Below are positions 1-51,890 of a stretch of 51,890 bases of DNA, piece after piece. The notes below the pieces were generated by a model. It was not told the origin of the DNA. It saw only the letters and a program-made list of their open reading frames with translations, and made no database searches. The DNA is from a bacterium (GTDB lineage Bacteria > SAR324 > JACQKK01): contig JBGOTW010000002.1 of the NCBI GenBank assembly GCA_041476685.1, positions 1 through 51,890 of the forward strand, written 5' to 3'. Within the stretch, counting starts at the first letter, position 1. Each line of letters begins with the position of its first letter. Both the position numbers and the translations under genes were made by a program.

Positions 1-572
1 AGCACCGCCGCCACCATGGCGATGTTCAGCAGGACCGGCGAAGCCGCCGGTGACCAGAAACGCTTCTCCGCGTTGAGAATGCCCATGGCCCACGCCACCA
101 CCGACACGAACGCCAGGTACGGAAATGTCCAGCGCGTGAACAGGGCGGTCAGGGCGAGCTGGTCAGGGCGATGCTCGTAGCCCGGGGAGAACAGCAGCGT
201 GACTTCGCGGCTGTACACCATCCCCACGGTGCTAAGCGCAACGGTCCCGGCCAGCACCAGCCCTAGCACCTTAGCCGCGAAGCGCCCGGCGGCCTCACGC
301 CCACGCCGCTCGCGGACCTCCACATAGACCGGGATGAAGGCGATCGTCATCGAGCCCTCGGCCGTCAGCCGCCGCAGGGCGTTGGGGATGCGAAACGCCT
401 GCACCCACGCGTCGGTGGCGCCGCTCGCCCCGAACAGGTGGGAGATCACCAGGTCCCGCACCATCCCCATCATGCGCGAGAGCAGAGTGAAGAAAGTCAC
501 GACGCCCGCGGACCCGTAGAGGTTGTCCGCTTCCCCGGCCACGCTTGCCGGAGCAGGCGCGTGCGCGGGCAT
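1..572 (-). CDS. murJ: Lipid II flippase MurJ/MviN, N-terminal ~190 codons (the gene runs off the left edge of the window)
   Basis: This CDS is absent from the ORF track because it is open at the window edge. Hand translation of the minus strand from the ATG at 572-570 gives MPAHAPAPASVAGEADNLYGSAGVVTFFTLLSRMMGMVRDLVISHLFGASGATDAWVQAFRIPNALRRLTAEGSMTIAFIPVYVE...RFWSPAASPVLLNIAMVAAV with no stop. The TLLSR..G..RD..FGA..DA...AF.IPN.LRR..AEG and PA..PVLLNI blocks are MurJ N-terminal signatures. The tracked ORF 295..714(-) is in another frame. Confidence 0.85.
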   Translation of the reverse strand, partial: MPAHAPAPASVAGEADNLYGSAGVVTFFTLLSRMMGMVRDLVISHLFGASGATDAWVQAFRIPNALRRLTAEGSMTIAFIPVYVEVRERRGREAAGRFAAKVLGLVLAGTVALSTVGMVYSREVTLLFSPGYEHRPDQLALTALFTRWTFPYLAFVSVVAWAMGILNAEKRFWSPAASPVLLNIAMVAAV

Positions 573-768
573 AGCCTGCGGAGCGTGTGGCGGGGGGGGC
601 GATGGCGGCGAAGGTGTCACAGGGCCGGAGGCGGCTGGGAAACCAGGAATGGGGCGGCGAGTCGTCCGGGTTATCGCAGATCGCCGCGAGCACTTCAACG
701 CGGCGGCCGGGCAAGCCCGCCGCTCATCGCCGTGCGGCGCATCCCCGGGCCCATGTTTCCGGCACGGC

Positions 769-2184
769 TCAACCCCGAACGGCGCGGCCCCGGAACGCGC
801 CCTGGCAGATGCGCTGCAAGACGTCCTGCAGCAGCACGCGCATCACCGGTCCTTGGCGCCTGGCGGCCAGGTCCAGCTCGCTCAGGGAGCGCTGGATGCG
901 CTCGAGCTCCAGCCGCGAGAAGCGCTGGGCCTGGGTAGCCAGACGCTTTGCGAGGAACGGATGGACCTTGAGGCGCTGGGCAAGCTCGGAGTCGGAGGCA
1001 TTGTCCTCCCTAGCGAGGTGCACCTGGCGCAACTGCCGAAAGTGGCGGGCCAGCACCGCGATCATCATAGGATACTCATGGGCCGAATCGGACAGGATGC
1101 GCTCCAGCACGCCAAGCGCACCCGCCAAGTCGCGGGCCGCGGCGCACTCGGCGAGGGTGAAAACGGAACCCTGCTGTTCCAGGCGCACCGTATCGAGCAG
1201 CGCCTCCTCGGAGACAGTCTGCCCGGGCAAGGCGAGCAGCTGGAGCCGGTCCAGCTCCTGGACGAGCCGTCCCATGTCGTTGCCGACGCGCTGGATCAAT
1301 AGCTCTGCGGCGTAAGGGGACAAGGGCAGCTTGCGCTCGCGGCCCATGCCCAACAGCCACTCCACCGGCGCCTGGTCCGCGTACAGGACGTGCTTGTCCA
1401 GGCGCCCCAGGCGGCGCACACGCTCGAGCAACTCCTTCGACAGGTCCGCCTCGCGTGTGCAGTCGGCTGTCAGCAGCAGCGACAGGCCCGGCGGGGGATT
1501 GTCCAACACTCGCTCGAGGATCTGGTGCAGCCGCGCGGCGCCCGAACTCGTGCCCGCGGCGGCGGTCCCTTCCGCACCCTCGGCGGGCGGCTCGGCCTCG
1601 TCGGAGAATGCGAACTTGGTCTTGACGCGGCGCCGCAGGAACGCCCGCACGCCCAGCCTGGCGCCTTCCTCGTCCGCGACGATCGTCACCTCGTCCGCGC
1701 CGGGCGCCAGCTCCACGAGCGGCCCGCCTGCGGCGCGGGGCGAGACGCCCGCGATCCAGCGCGACAGCGGCAGCGCGCCCGGCGCTGCCCCGTCCGCCTC
1801 GGTCACTGCGCGCCACGCCTCCCCGCGCCCATCCTCCACACGCCGCAGCCGAAGCTCTTCCAAGGAGCGCAGCAGCGCCTGGGCCGAGCGATCCGGCAGA
1901 CGCACCGCCTCCAAGTGGTCCAGGCGCACCAGGTATCGCTCGCTCAGCAGCGGCGCTGACATGCAGGCCTCGTGGAAGCCTTCCACCCGCGCCAGCACCG
2001 CCTCGCCCCCGCCCGCCTTGAGCAGCTCCGCCGCGTCGAAACGCTGCAGAGAGAAGTCGCGCGGGCCCTCGCCCAACACGAGGTCCCCGTATGCCGCCGC
2101 GGCATGATCCACCCCATAGGCCTGGTTGCCGTAGATCAGCAGGACCTGCGGCGCGGCGCGGGACGGAGCGGGCTTTGCGGCCAT
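769..2184 (-). CDS. holA: DNA polymerase III delta subunit (HolA) with a large internal insertion
   Basis: 471 aa. The N-terminus VLLIYGNQAYGVDHAA and the C-terminal half (LIQRVGNDMGRLVQELDRLQLL...VFTLAECAAARDLAGALGVLERIL...VHPFLAKRL...LSELDLAARR) follow the HolA pattern. It lies 7 nt downstream of ptsP on the same strand. Confidence 0.8.
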   Translation of the reverse strand: MAAKPAPSRAAPQVLLIYGNQAYGVDHAAAAYGDLVLGEGPRDFSLQRFDAAELLKAGGGEAVLARVEGFHEACMSAPLLSERYLVRLDHLEAVRLPDRSAQALLRSLEELRLRRVEDGRGEAWRAVTEADGAAPGALPLSRWIAGVSPRAAGGPLVELAPGADEVTIVADEEGARLGVRAFLRRRVKTKFAFSDEAEPPAEGAEGTAAAGTSSGAARLHQILERVLDNPPPGLSLLLTADCTREADLSKELLERVRRLGRLDKHVLYADQAPVEWLLGMGRERKLPLSPYAAELLIQRVGNDMGRLVQELDRLQLLALPGQTVSEEALLDTVRLEQQGSVFTLAECAAARDLAGALGVLERILSDSAHEYPMMIAVLARHFRQLRQVHLAREDNASDSELAQRLKVHPFLAKRLATQAQRFSRLELERIQRSLSELDLAARRQGPVMRVLLQDVLQRICQGAFRGRAVRG

Positions 2185-2191
2185 GAGGAAG

Positions 2192-4510
2192 TCAGTGCGG
2201 CGCGGCGGCCGCTCGTGGGGAAGTCAGCTGCAGGTTGCGCCGCACGTCCACCGCGCTGGTGGAATCGAGCGCGGCCCGGCCGATCTCCTCCAGCTCGGCC
2301 AGCGTGTACTGGGACAGGCGGTCCTTGACGATCGGAATCAGCGGCGCGTTCATGCTCAGCTCGCGCAGGCCCAGGCCCACCAACACCATGCAGCCATCGG
2401 GGTCGGAGGCGACCTCACCGATCAGACCCAGGGGCTTTCCCGCGCGCCGCGCAGCATCCACCAGCATCGCCACCATGCGCAACACCGCCGGCGCGAGCGG
2501 ATCGTACAGGTCGCTCACGAGGGGATTGTTCCGGTCCACCGCGAGCACGTACTGGGTCAGGTCGTTGCTACCGATGCAGAGAAAGTCCACCTCGCCCACA
2601 TACAGCTCGCTTTGCAGGATGGCGGCAGGCACCTCGAACAGCATGCCGACCCGCGGCAGGGGCACCTCCTTGCCGGTTTTTCGCCGCAGCTCGGAGTGAC
2701 AATCGAACAGAACGCGCTTCACCTCCTGCAGCTCCTGGAGCTGGGTGATCATGGGTAGCAGGATGCGCACCGGGCCCAGGTGCGCCACGCGCAGAATCGC
2801 AGTGAATTGCTCCCGCAGCAGGTCCGGGCGCCGCAACTGGAAGCGCATGGAGCGGCAGCCGAGGAACGGGTTTTCCTCCTTTGGCATCTCCAGGTACGTC
2901 GGCACGCTGTCCCCGCCCAAGTCCAGCATACGGAACACGACCGGCTGAGGCGCGGCGACCTCGATGCACCTGGCGTACGCCTGCGTCAGCTCATCCACGG
3001 TGGGTCGGGTGGAGCGCATCAGGTAGAACACTTCCGTGCGGTACAGTCCGATTCCCTCCGCGCCGGAGGTGCGGTAGTCCTCCAGGTCCTGGGTAAGGCC
3101 CACATTGGCGCGCAGCGCGACGCGCACGCCGTCGCGAGTGGCGCCGGGCACCAGCCGCAGATCCTCCAGGTGCGACAGGTACTCGCGCCGGGTCTGCTGG
3201 TAGCGCTCGTATTCCTGGCTGAGGGTGCCGGTGGGATTGACGAACAAGCGGCCGTTCTGCCCGTCGAGCAGTGCCTCCTCGCCCTCGTGCAGGAGCGTGA
3301 CGACGCCCTCCACGCCGCTCACCGCCGGGATGCGCAGGCTGCGCGCCAGGATCGCCGCGTGGGAGACATAACCGCCCACGGCGGTGACGATGCCGCGGAT
3401 GCGCCGCGGATCGAGGCGTGCAGTGTCGCTCGGGCTAAGCATCTCGGCCACGAGAATCCCGCTGCGCTTGTGCATTTCCCCGTCATCGAGATGGTAGCCC
3501 AGGTGGCTCAGCAGCCGGTGGCCGACGTCGTCAAGGTCCGCACCGCGCTCCTTCAGGTAAGGATCGTCGATGTTCTGGAACGCCCGGAGGTATTCCTGGA
3601 CGACGTGCCAAACGGCCCAAGCCGCCGTCGACCCGCTGGCGATGGGGTCGCGGATACGCTTGAGGAACGTCCGGTCCTCCAGGAACATCAGGTGCGCGTG
3701 GAAGATCTGCGCCTCCTCCTCGCTCACGCGCGCGGTGATCTGCTCGATCAGCTCGAGGATCTCCGCTTCGGAAGCCGAGAGCGCCTGATCGAGCCGATGT
3801 TGCTCGTCGGCGGGGCTGACCTGGGAAGCCTTGACCGGCTCCTCGCGCGTGCGGCGCGTGAGAATGAACACCTTGTCCTTCGCCAGACCCGGGGCGAGGG
3901 GTACACCTTCGAGTTGCATCGGCTCGCCACGCTTGCGGGTGCCGTCCGCCTGGTCCGCCTCCTTCTGGATGCGATTGACCAGCAGCGCCTTGGAGATCAG
4001 TCCGGAGATCTGCGAGGCGATGGTGATGAGCAGATTCTCCTCCTCCGGATCGAACAGCCGGTTTTCCTGGTTCTGGATCGCCAGCACGCCCAGGGGGCGC
4101 CGGTATTCGATCAGCGGCACGCCGAGGAAGGAGGAGAGCTTCTCCTCGTCGATGGAGGGGAAGTACTTGTAGCGGGGATGCCTGCCGACGTCACGCAGGT
4201 TCACCGGTGCCTGCTGCTCAAGCACCAGGCCAATCATGCCTTCGCTCATCGGCATGCGCACGCGCCCAACGGCTTGAGGATTCAGGCCGTGAGTGGCTTT
4301 CAGCTCCAGCAGGTGGGTGTGCTCGTCGTGGATGTAGATCGAGCAGACGTCCGCACTCATTCGCTCGGCGATCAGGTTGACCGTCTGCTGCAGCGTCTCG
4401 TCGAGGTCGTGGGACGTAGTGATGATGCGGCTGATGTCGATCAGCGTCTGGAGGATCTCGGTCTTGCGACCGCCTCCCGCGTCCGATCGGTTCATCGCCG
4501 GCTTCTTCAT
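2192..4510 (-). CDS. ptsP: Phosphoenolpyruvate-protein phosphotransferase PtsP (GAF domain plus PTS enzyme I, nitrogen-PTS type)
   Basis: 772 aa. It has an N-terminal GAF-like region (VCSIYIHDEHTHLLELKATHGL...FLGVPL), then enzyme I blocks: GGYVSHAAILARSLRIPAV (phospho-His region), GIGLYRTEVFYL and DFLCIGSNDLTQYVLAVDR. Confidence 0.9.
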   Translation of the reverse strand: MKKPAMNRSDAGGGRKTEILQTLIDISRIITTSHDLDETLQQTVNLIAERMSADVCSIYIHDEHTHLLELKATHGLNPQAVGRVRMPMSEGMIGLVLEQQAPVNLRDVGRHPRYKYFPSIDEEKLSSFLGVPLIEYRRPLGVLAIQNQENRLFDPEEENLLITIASQISGLISKALLVNRIQKEADQADGTRKRGEPMQLEGVPLAPGLAKDKVFILTRRTREEPVKASQVSPADEQHRLDQALSASEAEILELIEQITARVSEEEAQIFHAHLMFLEDRTFLKRIRDPIASGSTAAWAVWHVVQEYLRAFQNIDDPYLKERGADLDDVGHRLLSHLGYHLDDGEMHKRSGILVAEMLSPSDTARLDPRRIRGIVTAVGGYVSHAAILARSLRIPAVSGVEGVVTLLHEGEEALLDGQNGRLFVNPTGTLSQEYERYQQTRREYLSHLEDLRLVPGATRDGVRVALRANVGLTQDLEDYRTSGAEGIGLYRTEVFYLMRSTRPTVDELTQAYARCIEVAAPQPVVFRMLDLGGDSVPTYLEMPKEENPFLGCRSMRFQLRRPDLLREQFTAILRVAHLGPVRILLPMITQLQELQEVKRVLFDCHSELRRKTGKEVPLPRVGMLFEVPAAILQSELYVGEVDFLCIGSNDLTQYVLAVDRNNPLVSDLYDPLAPAVLRMVAMLVDAARRAGKPLGLIGEVASDPDGCMVLVGLGLRELSMNAPLIPIVKDRLSQYTLAELEEIGRAALDSTSAVDVRRNLQLTSPRAAAAPH

Positions 4511-4855
4511 CTGGGCTCTTGCGTTCCTGGGGCGCTAATGCGGCATCTGCCGGCCCTCCACCCGGGAAGGCGTCCGGCTGAACGTCGAGGAGCGGCCATG
4601 ATCAGGGAAACGGTATTGCAGGGGCCGTGCGATGCCACGGCGGCGACCCGCTGCTTTTTCAGACTACACCAGCCGTTCGCCTTTTCCCACCGCCCCGCGG
4701 ACGGCTTGACTTCCGGGACCGTTCGCTCATGGTGATGCGTAACCCCTGCCGACAGTTGCCCGGGCAACAGAAGCCCATCGCACTCCCGGCAGGCCCGGCG
4801 AAAGCCGTTCCGGCGGGCCGGGCCCGCTCACGTCCTCCCCAACCGGCGACCGCGC

Positions 4856-5965
4856 TTGACCGCGACACCCATCGTCAACTTCTCCCGCAATCGGCGCCAG
4901 GAATTGGCTGAGCTGGTGGATTCGTCCCTGCGCAGCAAGCTGTTTCCGGGCATGGAGCTGCTCGTTGCGCGGGGGGAGGAGCTGTTGTTGCACGAGGCCT
5001 GGGGCATCCTGGAGGTCGGTCCGGACGCCCCGGCCATGGCGCCGGGCACCGTCTTCGACATCGCCTCTCTCACCAAACCCATCGGGACCGCCACGCTGCT
5101 GCTGGTGCTGCTGGAGCAGGGCAAGCTCACGCTGGAGGACAAGGTCTGCGACTCCTTCCCCGAGTTCGAGACTCCGGAGAAGAAGGGGATCACGCTGCGG
5201 CACCTGCTGACCCACACCGCCGGCCTGCCTGCCTGGGTGGACTTCTACAGCAACACGCGCGGCCAGGCGGAGGCGATGCGCAGCCTGCTCCACACGCCTC
5301 TGCAGCACCCGACGGGAACGGCCATGCTGTACAGCGACCTGGGCTACCTGATCCTGGGCGAGCTGGTGCGGCGGGTGAGCGGCAGCAGCCTGACCGAATT
5401 TTTCCTGCGCAGCGTCAGCCATCCGTTGCATATGACGCACACGGCCTTCAATCCGATCGATCAGGGCATCCCTGGCCCCTTTGCCCCGACCCAGTACTGT
5501 CCGTGGCGCAAGCAGCTGCTGCGCGGCGTGGTGCACGACGAGAACGCGTACGCCTTCGGCGGCGAAGGCGGCAACGCCGGATTGTTTTCCACGGGCGCCG
5601 ACCTATGGCGCTATGCCCGGATGATCCTGGACGGCGGGGAGCTGGACGGGGTGCGCGTGCTGGCCCCGCGCACAGTGGCGCGCATGACTTCCAACCACAA
5701 TCCGCACCGGCTGCCACCGCGTGGGCTGGGTTGGGACATCAAGGGCGAGGGATTCGGCTACGTGAGCTGTGGAGAGCTGATGGCGCCCGGCTCCATCGGG
5801 CACACGGGCTTCACCGGCACGTCCCTGTGGCTGGAACCGGAAAGCGGCTTCCTGGTCATCCTGCTCACCAACCGCGTGCACATGGCGCGGGAGCGCAATC
5901 AACCTGAGATGGTCCGCTTTCGGCCACGCCTGCACAATCTGGTAGTGAGCTTGTTCGGTAAGTGA
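4856..5965 (+). CDS. Serine hydrolase, beta-lactamase/PBP-like (class C / EstB-like family)
   Basis: 369 aa with SxxK (ASLTKP), a YxN-like motif (YSDLGY) and an HTG box (GHTGFTGTS). The tracked start is a TTG, so the exact start is uncertain. Confidence 0.85.
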   Translation: MTATPIVNFSRNRRQELAELVDSSLRSKLFPGMELLVARGEELLLHEAWGILEVGPDAPAMAPGTVFDIASLTKPIGTATLLLVLLEQGKLTLEDKVCDSFPEFETPEKKGITLRHLLTHTAGLPAWVDFYSNTRGQAEAMRSLLHTPLQHPTGTAMLYSDLGYLILGELVRRVSGSSLTEFFLRSVSHPLHMTHTAFNPIDQGIPGPFAPTQYCPWRKQLLRGVVHDENAYAFGGEGGNAGLFSTGADLWRYARMILDGGELDGVRVLAPRTVARMTSNHNPHRLPPRGLGWDIKGEGFGYVSCGELMAPGSIGHTGFTGTSLWLEPESGFLVILLTNRVHMARERNQPEMVRFRPRLHNLVVSLFGK

Positions 5966-5991
5966 CGGCCGACTCGGTCAACCGCATACAT

Positions 5992-7011
5992 CTACTGCTC
6001 CTTTGTTGCCGGCTTGGGCTTCTTGCGCACCAGCACGAACAGCTCTCCGCGCTCCTCCATCTCCTTCGCCGTCGTGGCGATGCGGCGCTGGGCCGCCTCG
6101 ACCAGCGCGATCGAGGTCGGCCCCAACTCGTCAAGGGCCTGGCCGATGGACGCAGCGGCCTGAGGCGAGAGGTTGGCCAGGAAGTGCCGCTTGAGGTCCT
6201 CGTCGGCAAGCTTGAGGGCCAGCACGATGTCTTCTCCCGGCGTGCGCGCCAGCACCTTCTGCATGCCGTAGCTATCCACCTTGATGAAATCGTCGAAGGA
6301 GAAGAGGTGGTCGCGGATGCGCTCGGCTAGGGCGGGGTCCCGGCGCTCGATGTGGCCCAGCCAGCGGCTCTCCGTCGCGCCGGTGGCAGAAGCGAGCAGG
6401 GAGGCCACGCGCTGGGGACCGCTGTCACCGGCAGCGTCCGGGTCCGAGCCGGGCGGCTCGCTGAGCGACTGCTCGATTTCTTCCAGCCAAGCGGTAGGTA
6501 TGGTGCGCAGCTTCGCCAAGCGCGGCTGGAGGTCCCGCTGCAGCGCCTCCGGCAATGCGGCCAGCACGGCCCGTTCCAGCCGCACGTCGCCCAAGTTGGC
6601 TAGAATCACTGCGATCACCTGCGGATGCTCCCCGGCAATGAACGCGGCAATCGTTCCCGGATCGTGCCACTTCAAGCGCTCCAAGGCGCTGCCAGTGCCG
6701 GCCTTGACCATGCCGTCCACGATACCCTGCGCTCTCGCCTCGCCCAGGGCCTTGCCCAGCACCTTTTTGAGGTACTGGACGCGGGTTTCAGGAGGCTCGG
6801 GCAGGATGCGGGCTTTTTCGGCGACGAGGTAGAATTCGCTGGTGACGCGGGTCACGTCCTGGGGCGAGACCTCCTCCAACCGGCTCATGTATGCCGCGAC
6901 TTCCTCGATCTCGTCCTGCGACAGGTTCTTGAGCACCTCGGCAGCCGATTCCTCGCCGAGCGCGAGGAGCAGGATGGCCGCCTTCTGGGGTCCAGTGAGC
7001 CGACGGGCCAT
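5992..7011 (-). CDS. FliG-family protein (flagellar rotor/switch protein homologue), non-canonical context
   Basis: 339 aa, full FliG length. It carries the N-terminal LTGPQKAAILLLALGEESAAEVLKNL, the middle-domain GEHPQVIAVILANL (EHPQ motif) and HLFSFDDFIKVD (MFxF-type motif), and ends in a C-terminal domain with GPTSIALVEAAQRRI..MEERGEL. A GGAGG lies just upstream of the ATG. Confidence 0.85.
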   Translation of the reverse strand: MARRLTGPQKAAILLLALGEESAAEVLKNLSQDEIEEVAAYMSRLEEVSPQDVTRVTSEFYLVAEKARILPEPPETRVQYLKKVLGKALGEARAQGIVDGMVKAGTGSALERLKWHDPGTIAAFIAGEHPQVIAVILANLGDVRLERAVLAALPEALQRDLQPRLAKLRTIPTAWLEEIEQSLSEPPGSDPDAAGDSGPQRVASLLASATGATESRWLGHIERRDPALAERIRDHLFSFDDFIKVDSYGMQKVLARTPGEDIVLALKLADEDLKRHFLANLSPQAAASIGQALDELGPTSIALVEAAQRRIATTAKEMEERGELFVLVRKKPKPATKEQ

Positions 7012-7077
7012 GTGCCTCCGCAGCGAATGCCGCCAAGCGCCGGGGCTTCGCGTGCGCCGTCCGAGGCGCCAAGCCCC

Positions 7078-7650
7078 TTACCGCCTCGGGACCGGAGTCG
7101 CGCCTCTATCCGTGAGATTGTCCCAGTAGGTATCAAACTCCGCGCCGTTTTCAAGCAGCAGCTTGCGCGTCGCGACGACCTCCCCGAACGGGGTCTCCGG
7201 GGCGGCATATGCGCGCAAGGCCAGCCAGTTCGACCGGCGTAGGGGTACGACGACCTGATTGCGGAATTCCTGGGGCGAGTAACCACGTCCTTCGTAGACG
7301 ATCCGGCCGCCCGGCAACACCTCGTAGTTGACGCGCACCGTGCGGCGCAGGTTGCGCCGCTCTTCCTGCCGCTCTAGCTGCGCCTGGCGGTCCTTTTCCT
7401 CCTTCTGGACAGCCATCAGCCGCTCGACCAGCTCGACCATAGCATTGCCGCGCGCCTCGGGGTTGACGACGCCTTCGGGCAGAGCGGCGGAGAGGGAGCC
7501 TTGCACCCGCTCCAATTGCACGCGCGCCTGCTCGCGCTCTTTCTGCACAAAAAAGAGCAGCAGCGTGAAGAAAGCCACCACGAGGAAGAGCAGGTCGATG
7601 GTGGCGATCAGCGGGCCCCAGGACTTGCGTTCGCTCGGGACGGAGCTCAT
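7078..7650 (-). CDS. MotB/ExbD/TolR-like single-pass membrane protein (stator plug/anchor subunit homologue) without an OmpA-type peptidoglycan-binding domain
   Basis: 190 aa. It has one N-terminal TM with an embedded Asp (WGPLIATIDLLFLVVAFFTLLLFF) and a charged helical spacer (EREQARVQLERVQ...QKEEKDRQAQLERQEERR). The C-terminal segment resembles the ExbD/TolR periplasmic fold (WLALRAYAAPETPFGEVVATRKLLLENG). Its ATG overlaps the upstream stop (ATGA at 7647-7650). Confidence 0.7.
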   Translation of the reverse strand: MSSVPSERKSWGPLIATIDLLFLVVAFFTLLLFFVQKEREQARVQLERVQGSLSAALPEGVVNPEARGNAMVELVERLMAVQKEEKDRQAQLERQEERRNLRRTVRVNYEVLPGGRIVYEGRGYSPQEFRNQVVVPLRRSNWLALRAYAAPETPFGEVVATRKLLLENGAEFDTYWDNLTDRGATPVPRR

Positions 7651-9242
7651 CGGCGCTCCCGGAACGCGCGCGGCCGACCGAGTATCCGTTCAGGGCCGCT
7701 CGCGGGGTTGCCGTCGGCCGGAGTCGGGCCCGCCAGCGGCGCGCCGAGGCTGGTCACGGAGCCTGGCCTGTCCAGCTCGGCCTCCGGCTCCGGGAAGGCC
7801 ATGGCACGCACGCGAGGCTCGTCGCTGAGCATGCCGGACCGACTGCCTCCGAGTTGGCCAAGCTGGCCGGAGATGCGCTCGAGCAGCAGGAGCGTGTCGT
7901 GCGTCAGCACGCGTAGCTGGAGCAGGTCGTGCTCCGTGCGCTCGGCGGGTTCGGGCGGCGCCGCGGGCGCCTGTGCGGGCTGGGCCTGCGCAGCCACTTG
8001 ATCGAGCTTGGTGGTCAACTCGCGCATCGCCTGGCCGACCTGGGTGAAGCCGCGCTGCTGCTGCTCGAGGTGGCGGGGATCGAACACCTGGCTGAAGGCA
8101 CGCACGGCATTGCGCAATTCGTGGACGACGTCCGCGGAGCGCGCGGCCAGCACGCCGCTGTCCATACCGCGATGCAGCTCGGTGAACTCGCTGAGCTGCC
8201 GCGAAAGCTGTTCCAGCGACTCGCTGAAGCGGCGCTCGCCAAGACTCGGCCCGCTCGCGTATGGCACGAGGCTTGGGCCCTGCGCGGATTGCACCGCGCC
8301 CGCCCGGTCCAGCACGGCCTGCTGAGTGGGCAGGATGAACATGGCCATGAGCATCTGCAGCGTGCTCAGAATCTCGTTCATGGCCCGTTCGTTGCGCATG
8401 TGCAGCGGCCGCAGCACCAGCACAAACAGGTTGGCCAGCAGCGTGGTGCCCAGCGCCGTGCCGAATCCGGTCAGGATCGAGAGTTCCGGCGCCAAGGCAT
8501 TGACGTGGAACGCCTGGAACATCTGGGTCAGGCCGATCAGCGTGCCGAGCAGCCCCAGCTGGGGCAGGACTTCGATCAGCGTCCAGGTGAGCTTCATGCC
8601 TCGCTGGGACAGCAGCGTCTGGATGTCGGTAATGGAGGCGTCCTGATACACCCAGGTGCGTCGCGCGCCCGACTCAAACGTGCGTAGGATGTTCTGATAG
8701 TGTATTTGCATCAGGCTGCTGCGGAACACGGTCTTCTTGCGCCACGCCAGCAGGCCCGGCTTGGCCTCCGCCTTCCGCTCCGCCTCGGCCTCGGCTTCCT
8801 CGCTGCTGCTGCGCTTGTTGATCATCTCCCCGTCCAGATCGAGGCGATGGGCCTCCAGGTGGAAGAAGACGCCGTCGCGGAACGTCACGAGCAACGCCAA
8901 GCCGAAGACACCGAAGATCGCACCATAGATCAGGTACGTGGCCCAGGTCGGGGTCGCGTACGCAAGGCCGAGGGCACCCCCGGCCAACAGCAAATACAGT
9001 ACGTTCCATTGCAGCGGCGAGCTCAGGTCCACGCGGTGCGGGGGCAGCTCTATGCGCTGGCCGTCCTTGCGGTCCTGCGCGTCGCGCAGCTTCTGGTCGG
9101 CGAATTCGCGCCAGGAGGGCAGGTTCTCGATCACGCGCTGCTCGATGTGCCGCGAGCTCAGCAAGCCGAGCAGCCAGCCAATGGGGAAGTGCGAGGTAGT
9201 TCGGGTCCGCCCGCCGCCCATCTTGGAGAACGGGTTGTGCAT
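7647..9242 (-). CDS. MotA/TolQ/ExbB-family proton-channel protein with MotA-like 2+2 TM topology and a long C-terminal helical tail
   Basis: 531 aa. Two TMs lie at about residues 88-133, followed by a charged loop of about 95 aa. The family signature follows: TWTLIEVLPQLGLLGTLIGLTQMF ... LSILTGFGTALGTTLLANLFVLVLRPL. After that comes about 230 aa of Q/E/R/L-rich helical sequence. Confidence 0.8.
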   Translation of the reverse strand: MHNPFSKMGGGRTRTTSHFPIGWLLGLLSSRHIEQRVIENLPSWREFADQKLRDAQDRKDGQRIELPPHRVDLSSPLQWNVLYLLLAGGALGLAYATPTWATYLIYGAIFGVFGLALLVTFRDGVFFHLEAHRLDLDGEMINKRSSSEEAEAEAERKAEAKPGLLAWRKKTVFRSSLMQIHYQNILRTFESGARRTWVYQDASITDIQTLLSQRGMKLTWTLIEVLPQLGLLGTLIGLTQMFQAFHVNALAPELSILTGFGTALGTTLLANLFVLVLRPLHMRNERAMNEILSTLQMLMAMFILPTQQAVLDRAGAVQSAQGPSLVPYASGPSLGERRFSESLEQLSRQLSEFTELHRGMDSGVLAARSADVVHELRNAVRAFSQVFDPRHLEQQQRGFTQVGQAMRELTTKLDQVAAQAQPAQAPAAPPEPAERTEHDLLQLRVLTHDTLLLLERISGQLGQLGGSRSGMLSDEPRVRAMAFPEPEAELDRPGSVTSLGAPLAGPTPADGNPASGPERILGRPRAFRERR

Positions 9243-9627
9243 GGGTTGTCCCTAGCGAGAGAAGCGCCCGGTCCGGTGTCGCGCTCCATTCCGCGACCCG
9301 CGTGCCCGCGAGGCGGTGCTTGTCTCCGGATCGGACTTGAATTATGGGGGATTTCCTCCGGCATGGCAAACTTGCGAGCCGCGTTTACCATGCGTCGCTG
9401 CGGCATGGCACCGACTCCGCTCGCCCGCGTGGAACGGGCCTCCCGGGCCACTTTTCCGAGTTCGTTCCGCCGCCTGGCACTGCATGCACGGTGCTCGATG
9501 CCGAATGCCGGCGCGCTTTGGGACCAGCACGCAATCCGGAACGGGGCAAGGGCAATTGCGTCCGCCCGCCTGAACGGTCACGATTGGAGTTTCCGCACAC
9601 GGTGCAACCCTTGACCCGGAGCGCTCC

Positions 9628-10443
9628 ATGAAAGTGATCCCGATCCCGTGCCTGAAGGACAACTACGCCTACCTCCTCGTTGACGATCAGACCGGCGAGG
9701 CGGGCGTGGTGGATCCGTCGGAAGCGCCGCCGGTAGAGGCTGCGCTCAAGCTGGCGGGCGTGCGCCTGAGTGCGATCCTCAATACGCACCATCACTGGGA
9801 CCACACCGGGGGGAACAAGCCCCTGCTGGGCGCGCATCCGAAGCTCAAGGTGTATGGACACGCCTCGGACCGGGGCCGCATCGATGGCCAGACCGATGCC
9901 CTGCAGCACGGCCAGGAATTCGCGCTGGGCACGCTGCGCCTGCGCGCCCTGCACAATCCCGGACACACGACCGGCGCCGTCAGCTACGCGGTCGGAGACG
10001 CCGTATTCACGGGCGACACGATGTTCGCCGCCGGCTGCGGGCGGCTGTTCGAGGGCACACCGGAAATGATGCACGCCTCGCTGTGCAAGGTGATCGGGAG
10101 CCTGCCCCGCCCCACGCGCATCTTCTTCGGGCACGAGTACACCGAGAACAACCTGCGCTTCGCTGCGGCGGTCGAGCCGGACAACGCGGCCGTGCTCGCA
10201 AAGCTGGCGCGGGTGCGCACGTTGCGCACCTCGGGCGGGATCACCACCCCTTCCACGCTGGAGGAGGAATGGGCGACTAACCCGTTCATGCGCTTCGATA
10301 GCCCGACCCTGCGCAAGCACGTACAGGCTGCGGACCCAGGCAACGACCTGAGCCCGGTCTCCGTGCTGGGAGCGGTGCGCAGGATGAAGGACAACTTCGG
10401 AGTCGGAAGCGGGCCGCACTCCTCCGCCTCGCTGCGAGTGTGA
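9628..10443 (+). CDS. gloB: Hydroxyacylglutathione hydrolase (glyoxalase II), MBL fold
   Basis: 271 aa. It reads MKVIPIPCLKDNYAYLL...NTHHHWDHTGGN...HNPGHTTGAVSY...FTGDTMFAAGCGRLFEG...GHEYTENNLRFA...TTPSTLEEEWATNPFMR, which is the canonical GloB motif order. Confidence 0.9.
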   Translation: MKVIPIPCLKDNYAYLLVDDQTGEAGVVDPSEAPPVEAALKLAGVRLSAILNTHHHWDHTGGNKPLLGAHPKLKVYGHASDRGRIDGQTDALQHGQEFALGTLRLRALHNPGHTTGAVSYAVGDAVFTGDTMFAAGCGRLFEGTPEMMHASLCKVIGSLPRPTRIFFGHEYTENNLRFAAAVEPDNAAVLAKLARVRTLRTSGGITTPSTLEEEWATNPFMRFDSPTLRKHVQAADPGNDLSPVSVLGAVRRMKDNFGVGSGPHSSASLRV

Positions 10444-10780
10444 GCGCAGGCCCGCGTTCGGACCCGTGCGGATCGGCCGGCGCACCGCAACAGGCAGACG
10501 GATTCCCCCCGCACCGGAATCGGACCGCGCAGCTCCCGCCCGCCCCGGCCCCGGAGGGCGGGCCGTATGGCGCAAGTCACTTGACGCGGGTCAATCCCAC
10601 GCGGATTCGGCGCACCGGCGGGTTTGACTTCGGCTAGAATTGACCGTAGCAAAGGACGGCGAATTTCCCGGCGCGCCCGCGGCAACCCGTCCCGCAAAGG
10701 TTGGGACGCGAGCGGCCGTGCGGACGGATCCCCGGCGCACACCACCAATCCCCTTTTTTTCGCAACGAGGAGAACGCAGC

Positions 10781-12013
10781 GTGGCCAAAATCAAGGTGAA
10801 GAATCCGGTAGTGGAGCTCGACGGCGACGAGATGACCCGCATCATCTGGGCCGACATCAGGAACAAGCTGATCCTGCCCTACCTGGATGTGGACCTGAAA
10901 TACTACGACCTCAGCGTACAGTACCGCGATAAGACGAGCGACCAGGTCACGGTGGACGCGGCCAACGCCATCCGGCAGTACAGCGTCGGCGTCAAGTGCG
11001 CGACGATCACCCCGGACGAGGACCGCGTCAAGGAGTTCGGGTTGAAGAAGATGTGGAAGAGCCCGAACGGCACTCTGCGCAATATCCTCGGTGGCACGAT
11101 CTTCCGTGAACCGATCGTCTGCAAGAACATTCCCAAGCTCGTGCCCGCCTGGACCAAGCCCATCGTCATCGGCCGTCACGCCCATGCCGACCAGTACAAG
11201 GCCACGGATGTCATCGTTCCGGGCAAGGGATCGCTCAAGATGGTCTTTCAGCCCGACGGCGGGGGCAAGGCCCAGGAGTGGGAAATCAACAAGTTCGACG
11301 GCCCGGGCATCGGGATGGGCATGTTCAATACCGACCAGTCCATCACCGACTTCGCGAAGGCATGCTTCCAGTATGCGCTTATGCGAAAGCTCCCGATGTA
11401 CCTGAGCACGAAGAACACCATCCTGAAAACCTACGACGGGCGCTTCCGCGACATCTTCGCCCAGGTCTTCGAGAAGGAATACCAGACGCAGTTCAAGTCC
11501 GCCGGCCTCACCTACGAGCATCGCCTCATCGACGACATGGTCGCCTCCGTGCTGAAGTGGAGCGGCGGCATCCTGTGGGCGTGCAAGAACTACGACGGGG
11601 ACGTGCAGTCCGACACGGTCGCCCAGGGCTTCGGTTCGCTCGGCCTGATGTCCTCCGTGTTGCTATGCGCGGACGGTAAGACGATGGAAGCCGAGGCGGC
11701 CCACGGCACGGTGACGCGCCACTACCGCATGCACCAGCAGGGCAAGCCCACCAGCACCAATCCCATCGCCAGCATCTTCGCCTGGACGCGCGGACTGGCC
11801 CATCGCGGCCGCCTGGACGGGACGCCCGACGTGGTGAAATTCTGCGATACGCTGGAGAAGGTGTGCGTGGACACCGTGGAAAGCGGCAAGATGACGAAAG
11901 ACCTCGCCGCCAGCATTCACAACACCATCAATCCGCCCGAGGGCACCTTCCAGAGCACGCAGCAGTTCATGGATACCCTCTCCGGCAACCTGAAGCGGGC
12001 GCTGGGCGCCTGA
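10781..12013 (+). CDS. icd: NADP-dependent isocitrate dehydrogenase (eukaryotic-like homodimeric subfamily)
   Basis: I trimmed the tracked ORF to the GTG at 10781, which is preceded by GAGGAG 8 nt upstream. The product begins (M)[22 protein letters not shown]...CATITPDE...GGTIFREPI...[14 protein letters not shown], as in IDH1-type enzymes (410 aa). Confidence 0.9.
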
Positions 12014-12029
12014 GGCACGGCTGCACCGA

Positions 12030-12053
12030 GCGCGGCCGGGCGGCCGGCCGCGC
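12030..12053 (+). terminator. Perfect 10-bp GC hairpin 17 nt after the icd stop (terminator-like, no U-tract)
   Basis: GCGCGGCCGG-GCGG-CCGGCCGCGC read directly from the sequence. No T-run follows, so function as an intrinsic terminator is uncertain. Confidence 0.45.
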
Positions 12054-12120
12054 CATCCAAGGGGAAGGCACCTCCCCGCAACCGCTCGCGCACTGCGGCG
12101 ACACGGCCTGCCGTGCGGGA

Positions 12121-12879
12121 CTAAGCTCCTTCCTCGAGGAACTGCTCCAGGCGGCGATTGACCTGCGCGTACTGGGTGACGAAGGGCACGTGCCCGGCGC
12201 CCCGGCACAGGAAGAACGCCGAATGACGCAGCAGCTTGCGCAGCAGCTCCCCCTGCCATACCGGGCAGAGGCGATCTTCCTCCCCCTGCACGACCAGCAC
12301 GCGGCAGTCCAGGTGCGGAAGCACCTCAAGGTAGTCGTGACTGGCCAGGGTGTCGAAGGCCAGCTTAAGGAAGTCGCTCGCCTCGAACGGAGTCGGCTGC
12401 TTCGCCTCGGGTAGAGCCTCCTCGGCGGCACTGAAGGCCAGCTGGTGGTAGTGGCGCAGCATCTGGCGCGGATCGTCGTGCAGCTCCTTGCGCATCTCCG
12501 CCACGCGCTCCGGTGCCTGCCCGGACAGGTAGTTTCCGCCATTGGTGAAGCGAGCAAATCCGCCCAGCAGCACCAGCGCGCCGGGTTGCAGGCCGCGCTG
12601 AATCAGCTCGTAGGCGATGTAGGCGCCCAGCCCGTGCGCAAGGATCGCCTTGGGTTTTCGGTCCGCCGAATCAAGCTGCTGCTCGATGCCCAGGCTGACG
12701 TGCTCGAGCAGGTTTTCGTGGGTCGCCTCGGCGGGGCAGGGGTCGAGATTATAGTCCACCACCAGATTGCGGTACCGCCCGCGGAAGAATTCGACCTGTC
12801 GGTTCCACACTTGGGACTGGAAACCCCAGTCGTGCAGGTAGAGCAGGGCCGGTCCTTGGCCCACCACTTCCAGCCTCAT
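12121..12879 (-). CDS. Alpha/beta-hydrolase fold protein (BioH-like size), nucleophile elbow apparently AHGLG instead of GxSxG
   Basis: 252 aa. It has LLYLHDWGFQSQVW (HG-type oxyanion region), AILAHGLGAYIAYEL at the elbow position, VVQGEEDRLCP and GAGHVPFV (acid and His positions). It starts 21 nt downstream of lpxB on the same strand. Confidence 0.75.
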   Translation of the reverse strand: MRLEVVGQGPALLYLHDWGFQSQVWNRQVEFFRGRYRNLVVDYNLDPCPAEATHENLLEHVSLGIEQQLDSADRKPKAILAHGLGAYIAYELIQRGLQPGALVLLGGFARFTNGGNYLSGQAPERVAEMRKELHDDPRQMLRHYHQLAFSAAEEALPEAKQPTPFEASDFLKLAFDTLASHDYLEVLPHLDCRVLVVQGEEDRLCPVWQGELLRKLLRHSAFFLCRGAGHVPFVTQYAQVNRRLEQFLEEGA

Positions 12880-12900
12880 GGCATCCTCCTTTGTCTCGGC

Positions 12901-14067
12901 TCAATGGGCGCCAGGCCCAGCGGGCGGCACGCCGCGCCCGGCCTGCAGGGTCTCGGCAATTCGCGCGGCGGCCCGCTCGTAGGCCCCCGGGCTACCCAAC
13001 GCGTTCGTCGCCTCCAGCAAGCCACGCCGCATCTCCGCCTGCCGCTCCGGCTGGCGCGCCAGAGCCAGCAGCGCATCCCGCACGCGTTGCGGCGTCAGCG
13101 CGTCCTGCAGCAGCTCCGGCACGACTTCCCGCCCCGCCAGGATGTTCACGATCGCGAAGTGCCGCACGTAGGCGAAGCGCCGCGCGATCCAATAGCTCAA
13201 CGGCGCCACCCGGTACACCACCACGAACGGGATCCCCGCCAGCGCCACCTGCAACGTCGCCGTGCCGGAGGCGACCAGGCCGAGCCGGGCGAGCCTGAGC
13301 AGCGGCAGGAATGCCCGCTCCTCCACCCGCACTGGCACGCCCACCTCGGCCACCACCCGCCGCACTTCGGCCGCATCGAGGTTCGGCGCCACGGGCAGCA
13401 CCCAGCGTCCCTGCCAGCCCGACTGCTCGATCAGGCGGACGCCCGCCAGCAGGAGGGGCAGGATGCGCTTGAGCTCGCTGGGCCGGCTGCCCGGCATAAC
13501 CGCGACGATGGGCGCGCCCTCCGCACCCCCCAGCCGCGCCTGGAGCGCAGCAACCTCCTCGGACGACGCTCGCTCTCCCACCAGCGGATGGCCGAGGAAT
13601 TCCACGTTCACGCCGGCCTGCTCGTAGAGGTCCCGCTCGAAAGGGAAGAGCACGATCATCTTGTCCACGACGCGGGCGATGGTCTTCAACCGACCGCCTC
13701 GCCACGCCCAGATCTGCGGGCTCGAATAGTACACGACCCGGATGCCCCGCGCCTTCGCCGCCGTCGCCAGCTTGAGGTTGAAGCCCGGATAATCGATCAG
13801 CAGCACCGCGTCGGGCCGCTCGCTGTCGAGCGCGGATTCCAGCCGCCACAGGATGCGGTAGAGCCGGGGCAGGTGGGCCAGCACTTCCAACAGCCCGTGT
13901 ACCTGCAACTCGGCTAGATCGTACAGGGCGCGCAGGCCCGCCGCCCGCATGCGCGGGCCGCCGATCCCGAACGCATCGAGCTCCGGCAAGCGCGCCTTCA
14001 GGCCGGCCAGCAGGGCTCCGCCGTGGGTGTCGCCGGACAGCTCGCCGGCCACAATCATCAATTTCAT
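12901..14067 (-). CDS. lpxB: Lipid-A-disaccharide synthase
   Basis: Trimmed to the ATG at 14067. The product begins MKLMIVAGELSGDTHGGALLAGLKARLPELDAFGIGGPRM...LIDYPGFNLKLA...VYYSSPQIWAWR...LPGSRPSE...ASGTATLQVALAGIPFVVVYRV (388 aa), a typical LpxB. Confidence 0.9.
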   Translation of the reverse strand: MKLMIVAGELSGDTHGGALLAGLKARLPELDAFGIGGPRMRAAGLRALYDLAELQVHGLLEVLAHLPRLYRILWRLESALDSERPDAVLLIDYPGFNLKLATAAKARGIRVVYYSSPQIWAWRGGRLKTIARVVDKMIVLFPFERDLYEQAGVNVEFLGHPLVGERASSEEVAALQARLGGAEGAPIVAVMPGSRPSELKRILPLLLAGVRLIEQSGWQGRWVLPVAPNLDAAEVRRVVAEVGVPVRVEERAFLPLLRLARLGLVASGTATLQVALAGIPFVVVYRVAPLSYWIARRFAYVRHFAIVNILAGREVVPELLQDALTPQRVRDALLALARQPERQAEMRRGLLEATNALGSPGAYERAAARIAETLQAGRGVPPAGPGAH

Positions 14068-14394
14068 GCCGTTCCAGAGCTTGAAGGTGCATACCACGGC
14101 GCTTCCGTCACCATATCGGGTGGCGACGCGGCAATGCAATGAGCGGCCAAGGCATGCGGGCAAACGCGAGAGCGACGCCGAGCGATAGCGTCCCAGGCTG
14201 CGGTACTGGGGGCTATTACAACTGTGGCTGTTACACCTGAGGCGGCGGTACTTGGGGCGACGGTAGCCGGGGCGTGGCGCACCCGGTTACCGCCCAGCTG
14301 CGTGCGGGGAAGCGGCGTGCGGCGATGGAGCGTCGCCACGCAAGACCGCGAGGCGCGGAAGGTTTGCCGACCCGCCCAGCAAGGTGCTCACCGG

Positions 14395-15096
14395 CTAGGA
14401 GTCGGCGTGCGGTTTGCGCAGAGCCTCCATCCGCTTGCGCTGATCGAGGATCCAAGCACTGAGGGTCGCCTGATCGTGCACCGGCAGGTCGTAGCGACGC
14501 TCGACGATGACGTGCTCGAGTTCCGGAACGAGGTAAGTGTAGAAGTGATTGCGCCAGTCCGGCATGCGCGGCAGATAAGGCCGATAGACGATTTGGCCAA
14601 TCCCGACCTGCTTGTGAAAGCGGAACTCGTCGGTGAGATGATTGGGCGCGATGAAGAAGGCCTCGACCTCGACCACGTCGGTGGGGATGGAGATGCTGAA
14701 CGTGCCGTCGGGCCTGATAGCGGCCAGGTGCGCGGTCGGATGCGTGAGAATCACGCCCGGCTCGACCTCCGCGAACAGATAATGCTGCTTGTAGACCAGG
14801 ATCAGGGGCGGGCCGCTGGACTCCGATTCGCTCATGTCGAGCACGCCGACGATCTCGGAAGTGCTCATGCCGATGCGGAAGCTTGCCCGGTCGGGCAGAC
14901 AGCCGGATAGCGCGGGCAGCAGCAGTATCCAGGCGAATCCGCTCCATTTTTGGAGCGCCGTGCGTGCCAGACGGGGAAGTCTCGTGCGGAGTCGGGCGTG
15001 CGAATGGAAAGCGCGCACCGGGCACCCGCCCAGTGCGAGTCGCCGCCAATTCGTCAGGATTGCGGCGTCACGACCGACTGTCAGGCGGTCAGGCAA
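14395..15096 (-). CDS. Hypothetical lipoprotein (start uncertain)
   Basis: It carries a lipobox, WILLLPALSGC, after a positively charged stretch. I recognise no family. The real start is probably internal to the tracked 233-aa ORF. It lies directly downstream of rpoZ. Confidence 0.55.
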   Translation of the reverse strand: MPDRLTVGRDAAILTNWRRLALGGCPVRAFHSHARLRTRLPRLARTALQKWSGFAWILLLPALSGCLPDRASFRIGMSTSEIVGVLDMSESESSGPPLILVYKQHYLFAEVEPGVILTHPTAHLAAIRPDGTFSISIPTDVVEVEAFFIAPNHLTDEFRFHKQVGIGQIVYRPYLPRMPDWRNHFYTYLVPELEHVIVERRYDLPVHDQATLSAWILDQRKRMEALRKPHADS

Positions 15097-15099
15097 GCC

Positions 15100-15351
15100 C
15101 TATTCCTCCTCCTCTTCCTCAGCCGCCGGAGCAGGCAGCTCGGTCGGCTCTTCTTCCCGATAGCTCGAATAGATCTTCTTCGCCCGGATTTCCTCGAGCG
15201 CGATGTAGGTGTCCTTGTGCTCCGTTTCGAGCAGCGGCACCTTTGTGCCCCGATGCAAATCCTTGGCGCGTCTTGCGGCGACCAGCACCTTCTCGAACTG
15301 GGTGACTTCTGCGTCCTTTGGGTACTCTTCGATCAGGCTAAGATAGGTCAT
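15100..15351 (-). CDS. rpoZ: DNA-directed RNA polymerase omega subunit
   Basis: Trimmed to the internal ATG at 15351 (83 aa). The segment TQFEKVLVAARRAKDLHRGTKVPLLETEHKDTYIALEEIRAKKI matches the omega core pattern NRF.LV.LA.KRA.QL..G.......K....AL.EI..GKI. It has an acidic C-terminal tail. Confidence 0.7.
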   Translation of the reverse strand: MTYLSLIEEYPKDAEVTQFEKVLVAARRAKDLHRGTKVPLLETEHKDTYIALEEIRAKKIYSSYREEEPTELPAPAAEEEEEE

Positions 15352-15748
15352 GACCCTCCTGGACCTTTCGGGAATCCCCCGGGCGGGCGCCCGGGATCGC
15401 AACTTGCAAAGCTGTAGTTTGGCAGATCGCCCCAGCCACCACAAGGGCTCGCGCTTGTACGCATGCCCTCCCGCACGATGGCACGTCCCCCCTGAGCGCA
15501 TTCCACGCTGGAATCGGCCTGCCGCTTATTTGGACACCAGCGAACTTTGATGCCACCCGCGTAACCACTCGCCCATAGCAGACGATAACCCGCTAGTCGG
15601 ACCGCCCACTGGATGCCAGCTCCCGTGAAAGCCGGAGTAGGCGCGGGCGGTGCCACGGGCGAGTGTGAAGTCCTGGAACCCCCACCGGGACCAGAGGGGA
15701 AATTGGGGCAAGAAGCTCGCCAATCAGGTACCCAAGCGGAGATGTGCC

Positions 15749-15901
15749 ATGTCCCGACAGATGCGATACGTGTTGGTTGCGATCATGCTCAGCATCACGA
15801 CGATGTCGTTCATGTCCACGGCTTTGGCCCCGATCGTCCATGCGGCTGATGTGGATTGCGCCCAGGATGAGAACAAGGACAAGGACGAGTGCAAGAAGTA
15901 A
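15749..15901 (+). CDS. Small secreted peptide precursor (50 aa; predicted 18-aa mature peptide with two Cys)
   Basis: The ATG at 15749 has GGAG about 9 nt upstream. The product is MSRQMRYVLVAIMLSITTMSFMSTALAPIVHA|ADVDCAQDENKDKDECKK, with an n-region, a hydrophobic core and a VHA-A signal-peptidase-type site. Codon third positions are mostly G/C, as in neighbouring genes. Confidence 0.5.
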   Translation: MSRQMRYVLVAIMLSITTMSFMSTALAPIVHAADVDCAQDENKDKDECKK

Positions 15902-15991
15902 TTCGTCCACCAGCGGCCATTGCCGGGGGCGTGTAGCACCCCCTGGCAATGGCACGTGAATGGAGTTGTAGGGCCAGACGTCCGATCAAAA

Positions 15992-16029
15992 GTGCGCAGG
16001 TTCATCTCCGCGGCGCGCTTTCTTTTTTT
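15992..16029 (+). terminator. Possible intrinsic terminator after the small peptide gene
   Basis: A weak stem, GUGCGC...GCGCGC (with one G-U pair and a 15-nt loop), is followed by TTTCTTTTTTT. That T-tract is a very unusual run in this GC-rich window. Confidence 0.4.
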
Positions 16030-16044
16030 CCGGCTGCCCCTCCT

Positions 16045-16683
16045 TCACGGCTTCGCGTCGGCTCCAGGCGCCTTACCTGCCAGCACATGCTGCACCAACT
16101 GCTCCAACACATCGTAGGGCTGGGCTCCGACGACACCATAGCCTCCTGCCACGAAGGTCGGGACGCCCGTCACTCCCGCTTGCGCCGAGCGGCGCCAATC
16201 CTCGTCCACCGCATCGGAAAACGCCCGCGAATCCAGCACGCGCGCGGCCTCCGTGCCGGAAAGCCCGGCTGCATTCGCGATCGCGACCAATGCCTGGGGC
16301 AGGCCGATATTCCGCCCATCCACGAAGTAGGCGCGAAACAATGCGTCGTGAATCTTCTCGCCTCCGGGCTGCGTATCCGCCCACTTGGCCATCTCCTGGG
16401 CCAGGCGTGAATTGTAGGTGTGCGTGCGCTTCGAATATACCAGGCCTTCCTGGGCCATCAATCCCGCCATGCGCTCGTGGGCCTGCGCCGGGTCAATCCC
16501 CCGGCTCTTGTAGAAATCCGCCAGCAGCGAGCCTTCCTGGGGCGTCTCCGGATGCAGGGGGAACTGCACGTAGCGCACCTGGACAGGGAATTCACGTTTA
16601 AGCTTTTCAACACGCCCGGTGCTGAGATAGCACCAGGGTCAGACATAGTCGGAGAACACCTCCACGAGCAGGGGCTCGGACAT
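16045..16683 (-). CDS. DsbA/FrnE-like thiol-disulfide oxidoreductase with in-frame TGA at the first redox Cys (candidate selenoprotein, UPWC motif; alternatively a nonsense pseudogene)
   Basis: The tracked ORF 16045..16578 lacks the redox motif. Reading the same frame upstream gives ATG(16683) SEPLLVEVFSDYV-TGA-PWCYLSTGRVEKLKREFPVQVRYVQFPLHPETP..., which is the canonical F.D..CPWCY start of this family with TGA (16639-16641) in place of the first Cys. The C-terminus GVTGVPTFV is typical of the DsbA fold. Confidence 0.65.
16615..16638 (-). promoter_or_regulatory. Hairpin immediately 3' of the in-frame UGA (candidate bacterial SECIS element)
   Basis: The mRNA reads CCC-U-GGUGCU AUCUC AGCACC GGG, giving 9 bp with one bulged U and a 5-nt loop, starting at the first nucleotide after UGA. 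The loop lacks the G usually seen in SelB-binding loops, so support is partial. Confidence 0.4.
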
Positions 16684-16878
16684 GACAGGCCTCGCGGCAA
16701 TCGGATGTAGGCACTGGGGCTCCGGAGCGACGCGGCACTCGGGGCGCCACAAGGGCGGCCGCCGCGACTTCCGCCGCGTCGCATCGTCCTCAGGGCCAGA
16801 CTACAGGCGGCGCCCGCAGGGAGCAAATCGTCCGGCTCGTCCCGATTCTGACGCGAAGAATTCCTCTCCATCGGCGCC

Positions 16879-17761
16879 ATGCCGCACATGAGTGAACTGC
16901 GCCCTCTCGTCGCCGCGGCTCTACTGGCTCTGTTCGTGACCGGGTGCGCCGGCACGCCGCAGGAAATGCCTGGTCCTACGAACGTCCAGGTCCGCGGCAC
17001 GACCGACTGCGGTCCGATCGAGTACGTGGAAATTTCGCAGCGCGCTGGCGTGACACAAAGATTCCTAGTGCTTCACGCAAGGCAGCCCGTCGGCAGCGTG
17101 ATCCTGTTCACCGACAGCGATGGCCGGCTGCGCCTGCGACGGGCCGGGACGCTCGAGCGGGGCGCCAACTTTCACGTCCGCGTGCGCAAGGTATTCGCCG
17201 CTGCGGGGTTCAACGTCCCGCTGGTGGACATGCCTTCCGATCAATTCTCGCTGCGCGCATTTCCGCACCTGGGCCGCCCATGTGCTTGACGTCAAGGGCG
17301 TAATCGCCTACATGCGCGGGCAGCAGGAGGGTCCGGTCTGGCGGATCGGGACGAGCAACGGCACGATATCGCTGGCCAACGCCGCGGCGCGCCTCACCCG
17401 AGGCGGACCGGACGGCATCGTGCTGACCTCCACCGTCTCCCTGTCAGGCACCTCCGTGCACAATACCGGCCTGGGCGCGATCCGCATGCCGGTGCTGATC
17501 GTCCACCACGAGCCGGATCTGTGCGCTGCATCTCCAGTCTCGGCGGCCCGCATCCTGGTTGGCAAGCTGAAGGCGGCCAGTCTCTTGGCATTGCTGACGT
17601 TATCGGGCGGATCGCCGCCAGAGACTGGGCCGTGCGAGCCGTTCAGCCCGCACGGCTACTTCGGCATCGGGCAGAAGGTGGTGGACGCGATCGCGCAATG
17701 GCTGATAAGCGACGCGCCGCCTCGGGCGCTGCCGCCTGCCACCCCGACGCCTCGCCCTTAG
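16879..17761 (+). pseudogene. Alpha/beta-hydrolase lipoprotein disrupted by a +1 frame change near 17263 (pseudogene or sequencing error)
   Basis: ORF 16879..17289 (lipobox LFVTGC; ...VPLVDMPSDQFSLRAF) continues sensibly only in ORF 17120..17761 from ...FRTWAAHVLDVKGVIAYMRGQQEGPVWRIGTSNGTISLANAA (nucleophile elbow GTSNG). Removing one C from TTTCCGC at 17260-17266 would fuse them. Confidence 0.55.
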
Positions 17762-17880
17762 GGCGCGGCATGCCGGTCCGCCCCTCACCCACCCGTAAAG
17801 AAGAACCCTTCGCTTTCTCCAGCGAACGGCGTATTTACGGCATTGGAAGGGGGCGGATCGCGCCCTGCAGGAGAAACGAA

Positions 17881-18765
17881 ATGTCGACTTTGGGGTTCAT
17901 CGGGCTGGGCATCATGGGCAATCCCATGTGCCGCAACTTGATGAAGGCCGGTCACCGCCTCTACGTTTTCGACGTACTGCCACAAGCCGTGCAGCCGCTG
18001 CTGGGTCAGGGTGCGGTAGCCTGCGCCAGCTGCCGCGAGGTAGTCGAGCGGACCGAAGTCATCTTCATTATCGTTCCCGACACTGCGGACGTGGAACGGG
18101 TACTGTTCGGACCCGGCGGCGCGGCGCAACGGCCGGCGCCCGGGAAGATCATTGTCGACATGAGCTCCATCTCCCCGGTGGAGACCAAGGAATTCGCCCA
18201 GCGCCTCGCGGCAAACGGCATCGAAATGCTCGACGCGCCCGTATCCGGCGGCGAAGTCGGGGCGGAGTCGGGTACCCTGTCCATCATGGTGGGCGGCAAA
18301 GAAGCCGTTCTGGCAAAAGTCAGGCCCTACCTGGACGTGATGGGCAAGACCATCACGCACATCGGCGACCACGGTGCGGGACAAACGGCGAAGGTTGCCA
18401 ATCAGATCATCGTGGCGCTCAACCTGGAGGCGATCTGCGAGGCGCTGCTGTTTGCCTCGAAGGCCGGGGCCGACCCTGTCAAGGTGCGCCTAGCGCTCAT
18501 GGGGGGGGCGGCCAACAGCCGGATGCTTGAAATCAAAGGCGAGTGGATTCTTGCCCACCGCTTCCAGCCGGGGTTCCGCGTCAAGCACCAGCAAAAGGAT
18601 CTCAACAACGCCCTGAACGCCGCGCGCAAGCTTGGCCTGACTCTGCCAAACACCGCGGCCACGCAGGAACTCTATAACGCCTTGCTCAGCGACGGCGGGG
18701 CGGACCTCGATCACTGCGCCCTGCTTACCGCGCTGGAGCGGCTTGCCAATTACAGGCTCGCCTAG
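17881..18765 (+). CDS. NAD(P)-dependent 2-hydroxy-3-oxopropionate (tartronate semialdehyde) reductase / 3-hydroxyisobutyrate dehydrogenase family
   Basis: Trimmed to the ATG at 17881, with AGGAG upstream. The product reads MSTLGFIGLGIMGNPMCRNLMKAGH...VDMSSISP...LDAPVSGGEVGAESGTLSIMVGG...GAGQTAKVANQ...KDLNNAL (294 aa). Confidence 0.9.
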   Translation: MSTLGFIGLGIMGNPMCRNLMKAGHRLYVFDVLPQAVQPLLGQGAVACASCREVVERTEVIFIIVPDTADVERVLFGPGGAAQRPAPGKIIVDMSSISPVETKEFAQRLAANGIEMLDAPVSGGEVGAESGTLSIMVGGKEAVLAKVRPYLDVMGKTITHIGDHGAGQTAKVANQIIVALNLEAICEALLFASKAGADPVKVRLALMGGAANSRMLEIKGEWILAHRFQPGFRVKHQQKDLNNALNAARKLGLTLPNTAATQELYNALLSDGGADLDHCALLTALERLANYRLA

Positions 18766-18777
18766 CCCGACTCCGAA

Positions 18778-18794
18778 CCCCGAGGGACTCGGGG
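18778..18794 (+). terminator. Short hairpin 13 nt after the reductase stop
   Basis: CCCCGAG-GGA-CTCGGGG (7-bp stem, 3-nt loop) with no U-tract. It lies in a convergent gap with the porin gene. Confidence 0.35.
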
Positions 18795-18873
18795 AGGAAT
18801 GCATCGGTTCCGGTAGTCCTTGCGCCGGCCCGGGAGCTTACATTCCCCCGGTCGCCGGTGCCCTCCCCATGGC

Positions 18874-20286
18874 CTAGGGCGGCCAGGCGAGACGCACGCG
18901 CAGGCTTACGACATGCACCGGACCGCGGTCGCGGTTGAAGCCGGGATTCTCGAATGCCTGGTAGTCCGGCGTGATGTACAGGAGCCGCCCAAGCTGCAGC
19001 CGGTAGTACGCCTCCACGACTGTCTCCCGCCCATAATTCAGCCGTCCGTCGCCCAGCACGAAGCCTACGCCGCCTGCCTCGAGGTACGCGCGGTGATCCG
19101 GCGACAGACCCTCGACAACCCCGCCCAGCCCGACAACATCCGTTGCCCGGCCCCACACTGCGCCGGAAACCTGCACGCCTAGGCTGAGGTGCTCGTCGGC
19201 TTCCGTGTACGCAAAGGACTCGGTCTTGCCGTCGTTCCAGCCAGCCCGCAGGAATACGCCGGTCTCGCCGCCGTGCGCGAGGGGCTGCTCGGCGCTGAGC
19301 GCCCAGCCGTACTTGATCCGGCCCGGCTCGTCGTTTGCGGCAATGTCGGGTGGCCTACCCCGTGCGAGCGCCTCCCGGTAGCTCCCCATTTTCGCCAGAT
19401 TGCGGTACGCGAGCAGCCGCAACACTCCGCCCCCGCCTCCCTCACCGCTCTCGCCCAGGGTGAGCTGCACGTTCTCCCCGCGGGCCCGCGCCAAGTCCCC
19501 ATCGAGCATATTGCCATTGGCGAATGTGGGCATCTGGAACACGCCCAGGTGCAGCGCCAGCCCGGGCCGCACCCAGCCCGTCACGATCCCATTGCTGTAG
19601 CCCCTCGTGTCCGCCGCGAAGTCCCAGGCCGTGTTGTTGATGAGCGCCCAGTTCATGAATTGCAGCCGCGTCGAATTGGCATAACGGTTCTGATCGAAGT
19701 CATCGGTCGCGGCGAGCTTGCCCAGCTTGAACTCCAGCCGCCGCACGGGTTTGGGCACGGCCAATTCGCCCGGACCCGCCTGCGCACGTTCCGTGCTCCC
19801 GGCCAGCGCAATCCACGTGCGCAGGTAAGCCCGCGCAACGTAGGGCCCTTGCCCCAGATTCACCGTCCCTACGCGCAGTTCGTCCCCATTGGGCAGCGCC
19901 GCCAGCCCGAGCGCCTGGCTCACTGCCTGTCCGCGCAGTACCTCCACGTCAAGAAAAGCGTGCAGCGCGTCGGCCAGCCGCCAACCCAGACTGACCCCAT
20001 AGGACTGGGTGGTCTGGTCGTCCCCATCGGAGACGAGGCTGTTGGGGCCATTGTAGGGCGAGGGGAATGGATACAGGTGTTGCCGTATGAGCGTGTAGTG
20101 CAGCCCGAGCAGACGCAGCGGCTCGGCATCCGAAGTTGCGGAAGGCGGCACGACGGTTTCCTGCGCCTCTGCGGGCGGCGACAGCACTGCCAGGGCAAGA
20201 CCGAGCAGCACGTGACTCAGCCACAGCGGACCCTGACGCAACGGAACAGCGCTCAACTTCCGGCGGCGCACGTCCAGCCCTGGCAT
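18874..20286 (-). CDS. oprB: Carbohydrate-selective porin, OprB family
   Basis: 470 aa. It has a signal peptide ending AEAQE, then LHYTLIRQHLYPFPSPYNGPNSL...GKLAATDDFDQNRYANSTRLQFMNWALINN...DFAADTRGYSNG...YQAFENPGFNRDRGPVHVVSLRVRLAW, characteristic of OprB-like porins. Confidence 0.85.
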   Translation of the reverse strand: MPGLDVRRRKLSAVPLRQGPLWLSHVLLGLALAVLSPPAEAQETVVPPSATSDAEPLRLLGLHYTLIRQHLYPFPSPYNGPNSLVSDGDDQTTQSYGVSLGWRLADALHAFLDVEVLRGQAVSQALGLAALPNGDELRVGTVNLGQGPYVARAYLRTWIALAGSTERAQAGPGELAVPKPVRRLEFKLGKLAATDDFDQNRYANSTRLQFMNWALINNTAWDFAADTRGYSNGIVTGWVRPGLALHLGVFQMPTFANGNMLDGDLARARGENVQLTLGESGEGGGGGVLRLLAYRNLAKMGSYREALARGRPPDIAANDEPGRIKYGWALSAEQPLAHGGETGVFLRAGWNDGKTESFAYTEADEHLSLGVQVSGAVWGRATDVVGLGGVVEGLSPDHRAYLEAGGVGFVLGDGRLNYGRETVVEAYYRLQLGRLLYITPDYQAFENPGFNRDRGPVHVVSLRVRLAWPP

Positions 20287-20455
20287 GTCACTCGTTCATG
20301 AAGGGGCCGTAGCCCGCCGTCCGCCCGCAGGTAAATCGTCGAGAGATAGCCTTGCTGGGCAGACTCCGCCATCAAAATTGTTCCGGTGGGCGCTGGCCCA
20401 CGACGGAACGCACGGCAACATCCGCATCGCCTTGGAGTCCAGGCGCACCGCCCAC

Positions 20456-22315
20456 TCAACGGATCGGGGGCGGGGGGGAACTGGCCGGGGCGGAGGCGGG
20501 CTGCGCAGAACTGCCCGACACAGGGTTCGCCGGAGCGGCGTTAGGCTGGGCTGCGCTGCCCGGAGCGTTCACCGAGGCTGGGCTGCTCGGAGCGTTGGCC
20601 GGGGCTGCGCTGCCCGGAGCGTTTGCGGGCGCTGGGCTGGTCGGAGCGGCATTCGGCGGGGCTGGACTGCCCGGCGCGTTGGTTGGGGCTGGGCTAGCCG
20701 ATGCCGGATTGGCCGGACCTGGGTTGGCCGGGCTAGGGGCAGCGGCCTTGACAGGTGTGGGGCTCGCCGCCGCCGGGCCAACAGGAGCGGTACCGGTCGG
20801 AGCGGGTGTGCTCGCCGGTATGGTGCCGGGCCGACCAGCCTGTGGACTGCGCGGGGCCGCTTGGCTGCGCGGAGCCACCTGGGTGCGCGCGGATGCTTGC
20901 GCCGGGCGGGGTGCAGGCGCCGGCGAACGGCTGGCGGAGGTTGGGCTAGGCCGCGCCGCGCGAGGCGCGGCAGGAGACTGGCCCGCACTGACCTGCACGG
21001 GCACGCGCGAGGTTCGGGGCGATGGTGCTGTCGCTTGGGATTGCGCCGTGCGCACGATAGGCCGTGCGGGGGTCGGCGCGGGAGCCTGCGCAGCAGGAGG
21101 GGCGGGAGTGGCAGCGACCTGTTGAGCTGGCGTGGCTGGCGCGCTTGCGGCCGGAACTTGAGCAGCGACCCCGGGTAGCTGCACCCGGCCCAAATTGGAC
21201 CCCCGGACTAACAATCCCGCCTGCGGCGTCGCACCCGCTGCCGGCGCCGGCGCGCGGGCCACAGGGGCTACCGGCGGGGCTCCAGGTACGGGCACGCGGC
21301 CCAGATTGGGCCCGCGGACACCTGGCTGCTGCGCCTTCCCGGCTACGGGCGCCGACGCGCGAGCCACCGGGGCTGCCGGTGGGGCGCCTGGTACGGGAAC
21401 ACGGCCCAGATTGGGCCCTCGGGCGGACAATCCTGGCTGCTGCGTCTTTCCCGCTGCGGTCACCGGCGTGCGCGCCACTGGGGTTGCCGGCGGGGCACCA
21501 GGTATGGGCTCCCGTCCCAAATTCGGCGGTCCGCCGGCCATTCCCGCCTGCGACGTCGCCCCTACTGCGGTCACCGGTACGCGTGCCGTCGGCGTTGCCG
21601 GCGGAGAACCCGGCATCGTCACCCGGCCCAGAGACCGGCGTTGTTGCGCGGGTGACTGACCCGGAGCAACTGGGGTGGCGGAGGAAGTCGGGGGCGCGCC
21701 AGGCATGGGCACCCGTCCCAGATTGGACGCGCGTGCAGCGGATCCAGGTGGGGACGTCGACCCTGCGGCAGAGACCTGGGCGCGCGCTGCCGGGGCATCC
21801 GGCGGGATTCCCGGCATGGTCACGCGACCCAGCGACCGGCGCCGCTGTGAGACGGATGGGCCGGGGGTGGGCGGATCGGCGCGCGAATCCGGAGGCGCGC
21901 CCGGCACGCCCACTCGGCCCAACGAGCGTTCGCTCCGTGCCACGGAATTTCCCGCAGCGGCCACCGGAGGAGGAGATGCTGTAGCCAGTGCCATGCGGGG
22001 TGCCGCGGGCCGGGACACCGACTCGCCCGACGCCTTGGCGTTGCCGGGAGGCGCGCTGCTTGAACCGGGGCCGGAAGTCGCCGCTGCGCCCTGAAGCTCC
22101 GGTTTCCCCGCCACGATTCTGCTCGAGGCGGGCTCTGTGTTCGGGGCTTCGGCCCTGCCGGCGACAGGACTCTTGGCCGGGGTTGGACTCGCTACTGCAC
22201 CGCCGGGCACTGTACCCTTGGCCGGATTCGTGCCCTGGCCTTGCACCCAGCTTGTCCCGAGCAGAATAAGGGTCGCCGTCAGGAGCGCTGTCCTGGCTGC
22301 AACGGGCCAGACCAT
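20456..22315 (-). CDS. Secreted proline/alanine-rich tandem-repeat protein, no recognisable globular domain
   Basis: Trimmed to the ATG at 22315, giving a signal peptide MVWPVAARTALLTATLILLGTSWVQGQ. It contains eight copies of [SN]LGR[VE]x[VMIL]PGxPP spaced about 35-38 aa apart, then a Pro/Ala/Ser/Arg tract, then about six 9-aa A-P-x-N-A-P-G-S-type repeats up to the stop. Confidence 0.6.
   Translation of the reverse strand: MVWPVAARTALLTATLILLGTSWVQGQGTNPAKGTVPGGAVASPTPAKSPVAGRAEAPNTEPASSRIVAGKPELQGAAATSGPGSSSAPPGNAKASGESVSRPAAPRMALATASPPPVAAAGNSVARSERSLGRVGVPGAPPDSRADPPTPGPSVSQRRRSLGRVTMPGIPPDAPAARAQVSAAGSTSPPGSAARASNLGRVPMPGAPPTSSATPVAPGQSPAQQRRSLGRVTMPGSPPATPTARVPVTAVGATSQAGMAGGPPNLGREPIPGAPPATPVARTPVTAAGKTQQPGLSARGPNLGRVPVPGAPPAAPVARASAPVAGKAQQPGVRGPNLGRVPVPGAPPVAPVARAPAPAAGATPQAGLLVRGSNLGRVQLPGVAAQVPAASAPATPAQQVAATPAPPAAQAPAPTPARPIVRTAQSQATAPSPRTSRVPVQVSAGQSPAAPRAARPSPTSASRSPAPAPRPAQASARTQVAPRSQAAPRSPQAGRPGTIPASTPAPTGTAPVGPAAASPTPVKAAAPSPANPGPANPASASPAPTNAPGSPAPPNAAPTSPAPANAPGSAAPANAPSSPASVNAPGSAAQPNAAPANPVSGSSAQPASAPASSPPPPIR
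21170..21940. repeat. Imperfect tandem DNA repeats (period roughly 100-113 nt, about 8 copies) inside the repeat-protein CDS
   Basis: The recurring core cc(c/g)g(g/t)cccaaattgg / cggcccagattggg appears near 21184, 21297, 21401, 21511, 21613, 21711, 21822 and 21912. A second 27-nt repeat series (gctgcgctgcccggagcgtt...) lies at about 20545-20700. Confidence 0.8.
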
Positions 22316-22717
22316 CCGGGAGTGCTTGCAAGCCACTGGGCACCGGGGTGCTGGTGAATGCCCTCCAGGGCAGCGAATCAGCGCGACAGGAATTACCGCC
22401 CCAATCCAAGGGCTGCGGGTCCGAAGGAACCCAAGGAAGCCGTGGATATCGGGTCCCTGGCGCATGGGTCGCAGAGCCTTCTGCGAGCTATGCAGATAGT
22501 GTGACACAGGCGGGGGGGAGCGGGAAATGACCTGTGGTACAGTTCCGGCACAACTGCGGTTTTGGCCGGGACACGAACCACGCAAGCTCGGGTCGGCGCT
22601 GCCTGCCGCACACGCCGCAAGTGGCCCGGTCCGATTTCGGCTTTGTCAAATCGTTGCTTGCACAGAGCGGATTGGCGTCGTGACTCAGCCTGCGTCCACT
22701 CCTGCTGGATAATCGCA

Positions 22718-25579
22718 ATGCCCGAGCTGTTGAAGCTTCCCGCCGCGTGCTGGTTGGCCGAGGCCGAGGCCGGGGCATTGCTGCTTACGGCGACTGGCCA
22801 CTTGCAGCGTCACCTGCACGAGACCTACGCCCGGCACCGGGCAGAGCAGGGCCTGGTGGCGTGGGACACGCCCGCGATCCTGACCTGGCACGCCTGGCTG
22901 GAGCGGATGTGGCAGGAGCGCCTGTTGGCGGGAGCAGACGGTGCAGAACCCACCGTGCTCCTGCACGCGGCACAGAGCACCACCCTGTGGCAGCAGGTGC
23001 TCACGGCCGACGTGCGCACGCGCGACCTGCTGCACTTGGGGGGCCTAGCGCGACAGGCGGAAGCGGCGTGGACGCTGCTGCACGCGTGGGACCTCGGCGC
23101 GGCGGTGGCGGGGGCGCGGGGCGGCCGCCCGGAGGAGACGCATTTTGCCGCATGGGCGCGCAGCTATGGAGAGCAGACGGAGCGGCGCGGCTGGTGCGAC
23201 GGGGCGCGCTTGCCCGGGCATGTGGCCCGCTGGATCGCGGGAGGCGCGCTGCCCGTGCCGGGGCGCATCCTGCTCGCTGGCTTCGACGCATTCGACCCGG
23301 CCCAGGGTCGCGTGCTGGAGGCGCTCGCCCTGCGGGGAAGCGTGTGCGTGGAGTTGGAACCGCCCGCCTGCGGAGCCAGTGGAACGGACGGCACCCTGCA
23401 GCGCGTGGCTTGCGTGGATGCGGAGGCGGAGGTCGAGGCGGCGGCCCGCTGGGCGCGGGCGCAACTCGATGCCGGAGCTACGACGGTGGGAATCGTGGTG
23501 CAAGGGCTGGAGGGGCGAGCCGGCCAGGTTGAGCGCGTCTTCCGCGATCTGTTGGCGCCCGATGCCGCCCTGCCGGGCGCGGACGAGCGGTCGCTGCCCT
23601 ACCATCTCTCCCTCGGCCCGGCCCTGGCCGATGTGCCCCTGGTGCGTGGGGCGCTCCGGCTGCTGCGGCTTGTCGGTCCGGCAATGGCACTCGAACCGCT
23701 GGAGGCTGCGCTGCTAGTGCCCTACCTGGGCGGCGCCGCGGCGGAGCGGGAGCGGCGCGGGCTGCTGGTGACACGACTGCGGAAGCTGGGCGATCCTGCG
23801 GTCACGCTGGACACGGTGACTCGCCAAGCGGCGCAGAGCTGCCCGGAACTGGCGCGGCACCTGGGCGCGGCCATGCAACTGCTGGCGCGGTTGCCGGCCC
23901 GGCAGTCCTATGCTGCCTGGGCCCAGGCCTGCACTGACCTGCTGCGTGCGCTGGGCTGGCCGGGCCACGGCGAGGGCGGGCGCACACTGTCGTCGGTGGA
24001 ATTCCTAGCCTACGAGCGCTGGCGGGACTTGCTGGACGAATTGTGCGGACTGGACCTGGTGTTGCCTCCTACCGAGCGCGGGGAGGCGCTGACGCGCTTG
24101 CACGAATTGGCGACCGGCACGCCCTTTCTGCCGCCCTCCGATCCGGCGCCCGTGCAGATCTTGGGGCATTTGGAGGCGGCGGGCCTGGCCTTCGATCGGT
24201 TGTGGGTGCTGGGCATGGATGACGCAGATTGGCCGCGTCCGCCTCAGCCCAATCCCCTGCTGCCCCTGGCGGTGCAGCGCGCCCGCGGCCTGCCCCGCGC
24301 TTCCGCCGAACGGGAGCTGCGCTTTGCCGAGCGGGTGACGGCGCGCCTGCAGGGTGCCGCCCCGCGCGTCGTGATGTCACACGCGGAGCAGCAAGGCGCG
24401 GCTCGGCTTGGCCCCAGCCCGCTCATCGCCGCGCTGCCCCTCGTATCGCTGGAGTCGCCAGGCATGCCCACGCAGCAGCGCCTGGCCGACCAATTGCGGC
24501 AGCACCTGCTGGCGAACCGCTGCAGCGAGCCGCGAGGGAACGAACCGCTGCGCGCCCTGCCCTCGGGCACGGCCCAGCATTCGGGCACAAGCATCTTCTC
24601 CGACATGGCGGCCTGTCCATTCAGGGCCCAGGCGCGCCACCGCCTCGGCGCGGAAGACGCCCCCCTGCCCGAGCCGGGCCTGAGTCCCGCCGATCACGGC
24701 AGCCTGCTGCACGCTGTGCTGCAGCGGGTCTGGAGGTCCCTCGGCAACCAGGCTGCCCTGCAAGCGCAATCCGAGTCCGCTCTCACCGCTCAGCTCAAGG
24801 AGGCGATAAAGTCTGCGCTCAACGAGTTCCGCAGCGGCCACGGACGCGTCACGCCGGCCCTGGCGCAATTGGAGTCGGAGCGCCTGGAGCGCTTGGCGCG
24901 CGCGCTGCTGGAACTGGAACGCACGCAGCGCTCCCCATTCGCGGTGACGGCGTCCGAGCAGGCCGTGGAGACGACGGTGGGCGGATTGCAGGTGCGGCTG
25001 CGCATGGACCGGGTGGACACCCTCGCCGGTGGCGGCCGCGTGCTGCTCGATTACAAGAGCGGCCAAGCCTATCCCAAGCAATGGCTAGGCGAACGGCCTG
25101 AGGCGCCCCAGCTTCCCCTGTACGCCATCGCCCATCCCGCTCCGCCCGTGGCCCTCGCATTCGTGCGCGTGCACAGCGACGAGGTGGGTTTTGCAGGCGT
25201 GGCCGCCCGGGACGTGGGCATTCCCGGCGTGCTGGCCTGCCAAGACTGGAAAGCGGGGCAGAAGGCACTTGCGGAGCCGGGTACTGCGGGCTCCCGGCAA
25301 CTGGATAATAGGCCGACGAAGGCCCAGTGCACCGGTACCGGCGCGAGCGGCGCAACGATAACATGGGACGACTTGCTTGCCCGCTGGCGGCAGGTATTGG
25401 GGTCATTGGGCGAGCGCTTCCGCGCGGGTCAGGCGGCGGTGGACCCGCAGAAATCAGCCTGCGAGTATTGCCCGCTGCCGGCCCTCTGCCGCATTGACGA
25501 GCAGGGCTCCCTTGCGCGTGCGGACGAGGGCGCGGCTGACGGCGACATCCCGGAGCAGGAGGGCGGCGATGACGCTTGA
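22718..25579 (+). CDS. AddB-like PD-(D/E)XK nuclease subunit of a two-component helicase-nuclease (DSB repair)
   Basis: Trimmed to the ATG at 22718 (953 aa). There is no Walker A. The C-terminal nuclease block reads GRVLLDYKSGQ, with a C-x2-C-x5-C (CEYCPLPALC) iron-staple-type cysteine pattern and an upstream Cys (MAACPFRAQ). Confidence 0.75.
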   Translation: MPELLKLPAACWLAEAEAGALLLTATGHLQRHLHETYARHRAEQGLVAWDTPAILTWHAWLERMWQERLLAGADGAEPTVLLHAAQSTTLWQQVLTADVRTRDLLHLGGLARQAEAAWTLLHAWDLGAAVAGARGGRPEETHFAAWARSYGEQTERRGWCDGARLPGHVARWIAGGALPVPGRILLAGFDAFDPAQGRVLEALALRGSVCVELEPPACGASGTDGTLQRVACVDAEAEVEAAARWARAQLDAGATTVGIVVQGLEGRAGQVERVFRDLLAPDAALPGADERSLPYHLSLGPALADVPLVRGALRLLRLVGPAMALEPLEAALLVPYLGGAAAERERRGLLVTRLRKLGDPAVTLDTVTRQAAQSCPELARHLGAAMQLLARLPARQSYAAWAQACTDLLRALGWPGHGEGGRTLSSVEFLAYERWRDLLDELCGLDLVLPPTERGEALTRLHELATGTPFLPPSDPAPVQILGHLEAAGLAFDRLWVLGMDDADWPRPPQPNPLLPLAVQRARGLPRASAERELRFAERVTARLQGAAPRVVMSHAEQQGAARLGPSPLIAALPLVSLESPGMPTQQRLADQLRQHLLANRCSEPRGNEPLRALPSGTAQHSGTSIFSDMAACPFRAQARHRLGAEDAPLPEPGLSPADHGSLLHAVLQRVWRSLGNQAALQAQSESALTAQLKEAIKSALNEFRSGHGRVTPALAQLESERLERLARALLELERTQRSPFAVTASEQAVETTVGGLQVRLRMDRVDTLAGGGRVLLDYKSGQAYPKQWLGERPEAPQLPLYAIAHPAPPVALAFVRVHSDEVGFAGVAARDVGIPGVLACQDWKAGQKALAEPGTAGSRQLDNRPTKAQCTGTGASGATITWDDLLARWRQVLGSLGERFRAGQAAVDPQKSACEYCPLPALCRIDEQGSLARADEGAADGDIPEQEGGDDA

Positions 25580-28500
25580 CGGCAACCCTTTCTTGGCAAC
25601 GCAAGCCGGAGACGACGCGCCGATTCGCGCCGCGGCGCTCGATCCCCGCGGAAGCTTCATCGTGCGGGCGCCCGCCGGATCGGGCAAGACCGCGCTGCTC
25701 ATCCAGCGTCTGCTGCGCCTGCTGGCCGAAGTGGATGCGCCGGAGGAAATCGTCGCTATCACTTTCACCCGCAAGGCGGCAGCCGAGATGCGGGAACGGC
25801 TGTTGGGGGCGCTGCGGCTGGGTACGGAGGAAGCTACACCGGACAAGCCTTTGGAGCGGGAACTGTGGACGCTAGCGCGTGCGGCGCTCGCCCATGCAGC
25901 GCAGCGCGGCTGGTCAGTGTTGCGCCATCCCAACCGGCTCCGCATCCAGACCTTCGACGCCTTCTGCCACGCCCTGGCACGCCAACATCCGTGGCGCTCG
26001 GGCCTGGGCGGCCCGCTGCAGCTGACCGAGGACCCGGAACCGCTGTACCGCAACGCGGCGCGCGCCACACTGGCCCTGCTGGACTCGCGCGAACCGGAAG
26101 CGGCCGCGGCGGCGCATCTGCTGCGGCTCCGGGACGTGCGCGTGGAGCAGGTGGAGGACTTGCTTGTGCAGATGCTGGCCCGGCGCGATCAGTGGCTGCG
26201 GCACTTGCCTCCGCAGGAGCGGGGCGCGGCGGCGCATGGATGGGCGCCAGGCAGCGCAGAGGCAGCGGGCTTACGGGCCGCACTCGAAGCGGCGCTGGCG
26301 CGGATTGTCACGGAGGCCCTGACGGATCTGCGCGCGGAAGCCGAGGCCGTGGCGCGGGTTCTCTCTGCCGGCGACACCGGAGGCGCGGGGATGCTGGCCA
26401 GGCACTGCGCGCGGTTGGCCCGCCACGCTGTGGCCAGGACGGAATCCGGCCTCGCCCTGGCCCTCGCACCGGCTGCGAATCTGACGGATCTGCCGGGTAG
26501 CGCCCCCGGAGACGCACTCGCTTGGCGGGCACTGGCGACACTCCTGCTGACCCAGCAGGGAACCTGGCGCAAGCCGCGCGGGATCAACGCGCGCCTGGGC
26601 TTCCCGACGGGCATGGTGGGCACGCCGGAGGGGGACTTGAAGGCGGATATGCAGGAACTGCTCGTGGCCCTTGAGGGGCACGAGCGGCTGCGCGGGTGTC
26701 TGGCCGGGTTGGAGCACCTGCCCAGCCCCGCCTACACGGACGCCCAATGGGAAACGCTGGGGGCGTTGGCGGCGCTGTTGCGGCGGGCGGCGGCACTCCT
26801 GCGCCAAAGCTTCAGCGCGGCGGGCGTGGTGGACTTCGTCGAGATGGCGCGGGCGGCCGAGCATGTGGCGGCGGCATGGAATGTGCCGCCTGCCGGAGCG
26901 AGGGAGAACAGGGGAACGGATGAGGACGGGCCCGAAGGGCCGGGAATCCGGCACCTTCTCGTTGACGAATTCCAGGATTCCTCCCACGCTCAGTTCCGCC
27001 TGCTGATGCTGCTCACCCGGCGCTGGCAGGCCGGGGACGGGCGCTCGCTATTCCTCGTCGGCGATCCGATGCAGTCCATCTACCGCTTCCGTGAAGCGGA
27101 CGTGGGCCTGTTCCTGCAGGCGGAGCTGCGCGGCATCGGCGGCGTCCACCTAGAGCCGTTGCGGCTAGAGCGCAATTTCCGGGCGCGGCCGGGTATCGTT
27201 GCCCAAACCAACCGCACGTTCGCCGCCGTTTTTCCCGTTGAGGCGGACGCTCTGCGCGGCGCCGTGACGTACGCGCCCTCCCGCGCCGCACTTACCGAGC
27301 CGCGGGCAGGGGAAGGCCCCTCCGCCGCGGCGGTTCAACTGCATCCGGTCATCGTGGCGGCGAACGCCGGCGGCCGCGAAGGCGAGGAGCGGGAAGCGGC
27401 GCTGGTCGCCGATCTGGCGCGTGCGGCGCTGGCCGAACAGATGTCCGCGCGAGGTTCGGTCGCGATCCTGGTGCAGGCACGTACGCACCTGCAAGCGATC
27501 TTGCCTGCGCTCGCGAGGGCCGGCGTGCCGCTGCAAGCGGTAGCGCTCGATCCCCTGGACCGCCGCCCGGCGGTGCTCGATCTGCTGTCCCTCACGCGGG
27601 CGCTGCTCTATCCGGGAGACCGCATCGCCTGGCTGGCAGTGCTGCACGCGCCCTGGTGCGGACTTGGGCTGGCCGACCTGGAAGCCCTTACGCTCGCGAC
27701 GGCGGAGCGCACCCTGTGGGAGGCGCTGGACTCGACAGAGGCCGATCGGGCCGGAGCGACCGCCCCGGCGGAACGTCTCGCGTCCGGCGCGGCAGTGCCA
27801 GGTCCCGATTCCATCAGCGCTGCAGGACGCCGACGGATCGTTCGGCTGCGCACGGCGTTGGCACCTGCAGTGGCGGAATTGGGACGCGTGCCCCTGCGTC
27901 GCACGGTGGAGGGGGCATGGCTGGCGCTGGGTGGGCCGGCATGCATGGCTGCGGCGGACAAGGCCGACGTGCGCGCCTTCTTCGACGTGCTGGACGGACT
28001 GGAGGCAGAGGGCGCAGTGCCGAGCCCGGAGGAGCTAGGGCGGCGGTTGGCGCGGCTGCGCTCTGTGCCCGCGCCGGCGGCGGGACCGCTGGTGCAGGTA
28101 ATGACCATTCACGAAGCGAAGGGGCTCGAGTTCGACACGGTAATCCTGCCCGGCCTGCACCGGGCGACGGGGCGGGATACGCGTCCGCTGCTGCGCTGGC
28201 TGGAGCGTCCCACCGCACAGGGAAGCGACCTGGTGTTGGCTCCGATTCCCTCTCTGTGGACGCCTCCAGGGGCTCCCTCGTCTCAGGCAGGAGCGCATGA
28301 AGACCCGATCCAGCGCTACCTGGACAACGTGGAGCAGTCGCGCGCCGAGCATGAGCGGCGGCGGCTCCTGTACGTCGCGTACACGCGGGCCAAGGAGCGG
28401 CTGCACCTGCTGGGCGTTGCCTATTACGATGGCGGGAGGGTAAAGGCGCCGCGCGCGGGGACATTGCTCGCGGCGCTGTGGCCTGCCGTGGAGGCGGAAT

Positions 28501-29288
28501 TTGCCGTGGCTCCCCGCTCGGCACCTGAAGCTCAGCGCCGCACCGCTGCTGCGGCGGCGCCCCTTGCGCAGGCCGCTCGCATGGGCAGCGACGCTCCTCA
28601 GGGGGAGAGTGGTTCCCTGGCGGGGAGGCGGCTCACGGCAGACTGGCGCCTGCCCGAACTGGCACTTCGCGCAGCCTCTCAGGGGCCGCAGCCTGGGGAA
28701 GCACCCGCCGCCGAACCGGTGGTGTTTGACTGGGCCGGACCGCAGGCGCGGCTGGTGGGCACCGTGGTGCATGCGTTCTTGCAGCGCATCGCCCAAGAGA
28801 CCCTCGAGGCCTGGGACGGCGCGGCCTTACAGGGCCGGCGGGAGACGGTGCGGCGGCTATTGATCCGGGCGGGTCTGGTCGGGCCGGAGCTGGGAGCGGC
28901 GACAGAGCGGGTACTGCAGGCGTTGAGCCAGGCGCTTGCGGACCCGCGCGGACGTTGGGTGCTGGGTCCGCAAGGCGAGGCACGCGCCGAGTGGGAATTG
29001 ACGGTCCGGGTGGACGGACGCACGCGTCGCATCGCGCCGGACCGCACATTCGTAGCCGCGGACGGCGCGCATTGGATCGTAGACTACAAGACCGGCTCCC
29101 ACGCGGGCGGCAACCTCGAAGAATTCCTGGACAGGGAGCGCGAGCGTTATCGGCCACAGCTCGAGCGCTACGCGCGCGCCCTGCGCGCCCTTGACGCGCG
29201 CAGAGCCATTCGCTGCGGGCTGTATTTTCCGCTTGCCTGCGCCGCGGACGGCACGGGGGGATGGCGGGAATGGGAGTTTCGCCCCTGA
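25569..29288 (+). CDS. AddA-like UvrD/Rep-family helicase with C-terminal PD-(D/E)XK nuclease domain
   Basis: Trimmed to the ATG at 25569, overlapping the upstream gene by 11 nt. It carries APAGSGKTALLIQR (Walker A), LLVDEFQDSS, GDPMQSIYRFREA, NFRARP, TIHEAKGLEFD, YVAYTRAKERL and, near the C-terminus, HWIVDYKTG. Confidence 0.85.
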   Translation: MTLDGNPFLATQAGDDAPIRAAALDPRGSFIVRAPAGSGKTALLIQRLLRLLAEVDAPEEIVAITFTRKAAAEMRERLLGALRLGTEEATPDKPLERELWTLARAALAHAAQRGWSVLRHPNRLRIQTFDAFCHALARQHPWRSGLGGPLQLTEDPEPLYRNAARATLALLDSREPEAAAAAHLLRLRDVRVEQVEDLLVQMLARRDQWLRHLPPQERGAAAHGWAPGSAEAAGLRAALEAALARIVTEALTDLRAEAEAVARVLSAGDTGGAGMLARHCARLARHAVARTESGLALALAPAANLTDLPGSAPGDALAWRALATLLLTQQGTWRKPRGINARLGFPTGMVGTPEGDLKADMQELLVALEGHERLRGCLAGLEHLPSPAYTDAQWETLGALAALLRRAAALLRQSFSAAGVVDFVEMARAAEHVAAAWNVPPAGARENRGTDEDGPEGPGIRHLLVDEFQDSSHAQFRLLMLLTRRWQAGDGRSLFLVGDPMQSIYRFREADVGLFLQAELRGIGGVHLEPLRLERNFRARPGIVAQTNRTFAAVFPVEADALRGAVTYAPSRAALTEPRAGEGPSAAAVQLHPVIVAANAGGREGEEREAALVADLARAALAEQMSARGSVAILVQARTHLQAILPALARAGVPLQAVALDPLDRRPAVLDLLSLTRALLYPGDRIAWLAVLHAPWCGLGLADLEALTLATAERTLWEALDSTEADRAGATAPAERLASGAAVPGPDSISAAGRRRIVRLRTALAPAVAELGRVPLRRTVEGAWLALGGPACMAAADKADVRAFFDVLDGLEAEGAVPSPEELGRRLARLRSVPAPAAGPLVQVMTIHEAKGLEFDTVILPGLHRATGRDTRPLLRWLERPTAQGSDLVLAPIPSLWTPPGAPSSQAGAHEDPIQRYLDNVEQSRAEHERRRLLYVAYTRAKERLHLLGVAYYDGGRVKAPRAGTLLAALWPAVEAEFAVAPRSAPEAQRRTAAAAAPLAQAARMGSDAPQGESGSLAGRRLTADWRLPELALRAASQGPQPGEAPAAEPVVFDWAGPQARLVGTVVHAFLQRIAQETLEAWDGAALQGRRETVRRLLIRAGLVGPELGAATERVLQALSQALADPRGRWVLGPQGEARAEWELTVRVDGRTRRIAPDRTFVAADGAHWIVDYKTGSHAGGNLEEFLDRERERYRPQLERYARALRALDARRAIRCGLYFPLACAADGTGGWREWEFRP

Positions 29289-29976
29289 CGAATCCGGCTC
29301 TGTTGCACATCGTCAACCATGGTTCCTCCTCGCCCGCAGGCTTCCCCTTCCAGCATCCTGATCCCGGCACTATCGCAGCCGCCCCTCTGACGGAGTGAAC
29401 AGGGCAATCCTGTTGACCTGTCTCAACTGTAGGAATCAGAGCGCTTTCGCCTCGCATTGCACGCATTGCTTTTTCCGCAAATTTAGCTCTTTCGCCGCGC
29501 GGACCCTTGCCAGACGGCCATTTTCGGCGACAATGGTAGGAGAGGATGTGAGGCAATGCAGGATCCAGGTGGATCTCTTCGATTGGCAGTCGCCGGCTCG
29601 TCCAGCCGCCTGAAGCTTCAGTTTGGGGGAGACGCGCAGCGGACGAATCACGGCGCAAGCGGTCTGCGCCGATGGCCTACAGGGGACGAGCTTCCGGCTG
29701 GGGGGAGAGCAAGACGCGTGAGGGCAGAGCGGAAGCACTTAGGGACTATGGAATTGGACGGTTTTACTCCACGGGTGCAATGTGTTGTGAAAAACGAAGA
29801 AACGAACCCACCGCCGAACAGGGGAAATGCTGCGACGTTGAACCGCAGAAGGCAGACCTTCCAGCCGGACACTGGATTGAGCTTGCTTGTGTCCAAGCAA
29901 GGGCAGTGAAGGGCGGGATGGAAACGAGAGGCACGAGGAAACAGGGCGACTTGCAAATTGGAGCCAATGCACCCGC

Positions 29977-30921
29977 TCAGAGCCGCTGGGGAACGATCCG
30001 CGGCGCAGATTTTGCCCACAGCCGCGGCGCGGTGGCCAGCCCGATTCCGCCCAGGATCAGTGCGATGGCTGGCGCGTGGTACAGGTGCAGCCGCTCGCCC
30101 ACCAACCCCACGCCGAGCAGCAGGGAGAATAGAGGCAGCAAGTGCACGAACGGTGCGGCGCGGTTGGGTCCGATGCGATGGGTGGCCTCGTTCCAGAATA
30201 GGTTCGCCAGCGCGGCGGCAAACACACCAAGATACGTCACGCCGACGGCCACTTTCCAGTTCCAGACGACCGGATGGCCCCACACGCCTTCCGCCGCGAT
30301 CACTGGGAGCAGTTCAATCACGGTGTAGATCGTGATCGCTTCCAGCAGCGCCAGGGGCGACAGCTCTGCCGGACGGCGCCGCAGCAGCACGGCGTACAGG
30401 CTCCACATCACTACCGCGGCCAGGACGAGCAGATCGCCCGGATTGAACGACAGGTCCAGCAAAACGCCCAGGTTGCCCCGACACAGGATCACCAGCACGC
30501 CCAGGAACGAGGAAGTCATTCCGGCGGCTAGGCGCTTGCCGACCCGGTCGCGGAAGAGCAGCCAGGACAAGGCCATGATGCAGACGGGCATGATGGACTG
30601 GATCAGGCCGTTATTGCTGACCGTCGTCCAGTGCAGCGACCAGTAGAGCAACGTATGAAATCCTGCGGCGCCGGTGAAGCCGAGCAGGGCGAGCAGCCTC
30701 CAGTGGCGCAGCAGCACCGCGCGTTTGGCCAGCAGTTCGCGCGCAGTCAGTGGCGCGAGCAGCACGAGCGAAACCATCCAGCGCCCGAAGTTGATCGCCT
30801 CGGGGGACATGACGTCCTTGAGCCAGTTCGCCACAACCGAACTGCCCGACCAGAACAGCATGGTCAGCGTCAGCAGCAGATAGGGCGCGAGCGGTCGACG
30901 CGGCGCGGGGGAGTCGGTCAT
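29977..30921 (-). CDS. EamA/DMT-superfamily transporter
   Basis: Trimmed to the ATG at 30921 (314 aa). It has ten hydrophobic segments in two halves, with LLTLTMLFWSGSSVV and AALANLFWNEATHRIGPNRAAPFVHLLPLFS typical of EamA repeats. Confidence 0.85.
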   Translation of the reverse strand: MTDSPAPRRPLAPYLLLTLTMLFWSGSSVVANWLKDVMSPEAINFGRWMVSLVLLAPLTARELLAKRAVLLRHWRLLALLGFTGAAGFHTLLYWSLHWTTVSNNGLIQSIMPVCIMALSWLLFRDRVGKRLAAGMTSSFLGVLVILCRGNLGVLLDLSFNPGDLLVLAAVVMWSLYAVLLRRRPAELSPLALLEAITIYTVIELLPVIAAEGVWGHPVVWNWKVAVGVTYLGVFAAALANLFWNEATHRIGPNRAAPFVHLLPLFSLLLGVGLVGERLHLYHAPAIALILGGIGLATAPRLWAKSAPRIVPQRL

Positions 30922-31075
30922 GTGGGTGGTGATGTGAGGAAACGGCGCCCTCGGCGGCAGAAAGCCGCGCGCCATGCGCTCCGCGATCTGCGCACCCCCC
31001 CTCTCCTCACGCGCGGCACTGGTTGCGGCCCGAGCCGGAGGATATGCGAGGAGGGAGGACTGACGCGGATGCCTG

Positions 31076-31984
31076 TCAGTCGAGCGGGTCGTAAGGGAAC
31101 ATTTCCGCCGAAACGCCCACGGGCGTGAAGTGGGGCGCAAGTGCCTTGATCGCGGTCTCGCCGATCTGCTCGGGCGTCCAACCGCCCTGACGGTGCACCG
31201 AGCGCAGGGGCCGGGGCACGCTGAATATCATGATCTCGCCGGCGCGCACGCCGAAGACCTGCCCGGTGACGTCTTTCGCCGCGTCGCTGGCCAGCCAGAC
31301 GCACATGGGCGCGATATCCTCCGCGCGCATCTTCTTGGTGCGCTCGATCCGCGCGCGCGAAGCGTCGTCGGTGACCGGGATGCTGGCGGTCATGCGCGTG
31401 TAGGCGAAGGGGGAGATGGCGTTGGCGGTGATGTTGTACTTGCGGCACTCCAGCGCCAGGATCCGCGTGAACGCGACGATGCCGAGCTTGGCAGTGCCGT
31501 AGTTGGTCTGGCCGAAGTTTCCGATCAGGCCGGAGGTGGAGGTGAAATTGATGAACCGGCCAAAGTTCTGCTCGCGGAACTGATTGATGGCCGCGCGGCA
31601 CATGTTGAAATGTCCGCCCAGGTGCACATCCATCACCGCCTTCCAGTCGTCCGGCGACATCTTGTGCAGCATCCGGTCGCGCAGGATGCCGGCGGTATTC
31701 ACGATGATGTCGAGCCGCCCGAAGGTCTTGATCGCCTGATTCACCATGTTGGTCGCACCCTCGAAGCTCGCGACCGAATCGGTATTGGCGAAAGCCTCGC
31801 CACCCGCCTTCTTGATGTCGGCGGCGGTTTCGGCGGCTGGGCCAGTATCCTGGCCCTGGCCTTCTGTGCTGACACCCAAGTCGTTGACGATGACCTTGGC
31901 CCCATTGGCTGCCATGAGCATGACGACGGCGCGGCCGATGCCGCGGCCCGATCCTGTCACGATCGCTACCTTGCCGTGAAGCAT
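31076..31984 (-). CDS. SDR-family NAD(P)-dependent oxidoreductase with C-terminal extension
   Basis: Trimmed to the ATG at 31984, with GGGAGA 7 nt upstream. The product reads MLHGKVAIVTGSGRGIGRA...NTAGI...YGTAKLGIVAF (Y-x3-K) (302 aa). Confidence 0.85.
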   Translation of the reverse strand: MLHGKVAIVTGSGRGIGRAVVMLMAANGAKVIVNDLGVSTEGQGQDTGPAAETAADIKKAGGEAFANTDSVASFEGATNMVNQAIKTFGRLDIIVNTAGILRDRMLHKMSPDDWKAVMDVHLGGHFNMCRAAINQFREQNFGRFINFTSTSGLIGNFGQTNYGTAKLGIVAFTRILALECRKYNITANAISPFAYTRMTASIPVTDDASRARIERTKKMRAEDIAPMCVWLASDAAKDVTGQVFGVRAGEIMIFSVPRPLRSVHRQGGWTPEQIGETAIKALAPHFTPVGVSAEMFPYDPLD

Positions 31985-32240
31985 GAGGGTGTCTCCCATC
32001 CTGATCAGGCGTGAAATCTGGCGGAACGAGCCGCAGGGCGGCACTGCGGCCGCGAAGCCGTATGCGTATTGCGGTCCCGGACCGCGTGCCGGGCCCATCC
32101 GGACTTGCACTTGTCTAGCGGATTCGGTGGGCGATGAAAAGGCCGACGCCACGCGGCAAGCGGGCTGCAGGAAGGAGAACGGCGCGGGGCCGAATCCGGG
32201 CCGCCAGGTTTGGCCGTGAACGCAACGTGCGGGGGGAGAC

Positions 32241-32768
32241 ATGAGTGCAGAAGCGCTAATGCACGTAGTCGGTGTGCTCCTGGGCGGGCTGGGGGGCGGA
32301 CTGCTGCGACTGCTGCCCGAACTCTTGTCCTTGTGGAATGCCTACCAGAAGCGCAGGCAGGACGCGGCGGACAAAGCCCACGAGCTGGAGGTGATGAAGC
32401 TCCAGATCGAGGCGCAGAAAATGGCGGGCGCGCTGCGCCTGGAGGAGATACAGGCCGAAGGCGCCATGGACGCGGTACTGGCCCAGATCCGGGGCACGCT
32501 CGCGCTCGCGCAGCCCACGGGCCACCGCGGCGTGGACGTGCTTAACGCCTCCGTGCGGCCGGTGGTGACATACTGGTTCTTCGGCCTATACGCGGCGGTG
32601 AAGACAGCCGGGCTTTACGCCGCCATCGCCGCGGTCGCGCCGCCGACGGCCGACGCGGTCACCAGGGCCCTCGAACGAACCTGGCTCGCGGAGGACAGCG
32701 CGACTCTCTTCGGCATTCTCTCCTTCTGGTTCCTCGGCCGCGTGATCGACAAGCGGGCGGGGAGATAG
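32241..32768 (+). CDS. Holin-like three-TM membrane protein (resembles the 3-TM phage/GTA holin type)
   Basis: 175 aa. It has an N-terminal TM (VVGVLLGGLGGGLLRLL), a charged helical stretch (KRRQDAADKAHELEVMKLQIEAQK) and two further TMs (RPVVTYWFFGLYAAVKTAGLYAAI; LFGILSFWFLGRVI). Its stop is 2 nt before the lysozyme ATG. The assignment rests on architecture and position only. Confidence 0.5.
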   Translation: MSAEALMHVVGVLLGGLGGGLLRLLPELLSLWNAYQKRRQDAADKAHELEVMKLQIEAQKMAGALRLEEIQAEGAMDAVLAQIRGTLALAQPTGHRGVDVLNASVRPVVTYWFFGLYAAVKTAGLYAAIAAVAPPTADAVTRALERTWLAEDSATLFGILSFWFLGRVIDKRAGR

Positions 32769-32770
32769 CT

Positions 32771-33337
32771 ATGGCGAGGCACATCGGCAGGGCCGGCCTC
32801 GACCTGATCCGAAGCTTCGAGCAGTTCAGGCCCAATCCATATCGGGATGCCGTCGGCATCTGGACGATCGGATTCGGGGCGATCCGCGGACTCGACGGTC
32901 AGCCGGTGGCGCCCACGACTCCGCGCCTGAGTCCTGCTGAGGCCGATGCGCTCCTGGAGCGCGACGCGGGCCGCGCCACAGGGGCAGTTAACCGGCTCAT
33001 CGTCGCACCTTCGGCGCAGGCCGCGTTCGACGCGCTGTGCTCCTTCACGTTCAACCTGGGTGCGGGCGCACTCCAGCGCAGCACGCTGCGCCAGACCATC
33101 AACCGCTGCGAGGCAGCGGAGGAGGAGTTGTGGGTGCGCTGGGACATGGCCGGGGGGAAGCACTTGCCGGGGCTCAGGCGGCGGCGGATCGCCGAATGGA
33201 GCCTGTATGCTGACAACGCGGTCTGGCAGGCCGCCGCTCCTTCCGCTCCGCACCGATCCGGCAGCGGACAGGCTGACGCTCGCGCTGCCAGTCCTCTGCG
33301 CGGAGAACACCATCATGAAGTTACATTCGCGAGCTAG
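32771..33337 (+). CDS. GH24 phage-type lysozyme (endolysin)
   Basis: 188 aa. GLDLIRSFEQFRPNPYRDAVGIWTIGFG contains the E-x8-D-x5-T catalytic arrangement of T4/lambda-family lysozymes, and FDALCSFTFNLGAGAL follows. There is no N-terminal TM, so it is not a SAR endolysin. Confidence 0.85.
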   Translation: MARHIGRAGLDLIRSFEQFRPNPYRDAVGIWTIGFGAIRGLDGQPVAPTTPRLSPAEADALLERDAGRATGAVNRLIVAPSAQAAFDALCSFTFNLGAGALQRSTLRQTINRCEAAEEELWVRWDMAGGKHLPGLRRRRIAEWSLYADNAVWQAAAPSAPHRSGSGQADARAASPLRGEHHHEVTFAS

Positions 33338-33355
33338 AAGAGCCCGGGGGCATGG

Positions 33356-33787
33356 CTAGGGCTCCTGGGCATCCAGGTGCGTGGCGACAAAAATCCAGAG
33401 CGGGCCCCCGAGCAGGGCCAGCAGGAATCCTCTCACAATGCCCTCGCGTCGCCGACTCAGGGCCGTGACGAGAGCCCCAAAAACCCACACCGCCACGAAG
33501 ACCCAAGGTGGCAAGACGTAGAAGACGGTGCTGTAGACCGCAAACACGACGATCAGCGCGACTCCGGTCAACCAGAGGTTCGGCTTGCGCCGCTTCAGAC
33601 TGTCGACCGGGACGGACGTTGCAGCGGGATTCGGCGCTTGCGCGGGCCGCGCGTCGGGCACCTGCCGCGTCGAACTGGGCCGCGACAGCTCATGAATGGC
33701 CCATGCCGCGAGCACCATCAAGACGAGGACTCCAGCGCCCACTTCCCAGGAATTGGCGATGGCTGCCAGGGGAAGAACGATGATCAT
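33356..33787 (-). CDS. Hypothetical small integral membrane protein (about 4 TM)
   Basis: Trimmed to the ATG at 33787 (143 aa): MIIVLPLAAIANSWEVGAGVLVLMVLAAWAI...LWLTGVALIVVFAVYSTVFYVLPPWVFVAVWVFGALVTAL...FLLALLGGPLWIFVA. I recognise no family. Confidence 0.5.
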   Translation of the reverse strand: MIIVLPLAAIANSWEVGAGVLVLMVLAAWAIHELSRPSSTRQVPDARPAQAPNPAATSVPVDSLKRRKPNLWLTGVALIVVFAVYSTVFYVLPPWVFVAVWVFGALVTALSRRREGIVRGFLLALLGGPLWIFVATHLDAQEP

Positions 33788-34168
33788 GGTTGCCCCCCGC
33801 ACGACGTGCACTCCACTACATGTGGCCGGCGCTCTTGGCCCGTTCGAGGACGGGCTGCGTCTCCCCGACGCCGCCTGCCGCAAGGTACAACAGCTACGGC
33901 AATCGATGGGCCACACCTGAGGTGCGGTCCACGGCTACCCGTGCGCTCCCTTGTATCATGAATCGGCAGCATGATTGTGTATCATTATTCCCCCGTACAA
34001 GTGCACCCGAAAAGAAGTTGCATGAAGCGATGCGCCCCTCGGAGGTGCGAGCCAATCGGTCAATTCCGAGTGATCTGCGCGACGCCCGAGGCCACGGCAT
34101 GGCGACCTCGGTCGCGCCTGTCCCACGAACATCGCGCGAGGGGCCGGATCAGGGTCAACCGGAAACCG

Positions 34169-36577
34169 CTATCCATCCAGGGAGATGCGCCCCCGCATAT
34201 CCTTTTGCCCACGCCACGCCTTGGGTGCCCGGGTTGGAAACGCAAGCGAAAAGACTTCATTCTCCAGGGTCAGGTTTGGACTGTAGAATGGGTCACTCAG
34301 GAGGACTTCCTTCCAGCGCTGTTTCAAGTATTGGGACTCGCGGAGAAAACGGGGCCGAGTCTTCCGTGTCTGGTCGGAGCCGCGGGACGCGGACTCGTGA
34401 TGATAGAGTTCAGCGTACGGGGTCATGACGATGCGATAGCCTCGTTCACGGGCTCTGATGCAGAAATCCACGTCGTTGAATGCAATCGCGAGATTGACCT
34501 CATCGAATTCTCCAATCTCATAGAATATTTCCCTGCGAAAAAGCATGCAAGCGCCGGTCACCGCCGAACAATCATGGAGCAGTTTTGCGCGGCCAAAATA
34601 GCCCGCGGAAACCCGGCTGCCCCCCTTGAAGGCGTGGCCCGCAATTCCACCGATCCCCAGGATTACCCCTGCATGCTGGATCGTGTCATCCGGATAGTAC
34701 AGCTTCGCACCAACCACTCCCACTTCCGGCCGCACGGAATGGCTCACCATTTCGCGAAGCCATCCCGCTTCGATGACTTCGATATCGTCGTTGACTAGAC
34801 CCACTATGGCGCCACGTGCCTGCTGGATCGCGAAATTGTTGATCCGGGAGAAATTCCACGGGAAGTTGAATGGGATGACTCGAACCTTCGGTTGCTCGCG
34901 CAATACCTCCAGATAGCGCAAGGCCTCGGGCAGACTCGTATTGTTGGCGACTACGATGATTTCCAGATTCGGATAGTCTGTCCCGTGCAGGAGCCCGTTG
35001 ATGCACTTCCGCAGCAACTGCGTAGCGTCCTTGGTCGGGATGATGAGCGTTACGAGGGGTTCTGGAGCGGGTACAGGGCGGATCACCCGGTGAAAGTCAT
35101 CCAGTTCGGGCGCCGGCACGACTTGGACCGATTCACCCAAGCGCGCAAAGTGCTCCGCAATGGCCTGGCGTGCGGCTCTCACTGACCGAGCGCGGAACTT
35201 GGTGGAAAACGTGGTCGGCGTCTCCTGTATCCGCCAATGATACAGGATATGGGGGATATGGCGGATCTCAGACGCATCGAGGTGCTCGATGAGGTGGAGC
35301 AGAAGATCGTAGTCCTGGCTGCCATCCAACCCGGTTCTCAATCCGCCCACCCGCTCGACAAGGTCGCGCCGGCACACGGTCAGATGATTCAGGTAGTTCT
35401 GGGAACAGAATAGGTCGGGATTCCAATCCGTCTTGAAGTAGGGATCCGAGCGCCCTCCGTCCGGATAGATGTGGTCCTCGTCGGAGTAGATGATTCCCGC
35501 ATCGGGATGGCTGTTGATCTCCTCGGCAACCAGGTACAGGGCGTGTTCGGTGAGCTCGTCGTCGTGGTCCAGGAAGGCCACGTGGCTGCCGCTGGCCATT
35601 GTCAGGGCGCTATTCGTATTTTCGGCGATCCCGCCGTTTTCCTTTCTCCAGATGATCTTGATCCGCCGGTCCTCCTGTTGGAACCGCTCCAAGAGCGGCT
35701 TTACCCATGGAGCCGTGGAGGCATCGTCGGCGATGCACAGCTCCCAGTTCTCGTAAAATTGGCCGAGCACCGATCGAATGGAACCTTCGAGAAACGGCTC
35801 CGCGGTATTCCACACGGGCAGCACGACGGAGATCAGCGGCTTGGAATCCATCCCCGCGATGCGGGCGCGTATGTTCTGCTGGTCCACGGCGTCCAGCGAG
35901 TCGTTCAAGATGCGCCAAATCTCATATGGATTGAGATCTCCGCTTACCAGGCGCGGGAGAATTTTCTCTCTCTCCGCGACGTTCGAAAAGCGTTCATGCG
36001 GAATGAAGCCGCGCTCCCATCCCCAGGTCAGGAAGTGGATGAGAGGATTCCTCCCGGCCGCAATTCGCTCGGCTTCCGGAAGCTGGGCCAAATAGTATTT
36101 CGTGTCGAAGAAGGGATGGGGATCCTGACCTTGCTGCGCACCGTGCAGCATGTAATGGGCGAGAGGAAGCATCGATTTCTTGGAATCGTCCCAATTTCTC
36201 GTCAGGTAATACGACGTGTCGAACATGGGATGGAAAATTCGCCCTTCTGCCGCTCCATGCAGGATGTAGTGAGCGAACGGATCGACCGCGGTCCGTTTCA
36301 CGTCGGGATACATACGCAGATAGAAGGCGCCATCGAAGAGTGGATGAGGATTGCGCCCGCGGAATCTGCCCTCCCAGACGTAGTCGAAGAGCGGCGGCGT
36401 CCACCGTTTCCTCGCATCCGGGTAGCGGCGCAGATAGAAGTCCTTATCGAACAGACCGCTGGAATGAATGGTATGAATCGCCCTCAGCGCACGGATGATC
36501 CGGCGCAACACAGTGAGCAAATGCGGAATTCGGGGATTTCGGCCGGGCCGCTGCAGGTCTGGAGAACTGTCCATCAT
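34169..36577 (-). CDS. Dual-domain family-2 glycosyltransferase with N-terminal 38-aa repeats
   Basis: Trimmed to the ATG at 36577, with GGAGGA 10 nt upstream (802 aa). It has two GT2 cores (ISVVLPVWNTAEPFLEGSIRSV...CIADDAST...AFLDHDDEL and VTLIIPTKDATQLLRKCINGL...IVVANNTS...LVNDDIEV). The N-terminus carries four FD..(F/Y)YL repeats. The gene is visibly lower in GC than its surroundings. Confidence 0.8.
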   Translation of the reverse strand: MMDSSPDLQRPGRNPRIPHLLTVLRRIIRALRAIHTIHSSGLFDKDFYLRRYPDARKRWTPPLFDYVWEGRFRGRNPHPLFDGAFYLRMYPDVKRTAVDPFAHYILHGAAEGRIFHPMFDTSYYLTRNWDDSKKSMLPLAHYMLHGAQQGQDPHPFFDTKYYLAQLPEAERIAAGRNPLIHFLTWGWERGFIPHERFSNVAEREKILPRLVSGDLNPYEIWRILNDSLDAVDQQNIRARIAGMDSKPLISVVLPVWNTAEPFLEGSIRSVLGQFYENWELCIADDASTAPWVKPLLERFQQEDRRIKIIWRKENGGIAENTNSALTMASGSHVAFLDHDDELTEHALYLVAEEINSHPDAGIIYSDEDHIYPDGGRSDPYFKTDWNPDLFCSQNYLNHLTVCRRDLVERVGGLRTGLDGSQDYDLLLHLIEHLDASEIRHIPHILYHWRIQETPTTFSTKFRARSVRAARQAIAEHFARLGESVQVVPAPELDDFHRVIRPVPAPEPLVTLIIPTKDATQLLRKCINGLLHGTDYPNLEIIVVANNTSLPEALRYLEVLREQPKVRVIPFNFPWNFSRINNFAIQQARGAIVGLVNDDIEVIEAGWLREMVSHSVRPEVGVVGAKLYYPDDTIQHAGVILGIGGIAGHAFKGGSRVSAGYFGRAKLLHDCSAVTGACMLFRREIFYEIGEFDEVNLAIAFNDVDFCIRARERGYRIVMTPYAELYHHESASRGSDQTRKTRPRFLRESQYLKQRWKEVLLSDPFYSPNLTLENEVFSLAFPTRAPKAWRGQKDMRGRISLDG

Positions 36578-36954
36578 CAAGCTGAATTCCTCCGCGGGCA
36601 ATTGCGGCAGGTGCGGCCGGGCAGCGGATAACCGGCCCGTCCTCATGCTGCATGGGTTTAGCACCGGCTCGCGCCGGACGATGTCCTCCCCAAAATTTCT
36701 GCCGGGCAGCCAGCCGTTGTACCATGGTTGGCCCGGGCATATGCATCCGATTATCCCTCCGACTCTTTCTGCCATGCCGGGGGCCTGGACTCGGCTTCCC
36801 CCCTCGCCGGGAAGGGAGGCCAATGGTAGCCTTCCCCACGCCTTGGGCGGCAAGCTATTCGATCTTCGCGAAGGGGCACTCCCTGCATCCTGTCGCGTCG
36901 CCACGCCGGATGCGCCCACGGCCGACCGCTTCCTCTTCCGCTCCCCGGGTGCCT

Positions 36955-37926
36955 ATGCCTGAAATGCCGCGTGCAGCGCCGCCCCAAGCCCCGCTTCGCT
37001 CGCCGTCCGATCTGCCACCCACAACTGCTGCACGGCCTGACCGGAACTACGGCCCGAGTCCCAAGCCGGGCGCCACGCGCGAGCGTATCGACGTGCGTCG
37101 CATCGGCCTGCGCAGCCACTTCTGGGAGGACATGTACCACCTGATGTTGGTGACGGCGTGGTGGAAGATCCTGCTGCTGTTCCTTGCCGTGTTTGTGGGT
37201 CTGAACCTCGCCTTCGGCCTGGCCTTCGAGCTGACCGGGGGAGTGCAAGGCGCCACGAGTTTCTGGGAGTTGTTCTTCTTCAGCGTGCAGACCTTCTCGA
37301 CCATCGGCTACGGTTCGATGGCGCCGGTCAGCTTTGCGGCAGAGGCGGTGACCACCTTCGAGGCGTTCGTCGGCGTGCTGGTCAATGCCTTCGCCGCGGG
37401 CATCGTCGTGATCAAGTTCGCCCGGCCCACCGCTCGTGTCATGTTCTCCCGCGTGATGGTGCTGACCAGGTTCGACGGCGTGCCGACCCTGATGGTGCGG
37501 ATGGCCAACTCGCGGCAGAACCAGGTGTTCGACGCGCAGGTGGCGATGTTCCTGCTGCGGGACGTGCGGACAGCGGAGGGCTTCGCCTTGCGGCGGCTGT
37601 ACGACCTGCCGCTGGCGCGCCAGCAGACTCCGTTTTTCACTCTCACTCTGACCGCCATGCACCCCGTGGACGAGCGCAGCCCGCTCCACGGCCTGACGCG
37701 CGAGGAGCTCATAGCGATGCGCGCCCAGATCATCGTCACGATCCAGGGCGTGGACGAGTCGTTCATGACCCAGGTGCACGCACGGCGCTACTATCAGGTC
37801 GCCGACATCGTGTGGAATGCACACTTTGCCGACGTGTTGGGCATGGGGCAGGACGGGCGGGTGGTGGTGGACTATCGCCGCTTCCACGACGTGGTGCGTC
37901 CCGAAGATCCGGCGGCCCAGGGCTAG
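36955..37926 (+). CDS. Inward-rectifier-type potassium channel (KirBac family)
   Basis: Trimmed to the ATG at 36955 (323 aa). It has two TMs flanking a pore helix and the selectivity filter FFFSVQTFSTIGYGSM, followed by a beta-rich cytoplasmic domain (VMFSRVMVLTRFDGVPTLMVRMAN...), as in KirBac channels. Confidence 0.85.
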   Translation: MPEMPRAAPPQAPLRSPSDLPPTTAARPDRNYGPSPKPGATRERIDVRRIGLRSHFWEDMYHLMLVTAWWKILLLFLAVFVGLNLAFGLAFELTGGVQGATSFWELFFFSVQTFSTIGYGSMAPVSFAAEAVTTFEAFVGVLVNAFAAGIVVIKFARPTARVMFSRVMVLTRFDGVPTLMVRMANSRQNQVFDAQVAMFLLRDVRTAEGFALRRLYDLPLARQQTPFFTLTLTAMHPVDERSPLHGLTREELIAMRAQIIVTIQGVDESFMTQVHARRYYQVADIVWNAHFADVLGMGQDGRVVVDYRRFHDVVRPEDPAAQG

Positions 37927-38105
37927 CAGTATGGGCGTCCAGAGCATTCACACGCGCTCCGCTGGACAGCGCCCCTCGCGCTCGGCTACGGATGGACCAC
38001 AGTTGGGGCCGGAACACGGCCCTCCGAACGGGCGCTCGCCCGCTCGGATAGGGGCGGCGCTGGTCCAGGTCCGCCAACCAACCGGATCACTTGCAAGGGG
38101 AAACT

Positions 38106-39695
38106 ATGATCACCCGATTGCTGCGCCTCGCCTGCCTCGCGTCCGCGCTGATGCTGGGCCTGGGCGAACTCGGAGTGACCCACGCGGCGACGCTGCGCTG
38201 GGCCAACACCGGGGACTCGCTCGCCATGGACCCGTACAACGCGAACGAATCATTCACGCTGGGCTTTACGTCCAACATGTATGACGGCCTCGTCACGCGG
38301 GGCAAAGACTTGAAGATCGGTCCTGGACTGGCCACCTCCTGGAAGCGCAACAATCCGAACACCTGGGAGTTCCAGTTGCGCAAGGGCGTCAAGTTCCACG
38401 ACGGCACGGACTTCACCGCGGACGATGTGGTGTTTTCCTGGCAACGGGCCACCTCGGCCGGCTCGGACATGAAGGGCTATTTCGTCACCGTCAAGTCCGT
38501 CGAGGCGCTGGATCCTCATACCGTCGTCATCCGCACCAAGGAGCCCAACCCGATTCTGCTCGCCGACCTGTCGTTCTGGTGGATCATGAGCAAGGCGTGG
38601 TGCGAGAAGAACAACGCCGTGGGCGTCACCGACATCCGCAAGAACATCGAGAACTACGCCACGCGGCACGCCAACGGAACCGGCGCGTTCGAGCTGGTAT
38701 CCCGCGAGGTGGATGTGCGCACTGTGCTGAAGAAGAACCCGCACTGGTGGGGTTGGGCGGCGGGGATCGGCCATTCGAACGTGGACGAGATCGTCTTCAC
38801 GCCTATCAAGCAGGACGGCACGCGCGTGGCGGCCCTGCTCTCGGGGAGCGTGGACATGCTCTACGAACTGCCGATGCAGGACCTTGAGCGCGTGAAGGCC
38901 GCAGGCGACAGCGTGTTCCAACAGCCCGAGACTCGCACCATTTTCCTCGGGATGGACCAGGCGCGCCCGGAACTGCTGGAGTCCAGCGTAAAGGGCAAGA
39001 ACCCGTTCAAGGACAAGCGCGTCCGGCTCGCTCTGTACAAGGCGATTGACGAGGACCTGATCGTCAAGCAGATCATGCGCGGCGCGGCCACGGTGGCGAA
39101 CGGCTTCCTGGTGAAGGAGGCGGCCGGCTACGACCCGAACTTCAAGCGCCTGGGCTACAACCCGGAGGAAGCGAAGAAACTGTTGGCCGAAGCGGGCTAT
39201 CCCAACGGCTTCGAGGTCGGGTTCGACTGTCCGAATGACCGCTACGTGAACGATGCGCAGATCTGCCAGGCCATCGTCGCCATGTGGGCGAGGGTCGGAA
39301 TCAAGGCCAACTTGCTGGCCCAGACCAAGTCGCTCTACTTCAACAAGATCCTCAAGCGGGACACCTCGTTGTATATGCTGGGCTGGGCACCGGCGACCGT
39401 GGACGGACAGAACGTGCTGGAGAACCTGCTGATGACCCCGACCGGCGACGTGGGCCGGTTCAATCTGGGCAGCTATAGCAACCCGGAGCTGGACGCGATC
39501 GCCAATCAGACGCGCAGCGAGCTCGACTCGGAGAAGCGCACCAAGATGCTGCAAAAGGCGCTCGACCTGGCCCACGCGGACGCCGGCACCATTCCCCTGC
39601 ACTACCAGCAGGTGATCTGGGCCGCGCGCTCGAATGTGGACCTGGCGCAGCGCGCGGACAACATCTTCGTTTGGGCGTGGGTCACGGTGAAGTAG
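38106..39695 (+). CDS. ABC-transporter substrate-binding protein, family 5 (peptide/nickel/opine type)
   Basis: Trimmed to the ATG at 38106 (529 aa). A signal peptide MITRLLRLACLASALMLGLGELGVTHA is followed by TLRWANTGDSLAMDPY...LVTRGKDLKIGPGLATSW...WEFQLRKGVKFHDGTDFTADDVVFSW. Confidence 0.85.
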   Translation: MITRLLRLACLASALMLGLGELGVTHAATLRWANTGDSLAMDPYNANESFTLGFTSNMYDGLVTRGKDLKIGPGLATSWKRNNPNTWEFQLRKGVKFHDGTDFTADDVVFSWQRATSAGSDMKGYFVTVKSVEALDPHTVVIRTKEPNPILLADLSFWWIMSKAWCEKNNAVGVTDIRKNIENYATRHANGTGAFELVSREVDVRTVLKKNPHWWGWAAGIGHSNVDEIVFTPIKQDGTRVAALLSGSVDMLYELPMQDLERVKAAGDSVFQQPETRTIFLGMDQARPELLESSVKGKNPFKDKRVRLALYKAIDEDLIVKQIMRGAATVANGFLVKEAAGYDPNFKRLGYNPEEAKKLLAEAGYPNGFEVGFDCPNDRYVNDAQICQAIVAMWARVGIKANLLAQTKSLYFNKILKRDTSLYMLGWAPATVDGQNVLENLLMTPTGDVGRFNLGSYSNPELDAIANQTRSELDSEKRTKMLQKALDLAHADAGTIPLHYQQVIWAARSNVDLAQRADNIFVWAWVTVK

Positions 39696-39711
39696 GGGGT
39701 ACGCAAACTCC

Positions 39712-39742
39712 GGCCCCTTCCCGCTGGCCATGGGAAGGGGCC
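39712..39742. terminator. Perfect 11-bp hairpin in the convergent gap between the SBP and dienelactone hydrolase genes
   Basis: GGCCCCTTCCC-GCTGGCCAT-GGGAAGGGGCC begins 17 nt after the SBP stop. There is no U-tract, and it could act in both directions. Confidence 0.5.
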
Positions 39743-39902
39743 GTCACGGTGCGATTCCCGCTGTCGGACCAACAATCACCGCCGGTTAGCCGAATGTGAT
39801 CGCACCCAAGTGCGGTCGGCTTGGCGATGCGCACAAAACCAACACAGTCGGTGTGGTGTCCCGTCAGCCTCGAGCGAGACCGCCCGGCCGTCGCGGAACC
39901 CC

Positions 39903-40607
39903 CTATCCGATCGTCTTCTTGAGGAACTCCGCCGTGCGCTCCCAGGCATGCTTGGCGCTTTCCGGGTGGTAGCTGGCGCGCTGATCGCAGTGGAAGCCGT
40001 GGTCGGCACCCTTGTACACGAATACCTTGGTGTCGGGCTTGCTCTTCATGGCCTCGCGAATCTTATCCACATCGGTGAGCGGGATGCCTTTGTCGAGTTC
40101 GCCGAAGTGATACATCATCTGGCAAGGGATATTGCCCGCTTCCCCCAGATAATTGGGAATGTTGCCGCCGTAGTACACGACTGCCGCAGCGGGCTTCAGG
40201 CGGCAGGCGGACAAGTAGCTGATGAGTCCGCCCCAGCAGAAACCCATCACGGCCATCTTCTTGCCGCGCATCCCCGCACGGGTCGCAAGGACGCCCATGG
40301 CCAGCCCGACATCCTTGACCGTATCGTCGTCCTTGAGTTTGCCGCGCACCTCGCGTCCCTGCGTGATGTCGTCCGGGGTGTAACCCAGCTCGATGTGGGG
40401 CTTGACGCGCCAGAACAGATCCGGGGCGAGTACGGCATAGCCCGCCGCGGCGGTGCGCTCGACTACAGACCGGATGTGGGAGTTGACGCCGAATATTTCC
40501 TGCACGACAAGGACGCCGCCCCGGGGCGGCTCTGAAGGCATCGCCAAGAAGGCCGCAAAGGTCTGTGCCCCCTGGCCCACGTTCACCCACTCGGTCTTGA
40601 TCGCCAT
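39903..40607 (-). CDS. Dienelactone hydrolase (carboxymethylenebutenolidase) family
   Basis: Trimmed to the ATG at 40607 (234 aa). It reads VLVVQEIFGVNSHIRSVVERTAAAGYAVLAPDLF, has the nucleophile motif GFCWGG, and ends in a C-terminal GADHGF. Confidence 0.9.
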   Translation of the reverse strand: MAIKTEWVNVGQGAQTFAAFLAMPSEPPRGGVLVVQEIFGVNSHIRSVVERTAAAGYAVLAPDLFWRVKPHIELGYTPDDITQGREVRGKLKDDDTVKDVGLAMGVLATRAGMRGKKMAVMGFCWGGLISYLSACRLKPAAAVVYYGGNIPNYLGEAGNIPCQMMYHFGELDKGIPLTDVDKIREAMKSKPDTKVFVYKGADHGFHCDQRASYHPESAKHAWERTAEFLKKTIG

Positions 40608-41148
40608 GATTGCTCCGCAAGATTGAGATAAGAAAGTGCGCTCCCCACACACCCCACGCCGGGAAGATCCGGGCGCACCCGCGCCTTGGAGATGCGAATG
40701 CCGGTTATTATCGCGACGGCAGGCCGGTGGCAACCCAGGCTTGCGCCCGCGGCGGGCGCCCTGCGCGCGCACCGCGGCGTGTGGAGCAGCCACGGCAAAC
40801 TGCGAACGCGGCGAAGCGGTGCCCCCGACAGAGCTGAAGTTTCGCACTGCCGGACGTTCAACCGTCGATTCGCATCGGCGCCTTCATCGTTTCTCCACAG
40901 TGTTGCCCTAGCCTTACGCCCGGGCAGTGCAGCTTTTGAGTTGCTCCCGGTTTGAATCGTGTTAAGTTGGGCGAGAGCATGGCCCGCAAAGGTTTGCGGG
41001 CGACGCGGGCTCTGCGGGAAGCGGTTCGCCCGCGGAAACGGGCACGGGGATCATTGGGGGGGTGCGCCGGGAGCCACCATTTCCGGACCCTAGCGGGAGT
41101 TGTTTGCACCATGAAGACAGACGCTTACGCCCAACCAGGGAGGTGGGA

Positions 41149-41790
41149 ATGAGCAAGCGCGAAACGATCGCGCTGCGTACAGCCAGAACGCTCGCGATTG
41201 CGGCAGCCATCGTCGCTTGGATAGCCGCTGCTGGCGCGCGCTTCGCGAAGGCAGAACCGGCAGACCCGGAAGCGAAGGCGGCCGTCGAGTTCATGCGCAC
41301 GGTCATGGATCAAGTCAATCCCAGCCTCAGCGTGGAGGACGGCTACTGCGCCTCCGCCCTGCCTTGGGCCATTTACACGCATTCCGGCCAATCAGAACTG
41401 GACTGGCGGCAGGTGTTTGCGCTGGCGTGGCAAGAGTCCCGCTTCGACTGTCACGCGAAGAGCAGGCAGGATCGCGGCGGCGCCTTTGGCCCGTTCCAGA
41501 TCCGCCGCGTGTGGGAGTCCCTCGTGGGCGACCCGCGCTACCGCTACTTCGATCCCGAGCTGGCCGCCGGGCGCGTCGTACGCATCCTGCGCTACTACCA
41601 GGAGACGGACCGCTTCACCGCGCTGTACCGGCGCGGTTTCCGCTTCCCGCTACTGTGCCTGTTCAATGCCGGGGAAGGGCGGGACGTCAACATGGAGTAC
41701 TGCCGCGCGATCGGCCGGAAGATGGACGTGGTGAAGCGGGGCTGGACGGACTTCAGGGCAGGCAAGCTCGTCGCGATCTCGATCAACTGA
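41149..41790 (+). CDS. Lytic transglycosylase (SLT domain) with N-terminal signal/anchor
   Basis: Trimmed to the ATG at 41149, with GGGAGGTGGG upstream (213 aa). It has the catalytic block AWQESRFDCHAKS...GAFGPFQI. Confidence 0.8.
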   Translation: MSKRETIALRTARTLAIAAAIVAWIAAAGARFAKAEPADPEAKAAVEFMRTVMDQVNPSLSVEDGYCASALPWAIYTHSGQSELDWRQVFALAWQESRFDCHAKSRQDRGGAFGPFQIRRVWESLVGDPRYRYFDPELAAGRVVRILRYYQETDRFTALYRRGFRFPLLCLFNAGEGRDVNMEYCRAIGRKMDVVKRGWTDFRAGKLVAISIN

Positions 41791-41815
41791 GATCGGAGGT
41801 CACGAGCGCGCGGCG

Positions 41816-42370
41816 CTAGGTGGGCCAGACGAGCGGCTGGGCCACCCACATCGTTTCTCCCTCGTACTCGATCTTGACCCAGTTATCCTTCTGCCCGACG
41901 CGGCGGAACGAGGTGTACTTTTCCACCGTGAACCACGTATCCGCCTTGCTGTTCGGCGCTTTGCGGATGTTGGCCTTCTCGGCCTTCACCGTGACGCAAT
42001 CCTCCGTGCCGGAGACCAGCTTCTCTGAGATCCAGTGCAAATCGCCGTCCACATCGCGCACCTTGGTCCACTCGCCTTCCTTGGCCACTTGCAGCAGGGG
42101 CATGTGCCGGTTGACCTCCCAGGTCACGCGATACTTCGGGCCCGGCCCGGCGCGCAGATTGGCCCGCATCGCCTTGACGCATAGTTGCTTGCCCTGAGGT
42201 TGGCCTTGCTCCGGGGACACGCCCAGTGCTTGGGACTTGCCCGTAGGTGTGGCGGTCGCCTGGCCTTGCGCGGGCGGTGCCGCCAACAGGAACGCCGGAG
42301 CCGCCAACAGCGCGGCCGCGAGGGCCAGCGAGCCTAGCGGAGCTTTGCGGATCCAACCAAGCATGTACAT
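41816..42370 (-). CDS. Secreted protein with two bacterial SH3 (SH3b) domains
   Basis: Trimmed to the ATG at 42370 (184 aa). A signal peptide MYMLGWIRKAPLGSLALAAALLAAPAFLLA is followed by two repeats of the pattern A.NLRAGPG.......V....PL.V....GEW.KV.D.DG..GW (ANLRAGPGPKYRVTWEV...EWTKVRDVDGDLHWI; ANIRKAPNSKADTWFTV...NWVKIEYEGETMWV). Confidence 0.75.
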   Translation of the reverse strand: MYMLGWIRKAPLGSLALAAALLAAPAFLLAAPPAQGQATATPTGKSQALGVSPEQGQPQGKQLCVKAMRANLRAGPGPKYRVTWEVNRHMPLLQVAKEGEWTKVRDVDGDLHWISEKLVSGTEDCVTVKAEKANIRKAPNSKADTWFTVEKYTSFRRVGQKDNWVKIEYEGETMWVAQPLVWPT

Positions 42371-43024
42371 CGCGGTACGAACCTCGGGTGAAACCGGTTG
42401 CCCAGCAGGCGCACTTCCCGCGCCTAGGGAGAGCGGCTCATCGTGATGGGAGGCGTGCTGTCTTGTCAAGGCAACGTGCGTGACGGAACAGCCACATAGC
42501 TTAAAGCGGACAGCCCCTTGCGATGGCTCGCGCTGCGCCAAGCGCGATGCGTGTCTTCCGCCAGATCGCATCCCTGCGGGCTTCGCCACGCGTCCGCTAC
42601 TATCCCTGTTGCCGGGATAGGCGTACACTATAGGTGGAACAAGGGCCACGCGAGCAATCCACCCTTGGACTGAAAGGCGAGTCATGGAGGATCAGACAAT
42701 CTATTCTACACAGGGTAACCAGTGAAAGATCTGGCGAAAGTGGCTGAAATGCCAAGCCGCCGGACCCCTCCCCTTCCGGGAGATGCTGGCACCCCGCGAG
42801 CGAGGATGTAACGGGAAGCACCTTGAATGGTCCACCGCTCCGGGTCCAGCCTCTTGAGAGGGTGGGTGGCCGGCGGCTCTTCTTCGTACGCACGCTCTTG
42901 CTCGACCCAGTCGTGTTTTCTATCCCGCACGCATCGTAGGACCTTCGCCTCGGTATTCCGAAGGGAGAACGGCTCGAATGCGCGAAAGCGCACACCTCCC
43001 GCGGTCCAGTTGTCCTCGACCGGC

Positions 43025-43879
43025 TCAGAACTTCGCTTCGAATGCCGTCGCCATGATCCTCGGCTCGCTGGAATGGGCAAGCCAACCCTCGCGCCGCTCG
43101 CGCAGCCAGCGCTCATTCAGGCGTTCCGACTCCTCACGCACAGCGTCGCGCCCCCCCGCATAGAAGGCCGCTTCCGCCACCAAGAACAGCAGGGCGACAG
43201 GCACGTTGTGCTGATCGTAGGAAACGACGGATCCAGCCAGCAAGAGCAGGTTCACTCCCAGGGCCGTGGCCGCCCTTCCTGGTTCGCCCAACACGAAGAA
43301 GCCGGATCCGGGCAGCGCCGTAGACCAGGCGACCGCATGGTCGACGCGATAGGGCGGCGACTCCAGCAGCGCTGCGAGGTCCGGCTCCCCCGCGAGCAGG
43401 GGTTGTGCCTCGCCCAGCCGACCTTGCCGCAGCCAGGAGAAACCCAGCAGCCGTCGGGCATCCTCTGCGACCGGGCTCCTGGGCTTGCGGTCCAGCAGCG
43501 AGAGCAGCATTACGTCCGCATCGGCCAGCCGTCCCGCGCGGTAATGCAGTTTGGCACGCGCCAACTCCACTTCGGGGCGCAGGGGATGGCCGGGCGCCTC
43601 GATCAGGAATGCCAGCATCTCCGATTCGGCGCGAAAATCGTCTCCCGCGCGGAACAGGGACTCGGCGAAGCCCAGGCGTGCCGGAACCGAGTCGGCAGTC
43701 GAATGCGCTTCCCGCCGAGCGTCGTCCGCGGCGGCCCGCGCAGCCTTGGGCGCGAGGCTCACACACACCAGCGCGACGAACAGCGCCGCGCGCCATGCCC
43801 GTGCCCGTCTCTGACGGAGCGCGCGCCTGGCTGCGGCGTTCGCAATGTAGCGGGTGGAAGTTGCCGCTGAATGCGACAT
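43025..43879 (-). CDS. Hypothetical TPR-like protein with C-terminal membrane segments
   Basis: Trimmed to the ATG at 43879 (284 aa). It has a signal/anchor AALFVALVCVSLAPKAARA, helical-repeat-like sequence (LGFAESLFRAGDDFRAESEMLAFL...AKLHYRAGRLADADVMLLSLL...GFSWLRQGRLGEA) and hydrophobic stretches GVNLLLLAGSVV and VALLFLVAEAAFYAG. Confidence 0.5.
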   Translation of the reverse strand: MSHSAATSTRYIANAAARRALRQRRARAWRAALFVALVCVSLAPKAARAAADDARREAHSTADSVPARLGFAESLFRAGDDFRAESEMLAFLIEAPGHPLRPEVELARAKLHYRAGRLADADVMLLSLLDRKPRSPVAEDARRLLGFSWLRQGRLGEAQPLLAGEPDLAALLESPPYRVDHAVAWSTALPGSGFFVLGEPGRAATALGVNLLLLAGSVVSYDQHNVPVALLFLVAEAAFYAGGRDAVREESERLNERWLRERREGWLAHSSEPRIMATAFEAKF

Positions 43880-44169
43880 TGAGGCCGTTCCGATACCGCC
43901 GCTCCTGTTTGGGCAGGTGACGCCCGTTGCAGAAGGAAGCGGACTTTGACATGCGCGCACGGGCGCGCCCGCAATCCAGCGGCGCAGGCGAGCTCGGCCG
44001 CGAGGGGCTCTCCGTTATGCTACGCTGAGGCTCGCAACGCCCGCGGGGCTCCTGCGCCGCCAGAGTGGTGTTCGCGGAGCCCGCACATCCGTCGCCCGGC
44101 CGCGCAGACCCGTCGGCCAGGATAGCCGGCAACCGTTACGCACCGGACCCTCTACTCCCAATCAAGGTC

Positions 44170-45378
44170 ATGGAGCAATCCATCCTCGTACGGTTCTCGG
44201 AGATCACGCTCAAGGGCAAGAACCGATACCGGTTCGAGGAGCGCATGGCACGCAACATCCGCCTGCACCTGAAGCCCCACGGTAAGTACCGGATGGGCCG
44301 GAGCAGCGCCCGCATGACTGTCGGTGGCGAGGGCGACCTGGAGCTTGCCGCGTCCATCCTGAAGGGGCTGCCCGGGGTCGCCAATGTCAGCCTGACCCGA
44401 CCGGCTGAGCGCGAGCCGGAACCCCTCGCCGCGGCCGCAGTCGCGTTCATGGCGACGATGCTGGCCGAGACTGAACCGCGCCAAGACCGCCCCCTGGCCT
44501 TCCGCATCGAGGCGCGCCGGAAGGACAAACGCTATCCGCTGCGCTCGATGGATCTGGCCGCTCTCCTGGGGCGAAAGGTGCTTGAGCGCTTCCCGCATCT
44601 GGTCGTGGACCTGACGACCCCGGACCTCGTCCTCAACGTGGAAATCTGGCCCGACGGGGCGCTGCTGTTCGCCGAAAAGCTCGCGGGACCGGGCGGGCTG
44701 CCCGTCGGATCGAGCGGCAAGGCCCTGTGCCTGCAGAGCGCGGGCATCGACAGCCCCGTCGCGGCGCACCTGATGATGACGCGCGGCCTCAGCGTCGTCC
44801 ATCTCAATTTTCACGGCGCCCCGTTCATCGGCGCGCAGAGCAAGGAGAAAGTGCACCAGGTCGTGCGCTTTCTCGCCCGCCACCAGCCCCACAGCCGCCT
44901 CTATGTTGCGCCCTTCGGCGAGGTGCAGCAGCAGATCCGGGACAAGTGCCCGGAGCGGCTGCGCACCCTGCTCTACCGGCGGCTGATGAATCGCGTGGCC
45001 AATGTCGTCGCGCGCAGGGAGCACTGCCTCGCTCTCATCACCGGGGAATCCGTCGGCCAGGTCGCCAGCCAGACCCTGCGCAATCTTCAGGCGATCCATG
45101 CGGTCGCCGAGCTGCCCGTCCTGCAGCCTCTGATTGGCCTGTCGAAGCGGGAGATTGTCCACCGGGCGCAGGCGCTCGGCACCTATCCCATCTCCATCCA
45201 GCCCTATCCGGATTGTTGCACGCTCTTCCAGCCCCGCCATCCGGAGACGGGTGCCACGCTCGAGGCCCTCGAGCAGGCGGAAGAGGCACTGGCGATGCAG
45301 GAGCTGGTGGACGTCTGCGTCGCGCGGCTGGAGCGGACGGACTATGGCCCCGAGTACTACCCCGCCACGTGGGAGTAG
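44170..45378 (+). CDS. thiI: tRNA 4-thiouridine(8) synthase ThiI (short form, no rhodanese domain)
   Basis: Trimmed to the ATG at 44170 (402 aa). It begins MEQSILVRFSEITLKGKNR.RFE (ferredoxin-like/THUMP N-terminus), has the PP-loop LQSAGIDSPVAAHLM, then ALITGESVGQVASQTLRNL. Confidence 0.9.
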   Translation: MEQSILVRFSEITLKGKNRYRFEERMARNIRLHLKPHGKYRMGRSSARMTVGGEGDLELAASILKGLPGVANVSLTRPAEREPEPLAAAAVAFMATMLAETEPRQDRPLAFRIEARRKDKRYPLRSMDLAALLGRKVLERFPHLVVDLTTPDLVLNVEIWPDGALLFAEKLAGPGGLPVGSSGKALCLQSAGIDSPVAAHLMMTRGLSVVHLNFHGAPFIGAQSKEKVHQVVRFLARHQPHSRLYVAPFGEVQQQIRDKCPERLRTLLYRRLMNRVANVVARREHCLALITGESVGQVASQTLRNLQAIHAVAELPVLQPLIGLSKREIVHRAQALGTYPISIQPYPDCCTLFQPRHPETGATLEALEQAEEALAMQELVDVCVARLERTDYGPEYYPATWE

Positions 45379-46894
45379 CGGCCTGACTCCAGGGCAACGC
45401 CTTACGGTGCGCCTGGAGCGTCCCGCCGCCCAAGGGCGCACGGTCGCCGTCCACGACGGCCTCGCCCTGCTGGTCGCGCGGGGCGCGCCGGGGGAAGAGG
45501 TTGAAGTGGTAGTGGATCGAGTCGAGGCGCGGCACGCGTTCGCTCATGTCGTCTGCGTTCTTAGCCCCGCGCCGGAGCGGGTCGAAGCGCCCTGTCCCCA
45601 CTTCATCCGCTGCGGCGGCTGCGACTTGCAGCACCTCGTCTATCCTGCGCAATTGGCGCTCAAGCGGCTGGCATTCGCGGACCAACTTGCCCGTATCGGC
45701 GGGCTGGAGGCCCCCTCCTCGTTCGAGATTGTTCCGTCACCTGCGCCCCTGCGTTATCGGGACCGGCTCGACTTCCTGCTGCGGCGCGACGGGGAGACGC
45801 TCCGCCCGGCCTTTCACGGCGCGCATGGCGGGCTCGCGTTGCCCATTGACGACTGCCGGCTGGCTCCCGAGGAATTGACGAGGCTGGCCCAGGACATCGG
45901 CGCGGCGCTGGCGTCCCTGCCCGCCAGGGCAACGCCGGAGCGAGTGCGGGTGCAGGCGTTCGCGAAAGACGGAGCCGCCGGCATCGCCTTCGCAGCAACG
46001 CTCATGACGGCCACTCCCGCTGGGGCACGGACACTCGCCCGGCTGAGCGGGCGCTGGCTGCCGGCCCTGCTCGCCGCCCATCCCGCCATTGCGCACCTCG
46101 CCGTGGCCGTGCGGCCGCAAAGCGGTAAGGAACGCGGTGGCCAGCAACATGGTGGCGAGGACAATGACGACACGGACTACGCCACGGTCTTCCACGGCGA
46201 GCCTCTGCTGACACGGCGCATCGGGAAGTGGAACTATCGCGTTCCGCCGCAGGCATTCTTCCAGGTGCACGCCGGCCAGGCCGAGCTTCTCGTCACCCAC
46301 GTGATGGAGGAACTCAGCCGGAGTCTGGGGACGGGCAAAGGGGGGACCAGCCGAGCGGTGTTCGATTTGTTCTGCGGCACGGGCCTGTTCAGCCTGCCCC
46401 TGGCCGCAGCCGGCTACCGCGTGCTCGGAATTGAAGCCTCCGCAGGCGCCGTGCGCGCGGCTCGGGTCGCCGCGCGGGAGGCCCAGGCGCGGCAGGAGTT
46501 CGGTGTCGGAGGCCGCAAGCCGGAATTCAAGGTGCGCAATCTCGACGGCAAGGGTGCCCTGGAGGAAATCGTGCAGCAGGCCGGCCGACCCGCTGCCGTC
46601 GTGCTGGATCCCCCGCGGCGCGGCCTATCTGCGCACCTGGCGCGGAGCCTGCTGGCCGTGCGGCCCGCGGTCGTGGTGTACGTATCCTGCGACGGGGGCA
46701 CGTTTGCCCGCGATGCCGCGCGGCTGGCGGCGCGCTACCACTTGGCTTACGTGACCGGGTTCGACCTGTTTCCCCAGACCCACCACCTGGAGATCGTCGG
46801 TACGTTCCTGCTGCGCGGATTGAGCCTCACAGACGTGCCAGCAAGGCCAGGGAACGCGGCTCGCGCTCCAACTGATGCACCAGATAACGCGTGA
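45344..46894 (+). CDS. 23S rRNA/tRNA (uracil-5-)-methyltransferase, RlmD/RumA/TrmA family (TRAM plus Fe-S plus SAM MTase)
   Basis: It has a TRAM-like N-terminus (VRLERPAAQGRTVAVHDGLALLVARGAPGEEVEVVVDRVEARHAFA), the Fe-S motif CPHFIRCGGCDLQH, SAM motifs DLFCGTGLFSLPLA and VVLDPPRRG, and a C-terminal VSCDGGTFARD...FDLFPQTHHLE. The start is uncertain: either the ATG at 45344 overlapping thiI by 35 nt, or the GTG at 45407. Confidence 0.8.
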   Translation: MAPSTTPPRGSSGLTPGQRLTVRLERPAAQGRTVAVHDGLALLVARGAPGEEVEVVVDRVEARHAFAHVVCVLSPAPERVEAPCPHFIRCGGCDLQHLVYPAQLALKRLAFADQLARIGGLEAPSSFEIVPSPAPLRYRDRLDFLLRRDGETLRPAFHGAHGGLALPIDDCRLAPEELTRLAQDIGAALASLPARATPERVRVQAFAKDGAAGIAFAATLMTATPAGARTLARLSGRWLPALLAAHPAIAHLAVAVRPQSGKERGGQQHGGEDNDDTDYATVFHGEPLLTRRIGKWNYRVPPQAFFQVHAGQAELLVTHVMEELSRSLGTGKGGTSRAVFDLFCGTGLFSLPLAAAGYRVLGIEASAGAVRAARVAAREAQARQEFGVGGRKPEFKVRNLDGKGALEEIVQQAGRPAAVVLDPPRRGLSAHLARSLLAVRPAVVVYVSCDGGTFARDAARLAARYHLAYVTGFDLFPQTHHLEIVGTFLLRGLSLTDVPARPGNAARAPTDAPDNA

Positions 46895-47609
46895 CTGCCT
46901 GGCTCAGCTCCTTGAGGGCCAAACGTGTCGGCTTGACCGTTGCGGAACCACTTCCGTGGCCGCGCCAAGCGGCCAGGAAGGCGAGCGTCCCCGCGGACAG
47001 GGACACGAGCGCCCGTCCGGACGATGCGCAGCGCGGACAGCGCACGCCGCCCGCAGCGAGGTCGAACTGATGCTCCCCCGCCTGGGTCGGAACGAGCCGC
47101 GCGCCTTCCTCGCGATATAGGGGCAACCCGCAGTTGCGGCAGGAGGAGAAGTCCGGCGCAACCCCCAGTGCGTCGAGGAAGTCCAGCTCGTAGTCCACGC
47201 GCTGCAGCGCCAACTCCGGCGCCTGCTCCTCGCACAGGCGCGCCAGTGCGCCTGCCAGCAGCAGGTAAAAGCGTTCCGCCTCGGCAGGCGAGATGGGGCA
47301 CAGGCTGATCAGCTCCGCGAAGTACCCCGCCAGGACGAGCTTGCCGTAATCCCGCTGCAGGAACAGATAGGGAGGATGCGGGTCGCACTTGCGGATGCTG
47401 ACGAGGTCGCTTCCGGTACGTTCCGTGTAGTGCATGACGCCGAGGGTGAAGGGCTCGAAGCTGCCAACGCCGCGCCCTGTGATCTTGCGGCTACCCCGCA
47501 CGACGCCCGCCAGGCGTCCCCGATCGCGCGCCAGGAACGTCACCAGCACGTCGCTCTCCTGGAGCGACTGCTGCTTCAGGATCACTGCTTCGGACGACAA
47601 TAAGTCCAT
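46827..47609 (-). CDS. recO: DNA repair protein RecO
   Basis: 260 aa. It begins MDLLSSEAVILKQQSLQESDVLVTFLARDRGRLAGVVRGSRK (OB-fold N-terminus), with a later zinc-finger-like C..C...C..C arrangement (CRNCG...RCPRCAS). Confidence 0.85.
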   Translation of the reverse strand: MDLLSSEAVILKQQSLQESDVLVTFLARDRGRLAGVVRGSRKITGRGVGSFEPFTLGVMHYTERTGSDLVSIRKCDPHPPYLFLQRDYGKLVLAGYFAELISLCPISPAEAERFYLLLAGALARLCEEQAPELALQRVDYELDFLDALGVAPDFSSCRNCGLPLYREEGARLVPTQAGEHQFDLAAGGVRCPRCASSGRALVSLSAGTLAFLAAWRGHGSGSATVKPTRLALKELSQAVTRYLVHQLEREPRSLALLARL

Positions 47610-47890
47610 GCCCGGCTATCCGGCGCCACCCAGTCGGGTTGGCGCCGCTCCCTTGACTTAAGTGCGTTGCGCACGAACTCAGTCCCACGCCAGCAAGCGC
47701 GAAGCACTCCAGCCCGGCGTGAGCCAGTCCCTGCAGGCGCCGCCGACAGCTCTTCGGACCCTGTTCCACCTTTTCGCTGCCGCTCCGCAGACGGCCGACC
47801 CGGTCTACCCCTGGGTGGATGCACGCAGGGGCTTTGCTGCACCAGGACCGCCGGACGCTGGCATCTGCGCAGCATCGGGCGCGGATGCGT

Positions 47891-48661
47891 TCACGCCACG
47901 TCCGGTGTGAGGCGCACGGGGATGCCTTGCGCGTGCAGGGCGCGCTTGAGCTGTGGGACGGTCATCTGCCCATAATGGAAGATCGAGGCCGCCAGCACGG
48001 CATCCGCCTTTCCGATCGTCAGGGCGTCCACGAAGTGCTGCACCGTACCGCCTCCGCCGCTGGCGATGACCGGGATGGGTAGGCTGCCGCTGATGCGGGC
48101 GGTGATCTCCAGGTCGAAGCCGGACTGCCGGCCGTCCCGGTCCATGCTCGTCAGCAGGATCTCCCCGGCGCCCCGGCGCGCGGCCTCCTTGGCCCAGGCC
48201 TCCGCGTCCAGGCCGGTGGGCCGGCGTCCGCCATGGGTGAAGACTTCCCAGCGCTCGCCGCTGCGCTTCACGTCGATGGCGACGACGATGCACTGGGAGC
48301 CGAAGCGCAGCGCGCCCTCGCTGATCAGGTCCGGATTCTGGATCGCCGCCGTGTTGAGGGACACCTTGTCCGCGCCCGCGGTGACAATGCGGTGGATGTC
48401 GTCGACGGTTGAAAGGCCGCCGCCGATCGTGAACGGGATGAACAGGACGCGAGCCAGCCGGGCAGCCAGATCCAGCGTCAGGCCCCGGTTCTCGTGGCTG
48501 GCCGTGATGTCGAGGAACACCAGCTCGTCGGCGGACTGCTCGTTGTAGCGCCGGGCCAGCTCGAGCGGGTCGCCCGCGTCACGCAGGCCAACGAAGCTGA
48601 CGCCCTTGACGACCCGGCCATCCTTGATGTCGAGACAGGGAATGATGCGCTTGGCCAGCAA
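47891..48661 (-). CDS. hisF: Imidazole glycerol phosphate synthase, cyclase subunit HisF
   Basis: Trimmed to the TTG at 48661, with AAGGGAG 7 nt upstream and 2 nt after the hisA stop. The product begins (M)[31 protein letters not shown]...[11 protein letters not shown]...IPFTIGGG...KVSLNTAA...VVAIDV...[14 protein letters not shown]...[10 protein letters not shown] (256 aa). Confidence 0.9.
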
Positions 48662-48663
48662 GG

Positions 48664-49416
48664 TCAGGCTCCCTTCGCGGGACGGGGAACGACCGGCGGG
48701 CGCGGGCGGAGGCGCTCCAGCGGGAGTGCGCCCTCGTAGATCGCCTTGCCGACGATGACCCGGTCCACGCCCAGGGGCTCCAGTTCCGCGAGCCGGTCGA
48801 GATCCTCCGCCCCGGAGACCCCGCCTGAGGCCGTCACGCGCAACCCCGTTCGCTCGGCGAAGGCGCGGATGGCGGGCAAATTCGGTCCGCTGAGCGCACC
48901 GTCGCGGGCGATATCGGTGAAAATGACGCGCTCGATCCCGCGGGCCTTCCACTGCCTGGCGAAGTTTACCGCTTCCAGCGCGGTGTCCTCGACCCAGCCG
49001 GAGACGGCGACATTTCCCTCTCGTGCGTCCAGGCCCAGCTGTACGCGCGCGCCGGAAAAACGGGCCAGCGCTTCCTCGACGATCCCGGGCTGGCGCACGG
49101 CCAGCGTCCCCACGATCACCGAATCCACCCCCAAGTCCAACATGCGCCGCAGATCCTCCAGCGTGCGCAAACCGCCGCCCAGCTCGATAGGCAGGCCCAC
49201 CGCCGCGCGGATCGCCCGCAGCGCGGCCAGGTTGGCAGGCTGGCCATGGAATGCGCCGTCCAGGTCCACCACGTGCAGCATCGCCGCTCCCGCGGCCTCG
49301 AACGAGCGGGCCACCGCCGCCGGATCCGTGCTATAGACCGTCTCCCGGTCTGCGCGGCCCTGCAACAGCCGGACGCAGCGTCCGTCCTTCAGATCGATGG
49401 CGGGCAGAACCCACAT
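48664..49416 (-). CDS. hisA: ProFAR isomerase HisA
   Basis: Trimmed to the ATG at 49416 (250 aa). It reads [20 protein letters not shown]...LHVVDLDGA...IELGGGLR...DSVIVGT...[10 protein letters not shown]...VTASGGVS. Confidence 0.9.
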
Positions 49417-49610
49417 GGGCGTGTCCAAGTCCCGGGCGTGCGACGGCGGACACAAGCGCTCCCGGCAAGGGCAATCTGCGGCCGCCGCAGGGCGGAACGG
49501 TTGGCCGGGTTACGCGGAACGTGCCACGCTTGTCTCGACAGCCTAACATGGCGCGCGCACCGTAGGCAGCCAGGACCGTGTGCAGCCTGCACGTTGGGCG
49601 GCCGGCTCCG

Positions 49611-49642
49611 TAGCTAGCCGGCGCCGCAGCTAGCCGGCGCCG
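49611..49642. repeat. Tandem duplication of a 16-nt palindrome-rich unit in the hisA / purM-like divergent intergenic region
   Basis: The sequence reads (t)agctagccggcgccg (c)agctagccggcgccg. Each unit contains the overlapping palindromes GCTAGC, GCCGGC and GGCGCC. Confidence 0.8.
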
Positions 49643-49747
49643 TGGGCATTCAGCGCCGCAGCCAGCGCAGCCCGGGTCCCGGCTCGCGGCATGGCCGGTG
49701 CCCTTTGTGACGGTTCGTTCCGACCCCCAAGGAGTCCGAGGTTCGCC

Positions 49748-50941
49748 ATGGCCGACCCGACCTCCGCAGAGCGGTACCGGGCCAGGGGCGTGTCGGCGCG
49801 GAAGGAAGACGTGCACGCGGCGCTCCAGGGCGGGGATGCGGGGCTATTCCCCATGGCCTTCTGCAAGATCGTGCCCGACATCCTGACTGGCGATGCTGCC
49901 TGGTGCCTGGCGATGCACGCCGACGGGGCAGGCACCAAGAGCGCGCTGGCTTACCTCGTCTACCGGGAATCGGGCGATCTGTCGGTCTTCCGCGGCATCG
50001 CCCAAGACGCGCTGGTGATGAACCTGGATGACCTGCTCTGCGTGGGGGCGCAGGGGCCCTTTGCGCTGTCCAACACCATCGGCCGCAATGCCCGCCGCGT
50101 GCCGGGCGAAGCGATCGCCGAGATCATCCACGGCTACGACGCGCTGGCCGGGCAATTCCGCGCCTGGGGCGTCGAGATCGTGCCGACCGGCGGCGAGACT
50201 GCCGACGTGGGCGACCTGGTCGGCACGCTGATCGTGGACGCCACGTTGACCACGCGCATGCGCCGCAGCGAAGTGATCGGGAACGATCGCGTGCGGCCGG
50301 GCGACGTCATCATCGGGCTGGCGTCCTTCGGCCAGGCGACCTACGAACCCCGCTACAACGCGGGCATCGGCAGCAACGGCCTCACGTCCGCGCGGCACGA
50401 CCTGCTGCACAAGGACTACGCCCTCAAGTACCCGGAGACCTTCGATCCGGATCAGCCGGAGCCCTTGCGCTACAGCGGACCGTTCCACGTCTCCGACCCG
50501 CTCGAGGGCACCGGGATCACGATCGGGCAGGCGTTGCTCTCGCCGACGCGAACATTCGCCCCGATCATCGTGCCGCTGCTGGGAGAGCACCGCGACCACA
50601 TCTCCGCGCTCGTGCACTGCACGGGGGGCGGGCAGACGAAGTGTCTGCGGGCGGGCGAGGGCATCCATTACGTGAAGAGCGACCTGTTCCCGCCTCCGCC
50701 CCTGTTCCGCGCGATCCGCCGCGCCAGCCAGACCCCCTGGCGCGAGCTTTACCAGGTCTTCAACATGGGGCACCGATTGGAGATCATCGGCCCGGAGGAC
50801 CTGGTGCCTGTCGTGGAAGAGTTGGCCAGCCGCGTCGGCGTGGACGTGCGCGTCGTCGGCCACTGCGAGGCTTCGCCGCTCGGCGCCCGCAACTTGCTCA
50901 CGCTCACCACGCCCGGCGGCGTGGAGCGCTACGAGGGCTAG
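49748..50941 (+). CDS. purM: AIR synthase-related protein (long-form PurM-like phosphoribosylformylglycinamidine cyclo-ligase)
   Basis: Trimmed to the ATG at 49748 (397 aa). It has AMHADGAGTKS (DG.GTK motif), DDLLCVGA, PTGGETAD and SNGLTSAR.. HCTGGGQTK. It is longer than the classical ~345-aa PurM, so the exact function is less certain. Confidence 0.65.
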   Translation: MADPTSAERYRARGVSARKEDVHAALQGGDAGLFPMAFCKIVPDILTGDAAWCLAMHADGAGTKSALAYLVYRESGDLSVFRGIAQDALVMNLDDLLCVGAQGPFALSNTIGRNARRVPGEAIAEIIHGYDALAGQFRAWGVEIVPTGGETADVGDLVGTLIVDATLTTRMRRSEVIGNDRVRPGDVIIGLASFGQATYEPRYNAGIGSNGLTSARHDLLHKDYALKYPETFDPDQPEPLRYSGPFHVSDPLEGTGITIGQALLSPTRTFAPIIVPLLGEHRDHISALVHCTGGGQTKCLRAGEGIHYVKSDLFPPPPLFRAIRRASQTPWRELYQVFNMGHRLEIIGPEDLVPVVEELASRVGVDVRVVGHCEASPLGARNLLTLTTPGGVERYEG

Positions 50942-50980
50942 GCCGGCCCGCCAAGGCGAGTGCCCGGCGCGCATTCTCCT

Positions 50981-51685
50981 TCACGGGACGATCGGCGTCT
51001 CCTGTTCGAAATGTCCAGAGACGGCCTCGCCCGCCATCATGCGCGGATAGGTGCGCCGGAAATCGTCCATTACCCGCTCGAAGGGGAAATCGGCAAACCA
51101 GCCGTGGTCCTTGAGGTACTCCATGTGCCGCTGCTGCTTGGCGTCGTACGGATGCATGAGCGAGTCGTGCCGCCCGTCGAACTCCAGCGGCAGCACGCCG
51201 AACTTGCTGCACAGCTCGACATTGAACGCGGGCGTCGCCTTGACCCAGCGGCCGTCCAGGTGCAGCACGGTGTAGCCGTGATGGATGAAGATGTCGCTCC
51301 CCATCAGGGTGCGCAGCTTCGGCGTGGTGAGATGGTTCTTCACGTCGGCCAGGCCGATCGCAGCAGGGATGCCCAGCACGCGCGCCGCCGCGGCGAGCAG
51401 GATCGCCTTGGGAATGCAGAACGCCGCCCGCTCGGCCAGCACGGTCGAGGCCCGGAACGTTCGCGGCAGGGGCCGCATGGCGTAAGGATCGTAGCGGATG
51501 TCGTCACGCACCCGATAGTACATCGCCACCGCTCGGTCCACGTCGCTCGCGTTGGGGGAAAGCCCTGCCGTGGCCTCCCTTGCGAAGGCTCGCACCGCCG
51601 AATGATCGCTGTCGAAATAGAAGGTCGGGGCAAGGTGTTCCCGGCGCACGGGCACCTCAGGCGTGGAAAGCTGCGGGCTTTGCAT
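50981..51685 (-). CDS. Transglutaminase-like cysteine peptidase superfamily protein
   Basis: Trimmed to the ATG at 51685 (234 aa; the longer 296-aa form is possible). It reads DDIRYDPY...VLAERAAFCIPKAILLAAAARVLGIPAAIGL (Cys core) then IHHGYTVLHLDGRWVKATP (His) ...D, the usual transglutaminase-core order. Confidence 0.7.
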   Translation of the reverse strand: MQSPQLSTPEVPVRREHLAPTFYFDSDHSAVRAFAREATAGLSPNASDVDRAVAMYYRVRDDIRYDPYAMRPLPRTFRASTVLAERAAFCIPKAILLAAAARVLGIPAAIGLADVKNHLTTPKLRTLMGSDIFIHHGYTVLHLDGRWVKATPAFNVELCSKFGVLPLEFDGRHDSLMHPYDAKQQRHMEYLKDHGWFADFPFERVMDDFRRTYPRMMAGEAVSGHFEQETPIVP

Positions 51686-51890
51686 AAGGGGCTCCAAGAT
51701 CAGGCTGACCGACCCAGCCGCTGGGCGATAGGCCCAGCGTCCTTCCCATTTCCCACCTTGCCACGGCGCCACAGTGCAGCCAAGCAATGCGGCCAAGAGC
51801 CGGGCCCCCGCTTGGTCGCGCACCCGGCTGGCGGTGTGCCCGCTCGCCAACTCGACTGCTGGCCCAGCCAAGCGCTTGTCATAGCGACAG

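Follow-up and report, generated by a model that had tools for sequence, protein, structure and literature searches.

In flagella, the N domain of FliG binds FliF, and the EHPQR motif is the FliM-binding site of flagellar motors. A diverged FliG copy can have a specialised role, as the FliG1 and FliG2 proteins of the flagellated spirochetes illustrate, but these paralogues are not, to our knowledge, encoded with a Tol/Exb-type motor as is the FliG described here. We also know of no flagellar motor in which an A subunit of the ExbB/TolQ fold works with a B subunit lacking an OmpA-like anchor. Puente-Lelievre et al. (2025; PMC12505986) describe flagellar stators as a group of conserved structure and set apart, among MotAB homologues, a class of generic ion transporters (GIT); their single mention of FliG, in the introduction, concerns its role as rotor partner of the stators in flagella and makes no link to GIT complexes. 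A first-pass annotation of the present DNA held that 5:2 motors had not been described with a dedicated FliG partner, and targeted full-text searches of the literature bore this out: none turned up a Tol/Exb-type motor to which a FliG of its own is assigned.

The window analysed here, a 51,890-nucleotide stretch of DNA from a SAR324 bacterium, carries, on its minus strand, three co-directional genes for an A subunit, a B subunit and a FliG.

7647..9242, minus strand: A subunit, 531 aa, MotA/ExbB/TolQ superfamily (Pfam, alignment, AF2, Foldseek)
7078..7650, minus strand: B subunit, 190 aa, with a single TM helix, long helices (~65 residues), an alpha/beta domain resembling TolR/ExbD and, at the C-terminus, an invariant motif
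5992..7011, minus strand: 339-aa member of the FliG family with all three domains, N, M and C (Pfam, TIGR00207, PDB)
9341..9369, minus strand: sigma-70-like promoter, TTGCCA-17-CATAAT, ~100 nt upstream of the A gene (a consensus match only)

The A and B genes share an ATGA stop/start overlap at 7647-7650, a 66-nt gap between 7078 and 7011 separates B from fliG, and both the B and the fliG gene are preceded by a GGAG-type ribosome-binding site. This tight, co-directional packing was confirmed as originally annotated, and so were the flanks, a beta-lactamase-fold serine hydrolase and gloB. The reported absence of fliM, fliN, fliF, export, che, tonB and tol-pal genes from the 52 kb also held, as neither Pfam scans of 40 ORFs nor a tblastn search with FliM brought up a fli, flg, flh, che, ton or tol gene besides the trio. 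The site at 9341..9369 (one found, 0.2 expected) is the probable promoter of a three-gene transcript, to judge from its sequence; no terminator-like site was found on the minus strand inside the trio. A similar -10-like element (CATAAT or GATAAT) stands 100-140 nt upstream in many related loci, and no sigma-28 or sigma-54 promoter motif was found upstream of the A gene across 34 loci.

The first of the three proteins had been annotated as having true MotA topology, and its main features are as follows.

8880..9014, minus strand: TM1 and TM2 of A (residues 77-121), hydrophobic helices in the AF2 model, pLDDT 80-94
8427..8567, minus strand: TM3-TM4 ion-path motifs of A, LPQLGLLGTLIGL ... FGTALGTTLLANL (alignment, Pfam, PDB sequences)
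8589..8726, minus strand: most conserved cytoplasmic segment of A (residues 173-218, FRSxLLQIHYQN..RR..QDAS..QRGMKL), mean column identity 0.84-0.87
7860..7934, minus strand: amphipathic helix in the A tail (residues 437-461, EHDLxQLRVLTHDTLxLLE), conservation 0.76 in an elsewhere variable tail

The A subunit starts in the cytosol, crosses the membrane with four TM helices, presents a conserved face to the cytoplasm and carries a helical C-terminal tail of ~250 aa. In the AF2 model TM1 spans residues 76-96 and TM2 98-~122, a loop of ~95 aa follows, TM3 and TM4 occupy ~219-243 and 252-~280, and the helices of the tail run as far as residue 464 before a disordered end; mean pLDDT is 65, confidence being moderate outside the membrane core. 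The MotA-like part of the annotation stands for the four-TM topology but not for the predicted fold. The best PDB matches of the model in Foldseek are ExbB and TolQ, with TM-scores of 0.6-0.7 (normalised to the target), and these two proteins fill the top 45 places; ZorA structures rank 46-48 and PomA 49th, with a TM-score of 0.28. Against the PomA equivalog profile the protein scores 23.6 bits, the cut-off being 341, and against Pfam MotA_ExbB 31.6 bits (gathering 22.9; 1.6e-7) over residues 212-296 only. Matches to Pfam MotA_ExbB, and to the MotA, PomA and TolQ sequences in the PDB, are confined to TM3-TM4. There LPQLGLLGTLIGL and FGTALGTTLLANL, already noted in the first-pass annotation, are almost invariant among 45 homologues, with P227, G230, G233, T234, G237, A263, G265, T267 and N271 unchanged throughout. 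The segment 173-218, with conserved residues R174, R187, E190, R194, R195, D201, D206, R214 and K217, is a candidate contact face for a cytoplasmic partner. The tail helix, in which Q442, R444, D449, L451 and L453 are invariant, found no match among PDB sequences and is a candidate docking site.

The main features of the B subunit are its membrane Asp, its C-terminal motif and its C-terminal fold.

7594..7596, minus strand: codon (GAC) of Asp19 of B, the membrane-embedded carboxylate, invariant in 42 of 42 homologues
7117..7140, minus strand: C-terminal motif EFDTYWDN of B (residues 171-178; alignment)

For the C-terminal domain, the top seven PDB matches in Foldseek are TolR/ExbD periplasmic domains (probability 0.82-1.0; pLDDT of the AF2 model 79). 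Both the membrane Asp of MotB/ExbD/TolR and an ExbD-like fold free of an OmpA anchor had been predicted, and both predictions are sustained: Asp19 sits in IDLLFL, and no OmpA-type domain is present. The TM helix can be aligned with the PomB TM so that the Asp residues coincide (E 0.16), and the protein, one of a family of 76, has no match in Pfam, NCBIfam or PADLOC. In the C-terminal motif E171, F172, D173, Y175, W176, D177 and N178 are invariant; pLDDT is low there.

The third gene had been read as a full-length FliG homologue, and this assignment proved sound.

6619..6630, minus strand: EHPQ of the EHPQR motif (FliG residues 128-131), aligned to EHPQ of Salmonella FliG and kept across trio-type FliGs
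6508-6531, minus strand: LQPRLAKL, holding the Arg of EHPQR, aligned to R160 of Salmonella FliG
6112..6171, minus strand: torque-helix region of FliG (residues 281-300), from alignment to E. coli

The FliG_N (2.7e-28), FliG_M (4.5e-22) and FliG_C (3.6e-34) profiles all match far above their cut-offs, solved FliG structures are matched end to end (residues 4-326, E 1e-40), and the score against the TIGR00207 equivalog, 216.8 bits, lies just below the cut-off of 226.7. Conservation within the family is highest in the N domain (63%). In contrast, R281, D288, D289 and R297 of E. coli FliG are replaced by Q, Q, A and S. These charges are lost only in trio-type FliGs, being kept in canonical and in canonical-type SAR324 FliGs, and no conserved replacement charges were found on the torque helix of trio-type proteins. 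By alignment, then, the trio FliG keeps its N domain and EHPQR, and the canonical stator-contact charges are gone.

The order A-B-fliG is constant in ~35 loci, wherever the contig is long enough (45-89% identity), and recurrence in so many independent loci places the trio far beyond chance. It is kept among quite different neighbours in loci L051, L052 and L053, so that the view of the trio as a real, conserved functional unit is upheld. The common synteny is IDH, gloB, trio, hydrolase, PtsP and holA, within which housekeeping context the trio appears to be vertically inherited; one trio locus adjoins a P2-like prophage. Clustering of ORFs from 20 loci revealed no other universally linked gene, and no TonB/TolA-like or Pal-like gene was linked to the trio in any locus examined. 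In one MAG (L010) no fliG adjoins A and B, and in the L002 lineage the A subunit is tail-less and FliG is fast-evolving. The A family, 82 proteins of 44-88% identity, was found in 14 of 185,579 species genomes. Against 1.84 billion representative proteins its profile gave 19 strong matches (E<=1e-30), all over family-specific regions, and the remaining matches were weak and mostly confined to TM3-TM4. All named carriers are SAR324, Lambdaproteobacteria or "Deltaproteobacteria" MAGs. On this evidence, a rare uncultured SAR324-type group keeps a fixed unit of a Tol/Exb-type motor and a diverged FliG.

It had been argued that the lack of flagellar context made the module non-flagellar, a step that is not borne out as argued. 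Canonical-type fliG stood alone in all five unrelated neighbourhoods examined (two labelled SAR324, the rest closest relatives), and missing flagellar neighbours are for this reason weak evidence. An improved marine SAR324 genome holds 23 of the 32 KEGG flagellar assembly genes (PMC4749706), and together with the stand-alone fliG genes this makes scattered flagellar genes look normal in the phylum. Furthermore, two species of a basal subclade have the arrangement fliM-X-A-B-fliG at the orthologous locus. The linked FliM is canonical, reaches 227.8 bits with the Pfam FliM profile and carries both LSQNEVDALL, the CheY-binding motif, and GGTG. FliM-linked FliGs are basal among trio-type FliGs, these members still having fliM within the trio cluster; in gene tables and ORF clusters, fliM was the only further flagellar gene seen near the trio at related loci.

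Set against described systems, the trio is a composite. With ExbB-ExbD and TolQ-TolR it shares the closest predicted A fold, with long TM helices that extend into a cytoplasmic bundle, and a B subunit that combines a single TM and an essential-type Asp with a periplasmic domain like that of TolR/ExbD, and lacks an OmpA anchor. It differs from them in the four TM helices, cytosolic N-terminus and ~250-aa tail of A, in the sharp sequence isolation of the A family, in a B without a Pfam ExbD match, and in having a cytoplasmic FliG as third gene with no linked TonB or TolA. With MotAB/PomAB and FliG it has in common the four-TM topology, the PomB-like TM of B with its Asp in register, and a full-length FliG as genetic partner, joined in two species by FliM. 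Unlike those stators, its A lacks the MotA/PomA-type cytoplasmic fold and its B the OmpA-like peptidoglycan-binding domain, its FliG is without the four torque-helix charges, and neither flagellar regulon context nor a FliA-type promoter was seen. The trio agrees with the account of the GIT class (PMC12505986) as non-flagellar relatives whose B subunits have no plug-plus-linker and whose A subunits vary in their N- and C-terminal extensions, but linkage to FliG is the defining feature of the trio. These comparisons support the view that A and B show the hallmarks of ion-driven motors of the 5:2 type and differ from canonical flagellar stators.

Based on these observations, we propose that the module is a lineage-specific alternative stator with a matched, co-diverged rotor protein, acting on a FliF/FliM-type (flagellar-type) ring. 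We put the probability of this reading at roughly 45%. The three genes would encode one machine, in which A and B form an ion-driven motor, presumably of 5:2 stoichiometry, of the ExbBD/TolQR rather than the MotAB/PomAB type. Ions would pass between Asp19 of B and the Pro/Gly/Thr-lined TM3-TM4 of A, and their flow may drive rotation of the A ring round a B dimer held in the periplasm by its long helices, TolR-like domain and EFDTYWDN tail. The moving A face (HYQN..RR..QDAS), possibly with the tail helix, would then work on FliG by direct contact, FliG being mounted on a flagellar-type ring through its N domain (FliF) and EHPQR (FliM); such a FliF/FliM ring would have to exist in the organism from which the window comes. 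Loss of the torque-helix charges used by canonical MotA is consistent with a rotor protein diverging together with a non-canonical stator. If the module does act on a FliF/FliM-type ring, it would therefore be part of, or directly derived from, the flagellar motor of this SAR324 subclade. Against the proposal, fliG is the sole flagellar gene in the 52-kb window, no flagellar motor known to us combines such A and B subunits, the promoter looks sigma-70-like with no sigma-28 or sigma-54 motif, in the L010 MAG no fliG stands next to A and B, the torque helix carries no conserved replacement charges, and the A model is of moderate confidence beyond the membrane core (mean pLDDT 65).

Several of these points would suit an autonomous, non-flagellar machine such as the first-pass annotation proposed. 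In this reading a Tol/Exb-type motor would have recruited FliG (in some species also FliM) as a cytoplasmic rotor or actuator for itself. Such a machine would work without flagellar export apparatus, rod, hook or filament, and could postdate flagellar loss in the subclade. We regard this as somewhat less probable. Given that flagellar neighbours are absent from the 52 kb and, save fliM in two species, from the related loci examined, that A and B are of a non-flagellar structural type, that FliG has lost the canonical stator-contact charges, that the promoter is not FliA-type, that the conserved helix in the long A tail could itself dock FliG, and that the unit is retained despite changes of neighbourhood, the idea has some appeal. 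However, absent neighbours are uninformative where canonical-type fliG stands alone in five contexts, flagellar assembly genes are documented in the phylum (PMC4749706), and the CheY-binding motif of the linked FliM is typical of flagellar switches under chemotaxis control. The strongly conserved N domain and EHPQR are also what would be expected if FliF and FliM were still partners. It is rather unlikely that FliG instead forms no ring and serves as a cytoplasmic adaptor, brake or regulator, tethering or gating a Tol-like envelope motor whose true output is periplasmic. The TolR/ExbD-like domain and invariant C-terminal motif of B do suggest a periplasmic partner, and a torque helix free of conserved charges, the L010 MAG and the tail-less A with fast-evolving FliG of L002 also speak for this view; yet no TonB/TolA-like or Pal-like gene is linked in any locus examined, each of the three FliG domains is conserved family-wide, the parts that build the ring and bind FliM among them, and two species have a FliM linked to the trio.

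Two further explanations fare worse than the alternative stator with its co-diverged rotor protein. That these are ordinary motA, motB and fliG genes of a normal regulon, merely displaced on the chromosome, is largely refuted by the PomA profile score (23.6 bits for a cut-off of 341), the ExbB/TolQ fold with PomA in 49th place, the TolR/ExbD-like rather than OmpA-like domain of B, and a FliG without R281, D288, D289 and R297. The strong A-profile matches, moreover, are confined to family-specific alignments and the others are weak and mostly limited to TM3-TM4. We consider displacement very improbable, notwithstanding the MotA-like topology, the resemblance of the B TM helix to that of PomB, a FliG score just below the TIGR00207 cut-off and the scattering of fliG in the phylum. 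A Zorya-like anti-phage defence system, with a tailed ZorA-like A and a ZorB-like B, is scarcely credible. ZorAB, likewise a motor of the 5:2 type, also has an A subunit extended by a long helical tail in the cytoplasm, ZorA structures rank 46-48, PADLOC gave a weak ZorA match (E 0.056), and one locus adjoins the P2-like prophage. In contrast to ZorAB, the trio has no significant PADLOC match, no ZorC/ZorD-like gene and no ZorB-type peptidoglycan-binding domain in B; it lies in conserved core-genome synteny with apparent vertical inheritance and not in a defence island, and its linked partner is FliG, with or without FliM.

Three minus-strand genes in the window form a conserved operon that encodes an A subunit of the MotA/ExbB superfamily, a single-pass B subunit and a FliG protein:

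7647-9242, minus strand: A subunit gene, ORF of 531 aa
7078-7650, minus strand: B subunit gene, ORF of 190 aa
5992-7011, minus strand: FliG gene, ORF of 339 aa

The A and B genes share an ATGA overlap, and the FliG gene begins 66 nt past the B gene with a GGAGG site immediately 5' of it. A single sigma-70-like promoter match precedes the A gene by ~100 nt, no terminator-like site on the minus strand was found inside the trio, and no sigma-28 or sigma-54 motif recurred consistently upstream of the A gene across 34 loci. In an Rfam scan of the window nothing attained a family's gathering score, and around the trio the matches were at chance level only. A Pfam scan of 40 further ORFs across the 52 kb identified MurJ, the DNA polymerase III delta subunit, PtsP, a beta-lactamase-fold hydrolase, gloB, isocitrate dehydrogenase, LpxB, RpoZ, DsbA, an OprB porin, an AddAB-like pair, a Kir-type channel, ThiI, RecO and HisA/F, and no flagellar, chemotaxis, Ton or Tol gene; tblastn found neither FliM nor protein X, which is encoded between fliM and the A gene in some related loci. 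The first-pass annotation had therefore described the sequence correctly with respect to ORF coordinates, packing and the absence of such genes. The channel ORF (36652-37926, plus strand) matches IRK, Ion_trans_2 and IRK_C and is of the KirBac type. A 2.3-kb stretch of ~72% GC at 20285-22585, just upstream of the AddB/AddA-like nuclease-helicase pair (22562-29288), carries long overlapping ORFs of 297 aa on the plus strand and 709 aa on the minus strand, with a Pfam match in neither.

A gene-neighbourhood comparison, proposed in the first-pass annotation, found the trio conserved as a unit in related genomes. Of 185,579 species genomes, 14 contain the A gene, which was also found at 25 metagenome loci, and wherever the contig is long enough the order A, B, FliG is constant. 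The 14 genomes are the MAGs JAPUJL01, JACQHH01 (GCA_016199125.1), JBGOUY01, JACZVE01, DATFMP01, JAOUFO01, JAPUIH01, JAOUEW01, CBDUSX01, JACZSY01, JACZRV01, JAOUPZ01, CAZOXD01 and CBDBIG01. The sole exception is L010, a locus of a SAR324 MAG (JAPUIH010000031.1, 306-3534), where A and B are followed by a gap of ~48 bp and then a serine hydrolase gene, without fliG. The usual synteny is isocitrate dehydrogenase, gloB, trio, hydrolase and PtsP; the trio is also intact elsewhere, for example beside a P2-like prophage at locus L051 and between a methyltransferase gene and GcpE at L052. ORF clustering across 20 loci revealed no further universally linked gene. At the locus L002/L017 (CBDBIG010000003.1, an 877-kb contig; 10001-12711) the A subunit is tail-less at 326 aa, and the FliG has 28% identity to the window FliG, sits on a very long branch and carries EQPQ in place of EHPQ. 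The module in this lineage (50% GC) may be degenerating or re-specialising.

The third protein of the trio is, as first proposed, a full-length FliG homologue: all three Pfam domains score above their gathering scores (FliG_N 99.0, FliG_M 78.5 and FliG_C 117.7 bits), and solved FliGs align with it end to end, over residues 4-326. Its score on TIGR00207 is a near miss (216.8 bits vs a cut-off of 226.7). The FliG of the trio has kept the features for ring mounting and FliM binding and has lost the canonical stator contacts. Both parts of the FliM-binding motif EHPQR, namely EHPQ at residues 128-131 and the Arg aligned to R160, are conserved in the trio clade, and conservation among trio-type FliGs (those encoded with A and B) is highest in the N domain, at 63%, compared with 54% in the C domain. 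In contrast, the torque-helix residues R281, D288, D289 and R297 of Salmonella/E. coli FliG (E. coli numbering) are replaced by Q, Q, A and S in the window FliG. Across 113 FliGs these charges are kept by canonical proteins and by a group that includes SAR324-labelled FliGs, whereas the trio-type proteins have no conserved charge at these positions. In a neighbour-joining tree, unrooted and without support values, the canonical-type SAR324 FliGs cluster with canonical FliGs of other phyla and the trio-type proteins stand apart.

At the level of sequence, the A subunit belongs to a small and sharply isolated family. Pfam MotA_ExbB covers residues 212-296 only, at 31.6 bits; the top NCBIfam match, PomA, scores 23.6 bits where the cut-off is 341, so that the MotA/PomA/MotP equivalog score is not reached; and among PDB sequences MotA and PomA match at E 0.008-0.13, over TM3-TM4 only. 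A word-based homology search returned 82 relatives, every one with at least 44% identity, and those that are named belong to MAGs of SAR324, Candidatus Lambdaproteobacteria or "Deltaproteobacteria". When an A profile was run exhaustively against 1.84 billion representative proteins, 19 matches at E<=1e-30 all lay over family-specific regions, and the other 29 ranged from short family fragments to weak matches mostly limited to TM3-TM4; outside the family, this search gave weak TM3-TM4 matches only. Within the family, the LPQxGLxGT and ALGT..AN motifs of TM3 and TM4 are invariant, the cytoplasmic segment 173-218 is very conserved and residues 437-461 of the tail form an island of conservation. 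The conserved helix of the tail matched no PDB sequence, the FliF C-terminal peptide included.

The AlphaFold2 model of the A subunit (mean pLDDT 65; 80-97 in the membrane core) has four TM helices, the two N-terminal ones following a segment of ~75 aa, and long helical extensions into the cytoplasm that, as modelled with a moderate pLDDT of 47-87, resemble ExbB/TolQ rather than PomA. In MotAB/PomAB the corresponding part is a large domain between TM2 and TM3, made of several short helices, which forms the torque-generating interface. In Foldseek searches with this model the best 45 PDB chains were ExbB or TolQ (lowest E 2e-4; target-normalised TM-scores 0.5-0.7), followed by ZorA at ranks 46-48 and PomA at rank 49. 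Given these matches and the four TM helices, the A subunit is predicted to combine a MotA-like topology with a Tol/Exb-type fold. The "true MotA topology" initially assigned to it thus holds for the number of TM helices but not for the predicted fold.

No profile library used, Pfam and NCBIfam included, matched the B subunit, whose family comprises 76 proteins. Asp19, within IDLLFL, is invariant, and the TM helix shows a weak alignment to the PomB TM helix in which the two Asp residues coincide. The AlphaFold2 model (pLDDT 79) consists of a TM helix, long helices spanning ~65 residues and an alpha/beta domain, and its best seven PDB matches in Foldseek are periplasmic domains of TolR and ExbD. 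Assignment to the ExbD/TolR type is by structural match only, the Pfam ExbD model being silent. An OmpA-like peptidoglycan-binding domain is absent by Pfam and NCBIfam, and the C-terminal domain, as modelled, matches TolR/ExbD structures. Alignment, Foldseek and profile scans accordingly bear out the earlier picture of a protein with a membrane Asp, an ExbD-like C-terminal fold and no OmpA anchor. The C-terminal motif EFDTYWDN (window 7117-7140), also invariant, ends the ordered part of the B subunit and lies outside the TolR-like fold, which suggests a specific periplasmic partner.

The A/B pair therefore joins ion-path residues of the MotA/ExbB superfamily to predicted folds of the Tol/Exb type, and it coincides with neither of the established groups. 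With MotAB/PomAB it shares four TM helices and the conserved Asp of the B subunit TM helix, but the A subunit falls far below the PomA equivalog score and the B subunit has no OmpA-like domain. With ExbBD/TolQR it shares, in the A subunit, TM helices that in the predicted fold extend into a cytoplasmic helical bundle and, in the B subunit, a TM Asp with an ExbD/TolR-type periplasmic domain, recognised by structure only; however, the A subunits of those systems have three TM helices and a periplasmic N-terminus, whereas that of the trio has four TM helices. A TonB/TolA force transducer is missing from the window, from the Pfam-annotated genes of six related loci and from the set of conserved neighbours.

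In two species, one represented by L001 and the other by L009/L053, FliM is part of the cluster, in the order fliM, X, A, B, fliG. Since L053 runs on into hydrolase, PtsP and holA genes, exactly like the window, it is the orthologous locus. On the Pfam FliM model the cluster FliM reaches 227.8 bits, and it has both the N-terminal CheY-binding motif LSQNEVDALL and the GGTG motif, which pairs with EHPQR. Protein X (L001 9236-9904, L009 3116-3760, L053 9217-9876) is soluble, ~220 aa long and conserved (53% identity between species), with no Pfam match. The FliM-linked FliGs are basal among trio-type FliGs and keep the canonical charge pattern in part.

The operon, the ion-path residues, the features of FliG and the linkage to FliM together point to a 5:2 ion motor, formed by A and B, whose cytoplasmic face would act on a FliG mounted on a FliF/FliM-type ring. 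Our preferred reading, held tentatively at a probability of about 0.45, is that the module is an alternative stator with a matched rotor protein of a flagellar-type motor. Its main rival, which we consider possible but less probable, is an autonomous non-flagellar rotary or actuator machine, in which a Tol/Exb-type 5:2 motor would drive a FliG ring of its own, FliM included or not, with the rest of the flagellum absent; such a machine would be under CheY control in some species and would represent a second, independent case of an ion motor coupled to the flagellar switch proteins. The stator of non-flagellar type, the sigma-70-like promoter and the missing flagellar neighbours favour this rival, but it fits less well with the conservation of the N domain of FliG, with the EHPQR motif and with a FliM that carries a CheY-binding motif. 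Moreover, the step from "no flagellar context" to "non-flagellar", taken in the first-pass annotation, is weak evidence here: the five canonical-type FliGs that we looked up, two of them SAR324-labelled and the others the closest relatives in the search, each stand alone in different non-flagellar neighbourhoods, and neither fliF nor fliH adjoins any of the stand-alone canonical-type genes (L018, L019, L045, L047-L050 and the contig of P0222). In an improved genome of a marine SAR324 bacterium, 23 of the 32 KEGG flagellar assembly genes are nevertheless present (PMC4749706), and for these two reasons the phylum seems to have its flagellar genes scattered. According to PMC9031357, every SAR324 genome has flagellar motility genes. 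This is apparently based on che genes, fliM and an MCP only; its supplementary gene key lists nothing else related to motility. Nothing usable on flagella of SAR324/Lambdaproteobacteria was present in PMC8364033, PMC10359470 or PMC9944714, and a literature search on Lambdaproteobacteria flagella found nothing.

The remaining readings are less likely. That FliG is a mere adaptor of an envelope motor we think improbable. A reading as ordinary motAB and fliG genes that have simply been displaced fails the family-membership tests, and we give it very little weight. Least credible of all is a Zorya-like defence system: the PADLOC match to ZorA has an E of 0.056 and covers the TM region only, ZorB, ZorC and ZorD were found neither by PADLOC nor among the neighbours of the trio, and the outcome from PADLOC, together with the genomic context, led us to reject this identity.

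We know of no living system that couples an ExbBD/TolQR-like motor to FliG. The first-pass annotation had likewise said that the known 5:2 ion-driven motors are not known to be described with a dedicated FliG-like partner. Our literature search for a Tol/Exb-type motor with a dedicated FliG, or for any non-flagellar motor linked to FliG, returned reviews and surveys of 5:2 motors but no such description among them. Flagellar stators are widely thought to stem from an ExbBD/TolQR-like ion motor that was recruited to push FliG (discussed in PMC12505986), and the trio bears on this proposed origin, as here a motor of that type and FliG are genetically tied and conserved across a bacterial lineage. 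If the target is a flagellar ring, this would be the first motor of flagellar type whose stator is not MotAB and, since the canonical FliG charges are gone, a natural experiment in rebuilding the stator-rotor interface. If there is no flagellum, FliG and FliM would have a second cellular role. On either reading, the origin of stator-rotor coupling becomes testable in a small system of three genes, or five in two species.

Several minor features of the related loci were also recorded. The prophage segment of L051 (1-7358), with portal, terminase, capsid, GpO, GpL and GpR genes, is separated from the gloB-trio block by ~2.5 kb, on its upstream side. In L008, L031 and L041 the isocitrate dehydrogenase gene upstream of gloB is matched only in pieces (around 4346-7653 in L008), ~2.5 kb apart and with frame changes between them, and looks as if it had been interrupted by an insertion. 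Short tandem repeats occur at the A gene start or immediately before it, namely ~4 copies of AAAACTTCGGCG in L013 (around 5870-5920) and ~3 copies of CCTCGAA in L001, just upstream of 10001.

Follow-up and report, generated by a model that had tools for sequence, protein, structure and literature searches.

Does the single in-frame TGA that interrupts a DsbA-like gene on the minus strand of contig JBGOTW010000002.1 end a protein, disable it, or encode selenocysteine (Sec)? The window, i.e., the whole stretch of DNA analysed here, comprises 51,890 nucleotides from a bacterium of the SAR324 lineage. Translation of its minus strand showed that the ATG at 16683-16681 opens a frame of 212 sense codons closed by a TGA at 16047-16045, and that the sole internal stop of this frame is another TGA, at 16641-16639, located at the first Cys of a CPWC motif. 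The frame reads, in order, MSEPLLVEVFSDYV-TGA(16641-16639)-PWCYLSTGRVEKLKREF..., and then continues to the stop at 16047-16045; with U standing for the TGA, the active-site stretch of the protein is F-S-D-Y-V-U-P-W-C. A sequence-only reading of the locus had pointed out that the ORF starting at 16578 lacks a redox motif, and that the frame upstream is open back to ATG 16683 save for one TGA; the translation bears out both points. On comparative sequence evidence, this TGA is very probably a genuine Sec codon of a cytoplasmic DsbA/FrnE-like thiol oxidoreductase. We consider it highly probable that the complete explanation is a Sec15-Pro-Trp-Cys18 oxidoreductase of 212 residues, in which the UGA would be decoded via the SelB pathway with the help of a short downstream hairpin, hereafter H2.

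The gene appears as a complete coding sequence (16045..16683, minus strand; 212 sense codons, Sec being codon 15) in its translation, in its Pfam match and in its alignment with FrnE. When a Cys is put in place of the stop, residues 7-197 match positions 2-190 of the 191-position Pfam DSBA profile (PF01323) with an E value of 8e-34 and a score of 117.6 bits (cutoff 25.6). As the match starts at profile position 2, the domain begins upstream of the TGA. The putative Sec residue (codon 15; 16639..16641, minus strand) stands where the CxxC motif, here U-P-W-C, has its attacking (N-terminal) Cys, and the resolving Cys is encoded by a TGC at codon 18 (16630..16632, minus strand), the sole Cys codon of the gene. 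Codon 18 specifies Cys in all 110 aligned TGA forms (110/110), its first two bases being invariant and its third varying between TGC and TGT. Further downstream, the sequence G-V-P-T-F (residues 173-177; 16153..16167, minus strand) lines up with the GVPFF of FrnE in the comparison with PDB chains and corresponds to what we take to be the conserved cis-proline loop that faces the active site in thioredoxin-fold/DsbA proteins.

The best relatives of solved structure are FrnE of Deinococcus radiodurans (PDB 5cnw and 5cp1; residues 2-205 aligned with 5cnw, E 5e-26) and SCO1869 (3gl5; E 6.5e-24), both cytoplasmic oxidoreductases of the DsbA family (COG2761). Homologues of the window protein are named 'predicted DsbA family dithiol-disulfide isomerase' by JGI, the name of COG2761; together with FrnE as the best PDB relative, this makes the window protein a candidate member of COG2761. 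FrnE and the window protein have in common the W/F-S-D-x-x-C-P-W-C-Y block and the GVP(T/F)F loop; however, FrnE carries a Cys in place of the Sec, is longer (260 aa) and bears a C-terminal CxxxxC tail, whereas such a tail is missing from the window protein, whose only Cys is codon 18. Signal peptides are absent from all these proteins. In the window protein the active site lies directly after strand beta-1 and, as it begins at residue 15, leaves no room for a signal peptide. The protein is thus expected, from its sequence, to act in the cytoplasm, and by analogy with FrnE its physiological role would probably be that of a disulfide reductase/isomerase of this compartment in redox stress. The periplasmic DsbA of E. 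coli shares the Pfam DSBA fold, the cis-Pro loop and a CxxC-type motif where helix alpha-1 begins, but its motif is CPHC instead of UPWC and, unlike the window protein, it has a signal peptide; PDB chains named simply 'DsbA' match the window protein marginally (E 7e-4). Membership of the NCBIfam 'Rcas_1661 family thioredoxin-like (seleno)lipoprotein' was rejected (36.5 bits for a cutoff of 190).

Two shorter versions of this gene have been called, one by the mechanical ORF list, from GTG 16578 (residue 36), and one by the public gene call P0001, from GTG 16569 (residue 39, giving 174 aa); no contig other than this one carries the latter protein. Neither contains a redox motif. Taken at face value, these starts would mean that the cell makes a motif-less DsbA-like domain and that the upstream sequence is untranslated, a reading that we regard as extremely improbable. 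Such a protein would start too late to include strand beta-1, the active site or the beginning of helix alpha-1, although the Pfam and FrnE alignments start at residue 7 and residue 2, respectively. Both GTG codons sit within a conserved V-x-F-P-L-H-P block and lack a Shine-Dalgarno sequence; ATG 16683-16681, by contrast, has a GAGG (16693-16690) ahead of it, separated by a 6-nt spacer (the ribosome-binding site and start codon together spanning 16681..16693, minus strand). In addition, the 35 codons upstream of the short-form start are conserved as protein in all orthologues, a Met located ~14 codons 5' of the TGA is kept in nearly all of them, and the Cys-form proteins, of ~200 aa, share the start position of ATG 16683. 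All the nearest proteins in the databases (73-99% identity) are calls of 174-180 aa that lack the N-terminus, and such uniform truncation is what unrecognised Sec genes would give.

That the TGA stands for Sec in place of the attacking Cys of a DsbA/FrnE-like oxidoreductase, the central proposal of the sequence-only reading, is upheld by the orthologues, in which TGA alternates with TGC or TGT at this very codon within intact frames. Codon 15 is TGA in 18 of the 80 genome orthologues; these 18 GTDB genomes belong to four phyla or lineages, the Alphaproteobacteria, SAR324, the Terriglobia and the Pirellulales. Of the 62 other genome loci, L077 has a match that is truncated at its 5' end and does not include this codon; the remaining 61 all have TGC or TGT, and the count of related Cys-form orthologues is 58-61. 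Codon 15 is again TGA in at least 120 metagenome contigs. Altogether, the TGA is found at codon 15 in more than 130 independent orthologues with both flanking frames intact, a position far beyond chance. Past the TGA, the frame of the TGA-form orthologues stays open for ~186-200 codons, and the matches listed include 119 close and ~18 divergent TGA forms with premature stops in just 3 or 4. The three codons that precede the TGA (GAY, TAY and GTN) show nearly synonymous-only variation in 110 distinct sequences, which indicates that the upstream sequence is translated in this frame.

These data bear directly on the possibility that the gene is a nonsense pseudogene, in which the active-site TGC or TGT mutated to TGA and the remainder is decaying. 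A single base change is enough to convert either Cys codon to TGA, gene callers treat the gene as truncated and the contig has no Sec machinery, but a TGA preserved in so many independent orthologues from several phyla, with intact flanks and synonymous-only variation just upstream, is not what decay produces. The close relatives L081-L084 (79-88% identity) retain the TGA, the frame and the hairpin; the TGA forms have in common a covarying RNA hairpin that is specific to them (see below); and on a tree of 156 sequences the Sec state passes down through large clades and switches ~5 times. The comparison of orthologues at codon 15, which the sequence-only reading had proposed as a check, revealed a clean alternation of TGA with TGC/TGT and none of the scattered stops of decay. 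As judged from this pattern, the pseudogene reading is effectively refuted, and we assign it next to no probability.

As SECIS element, the sequence-only reading had proposed a hairpin at 16638-16615, directly after the UGA. This hairpin, hereafter H1 (core 16638-16615 within 16612..16639, minus strand), does exist: it is part of the minimum-free-energy fold and, at -16.9 kcal/mol, is the most stable local structure in the window; the whole 81-nt region folds no better than shuffled sequences (z = -1.0). Its assignment as the SECIS did not hold. Double-sided change is seen in 0 or 1 of the H1 pairs, and the H1 scores are equal to or below those of shuffles in the two registers analysed. H1 overlaps, and is mutually exclusive with, H2, which lies 14 nt further downstream (16607..16625, minus strand) and is formed by a 5' arm UCAGCAC (16625-16619), a loop CGGGC (16618-16614) and a 3' arm GUGUUGA (16613-16607), i.e., a 7-bp stem that begins 13 nt past the UGA and a 5-nt loop that begins 20 nt past it.

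The alignment of the TGA forms singles out H2. In this alignment, 97% of the H2 cells are paired and five of the seven pairs display double-sided, compensatory change; the H2 scores were reached by none of the shuffles (0/500), the slid controls giving 25-46%, and the consensus structure returned by RNAalifold is H2. At least six of the seven pairs form in every TGA form (110/110) but in none of the Cys forms (0/58). The codons 3' of the UGA are likewise frozen in TGA forms only, with CGT in 21/21 of them versus 1/55, CTC in 20/21 and ACC in 20/21. In a divergent subfamily of Sec forms, both the peptide and the codons are different, yet H2 is perfect, with three of its pairs swapped. On these alignments, H2 is a conserved and covarying hairpin specific to the TGA forms. 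Being part of the coding sequence, this putative SECIS fixes the choice of codons as well as the peptide that follows the active site, L-S-T-G/V-R-I/V-E.

The same alignments were used to weigh whether H1 could nevertheless act as the SECIS, alone or as a needed segment of a longer element with the UGA in its lower stem. Such a lower helix, extending to the UGA, exists in the fdhF SECIS of E. coli and, besides its stability, H1 is 86-90% paired across the main family. However, its 5' arm is constrained anyway by the P-W-C-Y codons, and base changes at columns 28, 30 and 31 of the alignment are compensated at the H2 partners 42, 40 and 39, not at the H1 partners. In the divergent Sec subfamily, in which H2 is intact, H1 collapses, its pairs 17/33, 19/31 and 21/29 each being formed in 4 of 18 sequences. 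The H1 loop, AUCUC, contains no G and begins 10 nt past the UGA. H1 was therefore rejected as the SECIS, on the lack of covariation in two registers and on its collapse where H2 stays perfect; a role for it as SECIS or as a needed part of one is very unlikely, and its presence in the window is probably incidental.

The rules for bacterial SECIS elements (bSECIS) specify a loop of 3-9 nt, an upper stem of 4-16 bp, an energy of -7.5 kcal/mol or lower, a G at the first or second loop position, most often with a G or U after it, and a distance of 16-37 nt from the UGA to the loop (PMC13188914). The H1 loop falls outside this range, and H1 fails these rules. H2 has the bSECIS geometry: its 5-nt loop has a G in second place and a G or U after it, its stem has 7 bp, and the spacing is 20 nt (alignment columns 13-32). 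In the window the loop reads CGGGC; 90 of the 110 sequences have either this or CGUGC, and the divergent subfamily has GGUCC. The energy of H2 in the window is -7.8 kcal/mol, only slightly beyond the limit, and -10.0 kcal/mol when H2 is enforced in a 51-nt context; scored as a bare 7-bp helix, H2 averages -5.7 kcal/mol over the family, and only 19 of the 110 sequences reach -7.5 kcal/mol. Like the bSECIS consensus and the element of E. coli fdhF, H2 is a stem-loop within the coding sequence, shortly 3' of the UGA. It differs from them in having no evident bulged U, in its 7 bp of marginal stability, in its loop-flanking bases C33 and C37, which cannot pair as they do in the commonest consensus pattern, and in overlapping, in the window, a more stable alternative hairpin. 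The Rfam SECIS models gave no match in the window at the gathering threshold, and the covariance check that had been suggested from the sequence gave none at E <=10 on 16540-16700.

Could the UGA be read in another way? TGA closes 16 of the 28 window genes, this gene included, and is the commonest ordinary stop there; a genome-wide reassignment of TGA is excluded by this count, and the recoding is local. A scan of the window for in-frame TGA codons with coding-like sequence on both sides returned this site and ordinary gene boundaries, and no other selenoprotein candidate. Another reading is a read-through of the UGA in which near-cognate or suppressor decoding inserts Cys or Trp, e.g., in a host that has lost Sec synthesis or lives where selenium is scarce. 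On the 52-kb contig, ARAGORN detected no tRNA and Rfam gave no match, and no SelA, SelB or SelD turned up when ~45 ORFs of the window were scanned with Pfam and NCBIfam; an ORF with an AIRS domain (49691-50941) was considered as SelD and rejected, being PurM-like. The Sec machinery of the host is thus a presumed one, but a complete set does lie beside one orthologue: in the locus L011, selA, selB, the tRNA-Sec gene (Rfam, 73 bits) and selD are located 2-8 kb from the TGA-form gene. When SelA, SelB and SelD of L011 were compared by tblastn with all 204 loci and the window, they matched in L011 alone, indicating that linkage to sel genes is not general, and the absence of these genes from a 52-kb contig says little about the host genome. 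Read-through as Cys or Trp accounts neither for a hairpin that has the features of a SelB-dependent SECIS (G-G/U loop, spacing) and occurs only with TGA, nor for the full selABCD set beside the gene of a TGA-form carrier; as TGA is the commonest stop in the window, general suppression is also implausible. We give this reading very little weight.

With Sec decoding as the preferred reading, we infer the following course of events in this organism. The bacterial SelB pathway would decode the UGA at 16641-16639 as Sec. H1 is ~9 kcal/mol more stable than H2 in the naked mRNA of the window; a ribosome with the UGA in its A site would cover ~12 nt beyond it and melt the stable, unconserved H1, and H2, which starts 13 nt past the UGA, could then fold at the mRNA entrance. 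Its C-G-G/U-G-C loop is predicted to be bound by the SelB-GTP-Sec-tRNA(Sec) complex, which would deliver Sec to the UGA. A more elaborate, and in our estimation unlikely, version adds a ribosome-actuated switch between H1 and H2 and the horizontal spread of a self-contained Sec-gene module. In free mRNA, H1 (-16.9 kcal/mol) would mask the SelB-binding loop, the oncoming ribosome would melt it, and H2 would form only as the UGA enters the A site; if true, such a switch would tune Sec insertion versus termination in this clade. The recurrence of one SECIS design across phyla hints at a horizontally moving Sec-gene module, sometimes accompanied by sel genes as in L011.

The sequence-only reading had mentioned that DsbA-like selenoproteins have been reported, and this is the case. 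A DsbA-like protein selenoprotein with a UxxC motif (form 1; COG2761/PF01323) was described in the Sargasso Sea by Zhang, Fomenko and Gladyshev in 2005 (PMC1088965) and is included in a 2026 review (PMC13188914). Form 1 and the window protein have in common the PF01323 domain, Sec as the first residue of UxxC and widespread Cys homologues, and their genes share a predicted bacterial SECIS that lies shortly past the UGA and has a G in its small apical loop. Nothing essential differs, the likeness being drawn from the described features of the representatives AACY01178397 and NIP15863.1, except that the window copy comes from an uncultured lineage, SAR324/Lambdaproteobacteria-like in appearance, and is unannotated; no original Sargasso Sea AACY contig was present among the fetched loci. 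Form 2, of the crotonase/enoyl-CoA hydratase family (PMC13188914), also has a PF01323 domain and a Sec codon, but its Sec lies in DxxUP and in another domain context, whereas the window protein has UxxC in a stand-alone DSBA domain. The window gene is therefore a new, unannotated member of a group known since 2005, and its mechanism would be the standard bacterial one.

The gene and all its close relatives are catalogued as truncated, motif-less "DsbA" fragments of 174-180 aa, and both their redox function and the selenium dependence of their hosts are thereby made invisible. The covariation-backed signature of the family SECIS, i.e., a UGA, 13 nt, a 7-bp stem and a C-G-K-G-C loop, could serve for the re-annotation of hundreds of metagenomic genes. 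Soil and marine Alphaproteobacteria, SAR324, Terriglobia and Pirellulales commonly carry the Sec form. It is also of note that the same SECIS design accompanies the gene in at least four phyla, many of the lineages being aerobic ones from soil or ocean.

The minus-strand gene at 16683-16045 encodes a DsbA/FrnE-like oxidoreductase interrupted by a single TGA. As read from the sequence, its frame opens at an ATG (16683-16681) preceded by a GAGG with a 6-nt spacer, reads MSEPLLVEVFSDYV-TGA-PWCYLSTGRVEKLKREF..., and ends at the stop codon at 16047-16045; the TGA (16641-16639) is its sole internal stop. When Cys was put in place of this TGA, Pfam DSBA (PF01323) matched residues 7-197 over profile positions 2-190 of 191 (E 8e-34). 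The closest solved structure is FrnE from Deinococcus radiodurans (PDB 5cnw), whose alignment spans residues 2-205 and takes in the S-D-x-x-C-P-W-C-Y block and the GVP(T/F)F loop. The tracked ORF begins at GTG 16578 and the publicly annotated gene at GTG 16569 (174 aa); either start falls within the domain and leaves out the active site. Translation, Pfam and the FrnE alignment thus confirmed what the sequence-only reading had observed, an in-frame TGA upstream of a motif-less tracked ORF. The active site would be Sec15-P-W-Cys18, with Cys18 the single Cys of the protein, and the GVPTF cis-Pro loop lies at residues 173-177. The sequence suggests a cytoplasmic oxidoreductase without signal peptide, whose probable role, by analogy with FrnE, is to reduce or isomerise disulfides during redox stress. 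About 95 nt 3' of the stop codon lies a long GC-rich inverted repeat without a T-run (CCATTGCCAGGGGG...CCCCCGGCAATGG; ~15917-15952, minus strand); a simple terminator scan downstream of the gene reported a weak site at 16012-15995, not this repeat.

Every one of the best-matching database proteins (73-99% identity; ENA, JGI and Logan assemblies) is an N-terminal truncation of 174-180 aa, and homologues at ~60-66% identity are full length (~200 aa). The truncated products are a systematic mis-annotation of a Sec gene. The redox motif is missing from the truncated public entries for the close homologues (P0001-P0009, P0012, P0013, P0017, P0019 and P0021; window counterpart 16045-16569), and two close homologue contigs (L081 and L082) even have a separate 86-aa gene call for the N-terminal fragment. 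The sequence-only reading had proposed aligning orthologues at this codon, and both forms were found: among 80 loci fetched from GTDB species-representative genomes, 18 carry TGA and 61 TGC or TGT, the 80th (L077) being a 5'-truncated match that does not cover the codon. The 18 TGA-form genomes are Alphaproteobacteria and Rhodospirillaceae MAGs, one SAR324 MAG, two Terriglobia MAGs and one Pirellulales MAG. The close homologue contigs L081-L084 keep the TGA and share the gene order of the window (OprB porin, 3-hydroxyisobutyrate-dehydrogenase-like gene, DsbA, rpoZ, lpxB). A metagenome scan restricted to the D-Y-V-TGA-P-W-C codons matched at least 120 contigs, with only 3 chance or garbled matches among those listed. 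Across all sources, at least 119 sequences, the window counted, show a conserved Met ~14 codons upstream, one TGA and ~186-200 open codons after it; divergent Sec-form subfamilies add at least ~18 further sequences. Three TGA forms (L164, L175 and L116), and L126 close to a contig end, have an extra premature stop 110-179 codons past the Sec codon, which may reflect gene decay or misassembly.

As the three codons preceding the TGA vary almost solely synonymously among 110 distinct sequences, the segment upstream of it is translated in frame. TGA terminates 16 of the 28 well-supported window genes, the DsbA-like gene among them, and a reassigned code is therefore excluded. In a neighbour-joining tree, which omitted the SECIS-encoded peptide and whose sampling is skewed to the window's relatives, Sec and Cys forms lie mostly apart, with ~5 inferred switches over 156 sequences. 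Taken together, the TGA pattern among orthologues, the intact frames, the synonymous variation, the stop usage and the tree rule out three other readings: an isolated nonsense mutation, an error of sequencing and a genuine short-form protein.

The TGA and Cys forms diverge sharply directly past the active site: the peptide following CPWCYL is S-T-G/V-R-I/V-E in TGA forms and G-D-N-R-V-K in Cys forms. The Leu codon is CTC in 20/21 TGA forms versus 19/57 Leu codons of Cys forms, the next-but-one codon is Thr ACC in 20/21 TGA forms versus Asp GAY, a different residue, in 42 Cys forms, and the Arg codon is CGT in 21/21 versus 1/55.

The sequence-only reading had placed the SECIS in a hairpin at 16638-16615 (H1). 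H1 does exist in the window and is strong (-16.9 kcal/mol). When 110 distinct 60-nt segments were aligned without gaps (U of UGA at column 10; window coordinate = 16651 minus column), H1 corresponded to columns 12-22 with 28-39 and was 86-90% paired in either register; however, double-sided changes occur only at its worst-paired pair, and at no pair in the register first proposed, and its covariation scores equal or fall below those of shuffles. By contrast, an overlapping hairpin at 16625-16607 (H2; columns 26-32 with 38-44, loop columns 33-37) is 97% paired, with double-sided changes in 5/7 pairs (32 cells), values attained by 0/500 shuffles; slid controls pair at 25-46%, and the RNAalifold consensus is H2. 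Columns 30/40 are U-A in 93 sequences and C-G in 17, with no other combination, and changes in columns 27, 28 and 31 are matched at the H2 partners (43, 42 and 39), not at those of H1. At least 6/7 H2 pairs form in 110/110 TGA forms and in 0/58 Cys forms. The strongest test is a divergent Sec subfamily reading U-PWCYIDSVRVE, which builds a perfect H2 (UCGACUC[GGUCC]GRGUCGA) from other codons, with pairs 28/42, 29/41 and 31/39 swapped relative to the main family; H1 breaks down there, pairs 17/33, 19/31 and 21/29 each being present in only 4/18. H1 was therefore rejected as the SECIS. Another divergent TGA-form DsbA-like subfamily (L087, L101 and L105; U-PWCYLVASSLEKLE... or U-PWCYMAESSLDSL...) retains merely 2-5/7 H2 pairs and may use another SECIS geometry.

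Set against the bacterial SECIS rules quoted in PMC13188914, H2 in the window has an apical loop of 5 nt (rule, 3-9 nt), an upper stem of 7 bp (4-16 bp), a C-G-G/U-G-C loop (G within the first two positions, then G or U), a UGA-to-loop distance of 20 nt (16-37 nt) and a marginal energy of -7.8 kcal/mol (-7.5 or lower). No Rfam model recognised H2 in searches of the window and the element region. H1 and H2 are mutually exclusive in the window mRNA, H1 being ~9 kcal/mol more stable. Judging from this anatomy and from how bacteria generally decode Sec, a ribosome whose A site is occupied by the UGA would cover roughly the next 12 nt, the whole 5' arm of H1, so that H1 would have to be melted when UGA is decoded. 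H2 starts 13 nt past the UGA, close to the 11-nt spacing of the minimal E. coli fdhF SECIS; it would then form at the mRNA entrance, with its G-G/U loop available to SelB-GTP-Sec-tRNA(Sec).

No tRNA, Rfam match, SelA, SelB or SelD was found in the window, and their absence from a 52-kb contig says little. The sole AIRS-domain ORF (49691-50941, plus strand; AIRS and AIRS_C) was rejected as SelD because it is PurM-like; scoring 97.6 bits against the TIGR00878 (PurM) cutoff of 236, it is by sequence a member of the PurM/ThiL/SelD superfamily, neither SelD nor bona fide PurM, and sits between two His_biosynth (hisA/hisF-type) genes (47891-49455) and a transglutaminase-like gene. Scanning the window for further in-frame TGA candidates returned none. 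In an Alphaproteobacteria MAG (L011), the TGA-form gene (10001-10591) has a complete sel set 2-8 kb away: selA and selB (12637-16689; NCBIfam, 503 and 422 bits), tRNA-Sec (17479-17570; RF01852, 73 bits) and selD (17578-18780; 364 bits). Such linkage was absent from every other fetched locus. This selenium island (10001-18780) comprises, in order, the DsbA-like gene, a second TGA gene, selA, selB, tRNA-Sec and selD. The second gene (minus strand, ~11.7-12.2 kb) has its in-frame TGA in GVGL-U-STC and a weak NCBIfam UGSC-family match. SelA (residues 244-595) and SelB (709-1335) match within one uninterrupted 1350-codon ORF with a terminal stop only, which may reflect either a fusion of SelA to SelB or an in-frame junction arising by chance.

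A 2005 Sargasso Sea study introduced the 'DsbA-like protein' (UxxC, COG2761) as a new family of selenoproteins, reporting nine sequences and predicting a SECIS (PMC1088965). In 2006 it was found in the genomes of Anaeromyxobacter, Desulfovibrio and Desulfotomaculum (PMC1794560); a survey published in 2016 listed 45 such genes in 41 organisms (PMC5029168), and a 2026 review lists 'DsbA-like protein form 1' (PF01323, UxxC; PMC13188914). The window gene agrees with form 1 in all sequence-level features tested, and its place in COG2761 has indirect support only. Very probably it encodes a true selenoprotein, and it is a new, unannotated addition to an already known family. The proposal of a Sec-containing DsbA-like gene thus stands, borne out by the orthologue TGA pattern, with the probable SECIS moved from 16638-16615 to 16625-16607. 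These data correct widespread truncated annotations and give the family a SECIS signature backed by covariation. Because the contig's LpxB is closest to proteins of Candidatus Lambdaproteobacteria (66%), unclassified Deltaproteobacteria MAGs and SAR324 (48-59%), the host is probably an uncultured member of a Lambdaproteobacteria/SAR324-like group.

Elsewhere in the window, a 709-codon ORF (20456-22585, minus strand), Ala/Pro/Ser/Gly-rich with about eight repeats of the ...NLGRVPxPGAPP... type, had no match in a Pfam search; local GC is 72% and every frame is open on both strands. At 22562-29288 (plus strand), an AddB-like gene (PD-(D/E)XK nuclease, 1005 aa) precedes an AddA-like gene (UvrD helicase and nuclease, 1303 aa), their ORFs as listed overlapping by ~200 nt. 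The plus-strand gene at 36652-37926 encodes a bacterial inward-rectifier-type potassium channel of the KirBac type (Pfam IRK, Ion_trans_2 and IRK_C).
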